A stretch of 64,000 bases of DNA from Prorocentrum cordatum (lineage: Eukaryota). The stretch covers positions 1 to 64,000 of the forward strand of contig CAUYUJ010000287.1 of NCBI GenBank assembly GCA_963575745.1. Direction: 5' to 3'. The position numbers and the translations under genes were made by a program. Shown here in pieces: positions 1 to 64,000 of the stretch (position 1 is its first letter; every line of letters starts with the position of its first letter). Under the pieces are notes generated by a model that saw nothing but the letters and a program-made list of their open reading frames with translations, searched no databases and was not told the DNA's origin.

Positions 1-3000
1 GGGGGGGTCGGCACGCGGGTGGTTGTGGAAACGCTGCCCGAGGCCGTCGCCGAGGAGGACCAGAGCAGGCTCGCGACGCTGCAGCCGACGGCCTTCCAGC
101 GCGCATCAGGATCCGTCGTCGTGCGAGGATGGCTGCCGCAGCGGTGGTTGGAGCTTCCAGCTTGACGAGCTACCCTGTCGGCGGGGCAGCGCTGTACCAC
201 GAACGGTTCGGCCTCTTCAGCTCGGGGTGCGTGTTCACCCCAGGTTTCTATGGCGAGACAGTCGTCCCGCACGCCGACGTGGAGGTCCATCTCATCAACG
301 GGCAGGGCGGCCGAGTTGGCGGCGTCGCAGAAAATTGGGTGTACCCTTTGCGGAGTGGTCCGACGGAGGCAGAGGTGTGGGACGCGTTGCGCCGAACTGC
401 AGCTCTTGGTTGCGGGCTCGTCCGTGCTGACGGTTCCCATGCAGATCGTGGCGTCCGCGCTGAAGTGCTCGGGGCTCGCCGCAAGGCCGGTGGCCTTGGC
501 GGATCCGGCTGCCCCCGCCGCCGTGGCCCCAGCAGCGCTTGGCGCTGGCGCGCTGTCACCTGAAGGTGCGGTCCCGCCGGCTGCGGCAGCGGTCTCGCGA
601 GGACCGCCAGCGGCGCAAGCGGGCGGAACGCCTTCGCCCCCGGCCAGGGCGGGCGCGCCAGCAGCCGCCGCGCCACCGACGCGGCCCCTGCAGTGTTGCC
701 AATGGTGAGCGGGGGGGCTGCGCTGGGGTGGCAGCGGGTGGCGACCGAGGACATCGACGACGAAGTGACTTCCGGGGTGAAGATGCTGGTCGGCGTCGCG
801 GGCGGGGTCACCCTGTCGCCCCGCGTTGGCCGCCGCGGGCTGTTCGCGCTGAGCTCGGGCGCCGGTGCGACGGGCGTGCTGCGCGTGGTCTCCGGGGTGG
901 CGTACTTCGCGCAAGAATTCGGGGGCAGCGACGCAAGGGGGCTCGAGTTGCCGTTAGATGCAGGGCATCCGGGAGCTTGAGTTCGCGAGCGGCGTGAGGT
1001 GGCCCAGTTGCGTCGGCGGGACGCAGTGCAGAACTTCGGGGCCCCCGCGCCTCGGACCGCCAAGTGGTGCGCCAGGTGCCAGGTAAAAAATGGCGGGCCC
1101 GTCGCCCATCGTGAGGCGTGGAAGGCGAAGCGCCAGCTGACCACGACCGACTTCTGAGTGGACATCCGCCAGACGGTCTCTGCGTTGCTCAAGTCCATGG
1201 GCGTGTTTGACCATCTGGATGAACTCAATTTTGGCGCAGGAAGTACCGGCTCATCGAGCACTGCTGGGTCGACGGGGGCGCCGAGATGCAGCTGGGCAGC
1301 GCGCGCGTGCCCGCGGAGGAGTCGCGCGCTTTCGGGGGGGGGGGGTCGAGGTCGGCGCCGGTAGCGCGCCCCGAGCTCCTGGAGACGGCGCCGAAGGAGC
1401 TGGGGCGCATTTCCAGCGTCGAGGAGGGCGTGGGGAAGTTCAGGGGGGAGCCGGCGGCCGCGTCCAATCTAGAGAGCGACATTCGGGGTGGGGTGTGCGA
1501 GCTCTCGAGGCGCTCGCCAAGCAGGCGCGCGATTGGCTCCGGCTGGTGCGCGTTGTCTGCCTCCTGCCCCCCCGGGAGGGCGTGTTTTCGAACGGTTTGT
1601 CTAGTCGGTTTCTGGCGCCCCCCCGCGGGGGCGCCGCGTGTGGCCTCGCTGATGCAGTTGGGCCAATCTGCTACTCCACGTCGGATCTGCGTGCTCCTGT
1701 TTTGGCCCACTCGTCGCGGCTTGAGTGGCGCGGGTCGCATTTTGTATGCGCCGTTCCGTTCGACGCGTCAACTCGCGCATTCTGTTTTGCCTGCGTGTTC
1801 CCTTATCCCTTTTTTGCCTTCGGGGCTTCGGGGGCGCGGGCGCCGCGCGCTCCCCGGGCCGTGGTGGCCCCGTGAACGCGGGCCCCGCGTAAATAATTAG
1901 GTGTCGTGTCTCTGGGGGCGCGGGCCCGGCGCGTTCGCCGAGGGGCCGTCGCTCTGGGGGCGGTGATATCTGTGGGCGCGGGGGGGTCGCGGCTTCGGGG
2001 GCTGGGCCGCTGGCGGATGCAGGCCGCGCCAGCGAACCGCCCGAGTCTGTGCGTGCGCATTTCCCTATATGGGTTTCGCCGAGCCCGCGGGGCCTCGGCG
2101 CGACGCGTTTGAGCAACTTGTCTGCGTCTCGGGGTTCGGGCCAGGGCCCCGTCTCAGCTTGCCGCGCACTGCCCTCGTCGGTGGCGGGGGTCTCGGGCCC
2201 CCCGACTGCCTGATCGCCCAGACGCCGACCGCGCCGCGTGTGCGTTGATTGTTGTGCGGCGTGCCACGGTGGGGGTGCCATCCTATATGATTGAATCCCG
2301 TTGGTGGGTTTCAGTGCGTTTCTGTCTTGCCCCAGCACTATCGCGGTCCAACAATAACAGGGCAGCCATTTGTCCTCGCGCCCGCGCAACCGCCGATGAG
2401 CGACGCGCCCGCGTCGCCTCCCGCGTTCTCGTGCTGGGCCCGTGGCCTTGCGAGCGAGGCGGGCTTGAAACTGGCGAGAGTCGTGATCGGTGCATTCCGC
2501 CCCGATGAGCCCGCAGTCGCTGTCCGACGGGGTATGTTTCCGTGCTGTTTCGGGTCGGGAGGTCGGTCTGGGGTTGGGGCGGGCGATGAGACGGTCCTTT
2601 TGAGCTTTGCCGTGGGGCCCCCTCCAAGCCCTCCGCCTTCGAAAATTGTTCCTTCGGCGGTTGGCCCGTCGCGTTCAGCGCGCGCTTGGATACCGATTCG
2701 GTGGGCGCCTACTCCAGTCGGGGCTTGAGGGGGTCGTTTGGAGGCTCATTGGGTGTCTCCAGGGCGCGTCGCGGGGGCCCGGGGTGCTGCTGGGCGCCTC
2801 TCAGGTGGCGGGTGGAGGTCTCGGGTGGTGGGGGGGGTCTCGGGGGGGGGGGCGGCGGCCTGGGCCCTTGCGAATTGCCTTGAGGGTTTCCTATGAGGGC
2901 TTCCTCGGGGGCTTCTGCGGCGCCCCTCTGGGGCTGGGGGCCGCCCGCTGGTGATCTTGGGCCCCTCCGCGCCGTTTTGGACACTAGAGTCGGAGATGAA

Positions 3001-5560
3001 TGAGCAAATCGTATAAGTACGAATCCGGGGATTGTCGCGATTTTGGCTTTGCCAGTCAGCCCTCGGGACTTCCGGAATGGCGCCGGGGCTCGAGGGATTC
3101 CCAGGGCGCCCCCGCGCGGCCGTCCTGGCCATGCGTTTCCAGCCCTCGGCGACGACGTGATGTCGCCCCCGCTCGCGCGCGGAAGCGCGCGGGCAACGCG
3201 CCCTCGTGTGCCGTTTTTCTTTCGCTGGAAGGCCCATCAGCTTGCGCGCGCGGGGCGCGCGCGGGCCTGCCGGGGCGCGGCCGCAGCGCCGCGCTCCTCT
3301 CAGCGGCGTGAAGTCGACGCGAGCTCAGCACCAACCGTGCGAGCTATTGGTGTAGCGCGCGGCCCTTGCGGACTTCCGCTTCCAATTTCGCGGTTTAAAT
3401 CCAGGGGTGGCGTTGGGGTTCCTCTTGGCAAGTCGCGATGCTAGGGGCCGCTTCCGGGGCCTCCTCCATCCGGGGGTGGGCGCGAAGAGGCGCGCGGGGG
3501 AGGTGAGGGCCATGTGCAGCGGTCATATTCCCCCCCTGTCAGTCCCAGCTTGGCGTGGCGCGGTCGCTGGAGCAGGCGGGCGAGGGCCTCGCAGTGTCCG
3601 GCGCCGCCAGGGCAGCGGGGCGCTGCGCGGCGAGCTCGTTCGCGAGCTCGTTGTGGCGCTCAACCAGCTGGGCGCTGGCTCGGGTGACCCCCCGGGTGGG
3701 CCAGGGGGCCGTCGGGGCGCGGCAGCTCTGACGGGGGCGCCCCGCCGAATTCCGCGCGGCGATCGCCGCGCGGAGTTCAGCGGGATGCTGGGGGGCCGCC
3801 TCGGTCGACAAGTCTTCCAGAGGGTCGGCGCAGTCTATGCCGGCGGCGAGCCCGTCGCGGTGGTCTCTTTCGCGCGCGACCTCCTGTCCCTGCCGGCCAC
3901 GGGCGGCGCTCGGGTGCCCCCGTTGAAGCTGCCGGGCCTCGAAGGCCCCGGTCTCGCGCGGAGGTTCACTCCGACGAATGTATTGCCTCTTGAAAGCGCC
4001 GAGATCTCTTAGAAGGATGATAGCTTCCCCCGCCCTTGCCTGGGCCCGGCGCCGCGGCCGCCCGCGGCGCGCCTGGCCTTCGCCGAGAGGGTGGGGGCCG
4101 GGGGCGCGCTGGGGATCACGTTGGACGTAGGCGATTTTGAGAAAAGTCGGTCTGTTCGCATGCTGGAAGAAGGGCGGTCGTCAACGACTGCTGAGGCAGC
4201 GACGTCGGCTTCGCCGGGCCAGGCAATGCCTCTCGCGCCTCAGAGGGCAGCTGCAGTTGCGTCGAGTTTTCTCCGGGTGAGGTGCCGTGGGCCCCCCGCT
4301 TCCTCGCGCCCGTGTCGGCGCGCCTCAAGCTGGGGGCGCCGCGCCGGGGACCTGTTTGGATTCTGGCCCTCCAGCCTGCGGGGGCTCAAGAGGGCGGCCG
4401 AGAGGGCGGGGGTCGACGCTTCGGGGCCCGAGGTCTGCGCGCTCCGCCGCAGCGAGCCCGGCCGCGACCGCGCGCTGCAGCTGCGCGCGCCGCGGGAGAT
4501 CGAGTTTCGAGAGGGGTGGCGCTGTGGCGCTGCCGCCCCAGCGTCAGACTGGATGGAGGGCCGCGTGGGCGGGCAGCTGCAGCGGCGTCGCCCGCCGTCC
4601 GCGCGTGGGCGATCGAAGCGGCGGCCCTGCTGCCGACTTCCCTCGCCAGGCCTTCGTTCGCGCCTTGGCCGGCAGGGGCGCTGGGCTCGTGCGACCGCGG
4701 GTGTTCCGAGGGCGCCTCAGAAGGCATGGGGGCCTCTCCGTCGCCTGCGAGCGCGCGGCTTCATAGTGTCTGAGTGGGATTTTCACCGATGGGGCCCAGT
4801 GGGGCGCCCCATGGCGGCAGGCCCAAAATCTGGTGAGGGGGTGGATTTTGTCTGGGTTGGCTCGGGGTGTCTTTATGGGGGCCCCCTGACAGACCTGAGC
4901 CAGGGCCTGGGGCGGTGGGCCGTCGCGTCTGCGAAGCGATGAGCTTTTGTTGGGTCTGCCCGACGTGACGTATCCGCCTGATCTGAGCGCAGTGTGAATT
5001 GGTAATATTCTTGCCGCTTTCAGTTGCAGTGTTTTTGAAGTACTGCATCTCCTCCAGATTCCTGTAGCGCAGGGAATGTCGGCACGATCAAGTGCCTGGC
5101 TTCTACCTCGCTTTCGGAAGGTGGTGGCCTGGGGCGCGTGTGAGCTAATAGCTAGTATATACAGGCATGTGTCAGCTGGGTGCCCCTGGGAAGACGCCCA
5201 TCCACTTCCTTGGCGACCGTATTTATTTCCCGTCTTTTGCTTCTCGGCGCCATGGCACAAACTATTCCTTGCCAGGGACAGAGCAGTCCTCTATCCACGT
5301 CCTAGCTGCCGGAGGAGGCTTCAAGAAAGAAGCTGCCCAGGAGTGCCCCCGCGCTCTGTGCCAGGCTCGTTGGTCTCTGTGTTGATATCGCTCACGGTCG
5401 TGCCGAATATGTGTCTCTTCGTTTGGCCTTCTAGAGAAACGGTGAATGGCTTAAGTTTGATCTTTGAGATGACCAATTCAAGCTTGGCAATATGCATATT
5501 TTGGGCCCTCGTCTCGCATTCGGATCCTTGCAGGCTCACCGGCTTAACATCCAGCCCAAC
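1..5560 (+). mobile_element. Highly degenerate retroelement relic, possibly DIRS/tyrosine-recombinase type
   Basis: GC-rich coding-like sequence broken by many stops and frameshifts. Peptides such as PRTAKWCARCQVKNGGPVAHREAWK...MGVFDHLDELN (~1050-1230), ELVVALNQLG...YAGGEP...LLSLP (3640-3900) and PLPW...LYPRPS (5200-5310) resemble from memory the gag-like, pre-RT and integrase segments of dinoflagellate YR elements. No intact catalytic motif is visible. Confidence 0.3.
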
Positions 5561-5596
5561 TGCCTGTGCTGGTGCACCCTTCGCTGACTATTGATC

Positions 5597-5930
5597 GGGC
5601 ACCATGTGCCCTGGACAAGTTACCACTTGGCTTCGGCAGCGGCGGCGGCAGGCCTGCCCACTACTTCATCGTTGACTGCCGAACGCCAGTGCCCGAGGGG
5701 CCGCATCTGTTGCATTCTGATGCCGTTTCAGTTTTTTCTCGCGCGCCCAGCGCTCCCACGTTCGCGCGTATTTTTGTGTTTTCGTCCCGGACTCAGATCT
5801 TATCCTGTTGAGCAGCTCAGCTTCCTGTCCGCTTGCCTGTGCCAGTGCGTCCTTTGCTGAAGTTTGGTCGGGCACCACGTACCCCGGAAAAATTGTCATC
5901 TGGCCTCGGCGGCGGCCGCGGCAGGCCTCC
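5597..5930. repeat. Two diverged ~65-bp direct repeats
   Basis: gggcaccatgtgccc...cggcggcaggcct (~5597-5655) and gggcaccacgtaccc...cgcggcaggcct (~5870-5930). Confidence 0.6.
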
Positions 5931-6072
5931 TCCTCCTCCTCCTCCTCCTCCTGCCTCGTCCTCCTCTTCCTCCTCCTCCTCCTCCTCATCCCCCTCCCTT
6001 TAGCCCCTCGTCATCCCCCCGCGGACGCGCGCGGGAGGGGGCTGGCGGCGAAGGCGTCGTCGTCGTCGCCGC

Positions 6073-6108
<36 letters not shown>

Positions 6109-7569
6109 TGGCGGCGGCGGCGGCGGCGGCGGCGGCCTGGCGCGCTGCTTAGTAGAATAGTGTCATTTGCTGCAACATAAGCGGTGCCAGAAGCGAATGG
6201 GCACTTCGCGAGAACAGTATGCATATTCCGAATCTGTAGGTCTTCCCTGAGTGTGCAGCGGGGCTACGGGCTGCGGGCTAGGGGTTAGGGGGCTAGGGAA
6301 AGAGACGTGTCAGGTCAGAGTCCTTGAAATTGCAGAGCAGGGCTCTGGCTTTGCAGGAAACTGTGACCGTACGTCGGGGGCCCCACATCGGGGTGGTGAC
6401 CACACCGTGTGGTGTGTCGGTTGGGATTCGGGGTCACCGCACGGTTTTGGGACTAGGACGTCTCGGGCGATTGGGGCATCCGAGGTCCCAAAACCGTGCG
6501 TTGACGGACCGTGCAGTGAGGTCTTGCGGGATTTCGAGGTCACCGCACGGTCTGTCACCGCACCGTTTCGGGACTCCAAAGTACGGGCTGTCCTGACTCC
6601 GTTTCGCATTGCACCGGGGTTATTTTCAGCCGAACTGGCCACGGACTCCGTCGTGGTGGTGGTGGTGGTTGTCGTCGTCGTCCTCCTGCTCCATCTCCTC
6701 CTCCTCCTCCTCTTCCTCATCCTCATCCTCATCATCAGCACGCAGCCACCTGGAGTGCGAATGTCAATCAAGTCCCTCCTCCTCTTCTTCCTCCACCTCC
6801 TCTTCCTCCTCTTTCTCTCCCTCCTCCTCCTCCTCCTCCTCGTCTTCGTTCTCCTCGTGCTCTTCCTCTTCCTCGTACTCATCCTCATCATGAGCACGCC
6901 GCCATTTGGAGTGTGAATGTCAATCAAGTCCCTCTTCCTCCTCCTCTTCCTTCTGTTCCTCCTCCTCCTCCTCCGGCTCTTCCTCTTCCTCATCCTCATC
7001 ATCAGCTTTCTCCTCCTCTTCCTCTTCCTCGTACTCATCCTCATCATGAGCACGCCGCCACCTGGAGTGTGAATGTCAATCAAGTCACTCCTCCTCCTCC
7101 CCCCTTCCTCCTCTTCCTCTTCCTCCTCATTTTCCTTCTCCTCCTCCCCCTCCGCTTCCTCCTTCTCCTCCCCCGCCTCCTGTCCTGCTGCTACTTCTCC
7201 TCTCCCTGCGACGTGCGCGGGGTGTGGGGAAGCACCCGCCAGGCGCCGGCGACGAGGCCGCCAGTGGGAGGGGTCTCCGTGTTCCCGCCGCTGGTGCTGG
7301 AGGCCGTCCACAGAAGGGGAGGAGTCTCCTCGTCGTCGTCGTTGTCGTCGTTTTCGTCGTCGTCGTCGTCGTCATCCGCCCCCTCGTCGTCGTCGTCGTC
7401 CTCCTCCGATTCGTACCTTTCATTGTCCTCTTCCTCCTCTTTGCTCCTCCTCCTCTTTCCTCCTCCTCCTCCACATCCTCCTCGCCAGATCTCTTCCTCC
7501 TCCTCGTCCTCCTCTTCGTTCACGTCTTCGTTGTCCTCGTTGTCGTCGTCGTCGTCGTCCTCCGCCTCC

Positions 7570-7570
<1 letters not shown>
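5925..7570. repeat. (CCT)n/(GTC)n low-complexity region with three copies of a ~40-bp motif
   Basis: agcacgccgccacctggagtgtgaatgtcaatcaagtc-like motif at ~6736, ~6893 and ~7048, separated by (CCT)-rich tracts. Confidence 0.85.
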
Positions 7571-21960
<14,390 letters not shown>

Positions 21961-22804
21961 ACGGGGTGACGACGGCGCAGCGACGAGGCGACGACAACGA
22001 ACACGGAACCGCCAGACAGACACCCAGGCCCAGACCACGGGCGGCGATGAGGCTGCGACGGTGTTGCGACGGCGAGCGCGGAGCCGCCAGACAGACATTC
22101 AGGCCAGTTTTAACAAGATAGGTAAGAAGCAGACGCAGTTTTGGGACATCGGGTAATAATTCGAGGCTTCCTCAACTGATGCCGCAGCCCCTGCACTTGC
22201 GTTATAGGAGTCAAAGGGGGCGGGGTGTTGTCGGCAATTTGCGAGGCGAGGTTAGAAGGCACCTGTGAGGAGTCCTCCGCAGTCGCCATTCGTTGGCTTT
22301 ACTCAAGGGGCTTACACTGGTTCGTCGACCCCCAAGCGAAATGAGGAGCCCATGAAAGTTTCCAGGGAGAGGTATGAGCTAGAATGTCGTACAGGACGGC
22401 ATGGGCTGCAGCCATGTTGGGCCGAGATTTGTTTGCAAGGGGACGTGCGGCGTGGTGTTCACGTGGCAGGAAGACATATGGACCCAACGGACAGACAAAC
22501 CAGTTGTGCCAGGGGAAGTGGATGTGTGCAAGGACTGCGTAAAAAATGGGTTCGCAGCGAACTCTTGGGACCGTCGTGTGGGCCTCTACTCTGGGGGCCC
22601 AGAAGGAGCGCCGGTCAGTTCGGACAGCCCTCCTCCCGTCAAAATCAATTTTGCACCCTGGGGCAGGGGCAGAGGGAGAGTGGGGCAGCCAAATATTTCA
22701 CACGCCTCCCCGCCCCTGGCAGACGGGGGCTGCCGGACACATTGCACAGCGAACCCGCCGCAGGCGCCGACTTTTGGGCCAGAGCAATGTGAGAATGTTG
22801 TGGG

Positions 22805-22865
22805 TCGAGCAGTGGCGAAGCGTCCTGGTTTGCCTGTAGGCCCACCAAAGAATGTTCTAAGAACC
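22805..22865 (+). repeat. Left imperfect inverted repeat (pairs with 37571-37631)
   Basis: tcgagcagtggcgaagcgtcctggtttgcctgtaggcccaccaaagaatgttctaagaacc versus the reverse complement of the right end, tcgagcagggaccgaccgtcccggcattcctataggcctaccacgaggtgtttttcgaacc: 42/61 identities, with the outer 8 bp perfect. Confidence 0.7.
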
Positions 22866-22929
22866 TTTTGTGGTCTGCACGAAATGTTCTCAGAACATTT
22901 CTGGCTGAGACTGACTTGTTCTGACTTGT

Positions 22930-23900
22930 TTGAATAACACCCCCATCCCACGGCAGACGACCTGGGACGATCTATGTCGACAGCATTGTCTCGACGACCT
23001 CCGCCGCGCTCTTGCGGTCGCTCGCAACTCTCTTCTGCCCTCTTTCCTGATCTGGAACGTTCGATACCTACGTAGCACTCTAGCGCATAAGAACCAAGCC
23101 AAGCTGGCCACCATCACCAAAGCGTCCGCCCACAGACGCATAGCCCTACTGCAGGAAACGCACTGGTCCGACCACGACGTCGGCGTGTGGACGACCATCT
23201 TCCCTGCAAGACGCGTTGTGGCGTCCCCTGCCTACCTCGGGCTGGGCGGTGGGTGGTCAGGTGGGGTCGCCATCATGTTCTCTCACGAGTACGAGCTTAT
23301 CGACTCCACCGTCCTGGTCCTTGGATGCGCTATTTCAGCCACTATACGCAAGCAGAACGATACACTCCGGGTCGTGTCAGTCTACCTTCCGCCGGATCGA
23401 CGCTCCGACGTCCTGGTCGCCCTAGCGGACGCTTTGGCTGAGCCGACCGATATCCATCCGTGTTGGGGGGGAGACATCAACATGGAATGGCAAGGCCCAC
23501 GGGACGGCGAGATTGAGGACGTTGCCGCGTGGGTCTCCATGTTGCACAGACACGCCTCACACCCTGCACCCGCCGACGGCCCCACCCGCATCGGCGCCAG
23601 CGGCGAGTCTCAAATCGTCACTTTCGCCTGCCCGGCCACAGTGGCGGGGTCGTACCGCATCTCCAAGGCTTGGAAAACATCCCTCTCCGACCGCGCCCTG
23701 ATCTACGCCGACCCGTCCACACTTCCTGCAGTCAGGAGAAGCGACGTTCTTACACCTGGGGCATACAAGGCACTCCCCGGAGAGGCACATGACGACCTAC
23801 GGCGATGCTACAACATCCTGGAAATGATGTTCCAAGTGCCACAGGTGGATCTGACATGCTTCGTCCAACCCAGCGACTGGACCCAGCCGGCCCCCCCCTG
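22930..23900 (+). pseudogene. APE-type (EEP family) endonuclease domain of non-LTR retrotransposon pol
   Basis: Motifs in canonical order in ORF 22930-24036: IWNVRYL, IALLQETHW, SGGVAIMF, VVSVYLPP, WGGDINM, PTRIG and a decayed SDR (for SDH). Confidence 0.9.
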
Positions 23901-24559
23901 GTCGTCTCCCAGACGAGCACCCAGCCGACGACAGACACGACCTGGACCACGAGGACGACAGCGGCGACGATCCCGTCCCGATTGTCACGGACAGAGCCCC
24001 GCCCCAGCTGGACGCTCTGGCCGAGCACGGGCGTGACGCCCTCACCGCCATGATCACCTCCTGGTGGAAATACTGGGTCAGACGACGTCTGGTCCCCATG
24101 ATGGGCGTGCAGCTGCGAAGAGCCGCAACCAGCACCACAACGTTCAGACCGGCTGGGCCCCTGGCGGCATGGTTGACGAGTGCAGGATGGAGTGGCGGCG
24201 ATCTGACCCCTGACGAGGCGGCAGTCTGGGAAACCAGATGGCGCGCGGATCAGGCCCAGCGACGGGCAGCCCAACTCACCCCATGGCAACGCGGCGCTGG
24301 CGTCGAAAGGGCCCAGCTTGCACCACGCTACCGAATAGGCAGTGAAATCTTCAAGAAGTCACACTCCTTAAGAGGAGTGCGAGGTCCTGACGACTGCTGG
24401 CACGACACAGCCCCTAGCCTAGCATGGAAGAGGTTCTGTGGAACAGCAGAACAGGCATCTGGCAGTCGGTGCCACCTGCCGCCAGCTTGCACGCGCCTCC
24501 AGGATTCCTATTTCGCGGGCGGACGCACTACCCAACTACCCGACCTCCCAGCGCCGCAA

Positions 24560-25800
24560 TGGGGGCGACTAGCTGCCCTTGTCCTGAACCCCGCAGGGAA
24601 CGCACCTGGCATCGACGGAGAACCGTGCGAGGTCTACCACCCGGGCGCCAGGTTCGTAGCCTGCCTACTGGCGCAGGCCTGGCATGCCGCCCACCAGGAC
24701 CCAAGACGCCTCGAGCAGGTTCTTGGCCCATCCGTTGACCTGCTGGTGTGGGTACTCGAGATCCCAGACGCCGAGCGCCCCAACGACCTACGCCCTCTTC
24801 AGCTACCCACTTGCATGCGGCCCCTATTCGGCGCGTCCCTGGCCGACCTACTCGGGCTCCTGGTTGAGCCACAACTCGCGCAGGACCAGGCCGCCAAGAG
24901 AGGGGGGCAGCGTGGACCTAACATTACTGCGGCCACCGACCACCTTGGCAAGACACCCACCCTCAATCCTCCCCCAGGCGCTGCCTGGCACCATTTTTGG
25001 GGAAACGACGGCCCGTTGGTAGACGCCTACATCTGAGAAGCTGTGGCCGGGGCCCCTCCGTCCACAGCGACGGCGGCCTTATTTGCCGACCAAAGCAAGC
25101 GTTCGAAAGACTGTCTCTACAAAGGTTAGAGGAGCTGCTGCGGCGTTGGCGTCTACCAGCATGGCTTAAGCACGCCCTCGTGGTCCTCGTCGAGTACAGA
25201 GACGTACAGACGTGCAGAGGCGCCTACGCCGGACCCAGGAGACATCTACCCCGCTCCATCGGCATGGGAGGCACCGCCTCTCCCATTCTATGGTGCATGG
25301 CATACGACCCAATCATTGAGGCGACCGCGGCCGCCACTGGGGACCGGTGCCCTGCGTGCGTGGGCGACCTAGCTGCGCTCCTAACCACCGCCGAGCAGGC
25401 CCTACGCACCGCCATCCTGCTTCCGTGGGCCTCGCACATGGCTGGGCTCTGTGTTGGCGTGCGCGCCTGTCGAGGGCTCGTGCTACCAGCAGCGCCAAAC
25501 AATTTGCGCCGGGCGTGCGCGTCCCTCCCCGTGCACATCAAACTGCATTCCAGCGGAGCACCAGTGGTAATAGGCCTAATCCCTGAACTGACGAGGCGGA
25601 TCCTCACCTGCGAACTCGGCCCCGGTGGCGCTCGGGGCGCTTGGACCTGGCAGCAGGGGCGCGTGCACGTTCAAGACCGCCCTTGTCCCAGCCGCCAACC
25701 AGGCCTTAGTGGAAACGCATCGTGACGCATTCCCAATTCGGGTCGTTATGCGTCAGGTTACAGTGGCCATACCTGGGAGCTACAGTCGTCTCGCGTGCGG
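24560..25800 (+). pseudogene. Non-LTR reverse transcriptase domain, frameshifted and catalytically decayed
   Basis: APGIDG, DLRPLQL, KQAFERLS, SIGMGGTASPILWCMAYDP, CVGDLA (at the YxDD position) and WPYLGATV appear in order across ORFs 24050, 24997 and 25722. Confidence 0.85.
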
Positions 25801-26819
25801 TAGCAGACGCAGCGCCCCCACGAGGAACTATGACGCCAGCACAGGTGGACGCTATGATCACTGGCACCTGTGGGAAGGCCATGGGCAAGGTGCGGACCAG
25901 GACTCTCGCGCTCTACGACGCGCGCGCCTCGCCTGGGCGGCGAGCGGCGGCGTGGAACGTGCGCATGGCCTCCCTGATCCCTTGCCCTGCCCATTACGTT
26001 CCCCCACCCCCAGCGCTCGAGAGGTCCATGAAATCCCAGTTGCGCCTCGCAGTCGGGCTTGCAGGCACCTATTGGGTACCTGACCGCATCCTCACCGGCC
26101 TGGGCTTCCTGTATCAGATAGCGGGTTGCCCCAGGTGCCCCGTTGCCCTGGCCCGCGGCATCTCGGCATCGGCGCGCGCGCGGGGCGGCGCGTGGGGGCC
26201 CGCGCCTGCCGAGCGACGCTCTCTGAGCGGGTGGAAATGGCAACCAGCAACGACGCGCCGCCTGCCCGACTCAGGAGGGGAGCCAAACTTCTCGCATTGC
26301 CCAAGGCCGCCAGTATCATCTCCATGCGCGCTACCCAGCCGGACCTACCAATGGGGCCGTCTCCTGGACCGCGCGCTCTACGCAGCCGCCTGGGCCCAGC
26401 AATGCGGCGCCGCGGCCAACGACTGGTTCGCGGAGGTCAGCCGCCGACGCAGGTGGGCGCCCGGACACGAATGGGATGGGATATCCTTGCCCGGGCCGCA
26501 GACTTCACCGCCGCCCACCACATTCTCACGTTTCTCGCCAACGGTCTCCCAGGGGACGCAAGATGGCGAAGCGCCCAGGGCCGATTCCCCCACCAGTGTA
26601 ATGCATGTCAATGCGAGGCCGACCGCGTCTGGCACACCGCCTCTTCTCAATACCGGGGCGTCGCCTGGTGTAATCGCTGCCTGAGACGCTGGGCAGGCCC
26701 CCAGGCCAAGTGGCCCCTGCCGCCGCAGCACGCCCAACCAGAACGCCTCCACGCCCTTGCAGCCAACGCCCGCAGCGCATGCGGACCGTCCCGAGCAGTG
26801 CCCGGTCCCGAGCCTAGCC

Positions 26820-26890
26820 CATGCGGTGGCTGCCCCCTGTGTGGCACGGGGGAGGCCGGCAGCGAGCACCTATGGGCCTGGTGCTCAGCT
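26820..26890 (+). other. zf-RVT-type zinc knuckle downstream of RT
   Basis: GCPLCGTGEAGSEHLWAWC matches the CxxC-x8-H-x4-C pattern. Confidence 0.8.
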
Positions 26891-27554
26891 GTTGCGCTGG
26901 CCTGGCTACTGGCGTGCCCTGAAGGCGCACCGGACCTCCTTCCCTGCGCCGTCCTCATTTCTGGCGACCGTGCACGGGCACTCGCTGTCATCCTACATCA
27001 GGTCTCCTACAGGTACCGCGTCGCGCTTGGCAGGCCCCCCCTGGACGCGGACACTGCTGCGCAGCTCATGCGCGCCGGCATGGTGGTCGACCGTTCGTGC
27101 GAGGCCCCCGCGGAGGACGACGCGGACATCTCCATGCCAGGCGCTGACGCAGACAGCGTCTGGACGCGCCCTGACAACGCCTGCCTCGGGTGTATGCCAC
27201 GCGGCCTACCATGCTCTCTGCGTGGTTCCACCACCCTGCGCGGCGCACGGCTGGCCGACCGAGCGGGCGGCGACCGTGGGACATCGGCGGCTGCCACGGG
27301 CACAATCCTGCCCGGCCAGCACCTCCTACACCTCCGGACCACCCATGCGGCCTCAGGGTGGCTGCTGGCAGGGCCGGGATGGCTCCCCTGTCCACGCGTC
27401 ACCGAAGACAGCCCCACTGCCCACTGGACAGGCGCCTTGTGCAGGACGTGCGCAACGCATTGCCTCATACTCGTTTCCACCCAGCCCTTGACGCACGGGC
27501 AGGAGGTCACTGTCAGCGACTCCCCCATCCCGGATCAGGACCGCGCCCAGTGGC

Positions 27555-28030
27555 CATGCGAGGTCACCTTCGACGGCGGGGCCCGCTCCATTGCGGGCAG
27601 GGCGAAGGTGGCTGGCGCTGGCGCCACACTATGGCACCGCCTGGCAAACGGCGGGCCACCCACAAGAATCGCCTCCTGCATGGTCGCCATTCCTGGTTCA
27701 GACAGCGCTCAAGTCGGTGAGGCCGCCGGCTGCTGAGCCGGACTGGGCCCATTGGGCGCCCTAGACGCGTCCACCGGCGGGGCGCGCGCCGCCAGTGTCG
27801 CAGGCGACAACCTCGCAGCCGTCCGGTACGGGGCCGGCGCAGGGAGATATCGGAGACTGCGCCTGTGTGCGCAGATGGATCAAGGCCTCCGCTGCGCCTG
27901 TGTGCGCAGATGGATCAAGGCCTCCGCCCCCTGGCTGCCGAGGGGTGGCGACTCACCTGGCAGGCCGTCAGGAGACGGCTGAACAAGGCTGCGGACGCGC
28001 TTGCCGCCCTAGGGGTCTTTTGGGCCGACG
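27555..28030 (+). pseudogene. RNase HI-like domain, disrupted by a stop and a 35-bp tandem duplication
   Basis: VTFDGGAR...AGAGATLW...SAQVGEAAG, then VAGDNLAAV, then WQAVRRRLNKAADALA, giving D-E-D-D catalytic spacing. Exact duplication at 27857-27891/27892-27926. Confidence 0.85.
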
Positions 28031-28469
28031 GTCTTAGAGAGGCGGGGCCTGCCGCCGTATCCACGTGGATTGCGTGGCACGCTATGCCCACCTACGACGT
28101 GCCAAACGCCGTTCCCGATCATAGCCTAGCCAGGCTCCCCGCCTGCGACATCCCCGCATCCGTTGAGGCACTCGACACGCGCAAACAGGCATATCAGGAA
28201 CAGAGGTGGTGCCTAACCCCCCCTTTCGTCGCCTTCTCGCCCGCCCCGCCCGCTAAGGTCCGGGGCGCTGCCTTCCGTATCCGCTTCTGCCTGGACGTTG
28301 GGCTTCTTTTGCCCCCTGTTCCCCCATGGTTCGTGGCCCGGTGGCCGCATGCGGCCCCCTGCCGCCCGCGGCCACTCAGGAACGCGCCGGGGCGCATCAT
28401 TTTCATGCGCCGCGAGGCCCCTGGCATCAGATGGACTTGCACGGACGACGACAACGGCAGGGGACGTTG

Positions 28470-28545
28470 GGGCTGGCTCTGCGACGGATGCGACAAGGCG
28501 GTCAACGACCAGCAGCACTTCACGTCGACCGAGCACATGAAGCAG
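28470..28545 (+). other. C2H2 (matrin/U1-like) zinc finger
   Basis: WLCDGCDKAVNDQQHFTSTEH, in the same open frame (27865-29175) as the RNase H C-terminus. Confidence 0.6.
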
Positions 28546-30149
28546 CGCAAGCAGACCCAGCTCGCAGAGCACATGGAAGGGGACACCCCACAGGGGCTAC
28601 CTGATCCCCAGCGGTTCATAATGGGAGGCGACCTGTGGGCCATGACCGGGGGTAAAGCCACGCCGGGTACCCCCCGGGTGCAGTGCCCAGGCTGGTGCTG
28701 GGACTGGGGCCTCGACGAGATGAGGCCCCCCGTCGACCCCTGTGTCTACGAGTCGGACTGGGGCTCGATTCCGATCGGATTTCCGGGGTGCTACGACGGG
28801 CCTGGACCCCCCCCTCTGGGATTGGTGATCAGCAGCGACAAAATACAACCGCCCTGGGCCAAGACCGCCAGCCCCAAACGGCAGACGAAGGAGCAACTAC
28901 TCCGCGACGCAGGACAATCACTGGCCGGTTCTCTGGCTATGAGGGGTGCGTCCATCTCCTCTCTGGGACAGTCCGCCGACGTGCCGCCCCCCCCCCCGGG
29001 CCCCCGCCGGCGGCGCAAGCGGCCATTCCCAGGCCCTCCCCCTGGGCGTCGTCCTCTTCCGGCCCCAGCTGCCCCGGGAAGCGCCCTGACCCTTCCAGGG
29101 GCCCATGCAAGGCCGGAACGCCAGCCCCGCCGTCGCCAGGGGCGCCCGCCACCGAAGAGCGACGCATGCAGCTAGCAAAGAATGCTGAGGGCCTCTGCAG
29201 TGTCCCTTGGTACATGGACCAAAGCAGCGCGGCGTCGCGCCCCTGCCTCGGACCCGTCCCTGGAGCAATCCCGCTGCAGTCAGACTGGATGCGACGGCTG
29301 CAGACATGCGGCAGGGAGCTCAAAAGGGTCTTCTTTACCGAGTTCTACGCGAACGTGGAGCCCCCGACGACGGCGCCACAACAACCCGACATATCATCGC
29401 TAGCAAGACTACCTGCGCTCTAGACGTGCAGGTCCACCCTTGTTTCGCGCCTGGAGAACAGTGCAAAGATCTCCTGGGTAAGTGCCAGCTACAGGATCGA
29501 CTCAGAGGCCAAGGACAGGGGCAAAGCGGATACTGCCTACTCGCGTGGGACAAGATGTGGGCCATGGAGTGGACGGAGCGCGACGCGACGGCCGGCGCCC
29601 CGAGGCCCGCCATGATCTCCGAGACCTCGCCAACGGTGGACTTCTTGGCCGAGATGATTCCTGTCAGACCCCCAGCCCCTGGCGCTGAGGTCTCGGGCGC
29701 AGACCGGCGCTGCCCCTCTGGCATAGCCCTGGTCCACTACGACACCAAGAAGGACGGGCGCAGGGTCGACCGCGCCACGAGGATGGCCCAATTCAACAAG
29801 GTCTACGCCGCGATCCGGGAATTCCCCATCGGCCTGGTGCGAGAGGGCCGCCCTTTGGGGCACCGCCCTCCCGGCCATAGTCTGGGCGCTCGTATTCCGA
29901 CACGAGGAGCGCGACAACAAGGCCGGCGCCCCGTCCGTGCCTGCGCAAGGCGTAGCAGCGGACCGACTGCTCGCACAGGCCTCGGCGACATTGGAACGCA
30001 TGATCGACGACCCCGACCATGCCGGCGCCAGCCAACGCACGGCCGAACCGCCCCTGACGCTCCAGCAGGCTGACGAGTCCCCCGGCTGCGTCTTTCAACG
30101 ACTGCAGCCTGTCCCGATGGAGGAGCACCTGGAGCGCGCCTGCAACTTG

Positions 30150-31790
30150 CGCCGCGCCAGTAACGCTCGGCGTCGCTGCGTGCTTGCGACCCAGAACTTA
30201 CTCCTCACCCTGTGCCACGGGCCGCCCGCCACAGGTAAGACCAAGGTCGCGGCCTGCACAGCGGATGCCTACATGTCGCGTCTCGCCCCAGGATGGGGCG
30301 TGGGGTGCTTCGGCGGCGCCGGCGGATCCATGGGTAACCTGGCGGAGCAGATCGGGAAGATCTTGTCTTAGGACTGCAGTGACCTGTTTCCCTGCTCGGC
30401 CGCGCGCCTCGCGCGCGAGGACAAGGTAATGGGCAGCGCCGCCAAGGAGATTACCCCTGTCGTCAAGTGCGTCGAAACGCACAACATCCCAGAAGGCAGT
30501 GTCACTACGGACCACGCGCACTGGCCCCTAAGTGTCGGGCGGAGATCGCGACCGAGGCGAAGCTCATCCTGGCCACGCGCGAAGCGGGAGCTGACCTTTG
30601 GGACAATAAGTTCCCCATGTGCCTCTTGGACGAGGCAGGTCAGACGTCCGAACCCTCGGCCATCATGTCCCTGATCCACGCCGTCCGATGCGGGGCCAGA
30701 ACAGTCCTCTTCGGCGACGGGCGGCATCTGTGCCCGTCGGTCAAGTCTCAACAGGTACTGCGCTGCGGCCTCGGCATTTCCATCCTCGCCAAGTACGTGT
30801 CAGCTATAGGAGAGATCCCTGGCTGCAGCGTCGCCCTGGAAGAGTGCTACCGGATCCACTCTTCCTTGCTCGCAATGCCCTCGGTCACGTTCTATGGGGG
30901 CAGGCTGGTCTCGGCCATCCTGGGCCCCATGCGGCAACGCCCCTGCGCCGAAGGACTGCAGCGGCCGCTCGCAGTACCGTTGTCAAACGAGGAGTACGAA
31001 GCAGCAAGGGACGAGGAAAGAAGATGCGGCCCCGCCAATTCCCTGATCGACACCGCAGGCGGATTCAGGAGTAAGGCGGCCTGTCGGCCGGTCCCGAGAG
31101 GAAACGGCAGCACCGTCTTCGACCAACACGGTTTCCTAATCGCGCGCGTCCCCTCACAAGAGGCCCAGTCCTCGCACCAGGACGGTTGCGCCAACATCCG
31201 CGAAGCACGCGCCGTCGTGGCCCTGGTGAAGGCCCTCGTGCCCTGGGCAACAAGTACCAATAGTGCCATCCTGGTGCTGTCGCCGGACAAGCTGCAGCTG
31301 ACCCCCGTGCTTCCAGGTAGCCCCTGCCTTCCGCAGGACATCAGTCGCTGCTCACGGGCGGCCCGCGCAGACGGGTCCGAGGCGAACGTGGGCGCCGCAG
31401 ATTCCCAGCGCTACCAGGGCCGGGCCAGCTCTCGTTCCTTTCCCGCCGACAATGGGCACATCACAGGAGGGGCCCGGATCAAGCGCGCCACGGCAGCCAA
31501 CGGCCTGAAAGAGCGCTTCGACGGGCTCGTGGACCTGTTCCCTCACCTCCATGCAAACGAGACCCTCCGCGTCACCGCCATCGACTCCGCCAGGGTCAAG
31601 AGGCATCCGTTCCTATACTAATGACCACCAGGGCCAACTCCATGCATAATTGGGGCCACGTGGGCGACCAGCATCGCATCACCGTGGGCGTGACGCGCCC
31701 GCAATGCAACCTCATCGTGACCGCAGACGCAAGGATGTTCCGCGCAGCCACCGACGTCGCCCTCCACCACCTGAGCACCTGGGCTCAGAA
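30150..31790 (+). pseudogene. Upf1/NAM7/DNA2-like superfamily 1 helicase, frameshifted
   Basis: LTLCHGPPATGKT (Walker A, 30219-30242), LLDEAGQTSEP (30629), VLFGDGRHLCPSV, LEECYRIHSSLLAMPSVTFYGGRL, NIREARAVVALV, ILVLSPD, VTAIDSA and TRAN...GHVGDQHRITVGVTR. Confidence 0.9.
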
Positions 31791-32199
31791 GGCAAGCCTT
31801 GCCTTCGAGTCCAACGACAACCTGGATGGAGCTCTGCGCCAGACCCTCGCGGACCCACGCGTCTTTCAGGACGACATCCCCGACGCCGCCAGCCCGGAGG
31901 AGAAGGCCCGGCTGCAGGCGGGTGCCGACCGCAGGCAGAAGGAGAAGGAGGTGATCAAGGCCCGTCAAGCTCAACAGGCGGGCTTCTCGGCCCGCGCCGA
32001 CCTGCCACTCCCTGCAGACCACAGCTGGAAAGACCAGCAGGACGACGTCAACGCTGCGGTCGTGCGACTCCTGTACTGCGCAGCGCTCGGACACTGCATT
32101 CTTTGGTGCCTCGGGCTGCGCCCGCGCCAGTTCGGCGTGGCGGATCAGCCCGCGGACCCCAGCATGCAGGACAGGGAAGGATGGAGCATGAACGGGTGC

Positions 32200-32820
32200 C
32201 TCTTCGTCTGCTCCATGCTGGTGGGACTGGGCGCCGGTGACCTGGTCTACACGGCAGTCTCATGTGGGCCATCCGGCTCGGAGCCTCGAGAGACGACAGC
32301 GCCCAGGCCGTTGACCCCGCCCTGATCCCACCAAGAAGGGGGCGACCGAACATGCGGGCAGCGCGGCATATCAAGGAGGCCTGAATCCCCTCCACCGTCA
32401 CCAGACGCCGCCCCAAATGCTGGCAGCCGTCAACCAGCAAATGCCAGAAGCACAAGGAACCACCCACGCCAGCGGTGTTTCAGGCCTTTTGCGACATGGA
32501 CTCAAGAGGACGCTCGACCGCAGTCCTGCACCGCCTCCTGGACAGCACTGGCGCGACCCTGGGAGCCATCCAAGCCAGAATCCTGCTCGCCCTGTCCCTA
32601 CTCTTGCAGCGCGATCCGCGCGCCTGCCTGTGCCCGTGCGGGGGCGCCGAGGGCGTCGGCGACATGATGGAGGCCATTCTTGGCTTGTGCGAGCCGTGCC
32701 GCCCGCGCGACAGGGTTGCGCGGGACCACCTAGGTGCGCTGTTCGGACCTCAGGACCGGCACTTCAGGGAGCTGCGCTCGGCGCTGGAACTCTTGATTTC
32801 CGCGGTGTCACGCTTAATCA
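32200..32820 (+). pseudogene. Possible RNase III-like domain
   Basis: GAGDLVY (32230-32250; cf. LGDAVY), AVLHRLL...AIQARILL (cf. Mini-III LH...QA..L) and GVGDMMEAILGL (32652-32687; cf. ADxxEALIG). Spacing is longer than canonical. Confidence 0.35.
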
Positions 32821-32999
32821 TGGTCGCCCGTCCCCGCCCCCTGGTCATCAATGCGAATTGCCCCCCAACCTGGAAGGACCTTGAGGCTGGGAGGTTCTCG
32901 CCCCAGGTCACCCTCGCAGTCGTCGAAGGTGCTGTTTCTACCGCTGACCTCTCGGCCTTGGCGGGCCACGAGTGCACGGTGTGCGCGCTCTAGGTCGAC

Positions 33000-35900
33000 G
33001 TGCTCGGGTTCGGCATCGGCCTCGCTGATGACCCTGCAAAGCAGGCAGGCAGGGTCGCCTGGATAGGCGGGGGGTATTCATTCACGCACCTGCACCTGGA
33101 CGCGCCCGCCCCACTCGGGCCCCGTCCTGGCGCGACGCTACGGCCTCCCTGGACAGACGAGCGTGACGCCAGGTGGACGATGGGGCAGAACAGGGCCGAC
33201 TTCTACTGCCAGGGGCGCCTCCGTGGCCTTTTCAAGCACGACAAGGGTGCGTGCGCTAGCGGATCCAGGCTGACGGAGTACTACCAAGGGAGGGGCCTCC
33301 CCTGGCTGTGCACTTGCTGCTGGACCACGAAGGAGCGCCAGCCTATCCCGGCTGACGTGGAGTTCAAGGACTGGATCAACGATCGCCCCGACGACGTGCC
33401 GGTGCGCACGACGCGCGCCTTGCCGGGGCTATGCCCAGCGCCGGCACCCACGGCCTTCACGCCCCTGGAGCAGCTCCAGGTCCCACTGGGCGGCGAGCTG
33501 AACCCGCTCAACGTGGGAACCACGCTGCCAGCCAGCGCGAACGACGACCGCCTGATCCCCCATTTCCACAAGGGCGACTTCGGCATCTGGCGGCGCGTCG
33601 GCTGCCCACCCGGCACAGAGGGACACAGATGGCAGCCCGGACAGCCATTCCCTGGCGTGCACGGTCACACCGCTGACCTTGAAGGCCTCCGCGCCGGCCT
33701 AACCCTGGTCCACGGGCTTCCGCCTGTCCAGCTACTGAAGGAGATGTTCCTGTCCAAGCGCTGGCACGCAGGCTGGTGCTGGAGGGAATGCCTGACCCAC
33801 CAATGGCACATGGCCCCGTCCGCAGTGCAGTACATACTCAACAGGTACGGCCCTGCGGTATACCCTGGCCCAGGAGCCAAACCCCTCGCCGCGCTACCCG
33901 GCATCCCCGCCGCCCCCGCAGGGGTTGCATTGCGCCCCAGCCACAAGGAAGTGCAACGGCGGGCCGCGGCCTGGGACGAGGAGGCGCGCGCCCACCAGGA
34001 GCGCCTTCGCAGCGCGCTGCCACCCCCGCCAGAGAACGAGCAACAACGCCATGCTTGGGCGCGATGGATGACAGCCAGGAAGACGCACGTAAAGGTTGTG
34101 GCGCAGATCAGGGGTCAGGGCGACGGAGGGGCACGCGGCGGCGGGGTCAGGCGCGCGGGAACATATGCCAGCGCGTCAGCTCAGCCAGCCCCGCGCCCTG
34201 CGACCAGCAGCGGGCCCCAGCAGGACGACGGCCCTCGCGCGGGCGGGCGCTACGACCGTCCCCCCGGCCAAGCAGACAGCCCAAGACCCACAAAGGACCG
34301 GCGCCTGACGCCCCCCGATTTACCACCGCCCACGCCGCGGGACAGTGAGCCGACCTCGGCTCCTCCCGCCACGCGACCCACGGCAACCAAGTCCTTGGGG
34401 GCCCCACCGGCCGCCGACGTAAATCCTGATCCCCTCCTCGAGCGCGAGGATCCCGACCGCCGATCCGCGGCAAGGGCGAGTCCCAGACGCGCCGCTCCAG
34501 GGCCCCGCCCGCCCAATCGCAACGGACAGCCCGGGCATCGAGAGCGGCGACTACGTGGTCATCAGAAACGACACCCTCCCCCGGGCCAGGTGGTTCAGGT
34601 CGGCGCAGAGCACTGAGCCCCTGTCCATGCAGCCCCTGGGCGGAGCAGCATTCGGACCTATCCGCGACGTCCAGACCCGCGACGAGGACGGGCGAACCCT
34701 GATCGTCCAAATCGACAGCGAGTGGCTTGAAGTCTGGGGTGCAGGGACCAGGGCGCCACGCGTTGACGTCCTACGCGGCAGTGCGGCGCGCCGTGCAGTC
34801 ACCTTCCTGGGCGGGGCCCCCGACGAGGCACAAGCGCCGCAGGAGCCAGCGGCGCCCCCGCCGGCTCCTGGCTCGGCGCCGACCCTGGAAGCGACGCAGC
34901 GACGTCTGCAGGAGGGACTCAGCCCAAATCCAGGGCCCAGCCCTGCACGCCACGTGCGGTCGCTCAGGGACCCACGCACGAGCTGCCGCCACGCGAGCAC
35001 ACCAAGGGGGATATCCCCGACTATGCCAACGAAGACCAGGAGGAGGACCAGAAACAGAGGCTTGCGGAGGCCGCAGGCATGGTCCACGCGGTCTCACCCT
35101 CCCCAGAGAGACGCGGGCATGGCCAATTCGAGACGAACCCGCGAGAGGTGCGACGCAGCAGTCCCGAGCTCGACGCAGGCGGAACACGCCAGGCCCGCCA
35201 AGCCCACGCACCCACGGGACAGACCGAGCTGGCGATGGCCGCCGCCGACGACCGTGCCCTGCACGCGCGGCTCAGAATGGCGGCCTCAGGAGCCGGGCGC
35301 GCCGCGCCCAACCCCCACCCCTCGCGCGAACACGGGCGCGAGCGCGGCATAGCTAGGGATCGAGCCCCCTGGGAACGGTGCGACAGCGCGGTGCGGCGCT
35401 CGTCCAGAGACACCGGCGATTGGGACCGAGCCAGAGAGCGCGACCGCGACTGGGACCGCGATCGTGACAGGCTGCGTAGGGTGGGCCCCTTGGCATCAAC
35501 AAGGCACCAGCGATCGGGGCCGTGCCAGGGAACGCGACCGCGACCAGGATCGCGATCGCGACAGGGGCGTAGGGTGGGCCCCTTGGCATCAACAGGACGA
35601 TCGCCGCAACCCTGAGCACAAGGACGATCGCCGCTTCCCTGACCCCATCCGCCCCTGGAGGGCCCGCCGTGTCAGCTGGCCACGACGCCCAGACGAGGCG
35701 GCGGCCGCCCACCTGAAGAGGCTGAAGGCCGAGGGAGGCTACCACTTGACCGTAGCCTGGCACTCGTGGCGCAGGCATATGGGTCAGGAGCGGGGCAAGG
35801 GCAAGTCCAAGGGCCAAGTCAAGTTCGACCCGACCTGCCGGCAGCCCAGCATGATCGATCAATTTCTAGAGGAAGTGGCCAGCAACCGCTACCACGTGGA

Positions 35901-36078
35901 TACGCGGTCCTGGAACACGGGCGTCTACGTGGACTGGGAACGCGAGAACGCCCTGTACCAGGAGTTCCAGAAGAAAAGGGAGGTGCCAAAGGTGAAGGAC
36001 GCGGGGAGGGCCAGGCACGCAGCTCTGGATACACCAACAACTGGGCCGGGAAGCGCCCCAGGCGCTGACCAGCTCTGA
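33000..36078 (+). pseudogene. Unassigned C-terminal coding region of the element (Cys-rich segment, Pro-rich and RD-repeat segments)
   Basis: ORFs 33000-34616 and 35464-36078 have the same coding-like composition. They contain FYCQG...CASG...WLCTCCW and RERDRDQDRDRDR, and end at TGA 36078. Confidence 0.5.
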
Positions 36079-37570
36079 ACCTCCCCCCCCCTGACGGCGC
36101 ACAGGGTGCCGCGCTGCCGTGCCTCCTGATCCCTGCAGGTCTCGCGTCGCTGTGCTGCGAGCACAACCAGCGCGTCGCTGACCAATGCGCCCTGCCCTGG
36201 CTCCCCATCCCCTCCTCCTACGCACCTGGACCTGGGACTGTTTGCCCCCTGGTCCCGCATGCGCTGCGACGGCGGCTGGGACTACAGCGCCCTGCTGCAG
36301 GAACCCGGCGGCCCACGGGCACCGCCGTCCACGCGGGCGCAGGGGTCGGCCTCGCGCGCCTCGCAGCGGCGCTGTCAAGGGGTGCAGCGCCGCACGGTCC
36401 TCTTTGCCACGGGCGCCTTGCCCGTGCCGCCATGCCTGGCACTGGCGCCGCGTCGTCCTTCGCGAGTGCGGCCTTGTCTGCGCCTTCGGCTACCTGCCTT
36501 CCTCCTCCTCTCTTCCTTTTCTACTTGCACATGGGACTGTTAGCCCCCCCTGATCCGCTGGGCCTACCTGCCACCCGCGCCGCCCGAGCTGCCTTCCTGG
36601 TCCGGGCAATGGCGGCGCCCTCGTCCACGTCGGCCTGGTCAACGTCTTCGGCGACTTGCCCTCCTCCTCCCTCCTCCTTCGTTCACCTGGTGATGGGGCC
36701 GTTTGTCCCCCCTGATCCCGCAGGGTCTCCCTGCTCCACTCGGCCACGCGCTGCTGCTGGTGCGGGGCTGCTCTGGCGACCGCCGGCTGGCTGGGGCGGC
36801 CTTTCTCCTTCCTGCCCGCTTCTCCCCCCCCCGCTCGATACCGCCCCTCCCATGGCGGCAGCGCCCAGCACTGCGCGGCTCCGGCCTGGTGCCTGGCGCT
36901 TGCACCTTGCCGCCTCGGCGGCTCCGCGGGTCTTGGCTCTGCGCGGCTTAGGCCTGGCCCTTGACACTGCGGAACGGCAGCGCAACGTGTGTGGCTCCTG
37001 CCCGTTCCCACGCGCTTGCCACTGCGGGGCAGGCCCCCTCCCTGCAGCGCACTGGCATCCTGTCGGTTATGGTCGGCAAGTTACCGGCTTCGCCTGGCCG
37101 CCGCGCCTTAGAGTGCGGCTGCTTTCCCATGTTCGTGGATTGGACTACCACGGCCTGGACCTCTTCGGCGCATATTTGGTGTCGCGACGTTGCGCTCCAA
37201 CCCATAGGTGCTACTCTTTCTCTCGGACGTTGTCCTGGTGGCGTGGCACGTCCTCCCCCGCAGTTGATGAGGCTGGTGTTCTCGAAGCGCCGCTGACGGC
37301 GCCACCGCCGACTTTTCGACTCCCGGGACTTCGCCGCCGGGCTCCTGTCCAAGGTGTACCTTTTCCTGCACTTCAACATCGGCACCGCCTGATGCCAGGG
37401 CTTCGCCCTCTCTCGGCCTTGACGTGAGGCCCCGCCTTCTTTTGCCCCCCCTCCCAAATTAATGTTGTGCGCGGCCCGCTTATTAACATCTATCGGAAGA
37501 GGTTCGCTCTCGCCCCGCAGATCCAAAAATATGTTCTACGAGTATTGTTTTTGTTCTTAGAGAATGCTTG

Positions 37571-37631
37571 GGTTCGAAAAACACCTCGTGGTAGGCCTAT
37601 AGGAATGCCGGGACGGTCGGTCCCTGCTCGA
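37571..37631 (-). repeat. Right imperfect inverted repeat (pairs with 22805-22865)
   Basis: See left repeat. It ends CTGCTCGA and is followed by AGTGGG, while the left repeat is preceded by TGTGGG. Confidence 0.7.
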
Positions 37632-37850
37632 AGTGGGTGGGTCGCGAGGCGGGCCGAGTGTGGGTCGCGGGTTGGTCGCGTGACCGATCGGGGTCCTGGG
37701 TCGTGGGTGGGTCGTGGGGCGCTTCGCCTGTGGGTCGCGGATGGGGTCGCGGGGCTGGCCGTTGGTCGCTCGCGTGACTGGTCTGGGGTGGTCCGCGGGG
37801 CGGGCCAGGGGTGGGTCGCGGGGCGGGTCGCGGTTGGGTCGCGGGGTCGG
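37632..37850. repeat. Degenerate gggtcgcg short-unit repeat
   Basis: Repeated gggtcgcgg/tgggtcg words. Confidence 0.75.
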
Positions 37851-37855
37851 TCAGT

Positions 37856-38034
37856 ATCGTTTAACCGATGTCTATCCCCATCCCCATCCACATCTCGAGC
37901 CCCGCCGTCTCACCACCTCAGTTGGGGATATGCCCTTCGAAACCCGAAAAGACGAGCTTATATCCCCATCAGGGGGGTTAATCGGCCAGTGGGGCCCAGC
38001 CCACGTTGCTGGGGATGGGGATCGGTTAAACGAT
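37856..38034. mobile_element. MITE-like ~180-bp element
   Basis: Perfect 14-bp inverted repeat ATCGTTTAACCGAT (37856-37869) / ATCGGTTAAACGAT (38021-38034), extended inward by ccccatcccc/ggggatgggg. Confidence 0.55.
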
Positions 38035-38459
38035 GCCCAGTATGTGAGAACATGATCCCGCACCGGGCACAATCACTTCATCTGTGCACCAGGGACTGTA
38101 AGGCCGTTTGGTCCACTCGCTCTGCTGACCAGGTGTTTATGCAACAGGTGCACAGAAGGGGAGGGCAGTTCCGTTCCAAACGGCGCCTTCGCTAGATTCT
38201 GTTTCTTGGTGCTCCAGCTTCTGGCACTTCCCATATCAACAGGGATCGATGATTTTTCCTCCCAACAAGGCCCTCGCTTGAACGGCAGCGCCACGTGGCG
38301 TTCGCTTCCCAAAAGGGGACCCCTCTCCATAATGGAAAAAGAGAGAGAGAGAGGGAGAGCTTGTTTGGGCTTCTCGGCCAGGAACGTGGAAGGGTGTCTT
38401 GCACCATCGTGACTGCATCCTGCGTTCACTATGGTCGTATTCATCCCCTCCTCTCCAGT

Positions 38460-39070
38460 ACCTTCCTCTCCCTCCTCCTCCTCCTCCTCCTCCTCCTCCT
38501 CCTCCTCCTCCTCCTCCTCCTCCTCCTCATCCTTCCCACCTTAGTTTTTTCCTCCTCCTTCCCACCTCCTCCTTCCCACCTCCTCCTCTCCTCCTCCTCC
38601 TTCCGACCTCTTCCTCCTCCTTCCCACCTCATCGCGCTTCTCTTCCCTCCTCTCCCTCCCCCCTCCCACCCCGCACGCGCGCCCCCGCGTGTGCGGGAGC
38701 CAGGCTCGCCTCCCGGCCAACGTCCACTTCGTCCTCCCGCCTCCTCCTCCTCCTCCTCCTCCTCCTCCTCCTCCTCCTTCCCCTCGTTTTCCTCCTCGTC
38801 ATTCTTCTCCACCCCCCCCTCCCCTCCCTTCATCCTCATCGTCGTCGTCGTCCTCCTCCTCCTTCTCCTCGTCCGCCGTCCCTCTCCCTCTTCCTCCTCC
38901 TCCTCCTCCTCCTCCTGCTCCTCCTCTTACTGCTCCTTCTCCTCCCCCTCCCATCCCCTATCTTCCACCATCTGCCTTCTGCCTTCGGCCTCCCTCCCAC
39001 CTGTTCCTCCTCGGATCCTCTTCCTCCTGCCTCCCTCCTCCCCCAACCTCCCTCTTTCCTCCTCGGATCC
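38460..39070. repeat. (CCT)n-rich low-complexity tract
   Basis: Direct inspection. Confidence 0.9.
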
Positions 39071-39669
39071 CCCCCGCCTTGGCATCGCTTGGACGTGTGC
39101 ATTTTCTGTTGTTGCTCGGCGAGGGCCATCGAGGAACATCCCATCATCTGGCACTGTGAAAACACGCGCGACACACCGAAAACTGCACGGGGGGGACTTC
39201 CGAGCGATGGCGAGCCCCCAGCCTCCCTTCGGCGGCACCCTACCATACTCACACTACGTGTGCGTCGCCCTCCCCAGGGGCGACGCGCACACCGAGAAAT
39301 CCCATACGATGTGTATCGTGGCGGGCGCTTTCTGGCCGCACCGCTCGGGGAACGGCACACCACGAGATGGGCCGCGTGTCCGGGTCGGGCGCACGCCTCC
39401 AGGGAGGACCTATATCGTATCAGTGTGCCTCTGTGCGTCCCCTCCCTCCTTCCCCCGCCCCTCCCGCTCGCCTCCCGCCCCCCCCCGCCCGATGCATCTG
39501 GTGGCTGAGTTGGGGGCAGCGGCCCCGGCCGCGCGCTGCGGCGGGGCGGCCTCGGTGTCGGCCCCGCCCCGCGGCGCGCGCGGGCGCGCGCCGCGCAGGC
39601 GGACGGGGCCGCGCCGTCGCAGCTCCTGAACGCCTTCGGGGTGCCTGCGAAGGCCCCTGGGGTGGGGGT

Positions 39670-39704
39670 GGTGACGCTGGTGATGATGATGCTGATGCTG
39701 ATGC

Positions 39705-39764
<60 letters not shown>

Positions 39765-39786
39765 CTGATGATGGTGATGATGGTGC

Positions 39787-39818
<32 letters not shown>

Positions 39819-40215
39819 CTGATGCTGATGATGCTGCTGCTGATGATGAGTATAGTGATGGCATGATGATGAGGTCGATAAGGATGTGGGTGAGGACGAT
39901 GATGATGATGCTGATGATGATGCTGATGATGCTGATTCTGATGATGGTGGCTGGTGATTGTGATGATGATGCTGAGGATTATGATGCTGATGCTGATGAC
40001 GATGCAGCTGCTAATGATGATGATGCTGCTGATGATGATGACGATGATGATGATGATGGGTAGGATCTTGATAATGATGATTATGCTGCTGATGATGATG
40101 CTGAGGATGAGGTCGATAAGGATGAGGGTGAGGGTGATGACGATGATGATGCTGAAGATGCTGATTGTGATGAGGATGCTGATGATGATGACGATGCTTA
40201 GGCTGGTGATGATGC

Positions 40216-40246
<31 letters not shown>

Positions 40247-41149
40247 GCTGATGATTAGGATGATGGTAATGATGATGCTGCTGATGATGATGAGGATAGT
40301 GATGATGATGTTGATGATGAGGTCGACAAGGATGAGGGCGAGGGTGATGATGATGGTGTTGATGATGCTGATGATGATGACGATGATAGTGGCTTGAGAT
40401 GATGATGATGATGATGAGGATGCTACTGCTGATGATGATGCTGAGGATGCTGATGATGATGTTGCTAATCACGATGATGATGCTGATTAGGCTGATGATG
40501 CGGCTGCTGCTGCTGATGATGATGATTAGGATGATGATACTGATACTGATGATGATGATGATGATGATGAGGATGATGATGCTGATGATGAGGGCGACAA
40601 GGACGAGGGTGAGGGTGATGCTGATGATGTTGATGATAATGATGACGGTGAAGATGATGTTGATGGTGATGATTCTGATGATGATGTTGTTAAGGATGCT
40701 GATGATGATGCTGTCAATGATAATGATGCTGATGAGGATGCTGCTGATGATGATGCTGTTGTTGATGATGCTGATGCGGATGCAGATGATGCTGATGCTG
40801 ATGATGATGATCATGATCATGATCATGATGATGATGATGCTGATGATGTTGATGATGATGACAAGGTTGGTGCTGATGATGATGAGGATGATGATTTGGA
40901 TGATGATATCGCTGATCCTGCTGATGATGCTGAGGCTAATCATGATGAGGCTGATGATGATGAGGTCGATAGGGATGAGGGTGAGGGTGATGATGATGCT
41001 GATGATGCTGTTTGTGATGAGGATGATGATGCTGCTTCTGATGATGATAATGATGCTGATGAGGATGCTGATGCTGCTGATGATGATATACTGATGATGA
41101 TGATCATGATGATGATGATGATGATGACTGATGATGGTGATGATGGTGC

Positions 41150-41181
<32 letters not shown>

Positions 41182-41197
41182 CTGATGATGATGATGG

Positions 41198-41229
<32 letters not shown>

Positions 41230-41252
41230 CTGATGATGGTAATGATGATGCT

Positions 41253-41296
<44 letters not shown>

Positions 41297-41299
41297 CAG

Positions 41300-41392
<93 letters not shown>

Positions 41393-41412
41393 GGTCGATA
41401 AAGATGATGATG
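39670..41412. repeat. Degenerate (GAT)n tract with a recurring fixed motif
   Basis: (GAT)n interspersed with gaggtcgataaggatgagggtgagggtgat-like motifs. Confidence 0.95.
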
Positions 41413-41562
41413 AGGCCAATCAACCGACACCAACCCCGGCACCAACGGCGCCAGCTACTGGCTCCGACTCCAGCGCCCGCCCCAATAACGACTCCGACTT
41501 CGACGCGCGGCAGTTGACGCGACAAAGGGCGGACAAATCCTGCCCCCCCTCACCACATCAAG

Positions 41563-42555
41563 CACCGACCCCGTCCCCGGGAGGTCTGGACCAAACGGCT
41601 TCCAGCTCCCGTTCCCACCAGCACATCGACTCCCGCATCGACCAGCTCACCGACCCCGTCCCCGGGAGGTCTGGACCAAGCGGTTCCCGACTCCCGCTCC
41701 GAGCAGCACATCGACTCCCGCATCGACCAGCTCACCGACCCCGTCCCCGGGAGGTCTGGACCAAGCGGTTCCCGACTCCCGCTCCGAGCAGCACATCGAC
41801 TCCCCCATCGACCAGCTCACCGACCCCGTCCCCGGGAGGTCTGGACCAAGCGGTTCCCGACTCCCGCTCCGAGCAGCACATCGACTCCCGCATCGACCAG
41901 CTCACCGACCCCGTCCCCGTCTGGACCCGGTTCCCGACTCCCGCTCCGTCGACTGACCAGCTCACCGAAGGTCTGGACCAAGCGGTTCCCGACTCCCGCT
42001 CCAGCAGCACATCGACTCCCGCATCGACCAGCTCACCGACCCCGTCCCCGGGAGGTCTGGACCAAGCGGTTCCCGACTCCCGCTCCGAGCAGCACATCGA
42101 CCCCCCATCGACCAGCTCACCGACCCCGTCCCCGGGAGGTCTGGACCAAGCGGTTCCCGACTCCCGCTCCGAGCAGCACATCGACTCCCGCATCGACCAG
42201 ACCCCGTCCCCGGGAGGTCTGGACCAAGCGGTTCCCGACTCCCGCTCCGAGCAGCACATCGACTCCCCCATCGACCAGCTCACCGACCCCGTCCCCGGGA
42301 GGTCTGGACCAAGCGGTTCCCGACTCCCGCTCCGAGCAGCACATCGACCCCCGCATCGACCAGCTCACCGACCCCGACGGCCCGTCCCCGGGAGGTCTGG
42401 ACCAAGCGGTTCCCGACTTCCGCTCCGAGCAGCACGTCGACTCCCGCATCGACCAGCTCACCGTCCCCGTCCCCGGGAGGTCTGGACCAATCGGTTCCCG
42501 ACTCCCGCTCCGAGCAGCACATCGACTCCCGCATCGACCAGCTCATCGACCCCCG
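41563..42555. repeat. 85-bp tandem satellite, ~11-12 copies
   Basis: Unit caccgaccccgtccccgggaggtctggaccaagcggttcccgactcccgctccgagcagcacatcgactcccgcatcgaccagct; consecutive starts at 41648 and 41733. Confidence 0.95.
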
Positions 42556-43259
42556 AATTCGGTGCACGACATTGGAGCAGGACGTTGCGCAGACGGGCCA
42601 TGGGAAGGGCCGGTGCTGGCGCACCCGTCTCCAAGCGCCCATCGGCCTCCATCTTCTTCGGGGACGGCTACCACTTCAATACTTTTCTACCGGCACCTCT
42701 ACTTGTCCATCTACCGGTGAGTTCCGGCTCCTTACCTCTCCGTGACCCCCCTGTTATCCTGTGGGGCCGCCCCTCCTCCTGCCACTTTCCAGCGTGATTG
42801 GAATTGGGGAGATATTCCATCACCCGCTGGTTTCAATACCGTTTGCCTTGATTTGCTGCCCTTGTATGGGCTGACGCTGTAGTTTAACCTTTTAGTATGC
42901 GTGCCGACCAATTTTGGCAACCACGCTGCCCACTCCTCGTCCTCGTCCTCGTCCTCCTCTTCCTCCTTCCCCCACTATCCCATAATATTGTTGGATTTAC
43001 GGCAGTGGCTGTTTTGGCCGAGTGGTTGGGGGTCAGACACAATGCATGCAACTTCGTCCCGACTCGTTTCGAGGGTAATTCGTCTCAGCCGCCATCTGGT
43101 TTCCTGCTGGTCTCACTCGGGAGGAAAGGGCGATGACGGTCCTGCGGCAGGGCTGCCTGCCGATTCCCCGGCACGAGTCGGACAATGATCAGGTGTGTGC
43201 GTTGTTTCCCTGTCGCCTGTTCCTCCCTCCTCTCCAAAATAGCGCTGGAAAAAATAAAG

Positions 43260-44745
43260 ATGAGGATGGGGGTGATGATGATGATGATGCTGTTGCTTCT
43301 GAGTGTGATGGTGATGGGATGAGGAGGGTGAGGAGGAGGAGGAGGAGGAGGAAGAGGATGATGTTGAGGAGGTGGAGGATGAGGATGCAGATGATGATGA
43401 GGATTGGGCTGCGGATGAAGATGTTGTTGCTGATGTTGATGCTGATTAACATGATGATATGATGATGCTGCTGATGACGATGAGGAGGTTCATGACGATG
43501 CGGTCGATACGAATGAGGGTGAGGGTGATGCCCATAATCATGCTGAGGATGCTGATTGTGATGAGGATGCTGATTGCGGTGCGGATGGTGATGCTGATGA
43601 GGATGGTGATAAGAAGATGAGGATGAGAAGGCGAAGGAGCATAATGATAATGATGATGATGCTTCTGATGATGATGAGGATGACGCTGATGAGGATGGTG
43701 AGGATGATGATGCTGATGATTATGATGATGGTTCACATACGATGTGATGCGGCTGGTGATAATCAGGATGATGATGAGTAGGTTTTTTGATGTGGTCGAT
43801 ACGGATGAAGGTGAGGGTGATGATGAAGCTGAGGATGTTGATTGTGATGCGGATGCTGATGATGATGAGGATGATGATGGTGATGGTGATGATGATGATT
43901 GCAATGCTGATGATGAAGACCATGAGGGTGAGGTTGGTGATGATGAGCTTGGGGATGATGGTTCAGCTGTTGTTGTTGATGATGGAAATGAATATGATGA
44001 GGATGCTGATCTGATGATGCTGCGGATGATGATGGGGACGATGAGGAGGATTCTGATGATGAGGGTCAGGATGCTGACGATAGTGAGGGTAAGGGTGATG
44101 AGGAGGCGCATGATTATGATGATAACAATGCGCGTGACGGTGATGATGATGACGATGATGATATTGATGATGCTGCTTGTGATGCTGATGCTGATGAGGA
44201 TTCTGATGACGAGTATGATGATGATTGTTGTTGTAGTTGTCGTTCTTGTTGATGATGATGATGGTGATGATGATGATCATGATGATGATGAGGAAGAAGA
44301 CGAACCTGTTGATGTCTAGTATGATGATACGGATGGTGCTGCTGAGGATGATGAGGATCATTATTCTGATGATTCCGATAAGTATGAGGTTCAGGGTGAT
44401 GATGTTGATGATGATGCTGAGGATGCTCATTGTGATGATGATGGTGGTGCTGATGATGATGAGGATGGTGATGATGAAGAGAATGTTGAGGATTAATACG
44501 AAAATCATGATCATGATGATTATGATGGTGAATATGGTGTTTCTGATGATGATGGTGATCAAGATGACGATAATGTTGATGCTGCTGATGATGATGAGGA
44601 CGAGGAGGAGGATTATGATGATGAGGTCGATAAGGATGAGGGTGAGGGTGATGATGATGCTGAGGCTGCTTCTTGTGATGATGATGATTACGAGGAGTAT
44701 GGGGATGAGGATGGTGATGATGATGAGGATGAGGATGGTGGTTAA
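43260..44745. repeat. Degenerate (GAT)n tract
   Basis: Same family and motif as 39670-41412. Confidence 0.9.
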
Positions 44746-44818
44746 CATGTCGTTGTTGTTGCTGCTGCTGTTGTTGTTGTTTTGGTCGTCGTCGTCGTTG
44801 TTGTTGCTGCTGTTGTTG

Positions 44819-44855
<37 letters not shown>

Positions 44856-46930
44856 GAACATTATTAATTCTAAAGAATAATTATTGTTGGGCCCCCTGGT
44901 GCGCGCCCCCCCCGCCGCGCCTAGGCCGCAGCCACATTTTCATCATTTTCGTGAGGAAGTCTCAGGCAAAACGGGGTATACCAGATCCGGTTGTTTTGTT
45001 GACGCCCGCTTTCCCTTGCAAAAAACACTATAAAATGAAATCTCTTGTTCTAACATAACCAAACTTCAAGAATCCTTTGCAACAAATGACACGAAGTGCA
45101 CACTCGCGCGCGCAAGATGAAATCCTTCCAAAACCTTAGTTTTCGTAGCGATTTTAACATAAACAACATGAAAACCCCAATGGTTTTTCAAAAAAAAAGT
45201 TTCAGTATTGCGCCCGATGCGTGCCATTAGGGACAGGCGTATGCCAGAAGACGATGAGCACAAAGACTCGTCTCTTTAGTATGCTTCCAGAGCACGTATG
45301 TGTCCAGACCCGCGGCGCCGTGTCCTGCTCCTCCTCCTCCTCCTCCTCCTCCTCCTCCTCCTCCTCCTCCTCTGGCGGGGGGCGTGAGGATCCGGCATCG
45401 CTGACATGGGACAACCATCGGGACCACCATCGGAACAACCATCGGGACAACCATGGGGACAACCATCGGGACAACGATCGGGACAACCACAACCATCAGG
45501 ACAACCATCGGGACAACCATCGGGACAACCATCGGGGCAACGATCGGGACAACCATCGGGACAACCATCGGGAGAACCATCGGAACAACAATCGGGACAA
45601 TCATCGGGACAATCATCGCGACAACCATCGGGACAACCACAACCATCAGGACCTCCAACCAGAGAGAGGTAGCCACGTGTATTTCGTAGAAGAATGAGCC
45701 AGTATTGCACATTGAGGCCGGAACGACAACCACAGAACAAGAATGAGCATATAACAACAACGGAAACAAGTCCTGTGGTATGCTGGCGCCACGCGCGTGG
45801 TACCACTCAAAATAATCTTTGCTTGTGTGGTACAGAAACGGAAAAACGTCGGAAAACGGTACAGGTGTCCAGTGTTGGAACAGGGGGATAAGTCGTATAC
45901 TAAGCTAGCTTCCACAAAATGTTACCACAACAAGTCATTGTACCCATGCGCCAGTGTAGTAGCCAAGGTCGTCCGCAGGCCACGAAGTGAAGTGTCCGAA
46001 CGTCATAGGGCGGGAAGCTGGGTGTGGGTGGTGGCGAAGAGTCGTTTGGAAATTTGGTAGAGCTTGAACCGGCCCCCCCACAAAGTGGGGGTATTGCCCG
46101 CCTCCTATGAAAACCCTGGCACTGGTGAGAACGGAGTGTCCCCACGTGCTAGTAATTGTTGTTGTTGTTGTTGAACATTATTACTTCTAAAGAATAATTA
46201 TTGTTGGGACCCCTGGTGCACGGCCCCCCGCCGCGCCTAGGCCGCAGCCTCATTTTCATCATTTTCGCGAAAGTTCAGGCAAAACGATGGAGTCCAGATC
46301 CGGTTGTTTTGTTACGATCGGTTTTCCCTTGCAAAAAAAGCTAAAGTGGACATTTCTTGTTCTAACATAACCAAACTTCAAGAATCCCTTGCAAAAAATA
46401 AGGTAAAGTGGACATTCGCGCGCGCAAGACGAAATCCTTCCAAAACCTTAGTTTTCGTAGCGATTTTAACATAAAAACATCAAAAAAACCAATGGTTTTC
46501 TTTTAAAAAAAAATGTCAAAATTCATCCCGCGCGCTCTTGCGGATTCGTAGGAAACCCAACACTTTTTAAACATTTCTGTCAAACGGGCTTTTGCGAGCA
46601 ACTTTTTCGAACTTCTGCAACAACGGTTGCGCACCTGCCAGGGCCATCATCCCTGTCAAATAATACCATGCGGGACACATTCGTTTTTTCTTCGCGCGCG
46701 CACGCCGTCGTCGTCGGCCGCGGGGCCCTGAATAGTAGCCACGGTCGTCCGCATGCCACGAAGTGAAGTGTCCGAACGTCATAGGGCGGGAAGCTGGGTG
46801 TGGGTGGTGGCGAAGAGTCGTATGGAAATTTGGTAGAGCTTGAACCGGCCCCCCCACAAAGTGGGGGTATTGCCCGCCTCCTATGAAAACCCTGGCACTG
46901 GTGAGAACGGAGTGTCCCCACGTGCTAGTA

Positions 46931-46990
<60 letters not shown>

Positions 46991-47865
46991 GAACATTATT
47001 ACTTCTAAAGAATAATTATTGTTGGGGCCCCCTGGTGCATGGCCCCCCCGCGCGCCTAGGCCGCAGCCTCATTTTCATCATTTTCGTGAGGAAGTCTCAG
47101 GCAAAACGGGTGAGTCCGGATCCGGTTGTTTTGTTCCCCCGCTTTCCCTGCAAAAAACAATATAAAATGACATTTCTTGTTCTAACATAACCAAATTTCA
47201 AGAATCCCTTGCAAAAAATAAGGTAAAGTGGACACTCGCGCGCGCAAGACGAAATCCTTCCAAAACCTTAGTGTTCGTAGCGATTTTAACATAAAAACAT
47301 CAAAAAACCAATGGTTTTTCAAAAAAAGTGTCAAAATTTCATCCCGCGCGCTCTTGCGGATTTGTAGGAAACCCAACACTTTTTAAACATTTCTGTCAAA
47401 CGGGCTTTTGCGAGCAACTTTTTCACGTGCTTCGAACTTCTCCAACAACGGTTGCGCACCTGCCAGGGCCATCATCCCTGTCAAATAATACCATGCGGGA
47501 CACATGCGTCGTACTGGTTTACCGTGGTTTCCTATTCTAGCGTCAGGAACACGTTACCACCAAAAACCAGTACAGGTGTCCAGTGTTGGAACAGGGGGAA
47601 AAGTCGTATACTAAGCTAGCGTCCAGAAAATGTTACCACAACAAGTCACTGTACCCATGCGCCAGTGTAGTAGCCACGGTCGTCCGCAGGCCACGAAGTG
47701 AAGTGTCCGAACGTCATAGGGCGGGAAGCTGGGTGTGGGTGGTGGCGAAGAGTCGTTTGGAAATTTGGTAGAGCTTGAACCGGCCCCCCCACAAAGTGGG
47801 GGTATTGCCCGCCTCCTATGAAAACCCTGGCACTGGTGAGAACGGAGTGTCCCCAGTCTTAAATG

Positions 47866-47866
<1 letters not shown>
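44856..47866. mobile_element. Three tandem copies of a non-coding (GTT)n-embedded element
   Basis: Copies at 44856-46155 (with an internal insert), 46173-46931 and 46991-~47866. Each begins gaacattatta..tctaaagaat and ends near gagaacggagtgtcccca, and they are separated by (GTT)n. Confidence 0.85.
45408..45650. repeat. 12-bp tandem repeat (gggacaaccatc) inside the first (GTT) element copy
   Basis: About 20 units by inspection. Confidence 0.9.
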
Positions 47867-47919
<53 letters not shown>

Positions 47920-48116
47920 CGCGAGGACACTACTGGAGGCCCGTTGCTCGACCCCCCCCCCCGAGCAACACCACGGGGCCACGCACGGGCCCTGCAGGGC
48001 CCCTGGTCCGAGCAACGCCACGAGGCCTCGCCAGACCGCTGCGGGGGTCTGCAGGGCCCGGCGGCGTTGCTCGGCAGGTCCTTTCGAGACTGCTGCGGAG
48101 CCCCATACAGGCCCCA

Positions 48117-51100
48117 AAGGGCGCACCCCTCTCACGGATCGTGGCTCAGGGAGCTCCACCGAAGCTTGGTTTCGGCGCACCCCTATCACGGATTGTGGCC
48201 CTGGCCACACAGGGAGCTCCACCGAGGCTCCATGTCGGCACACCCCTCTCGAGGATCTTGGCCCTGGCCCCACATCCACCGAAGTTTGATTTCGGCGCAC
48301 CCCTCTCACGGATCGTGGCCCTGGCCCCACAGGCAGCTCCACCGAGGTTCCATTTCGGCACACCCCTCTTGAGGATCGTGGCCCTGGCCCCACAGGGAGC
48401 TCCACCGAAGCTCGACTTCGGCACATTCCTCTCGAGGATCGTGGCCCTGGCCCCACAGGGAGCTCCACCGAAGTTTGGTTTCGGCGCACCCCTCTCACGG
48501 ATCGTGGCCCTGGCCCCACAGGGAGCTCCACCGAGGCTTCATTTCGGTACACCCCTCTCGGGGATCGTGGCCCTGGCTCAACAGGGAGCTCCACCGAGGC
48601 TTCATTTTGGCACACCCCTCTCGAGGATCGTAGCTCTGGCCCTACACGGGGCTCCACAGAGGCTGCACTTCGGCACACCCTTCTCGAGGATCGTGGCCCT
48701 GGCCCCACAGCGAGCTCCACCGAAGCTAGATTTCGGCGCATCCCTCTCACGGATCGTGGCCCTGGCCCCACAGGGAACCCCACCGAGGCTTCATTTCGGC
48801 ACACCCCTCTCGAGGATCGTAGCCTTGGCCCCACAGGGAGCTCCACCGAGGCTTGATTTCGGCACACCCCTCTCACGGATCGTGGCTCAGGGAGCTCCAC
48901 CGAAACTTGATTTCGGCGCACCCCTCTCACGGATCGTGGCCCTGGCCACACAGGGAGCTCCACGAGGCTCGAGGATCGGGGCCCTGGCCCCACAGGGAGC
49001 TCCACCGAAGCTTGATTTCGGCGCACCCCTCTCACGGATCGTGGCCCTGGCCCCACAGGGAGCTCCACCGAGGCTTCATTTCGGCACACCCCTCTCGAGG
49101 ATCGCAGCTCTGGCCCCACAGGGAGCTCCACCGAATGTGGATTTCGGCGCAAGCCCTCTCGAGGATCGTGGCCCTGGCCCCACAGGGGCCTCCACCGAGG
49201 CTTCACTTCGGCACACCCCCTCTCGAGGATCGTGGCCCTGGCCCCACAGGCAGCTCCACCGAGGCTCCATTTCGGCACACCCCTGTCGAGGATCGTGGCC
49301 CTGGCCCCACAGGGAGCTCCACCGAAGCTCGACTTCGGCAAATTCCTCTCGAGGATCGTAGCCCTGGCCCCACAGGGAGCTCCACCGAAGCTTGATTTCG
49401 GCGCACCCTTCTCACGGATCGTGGCCCTGGCCCCACAGGGAGCTCCACCGAGGCTTCATTTCGGTACACCCCTCTCGAGGATCGTGGCCCTGGCTCAACA
49501 GGGAGCTCCACCGAGGCTTCATTTTGGCACACCCCTCTCGAGGATCGTAGCTCTGGCCCTACAAGGGGCTCCACAGAGGCTGCACTTCGGCACACCCCTC
49601 TCGAGGATCGTGGCCTTGGTCCCACAGGGAGCTCCACCGAAACTTGATTTCGGCGCACCCCTCTCACGGATCGTGGCCCTGGCCCCACAGGGAACCCCAC
49701 CGAGGCTTCATTTCGGCACACCCCTCTCGAGGATCGTAGCCCTGGCCCCACAGGGAGCTCCACCGAGGCTTGATTTCGGCACACCCCTCTCACGGATCGT
49801 GGCTCAGGGAGCTCCACCGAAACTTGATTTCGGCGCACCCCTCTCACGGATCGTGGCCCTGGCCCCACAGGGAGCTCCACCGAGGCTCGATTTCGGCACA
49901 CCCCTCTCGAGGATCGGGGCCTTGGCCCCACAGGGAGCTCCACCGAAGCTTGGTTTCGGTGCACCCCTCTCACTGGCCCCACAGGGGCCTCCACCGAGGC
50001 TTCCTTTCGGCACACCCCTCTCGAGGATCGTGGCCTTGGTCCCACAGGGAACTCCACCGAAGTTTGATTTCGGCGCACCCCTCTCACGGATCGTGGCGCT
50101 GGCCCCACAGGGAGCTCCACCGAAGCTTGATTTCGGCACACCCCTTTCGAGGATCGTGGCCCTGGCCCCACAGGGAGCTCCACCGAAGCTTGATTTCGGC
50201 ACAGCCCTCTCGATGATGGTAGCTCTGGCCCTACAGGGGGCCCCACCGAGGCTTCACTTCGGCACACCCCTCTCGAGGATCGAGGCCCTGGCCCCACAGG
50301 CAGCTCCACCGAAGTTTGATTTCGGCGCACCCCTCTCACGGATCGTGGCCCTGGCCCCCCAGGGGGTCACCGATGCTTCACTTTCACACCCCCCAACACG
50401 AGGATCGTGGGCCTGGCCCCACAGGGAGCTCCACCGAAGCTTGGTTTCGGCGCACCCCTCTCACGGATCGTGGCCCCGGCCCCAGAGGGAGCTCCACCGA
50501 GGCTCCATTTCGGCACGCCACTCTCGAGGATCGGGGCCCTGGCCCCACAGGGAGCTCCACCGAAGGTGGATTTCGGCACACCCCTTTCGAGGATCGTGGC
50601 CCTGGCCCCACAGGCAGCTCCACCGAGGCTTCACTTCGGCACACCCCTTTCGAGGATCGTGGCCTTGGTCCCACAGGGAGCTCCACCGAAGCTTGATTTC
50701 GGCGCACCCTTCTCACGGACCGTAGCGCTGGCCCCACAGGCAGCTCCACCGAGGCTCCATTTCGGCACACCCCTCTCGAGGATCGTGGCCCTGGCCCCAC
50801 AGGCAGCTCCACCGAAGTTTGATATCGGCGCACCCCTCTCACGGATCGTGGCCCTGGCCACACATGGGGGCTCCACCGAGGCTTCACTTCGGCACACCCC
50901 TCTCAAGGATCGCGGCCCTGGCCCCACAGGGAGCTCCACCGAAGCTTGATTCCGGCGCACCCCTCTCACGGATCCTGGCCTTGACCACACAGGGAATTTC
51001 ACCGAGGCTTCATTTCGGCACACCCTTCTCGAGGATCGTGGGCCTGGCCCCACAGCGAGCTCCACCGAAGCTAGATTTCGGCGCATCCCTCTCACGGATC

Positions 51101-51665
51101 GTGGCCCTGGCCCCACAGGGGGTTCCACCGAAGCTAGATTTCGGCGCACCCCTCTCACGGATCGTGGCCCTGGCCCCACAGGGAATTCCACCGAGGCTTC
51201 ACTTCGGCACACCCCTCTCAAGGATCGTAGCTCTGGTCCCACAGGGAGCTCCACCGAAGCTTGATTTCGGCGCACCCCTCTCACGGATCGTGGCCCTGGC
51301 CCCACAGGGAGCTCCACCGAGGCTTCATTTCGGCACATCTCTCTCGAGGATCGTGGCCCTGGCCCCACAGGGAGCTCCACCGAAGTTTGATTTCGGCGCA
51401 CCCCTCTCACGGATCGTGGCCCTGGCCCCACAGGGATTTTCACCGAGGTTTCACTTCGGCACGCCCCTCTCGAGGATCGTGGCCCTGGTTCCACAGGGAG
51501 CTCCACCGAAGCTTGGTTTCGGCGCACCCCTCTCACGGATCGCGTCCCTGGCCCCACAAGGAGCTCCACCGAGGCTTCATTTCGACACACACACCCCTCA
51601 CGGATCGTTGCCCTGGCCCCAGAGGGAGCTCCACCGAAGCTTGATTTCGGCGCACCCTTCTCACA
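48117..51665. repeat. 60-bp tandem satellite, ~58 copies
   Basis: Unit gcacccctctc(ac/ga)ggatcgtggccctggccccacagggagctccaccga(a/g)gctt(g/c)atttcg. Confidence 0.97.
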
Positions 51666-52220
51666 GGAGGAGGAGGAGGGAGGCGGAACAATGAGGGGAA
51701 CGACGCGGACGAGGTGTCAGAATCATGCCGCGGGGGCAAGTGGCTTGTGGGCTCGTGGCAGCCAGGCGTTCATACTTACGTTGCGTCTTGATCTGTCGAT
51801 GCCAGCTCTTCTTAGCATTGAGGCGTAGCTGTTCCAACGGGTGGGATTGATCACCCGCCAATCGGGGCGAGGAGGGGGAGGACGAAGGAGGAGGAAAAGG
51901 GGGGATGGGGTAGAGAAGGAGGAAGAGCATGAGAATGAGGAGGGAAGATAAGGAGGGAGTTGGACGAGGGAGGAAGGGGAGGGAGATGATGATGATGATG
52001 GAGGAGGAGGAGGAGGAGGAGGAGGACGTGGAGGATGCGGAGGGGGATGGAGGAGGAGGGGAGGAACAGGGAGGAGGAGGGAGGCGGAGGAGTGAGGAGA
52101 AGGGAGCTGGAGCGGGTTAGGAGAAGGGAGCTGAAGGGAGAGCGAGGAGGAAGAGGAGGACGACGAAGGGGGAGAAGGAATATAATGTGTGTGTCGGCGC
52201 GACGGCGACCCCAGCGCAAC

Positions 52221-52314
52221 AACTGCAACGTGTGGCCTGGGGCAGTGCGCTCGCCCCGGGGGCGAGGACACTCCCACGGGCCCCGCCGGGGTGGCCTGAG
52301 AGAGTGTCCTTGCG
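52221..52314. repeat. 94-bp hairpin-rich element, copy 1, followed by (GAT)n
   Basis: 93/94 identical to 57463-57556. Confidence 0.85.
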
Positions 52315-52324
52315 ATGATGTTGT

Positions 52325-52371
<47 letters not shown>

Positions 52372-52405
52372 CTGATGATGATGATGCTGATGCTGATGCT
52401 GATGC

Positions 52406-52542
<137 letters not shown>

Positions 52543-53286
52543 AATGGATGATGGATGATGGTGATGGTGATGGTGATGGTGATGGTGATGATGGTGATGC
52601 AGGATGCTAAGGATGCGCTCTTTTGGTACCCCCCTGGGGTTACCCAGAGCATGGACCCATGGAAACGCGCAACAGCCCAATAGCGTCGCAGATGCCCCGT
52701 TGTAGAGGAGGATGAGGTTGAGCAAGAGCAGCAGGCGGAACAGGAGGAGCAAGAGGAGGAGCAGGAGCATGATGAGGGGGATGATGAGAATGATGAGCAG
52801 TTGGGGGAGGATGGGGATGAAGAGAAGGAGAAGGAGGAACCGTATTAGTAGGAGGTGGCCGAGCGAAGATGTGGATGAGGAAGGTTTGGAGGAGGTTTGG
52901 CATAGATTCACGGAGGGTCTCAGGAACGGGTTCATGCTTTTGAGGTAGGGCAGAACGAATTAGCCGGCCCAACGGGCCAGAGGCATGCTAAGATCTCCGG
53001 TATCTTTTTAATCATATTCTGCTTTGCGCGCGCGTGGCGGCCCCTGGGGGTCCCCGGACGAAAGGTACCATGGCCGACCCCCGGCGGATCCCCAGGCGAT
53101 CCCCGGCCAGATCCCCCAGAAAGCTCCAGGGGAGGGCAATTTTTCGACACCCCTCACGAGGATCGTGGCTGCCGAGGGGGGAGCCGCAATCGATCACCCC
53201 TCCTCTCGCCCCCGCGAGCTTCCCAAGAGGCTCCAGGGGCCCCCAAGACGCCGCCAAGGAGCTCCAAGAGGCCTCCAAAAGCTCCT

Positions 53287-53306
53287 AAGAGGCCCATAAG
53301 GACCCC
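53287..53306 (+). repeat. Left 20-bp target-site duplication of the retrocopy
   Basis: AAGAGGCCCATAAGGACCCC, identical to 56107-56126. Confidence 0.9.
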
Positions 53307-53308
53307 CC

Positions 53309-53345
53309 TCCGTAGCCATTTTGGCTCAAGCCATTTTGGCTCAAG
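53309..53345 (+). other. Dinoflagellate spliced leader plus tandem relict SL, genomically integrated
   Basis: TCCGTAGCCATTTTGGCTCAAG (53309-53330) is immediately followed by CCATTTTGGCTCAAG (53331-53345). Confidence 0.97.
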
Positions 53346-53431
53346 TGGCCATTTCGGGCCTAGAGGCTATCGTCGCTCGTTTGCCAAGCACCCCAGACCT
53401 GTGCAAACGAACCGATCGGAACATTAGACGA

Positions 53432-53472
53432 ATGGTGGAACGCAGATTGTTCCCCGTAATGTGGTTGCTCTT

Positions 53473-53548
<76 letters not shown>

Positions 53549-54559
53549 GAATATTATTACTTCTAAAGAATAATTATTGTTGGGCCCCCTGGTGCACGCC
53601 CCCCTCGCCGCGCCTAGGCCGCAGCCACATTTTCATCATTTTCGTGAGGAAGTCTCAGGCAAAACGGGGGAGTCCGGATCCGGTTGTTTTGTTGACGCCC
53701 GCTTTCCCTGTCAAAAAACAATATAAAATGACATGTCTTGTTCTAACATAACCAAACTTCAAGAATCCTTTGCAAAAAATGACACGAAGTGCACACTCGC
53801 GCGCGCAAGATGAAATCCTTCCAAAACCTTAGTTTTCGTAGCGATTTTAACATAAAAACATGAAAAACCCAATGGTTTTTCAAAAAAAAGTTTCAAAAAT
53901 TCATCCCGCGCGCTCTTGCGGATTTCTTAGGAAACCCAATACTTTTTCAACATTTCTGTCAAACGGGCTCTTGCGAGCAACTTTTTCACGTGCTTCGAAC
54001 TTCTGCAACAACGGTTGCGCGCCTGCCAGGGCCATCATCCCTGTCAAATAATACCATATGGGACACATTCGTTTTTTCTTCGCGCGCGCACGCCGAAATC
54101 TTCAAACACCATTGGGTTTCTTAAGAATTTCAGCACCGCGTATCATAAAATCGCACGAATCGCACCGTAGGTCCTCGAAAAACACGTGCACGGATTTTCA
54201 AAATTTCTACCCGCGCGCGCTGTCCGAATCCTTAAGAACCAATGGTTTTTCAACATTTATGTTACATGAGCTCGCGCGAGCTACTTACGCAAGCTCTTTC
54301 AACGGCGTTCGCGCGCCTGCCAGGGACCACAATCCGCCAGTGTAGTAGCCACGCGCCAGTGTAGTAGCCACGGTCGTCCGCAGGCCACGAAGTGAAGTGT
54401 CCGAACGTCATAGGGCGGGAAGCTGGGTGTGGGTGGTGGCGAAGAGTCGTTTGGAAATGTGGTAGAGCTTGAACCGGCCCCCCCACAAAGTGGGGGTATT
54501 GCCCGCCTCCTATGAAAACCCTGGCACTGGTGAGAACGGAGTGTCCCCACGTGCTAGTA

Positions 54560-54641
<82 letters not shown>

Positions 54642-55990
54642 CGTTCGCATGCTCGTCGCGTGATGGTTCCATTCGCGTGTATAGATTCGCAGTCAGTATC
54701 AGGCTCTCGCGGACCATTGCGCGCCCGCTTTCATCGATGCAGAGCGAAGGAGTCCCAGGTGCTGGGTGCACAGGCCCCAGGGAGAGTGCATTGCATGGCG
54801 CGAGCCAGTCGAGCAGCTCAGGGTGCACTGAAGTGATTCCGCATGGTTGCAAGGTGCTTTTGTATGGCGCTATGGGTCGGCACAATTTCGGTGATATGCT
54901 GATGCCGTGGATCGTGGAAACGATGCTGCAAAGACGCTGCGGTTTCTGTCCCGACGATTTCTTGCATGCTGACGTTGCAGGCGCCGATATGCGGGCGTAT
55001 GGCGGTCATCTTGTCATTGGCGTTGGCTCTTTGTTCTCCAACATGTACAATGGCTCTCTCGATGTGATCTTTTGTGGAGGGGAAACTCTCCATGACTTGT
55101 CGCTCAATAGTGCGCTGGGTTTTTTTGGAGGTGGTTTCAAAGCTTGCAATCGGGGCGACTTCATGCACAGAGGCTGCAGCCTTTCCTACTTGCTGCCCAA
55201 GGACAAGTTTGCCAAACCTGGCTTGTTCATCGCCAACACAATTGGAGGTGTAGGCACCTCAATAATCAATCAGAGCTGGTTTGACCATTGCACGCTCCGC
55301 CAAAATCTTCATCGGGCTGGCTACGAAGACTGCCTGGTGGCCCCAGACAGCGTGATCATGATCAACACTTTGTTTGGCGAGTCCATATCTCTTCGCACAA
55401 GCGGCCTACCAATGGGGAGATATTTCGCTTGGCAGTTCAGGGAGGGAGTTCACTTTGACGATGGATTTGTTGATGCTATGTTGGCAGCGGCGAGAACGAA
55501 CAACGCCAGCATCGTCATGTTCCGAGCAGGCGCTGCGCCTGGCCACGATGCTCTGAAGCCGTATGAGGCTATGAAGTCCAGGCTTGAAAACACAGACTCT
55601 TCAATTGCTGTGACCATATTCGATGGGCTCAACATTTGGGGTATAAGTGCTTTAATATCCAGAGCAACGCTTTTGATTTCCACAAGTTTGCACTGCCGCA
55701 TCATCGCTTTCTCCTTCTATGTGCCTCGCGTGACAGTTGTTCTTGGGCCGAGTGGTAACATCGGGCTAAGCAAGCACTTCGCATTCATGAAGGACTGGGA
55801 CGGGGACTGGGATTACAGTCGCGATGCTTCGGATGCGCGAATTGGCCTTTCAATCCAAGAAGCTCTCCGGCCTTCGAGTAAGGTTGTCTTCGACAACAGC
55901 ACGCGACGGGGCGTCGGCATATACGAGAATGTATTCAAGACGTGGGCTGACAGTCTCCACAAGGGGTGGAAATCGCATGGCAGGAGTTGA
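53432..55990 (+). pseudogene. Polysaccharide pyruvyl-transferase family retrogene, interrupted near its 5' end by a (GTT)n element
   Basis: ATG 53432 gives MVERRLFPVMWLLFI(V)n. After the insert the sequence resumes at 54641 (SFACSSR...) for 449 uninterrupted codons. Family motifs: LYGAMGRHNFGDMLMP, IFCGGETL, APDSV and ISRATLLISTSLHCRIIAFSFYVP. Confidence 0.85.
53549..54560. mobile_element. Fourth copy of the (GTT)n-embedded element, inserted in the retrogene
   Basis: Same termini and body as the copies at 44856-47866; flanked by (GTT)n at 53477-53548 and 54563-54640. Confidence 0.9.
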
Positions 55991-56106
55991 CGCCAGTGAG
56001 AACAATACGGACCGAGATGTTCATGGTTTGGAGTGCGCATTCTTGCCATCTGTCTCATCACCATACATACGTAATTTGGAGAGACTGTATTATTAGTGGG
56101 GGAACA

Positions 56107-56126
56107 AAGAGGCCCATAAGGACCCC
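56107..56126 (+). repeat. Right 20-bp target-site duplication of the retrocopy
   Basis: Identical to 53287-53306. Confidence 0.9.
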
Positions 56127-56574
56127 ACAAGAGGCTTCAAAGTCGTTCCCATGTGCTCCAAAGAGGCCCCATCCGCCCCCAAAAGCGCTGCTAAGAAGCT
56201 CCACCCGCTCCCAAGAGCCTCCCAAGAGGCTCCACGGGCCTTTCAAGACGCCGCCTCGGAGCCACAAGAAGCCCTACAGAAGCCCCCAAGAGGCCCCCAA
56301 TACGCCCCCAAGAGGCCCCACAGGCTTCAAGACGTTCCCGAGACGCCTGCCAAGATACTCTTGCAACGCCGAATTCATGTCGAGCCGAAACAGCGCACCG
56401 CCAAATCGTGAGCGAGAGCTCCTTAAGCTGCGGCCCTTCTTACCCTGGCTTCGTGAAGTCACTCGAGCTTTCACGACGTCAAAGGCGACCCAAGAGGCCC
56501 CCAAGCTCGTCCCAATACGGCCCAAGAGGCCCCCAAGAGGGCCCAACACCGCCCCAGAGGGCCCCCCGACTCGC

Positions 56575-57300
56575 GGATCCTTACAGGGTCCTGCACGATT
56601 CCATAGGAACCCTAGACGGATCCTATAGGATCCTTACAGGGTCCTGCACGATTCCATAGGAACCCTAGAGGATTCCGATAGGATCCTTACAGGGTCCTGC
56701 ACGATCCCATAGGAACCCTAGAGGGATCCTATAGGATCCTTACCGGGTCCTGCACGATTCCATCGGGACCCTACAGGGATCCTGTAGGATCCTTTACAGG
56801 GTCCAACAGGATCCCATAGAAACCCTATAGGAGTCCTATAGGGTCCCTACAGGGTCCTGCACGATTCCATCGGAGCCCTAGAGGGGTCCTCTAGGGTCCC
56901 TACAAGGCCCAACAGGATCCCATCGGAACCCTATAGGGGTCCTATAGGATCCGTATAGGGTCCTGCACGATTCCATAGGAACCGTATATGGATCTTATAG
57001 GATCCTTACAGGGTCCTGCACGGTTCCATCGGAACCCTATAGGGGTCCTATAGGATCCTTACAAGGTCCAACAGGATCCCACCGGAACCCTATAGGGATC
57101 CGATAGGATTCTTACAGGGTCCTGCACGATTCCATAGGGACCCTATGGGGATCCCATAGGATCCTTACAGGGTCCTGCACGATTCCATTGGAACACCATG
57201 GGGATCCCATAGGATCCTTACAGGGTCCTGCACGATTCCATAGGAGTCCTATAGGGATCCTATAGGATCCTTCGAGGGTCCTCTACGATTGCATAGGAGT
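56575..57300. repeat. ~53-bp tandem satellite with internal palindromes
   Basis: Unit ttacagggtcctgcacgattccataggaaccctagacggatcctataggatcc; consecutive starts at 56581 and 56634. Confidence 0.9.
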
Positions 57301-57462
57301 CCTAACAGGATGAGGAGCTGGCCTCGCTGGCGCGTGGTCGGTTTTCGGACACAGGAGTGCGTGGGGAACAGTAAGGGAGCCAACGGAGATTCGGAAACAC
57401 ATATAGATTTACGTTAGCGTATGACAGAGGTGTTGCGCATTGCTCCCCCCCCCCGGGGCAAA

Positions 57463-57556
57463 AACTGCAACGTGTGGCCTGGGGCAGTGCGCTCGCCCTG
57501 GGGGCGAGGACACTCCCACGGGCCCCGCCGGGGTGGCCTGAGAGAGTGTCCTTGCG
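57463..57556. repeat. 94-bp hairpin-rich element, copy 2, followed by (GTT)n
   Basis: 93/94 identical to 52221-52314. Confidence 0.85.
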
Positions 57557-57639
<83 letters not shown>

Positions 57640-57699
57640 GATTTTCGCTTTTGAGGAATCGTGTTTTTGAATTGAATTGCCCACCGTGGGGCTCGCACC

Positions 57700-59420
57700 C
57701 TGAATTTTCCTAGGGAAAGTCTTCCTCCTCAGACTGCGTTGTTAGGCCCCGGTTTACAACAACAACGGCTCCCGCCTGATACTTCCTTGCAATGTATTGG
57801 AGAATCGCGCTCTGTCGCGGGACTTCCTCCCACTTTACGTACGAAATGTACTCTCGCGTGGGATTTCCTTGCAGTTTATTCGAACGATGCACCCTCGGCG
57901 CCCAGGAATCACGCTCTCGCTTTGGGCTTTCTCACGGTTTACTTGGGATTCGCGCTATCGCTCGAGACTTCCTCGCGATTCATGCAGAACCCACGCTTCA
58001 GCAACCCGCCTGCTCGATTTGTCGCCTGGGCCCGCCTTCCCGACCTGCCCGCGATGGGTCTGCCCACCCGATCTGCCCATCTGGTTCTACCACTTGGTTT
58101 CTGCTCCTGGCCCCCCTACTGTTAATTTCTCGTGTGTTCCATTATTCTTCCTCCCCCGTTACCCGTCCTCTCTTCCCTTGTTTTAGGGGCTGCGCTAAAT
58201 GCACGTGGCAGGTGAGGAAGATGTACCCCAAGGGGGTACGATCGAAGACGACGAGGGCGGGTGCCGAGTTTTTGGGATCTACGTAATGATTGACACGCGA
58301 GCAGATCGGAACGAACAGTCTTAAAACTATTATTGTTGGTCAGTTTTTTATTAATGAAGAACACTATTGTTGATCCCCCCTCCAGTGACCATTGTGTTTT
58401 GTCAATTGAAGTGCTTCCACCTGGGCTCGCATCTTGTTTTTGGCAGGGAAAGTCGCTAGGGTCAAACTGTGCCCCTGGTTCCCGGGTGACGCCTAAGACT
58501 TCCGCAGAATTTCGCCAGGACCCCCGCTCCCGCCTGAGGCTTCCTTATACAAGAATCGCTTTCTCGGCGCTCTGGAGTCGCGCTCTCGCTGGAGACTTGC
58601 TTGCAATTCATACAAGAATCGCGCGCTTGCGTTGGACATCCCCGGAATGTACTCAAGCGCCGCGCTCAGGAGTCGCGTTCACGCCTATGACTCCTCCACA
58701 GCTTACTTAGGAATCCGGATCTCGCTGCCCTTCGTGGCCCCGTTGCAGCCCTTCGTGGCCCCCTAGCTGCCCGTCGTGTGGCCCCGTTGCAGCCCTTCGT
58801 GGCCCCCTCGCTGCCCTTCGTGGCCCCTCGCAGCCCTCCGTGACCCCCTCGCTGCCCTTCGTGGCCCTGTTGCAGCCCTTCGTGGCCCCCTCGATGCCCT
58901 TCGTGGCCCCGTTGCAGCCCTTCGTGGGCCCCTTCGCTGCCCTTCGTGGCCCCGTTGCAGCCCTTCGTGACTCCCTCGCTACCCTTCGTGGCACAGTTCC
59001 TTCGTTGCCCCCTCGCTGCCCTTCGTGGCCCCGTGGCAGATCGCGCTATCGCTCGAGACATCGTCGCGATTACGCGTCAGCAACCCGTTTGCTCGACCTG
59101 GCCGCCTGGGCCCGCCTTCGATCCGCTCGTTAGGGCCTATCCGCCCGATCTGCCTGTCTGGTTCTGCCACTTGTTTTCTGCTCCTAGCCCCCCTTCTGCT
59201 ATTCCCTCTCGTGCTCCATTATCCTCCTTTCCCCTTGTCCCTTCCTTTCAACCGTCTTCTCTTCCCCTGCCTCAGGGGCTGCACGAAATAAACGTTGCAG
59301 GTAAGGAATCTATACCCCTAAGGTGGTACGATCGAAGACGAAGAGGGCGTATCGAGGGTTTGGGGTATACGTGTTGAGGGACACGCGAGCAGATAAGAGC
59401 GATCTATATTAAAACTCTTG
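57700..59420. repeat. Two diverged direct copies of a ~0.65-kb sequence; the second contains a 21-bp tandem repeat (58723-59035)
   Basis: cagcaacccg..tgctcga...cgcctgggcccgccttc...gtacgatcgaagacga...gacacgcgagcagat occurs at ~58000-58310 and ~59078-59395. The internal repeat unit is gcccttcgtggccccgttgca. Confidence 0.8.
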
Positions 59421-59720
59421 TTGTTATCATTGTCATTTGTTGTTGTTGATGCTGCTGCTGTTGGTGATGATGATGATTCACATGATGGTAATGCTGATAC
59501 TGCTGATCATGACGATGAATATGATGAGGATAATTATGACACTGAGGTCGATAATGATGATGGTGAGAGTGATGATCATGATGATGATGATGATGCCGAT
59601 GCTGAATATGATGATTGTGATGATGATGCTTTTGCTCATGATGATGTGGATGATGATGATGATGACGAGGATGCGGATGGTGATGCTGATGATGATGGGG
59701 ATGAGGAAGATGAGGATGGA

Positions 59721-59769
<49 letters not shown>

Positions 59770-60148
59770 GGGATGATGATGACGATATTGTTGTCGATGC
59801 TGATGATGGAGATGCTTAAACTGATATTACTGATGATGCTCATGATGATGATGATAATGATGATGATGATGATGATGATGATGCTGATGATGATGATGAT
59901 GATGTTGAGGAGGATTATGATGATGATGATGTTGACAAGGATGAGGGTGAGGGTGATGATGATCATGATGATGCTGATGATGATGCTGATGATGTTGTTT
60001 GTCATGAGGACGACGCTGCTGCTGACGATGATGAGGTTGATGATGCTGATGATGAGGACGAGGATGAAGACGGTGCTGCTGCTGATGATGCTGATGCTGC
60101 TGCTGCTGCTGCTGATGATGAAGATGATGATGATGATGATGATGATGC

Positions 60149-60219
<71 letters not shown>

Positions 60220-61244
60220 CAGGTGTTGCTGCTGTTGTTGATGATGACGGTGGTGGTGGTGGTGATGATGATGTTGATGAGGAAAATTGCGATGCTGCTT
60301 ATGCTGATGATGACGAGGATGATGAGGCTGATGATTTCCCAATCAGAGCTTTCCTCTGTAGGGGTCCTAGCGGATTCATGTGTGCAGGTGACCTACGTCG
60401 ACGATTTCGGTGGCCGGGCCGCGGTGCCCGGGTGCCCGGGGGATCCCGGGTGCCCGGGTGCCTGGGGGTGCCCGGAGGTGCCCCAGGGTGCCCGGAGGTG
60501 CCCAGGGTTGCCCGTGTACCCGCTTGCCCGGGTGCTCTATCGCCTTACAGCCCTTTAGCCCAATAGCCCATATAGCCCAATAGCCCATATAGTCCCAAAG
60601 CCCTATATCCCCATAGCCGAATAGCCCAACAGCCTCATAGCCAAATAGCCCACATAGCACTATAGCCCTATAGCTCTATAGCCCTACAGCCCTATAGCCC
60701 TATAGACCTGTAGCCCCATTGCCCTATAGCTCTATAGCCTTCTAGCCCAATATCCTAGTAGCCAATACAGCTCTATAGCCCATATAGCCCTGTAGCCCTA
60801 TTGCCCTACAGCCCTATTGCCCTACAGCCCTATAGCCCTACAACCCTATAGCCCTAAAGCCCTATAGCCCTATAGCCCTACAGCCCTACAGCCCTACAGC
60901 CCTATAGCTCTATAGCCCTGTAACCCTAAGAACATTCGGATGAGGTCGATAAGGATGAGGGCGAGGGTGATGATGATGATGATGCTGAGGATGCTGATTG
61001 CGACGAGGATGAGGCTGCTGATGATGATCATGAGGATGATACTGATGCTGATGCTGATGCTGATTCTGCTGATGATGCTGATGATGATGCTGAGGAGGAG
61101 GAGGAGGAGGTGGAGGATGCGGATGACGATGATGCTGATGATGATGACGATGATGTCGTTGATGATGATGTTGATGAAAATGATGAGGAGGATCAGGATG
61201 ATGATGAGGGTGAGGGTGATGATGCAATTGCTGATGGTGCTGGT

Positions 61245-61287
<43 letters not shown>

Positions 61288-61579
61288 CGGATGATGATAC
61301 CGATGATGATGCTGATGATGCTGATGATGCTGCTGACGATGATGATGATGATGATGCTAAACATGATGCTGGTTATGTTGATCATGCTGATGCTGCTGAT
61401 GATGATGATGATGATGATTACGGTAATGATGATGCAGTTGATGATGATGATGATGATGATGATGACGACGATGATGATGATGATGATGATGATACTGATG
61501 ATGATGATGATGATGATGATGATGCTGACGACGACGATGCTGCTGACGATAATGCTGATGATGCTGGTGTCGATGCTTG

Positions 61580-61617
<38 letters not shown>

Positions 61618-61620
61618 CTG

Positions 61621-61652
<32 letters not shown>

Positions 61653-61850
61653 GATGATGGTGATGGTGATGCTGATGAGGCTGATGATGCTCATGATCAT
61701 GTTGATGATGATTCGGATGCTGCTGCTGATGATGATGATGGTGATGATGCTTATGCTGCTGATGATGCTGCTGATGCTGCTGATGATTACGACGATGACG
61801 AGGAGGAGAAGGAGGAGGAGGAGGAGACGGAGGAGGAGGATGAGGAACAC
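59420..61850. repeat. Degenerate (GAT)n tracts enclosing 9-bp repeats (cccgggtgc ~60420-60535; tagccctat ~60545-60925)
   Basis: Direct inspection. Confidence 0.9.
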
Positions 61851-61896
61851 TATAGGACTACAGGGCATGCGACAACGAACGTTGAGACACGTTGAA

Positions 61897-63350
61897 TTAT
61901 TGGCGCAGATCCTCGAGATTGGCTTCTGTAGCAATCTTGGGCGGGCCTTTCACACATGGGTGAAGGCCACGAGCGATCCGCGCCAGATGTTGCTTCCCCG
62001 TGGGGGTGGGTTCAACGCAAGGCTTACAGAGGTGCCTGGGATCCGTGGACGCTGACATCCCGCACTTACTGCAATCAACGAGATTAGATTATCCCCACTA
62101 CTGTAAGGCGTGGGACTCGTTTAAAACCTGCCCTCCTAGAACCCGCCTGCCACACGAGGGCGCGATTCCTGGGGGAGGGGCGACGTGGGCACACACCCTC
62201 GGGACCACCTCGAGGAATCTCGAACGGTTCTCGAAAAAATTGCATCTCCTGCAGTGGAATTTCGAGCCGAGCCTAATTACGCCGATCGTGCTGGGAGGCT
62301 TTCTTGGCCTGCTCAAGCTCTGGGATTCGAACGGGGCGGGGGGCCGAGGGTCTGGTTTCGGTCTACGGGTCGGCACGAATCGACTCCGCCAAGGCCCTTC
62401 TCGCACGCAGTCGGATCATATAGGTCTCGGTGTCCGCCACGTCCGTGGCAGGGGCTCTCTGGACGAATTCAGACCAGCCGACGGACGCACCCCTGGAGGC
62501 GAGTTCGTCAACGCATTCGTTGCCCACCGCCCACCACAAGTCCTGAGGCGTTCGGATGTCCTCGGGCTCGCGGTGGGAGGGGGTCCATTCAAGAAGGGGG
62601 TCCGGGCCGCGAGCCCTCGAAGCTCGTCCACTCCTGAACCAGAGGTCGGCATTTCCACAACTGAACGACGGAGCCAGATGCCGACCTCTGCTCCAGCCAT
62701 GTACGAGCGGGAGGTGGTCCGTTACGTACCGTAGCGGCCCTTGCGAGCGTTCGAGGGCCTCGATGAACGCCGTTGGCTCGGCCCCTGGGGACCGTCTGTC
62801 GGGTGCCTCCCAGACTGCACGCTATTCGTGCGACAGGAGACCATCCACCTGCCCAGAAGGCTTGCAAGGCGCACGCTCCCGAGCCAACTCTCCTGCGACG
62901 CGGGTCCGAGGAGTGCTGTCCCCCCGAGCCGTCCCCAGAGAGCGTGAGGAACCCGTCGGGGCCTCTGGGGGCTCGGGAGAAATTGCCGAGTTCGGAACGG
63001 TGGGAGGGAGGGAGGTCGAGGTCAAAGGTGGGGGTCGTATCCTCGACTCTTGGGAGGCTTCGCAGTCAATACGAAGGCCATGCCTCGTGGCCAGCGAGCT
63101 CACGAAGGAAGAGGTGGGCAGTGCCCAGTCTTTTCAGAGTCGGCGTGGCCAGCGTTGCACGTGCAGCTCCACATTCTGTGGTAGAGCGTGCCAGGCTCCA
63201 GGCCGCAGCGGGCACAGTGCGCAGGGGCGGCGTGGCTCGCCTCTGCGCGCCGCCGGCGGGTCCACTGGCCGCCTGAGACGACCGCCACGTCGAGCGCCCA
63301 GAGGTCGTCGTCCCCGCATTTCTGAAGCCGCTGCAGCTCGCGGTGCACCG
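61897..63350 (-). mobile_element. 3' fragment of a second non-LTR retrotransposon (zinc knuckle, RNase H remnant, C-terminal Cys motif)
   Basis: Minus strand reads GGQWT...HCARCGLEPGTLYHRMWSC (zf-RVT-like), then LGGTRQTVPRG (RNase H QTVxRAE position), then CSKCGMSASTDPRHLCKPC...RIARGLHP to a stop at 61897. Frameshifted throughout. Confidence 0.7.
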
Positions 63351-64000
63351 TGAGCGCGTCGGCGCCGCCTACGATGTCCGCAGAGCCCTGGAGCAGCCTG
63401 CGCCTTCCGTCGAGGAGGAGGAGGGGGAGGAAAAGGAGGAGGAGGAGGAGGAGGAGGAGGGGGAGGAAAAGGAGGAGGAGGAGGAGGAGGAGGAGGAGGA
63501 GGAGGCTGGATGGAGCATCATCAAAGAGGCCTTGGCGACTGTCTGCACTCAGACGACCGCCAGGGCCCCAGATGTCGAGTCACGAGCACCCATGGCCGCC
63601 CGCGCCATCCCTCCCCAAACATGGGATTGCAGGGGAGGTTAAGGGCCGTCCACCATGGGCCCTCTGCGCGCCGACGGTGAGCGTCGGGCAGGGGCACGCC
63701 TCGCAAGGCGGGGGGGTTCAGAGCACACCCCGAACTCCCAAGGCCCGCGCGCGCGGCGGCACCGGCGGCGCCGAGGGCTTCCCCGCCCTTACGGCGTGCC
63801 AGCGGCGCGTCCGCCCGCTCCTCGCCACCGCCCGCATCCAGGAGGGGCGGCAGGGGCCCTCTGGTGCGGCGGTGGCCCCGCGGGGCGCCGCGCTGGAGGA
63901 GGAGGAGGAGGAGGCATTAGGCATTAGGGCCTTAGACGATCGTCTCTCGCATCCAGCGACCCGATTACTTAGTAATCGGGCTCTTCGGGCTCTTCACTCC

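What the first reader, a model, noticed from the sequence alone, without database searches (positions are those of the whole stretch)
22805..37631. Giant LINE-like element carrying a Upf1-like helicase and candidate RNA/chromatin effector domains
Seen: on one strand, APE - RT - zinc knuckle - (SET-like) - RNase H - C2H2 finger - Upf1-like SF1 helicase - (RNase III-like) - unknown tail, spanning 22930-36078 with no microsatellites or obvious introns. The RNase H C-terminus and the C2H2 finger share one open frame (27865-29175). The ancestor was therefore either one ~4,400-codon polyprotein or two adjacent ORFs (an off-frame TAA lies at 28214). Known: LINE pol normally ends near the zinc knuckle or RNase H, and Upf1-family helicases (UPF1, MOV10/Armitage/SDE3) are host factors acting on retroelement RNA and in silencing. 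Inference: a retroelement family encoding its own RNA-remodelling or anti-silencing module. I do not know of this architecture being described.
Basis: partly seen in the sequence, partly recalled or inferred. Interest (0 to 1): 0.9.

Follow-up and report, generated by a model that had tools for sequence, protein, structure and literature searches.

The report
Giant LINE with helicase second ORF
A decayed 14.5-kb copy of a non-LTR retrotransposon whose polymerase gene is followed by a second, roughly 2,900-codon gene for an Upf1-like RNA helicase sits inside a small inverted-repeat element; this gene layout did not turn up in my literature searches.

Summary
The core observation holds. On the + strand, a LINE polymerase ORF (APE, RT, Cys motifs, RNase H; 22941-28185) is followed after about 140 nt by a second ORF (28326-36078). 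That ORF has a C2H2-like finger, an Upf1-like SF1 helicase and a conserved tail of about 1,800 aa with no recognisable family.

Intact relatives exist in marine metagenomes, as two separate proteins of 1,735-1,791 aa and 2,945 aa. So the ancestor most likely had two ORFs, not one polyprotein. The window copy is dead, with at least 12 frame changes and 9 stops. It also lacks the conserved first ~50 codons of the polymerase ORF.

The whole stretch is multicopy in one DNA run. The reported ends (22805/37631) belong to a foldback MITE of about 210 bp with hundreds of copies. The retroelement (22941-37482) lies at the centre of that MITE, flanked by a 7-bp direct repeat.

Profile searches found no SET or RNase III domain.

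Closest precedents are insect LINEs with virus-derived SF1 helicases and the giant Dualen LINEs. Verdict: a new variant of a known kind; interest about 0.65.

The parts
22808..22940 (.). Left arm of a foldback MITE-like repeat (host of the insertion). Outer 60 nt are an inverted repeat of the right arm. Carries the palindromes ATGTTCTnAGAAC and a private 10-bp tandem duplication at 22911-22930. TCGA lies at 22805-22808.
   Evidence: Sharp repeat end at 22808 with 75 loose ends, and summed depth 2391 against 15-120 inside. TIR 41 of 60 identical, binomial 3e-11. Motif scans.
22934..22940 (+). ATAACAC, the left copy of the 7-bp direct repeat flanking the insert. It is either a target-site duplication or a deletion microhomology.
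   Evidence: Uninterrupted copies read ...CTGACTTGTT-TTAACAC-ATCGGG... (tables 5c and 7).
22941..37482 (+). Inserted retroelement copy: 14,542 bp, 67% GC, 5'-truncated and decayed.
22941..28185 (+). Polymerase ORF remnant (APE-RT-Cys motifs-RNase H). It matches P0155 aa 52-1788 across 5 frame changes, with stops at 25034 and 27734.
   Evidence: tblastn, 44-54% identity.
23050..23484 (+). APE endonuclease domain (IWNVRYL, LLQETHW).
   Evidence: Pfam Exo_endo_phos, E 3.6e-5. Motif coordinates.
24602..25660 (+). Reverse transcriptase core (APGIDG, RPLQLP, KQAFERLS, GMGGTASP). The YVDD of relatives reads CVGD at 25357-25368.
26127..26869 (+). Cys/His motifs between RT and RNase H (CPRCP, HQCNACQ, CPLCG...H).
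   Evidence: Read by eye; conserved in the P0155/P0156 alignment A3.
27560..28005 (+). RNase H domain (FDGGA ... AQVGEAAG ... NKAADALA), split by an exact 35-bp tandem duplication at 27857-27927.
   Evidence: RVT_3, E 0.0036, on the homologous part of P0155. TRF..
28186..28325 (+). Spacer between the ORFs. The stop of P0155 aligns with CAG at 28183-28185. An ATG at 28326 lies one base out of frame, four codons before the conserved RWPH.
28326..36078 (+). Second ORF remnant. It matches P0001 aa 2-2934 across at least 7 frame changes, with stops at 30369, 32323, 32382, 32991, 34306, 34420 and 35350. P0001 aa ~1984-2392 has no counterpart.
   Evidence: tblastn, 24-44% identity.
28477..28536 (+). 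C-x2-C-x8-H-x5-H finger-like motif, conserved in P0001 and P0154.
   Evidence: No Pfam hit.
29838..31760 (+). Upf1-like SF1B helicase core: Walker A GPPATGKT at 30219, DEAGQ at 30623, GDGRHL at 30707, VGVTRPQ at 31684.
   Evidence: Pfam AAA_11/AAA_12. PDB best match Upf1..
31760..34364 (+). Conserved tail of unknown fold, with paired CxxC motifs and two hydrophobic stretches.
   Evidence: 40-48% identical to P0001 (A5). No Pfam, PDB or Atlas match.
35650..36075 (+). Conserved C-terminal segment (HLxRLK...AWHxW...VDWERE).
36079..37482 (+). 3' untranslated region with no poly(A) or microsatellite tail. Its last ~600 nt are more abundant in run X1 than the interior.
   Evidence: Depth 122 against 15-85. 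No Pfam hit on either strand. 3'-end fold z-score -0.55.
37483..37629 (.). Right arm of the MITE-like repeat. It starts with TTAACAT (the right copy of the direct repeat) followed by CT-ATCGG. TCGA lies at 37628-37631.
   Evidence: Sharp end at 37629 with 178 loose ends, and depth 3966..

Best explanation
The stretch 22941-37482 is a dead, 5'-truncated copy of a giant APE-type non-LTR retrotransposon. It was inserted as one unit, by target-primed reverse transcription, into the central loop of a foldback MITE of about 210 bp.

The element has two ORFs about 140 nt apart:
- a polymerase ORF of about 1,750 aa (APE, RT, Cys motifs, RNase H);
- a second ORF of about 2,600-2,950 aa (finger motif, Upf1-like 5'-3' helicase, long Cys-rich tail).
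A 1.4-kb 3' UTR follows. Some relatives also carry an upstream ORF0.

Shown:
- the domain content;
- intact relatives of both ORFs;
- multicopy status of the whole stretch;
- a single interruption point in the MITE;
- the missing conserved N-terminus of the polymerase ORF.

Inferred:
- both ORFs sat on one RNA template;
- the helicase protein acts in cis on that 15-18 kb, 67% GC RNA. Its likely role is as an ATP-driven remodeller that clears structure and bound proteins for processive reverse transcription. A secondary possibility is shielding a long, multi-stop RNA from host Upf1-type surveillance.
For: Domains:
- APE and helicase by Pfam. The helicase best matches Upf1/NAM7, E 3e-21.
- The polymerase ORF maps onto the intact P0155 (1,791 aa; RVT_1, Exo_endo_phos_2, YVDD) at 44-54% identity.
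- RNase H: RVT_3, E 0.0036. The ORF1 profile hits the R2 RT at 5.4e-5.

Second ORF:
- It maps onto the intact P0001 (2,945 aa) from its second residue almost to its end.
- The tail is 40-48% identical.
- P0001 and P0154 both start within 12 residues of the conserved RWPH.

One unit:
- Run X1 covers all 30 bins. The interior has summed depth 15-122, against about 4-5 for single contigs. The MITE arms have depth 2,391-3,966. Contigs join 22920 directly to 37531-37586.
- Loose-end consensuses show that uninterrupted MITEs read TTAACAC-ATCGG. The window has ATAACAC before the insert and TTAACAT-CT-ATCGG after it.
- Homology to the polymerase starts at the junction, while about 50 N-terminal residues conserved in P0155, L001 and L002 are absent.

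Decay is private to this copy. At 37 listed sites where all X1 contigs differ from the window, 16 changes are synonymous. Of the 21 non-synonymous changes, the other copies carry the distant homologue's residue in 7 and the window in 0. The stop at 25034 reads AGA elsewhere.
Against: - Adjacency of the two ORFs was not shown in any relative. The 9 contig lengths recorded for the polymerase clusters and the 2 recorded for P0001/P0151 share no value.
- A search with P0001 at near length found only itself and one unrelated plant helicase. So the 20-33-kb contigs that carry an intact polymerase ORF may lack an intact P0001-like gene.
- 0 of 19 helicase relatives scanned carry RT or APE.
- X1 contigs are short, so none was shown to bridge 28186-28325.
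- The 7-bp direct repeat fits a microhomology deletion as well as a target-site duplication.
- There is no 3' tail and no significant 3' stem-loop.
- Depth is about twofold higher over 30.5-34.3 kb than over the polymerase ORF. That could reflect helicase-only copies.
- The helicase's function is inference only.
Confidence: 0.6

Rival explanations
1. The inverted-repeat arms are the element's own ends. The abundant ~210-bp repeats would then be internal-deletion derivatives that keep both ends, as RIME is to ingi in trypanosomes (recalled; the search listing only shows that the family exists). The deletion would have formed between the two TAACA[CT] repeats. The 5' arm would supply the promoter and start codon, and the two ends could pair as a panhandle in the RNA.
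For: Both ends are sharp and shared by the short and long forms. Removing the private 10-bp duplication puts the ATG at 22884 in frame with the polymerase ORF. P0156 shows that the N-terminus varies in length. The direct repeat fits a microhomology deletion equally well.
Against: A 60-100-nt terminal inverted repeat with subterminal palindromes and identical 4-bp flanks (TCGA) is the anatomy of a class II MITE, not of any LINE I know of (the comparison is recalled). Homology to three relatives begins in the middle of a conserved N-terminal region, exactly at the junction. All joints listed have breakpoints inside the arms and none in the interior (15 listed, 161 not shown).
Confidence: 0.18
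2. Chance nesting. A LINE holding only the polymerase ORF inserted into the MITE, and an unrelated helicase-encoding element or retrogene later landed in its 3' UTR in the same orientation (or the reverse order).
For: No relative was shown to carry both genes. The region is densely repetitive. Depth is higher over the helicase part.
Against: It needs an insertion within 140 nt of the polymerase stop, in the same orientation, with almost no 5' UTR of its own. The polymerase homology abuts the left MITE junction, and the MITE is interrupted at a single point. The two ORFs show similar densities of disruptions (7 in 5.2 kb against at least 14 in 7.7 kb). The helicase gene is itself multicopy and intronless.
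Confidence: 0.15
3. In this lineage the two genes are fused into one polyprotein of about 4,400 aa.
For: The window has one open frame from 27721 to 29172 with no stop between the RNase H end and the finger, and no in-frame ATG before RWPH.
Against: Relatives end the polymerase protein at a conserved position and start the helicase protein at a conserved position. The position of P0155's stop is CAG in the window, one transition away from TAG, and an ATG lies one base out of frame just upstream. At 67% GC, a 53-codon open spacer in the same frame has a chance of roughly 0.1 (my estimate). 0 of 19 helicase relatives carry RT, and neither of the 2 polymerase relatives has a helicase match.
Confidence: 0.07

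Closest known systems
Insect R1/TRAS and Jockey LINEs with an added SF1 helicase domain (Lazareva 2015, PMC4686597, abstract read; Morozov 2019, PMC6338049, passages read; Morozov 2017, PMC5563155, search listing only)
   Same: A non-LTR retrotransposon that encodes a superfamily 1 helicase downstream of its RT. An accessory role in transposition or in countering silencing has been proposed for those elements.
   Different: In the insect elements the helicase is a domain of tobamovirus-like viral origin fused to the C-terminus of ORF2. Here it is a cellular Upf1-type core (AAA_12 at 1.4e-25 against Viral_helicase1 at 0.014). It sits inside a separate ~2,900-aa ORF with a long unknown tail, and its relatives come from marine protist or metagenome sources.
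Dualen/RandI LINEs, including the cryptophyte Dualen-1_GCr with a 5,287-aa ORF (Lescot 2016, PMC5029228, passages read; Lopez-Cortegano 2023, PMC9977147, passages read)
   Same: Giant algal or protist LINEs with APE, RT, RNase H and CCHC plus unusual accessory domains. They are found in marine plankton data.
   Different: Dualen is defined by a restriction-like endonuclease in addition to APE. None was detected here, and no SET or peptidase domain either. Dualen has one ORF and no helicase.
Xenopus Tx1L LINE inside the inverted-repeat element Tx1D
   Same: A LINE lies inside a short TIR element with 4-bp flanks, giving a composite whose outer ends are inverted repeats.
   Different: Tx1L is site-specific for its host element. 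Site specificity here is untested, because only one copy was seen in context.
Helentrons (DINE-1 paper PMC4067079, search listing only)
   Same: A mobile element that combines a helicase with a LINE-derived APE endonuclease and has inverted-repeat termini.
   Different: Helentrons are rolling-circle DNA elements with a Rep domain and a Pif1 helicase, and they have no RT. This element has an intact RT in relatives and no Rep match.

Membership tests
APE-type non-LTR retrotransposon (LINE) | N-terminal AP-endonuclease-like domain | tested here: met
   Exo_endo_phos, E 3.6e-5, in the window. Exo_endo_phos_2, E 5e-4 and 3.2e-4, in P0155 and P0156. All are just below Pfam cut-offs. Weak profile hits to LINE endonuclease structures, 0.18-0.2.
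APE-type non-LTR retrotransposon (LINE) | Reverse transcriptase with a YxDD catalytic motif, downstream of APE | tested here: met
   Met in relatives: YVDD is invariant in A3, RVT_1 at E 1.4e-6 scores 28.6 bits against a cut-off of 29.6, and the R2 RT is hit at 5.4e-5. The window copy reads CVGD and has no Pfam hit.
APE-type non-LTR retrotransposon (LINE) | No long terminal direct repeats; multicopy | tested here: met
   Self-BLAST finds no direct repeat of the ends. The interior is multicopy in run X1.
APE-type non-LTR retrotransposon (LINE) | Insertion hallmarks: 5' truncation, target-site duplication, 3' tail | tested here: inconclusive
   The conserved N-terminal ~50 aa are missing. A 7-bp direct repeat is present but also fits a deletion. 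No poly(A) or microsatellite tail.
Dualen/RandI clade | Restriction-like endonuclease in addition to APE | tested here: not met
   No such Pfam match in P0155, P0156 or P0001 at E<=0.1 or in the tail pieces at E<=1. A divergent PD-(D/E)xK fold cannot be excluded without a structure.
Upf1-like SF1B helicases | AAA_11 + AAA_12 core with Walker A, DEAGQ, GDxxQL and a motif VI arginine | tested here: met
   P0001: AAA_12 at 1.4e-25 and AAA_11 at 1.4e-14. Best PDB matches are Upf1/NAM7, then Sen1, SMUBP-2 and DNA2. IGHMBP2-family model at 2.9e-29. The motifs are intact in P0001 and partly mutated in the window.
UPF1 orthologues (nonsense-mediated decay factor) | N-terminal CH zinc-knuckle domain that binds UPF2 | tested here: not met
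   No Pfam match upstream of the helicase core in P0001 at E<=0.1. The Atlas gave only weak leads (0.77-0.79) to 1B-domain and ZNFX1 clusters.
Insect LINEs with a virus-derived SF1H domain | Helicase of alphavirus/tobamovirus-like type fused to ORF2 | tested here: not met
   Viral_helicase1 scores E 0.014, far weaker than the cellular-type models. The helicase is a separate ORF in relatives.
RNase III | Ribonuclease III domain profile | tested here: not met
   No Pfam match for window 32385-32990 at E<=1 or for P0001 at E<=0.1. Only a motif-level likeness by eye (LTHR...AEGLGDVLEAVLG).
SET methyltransferase | SET domain profile | tested here: not met
   No match in 36 window ORFs at E<=1 or in P0155 and P0156 at E<=0.1.
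Class II MITE / foldback element (for the two arms only) | Terminal inverted repeats, short fixed flanking duplication, high copy number, no coding capacity | tested here: met
   TIR 41 of 60 identical. TCGA on both flanks of this one copy. Summed depth 2,391-3,966 and direct arm-to-arm joints in run X1. The flank duplication rests on a single copy.

The most novel reading that the evidence does not exclude
The ~2,900-aa helicase protein is an integral, selected second gene of an autonomous LINE lineage that is widespread in marine protists. It would replace or supplement the usual RNA-chaperone ORF, driving remodelling of a very long GC-rich template. It could also act as a decoy against the host's Upf1-type RNA surveillance, which should otherwise target such a multi-stop RNA with a long 3' UTR. 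A bolder version is that the inverted-repeat ends are also the element's own, so the RNA would close into a panhandle.
Probability: 0.4. Interest if true: 0.8.

Novelty: new variant of a known kind. Interest (0 to 1): 0.65.

Why it matters
Upf1-family helicases (UPF1, MOV10, HELZ2) are known as host factors that restrict or process retroelement RNA. A LINE lineage that carries its own conserved member of this family would reverse that relationship. It would also give a natural system for asking what an RNA helicase contributes to target-primed reverse transcription of very long templates.

It extends the known range of LINE gene content beyond insect virus-derived helicase domains and the Dualen accessory domains. 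It also adds about 1,800 residues of conserved protein with no recognisable family.

For annotation, the finding shows how a nested insertion in a foldback MITE can pass for a transposon with inverted-repeat ends.

Tried and rejected
- Whole genome: none is held for this window.
- Earlier findings: three look-ups returned nothing.
- Expression: no RNA holder listed.
No fold search could follow.
- ESM Atlas: no usable hit for window 32994-34364. For P0154 residues 1-600 there were only leads below 0.8.
- PDB by sequence: nothing for the tail profile.
- NCBIfam: only helicase models.
- Rfam on 22000-38500: 2 matches, both far below gathering scores. No HDV-like ribozyme.
- 3'-end RNA fold: z-score -0.55.
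- Minus-strand ORFs: 0 of 21, plus the + strand 3'-UTR ORF, had a Pfam hit.
- Other copies in the window: no other element copy and no other MITE copy.
- Linking the two genes in relatives:
  - Contig lengths of the clusters did not coincide.
  - P0001 at near length found only itself plus a plant helicase at 2% coverage.
  - P0001 residues 1120-2000 at shorter lengths found nothing.
  - Viral contigs: nothing in 3 scans.
  - Genome contigs: nothing in 2 scans.
  - The metagenome scan gave 3 loci, all covering only the 5' part of the polymerase ORF.
- Alignment A2 was too divergent to seed a locus scan.
- A giant TIR DNA transposon reading was considered and dropped. No transposase-like match was found, and the interior is a standard APE-RT gene.
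Full report
**Setting.** The window is GC-rich (48-70% in 2-kb steps) and full of tri-nucleotide arrays and satellites (87 TRF rows). No whole genome is held for it. Between 22941 and 37482, TRF reports a single row, an exact 35-bp duplication at 27857-27927. A self-BLAST finds no second copy of the region in the window.

**What the sequence encodes.**
- Pfam on 27 + strand ORFs found an AP-endonuclease domain in 22915-24033 (E 3.6e-5). It found Upf1-type helicase halves (AAA_11, AAA_12) in 30383-31618 and 31321-32322. It found no RT, SET, RNase H or RNase III.
- A second scan of 36 ORFs at E<=1 added only a weak Walker-A match.
- The RT is visible by eye (APGIDG, RPLQLP, KQAFERLS, GMGGTASP), but its catalytic box reads CVGD.

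**Relatives of the helicase ORF.**
- A search of 1.84 billion representatives with the helicase ORF gave 1,094 hits at E<=1e-3, 34 at E<=1e-10 and 4 at E<=1e-30.
- The best is P0001, an intact 2,945-aa metagenome protein. The next are short fragments 63-82% identical to the window, which EukProt labels Pyramimonas sp. CCMP1952.
- P0001 starts MRWPH, followed by a C-x2-C-x8-H-x5-H motif. Its helicase core lies at residues 612-1114 (AAA_12 at 1.4e-25, AAA_11 at 1.4e-14). It best matches Upf1/NAM7 structures, E 3e-21. About 1,800 further residues follow.

**Relatives of the polymerase ORF.**
- A word-indexed search with window 26084-27733 at longer lengths found two proteins, P0155 (1,791 aa) and P0156 (1,735 aa). 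They lie on contigs of 19.7-32.8 kb.
- They carry Exo_endo_phos_2 and RVT_1, both just under Pfam cut-offs, and an invariant YVDD.
- Their profile hits the R2 reverse transcriptase at 5.4e-5.
- The C-terminus of P0155 matches the RNase H-like RVT_3 model at E 0.0036.

**Mapping back to the window (tblastn).**
- P0155 residues 52-1788 cover 22930-28176 through five frame changes and two stops (25034, 27734).
- P0001 residues 2-2934 cover 28339-36030 through at least seven frame changes and seven stops. P0001 residues ~1984-2392 have no counterpart.
- The tail is 40-48% identical between P0001 and the window.

**One ORF or two.**
- Relatives encode two proteins with conserved end and start positions.
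- In the window, the position of P0155's stop is CAG (28183-28185), one transition from TAG. An ATG at 28326 lies one base out of frame, four codons before RWPH.
- The shared open frame 27721-29172 is therefore most simply explained by decay.
- None of 19 helicase relatives scanned carries RT or APE, and neither polymerase relative has a helicase match.

**The ends.**
- Contigs of one DNA run (X1) laid at 80% likeness cover all 30 bins. 9,144 contigs were laid, at a range of identities.
- Summed depth is 15-122 in the interior, against about 3-5 for single contigs. It is 2,391 and 3,966 over the bins that hold 22808-22940 and 37483-37629.
- Loose ends pile up at 22808 (75) and 37629 (178), and contigs join 22920 directly to 37531-37586.
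- The two arms are inverted repeats, 41 of 60 ungapped positions identical (P about 3e-11). They carry ATGTTCTnAGAAC palindromes and are flanked by TCGA on both sides.
- The loose-end consensuses overlap each other and align to window 37547-37585. A typical short copy is therefore left arm + TTAACAC-ATCGG + right arm, about 210 bp.
- In the window, ATAACAC (22934-22940) precedes the 14,542-bp interior and TTAACAT-CT-ATCGG (37483-37496) follows it.
- Homology to the polymerase begins at this junction, although about 50 N-terminal residues are conserved among P0155, L001 and L002.
- I read this as a 5'-truncated LINE copy inserted with a 7-bp duplication into the loop of a foldback MITE.
- The same direct repeat could instead mark a microhomology deletion that made the short element from the long one. 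I cannot separate the two readings with one laid run.

**Are the two genes one mobile unit?**
- For:
  - A single interruption point in the MITE.
  - The polymerase remnant abuts the left junction.
  - A 140-nt spacer in the same orientation.
  - Similar decay in both ORFs.
  - Multicopy status throughout.
  - A higher depth over the last 600 nt, as 5'-truncated LINE copies would give.
- Other copies are closer to the functional state than the window. At 37 listed sites where all X1 contigs differ from it, 16 changes are synonymous. Of the 21 non-synonymous changes, 7 restore the distant homologue's residue and 0 go the other way.
- Against:
  - No relative was shown to carry both genes. Contig lengths do not coincide.
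  - P0001 at near length found only itself and one unrelated plant helicase.
  - Scans of viral and prokaryotic genome collections found nothing.
  - The three metagenome loci cover only the 5' part of the polymerase ORF.
- I put the single-unit reading at about 0.75.

**Function.** The polymerase ORF explains mobility by target-primed reverse transcription. This follows from established knowledge of APE-type LINEs and is not tested here. For the second ORF only conservation is shown. I infer a cis-acting RNA remodeller for a 15-18 kb, 67% GC template. Protection from host RNA surveillance is a secondary possibility.

**Comparison with print.**
- Eight full-text searches found no LINE with a Upf1-type helicase ORF.
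- They did find insect LINEs with virus-derived SF1 helicase domains (PMC4686597, abstract; PMC6338049, passages).
- They also found a 5,287-aa cryptophyte Dualen with SET, peptidase, APE, RT, RNase H, CCHC and RLE domains (PMC5029228, passages).
- Repbase could not be consulted.
- I class the finding as a new variant of a known kind.

Noticed in passing
window 22808-22940 and 37483-37629: A foldback MITE-like family of about 210 bp. It has ~60-100-nt inverted arms, ATGTTCTnAGAAC palindromes and TCGA flanks. Summed contig depth in run X1 is roughly 100 times that of the interior. No autonomous partner was identified.
   Followed up: partly
L001:1-330 and L002:471-2260: Two metagenome relatives have an upstream ORF0 (at least 400 aa in L002, no Pfam match). 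Its C-terminus is conserved (33% over 83 aa, E 5e-6) and ends ARSPVSL*. The polymerase frame is -1 relative to ORF0, stays open across ORF0's stop, and has no nearby ATG. This suggests an ORF0-pol frameshift or reinitiation. The window copy has no ORF0.
   Followed up: partly
window 27857-27927: An exact 35-bp tandem duplication (2.0 copies, 100% identical) that shifts the frame inside the RNase H domain. It looks like a recent private mutation of this copy.
   Followed up: no
P0001 residues ~1984-2392: About 400 residues that look like two repeats of a ~180-aa module (WHLRHLGFWVDQ... and HFRLLHLAFDRQWVDW...). They are absent from the window copy, which has Pro/Arg-rich low-complexity sequence there instead.
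   Followed up: no
window 31900-32200 (P0001 residues ~1230-1300): Two conserved hydrophobic stretches just after the helicase core (GWSM.G.LF...GL.AG..VYTA). They could be membrane-spanning or buried helices.
   Followed up: no
window 48147-51662, 41563-42553, 39681-41413, 43273-44737, 59447-61798: A 63-bp satellite of about 56 copies, an 85-bp satellite, and kilobase-long TGA/CGA tri-nucleotide arrays surround the element.
   Followed up: no
window 54473-55987 (+): A 505-aa open frame with a polysaccharide pyruvyl transferase match (E 7.6e-6, 26.5 bits against a cut-off of 25.3). It is the only plausible host gene seen among 56 ORFs scanned outside the element.
   Followed up: no
proteins P0002-P0004, P0011, P0012: P0002-P0004, which EukProt labels Pyramimonas sp. 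CCMP1952, are 63-81% identical to the window's helicase ORF. Two weaker hits (35-36%) are P0011, with the same label, and P0012, an NCBI partial protein from Prorocentrum cordatum. Several fragments cover the same part of the query, so the gene is multicopy there too.
   Followed up: partly
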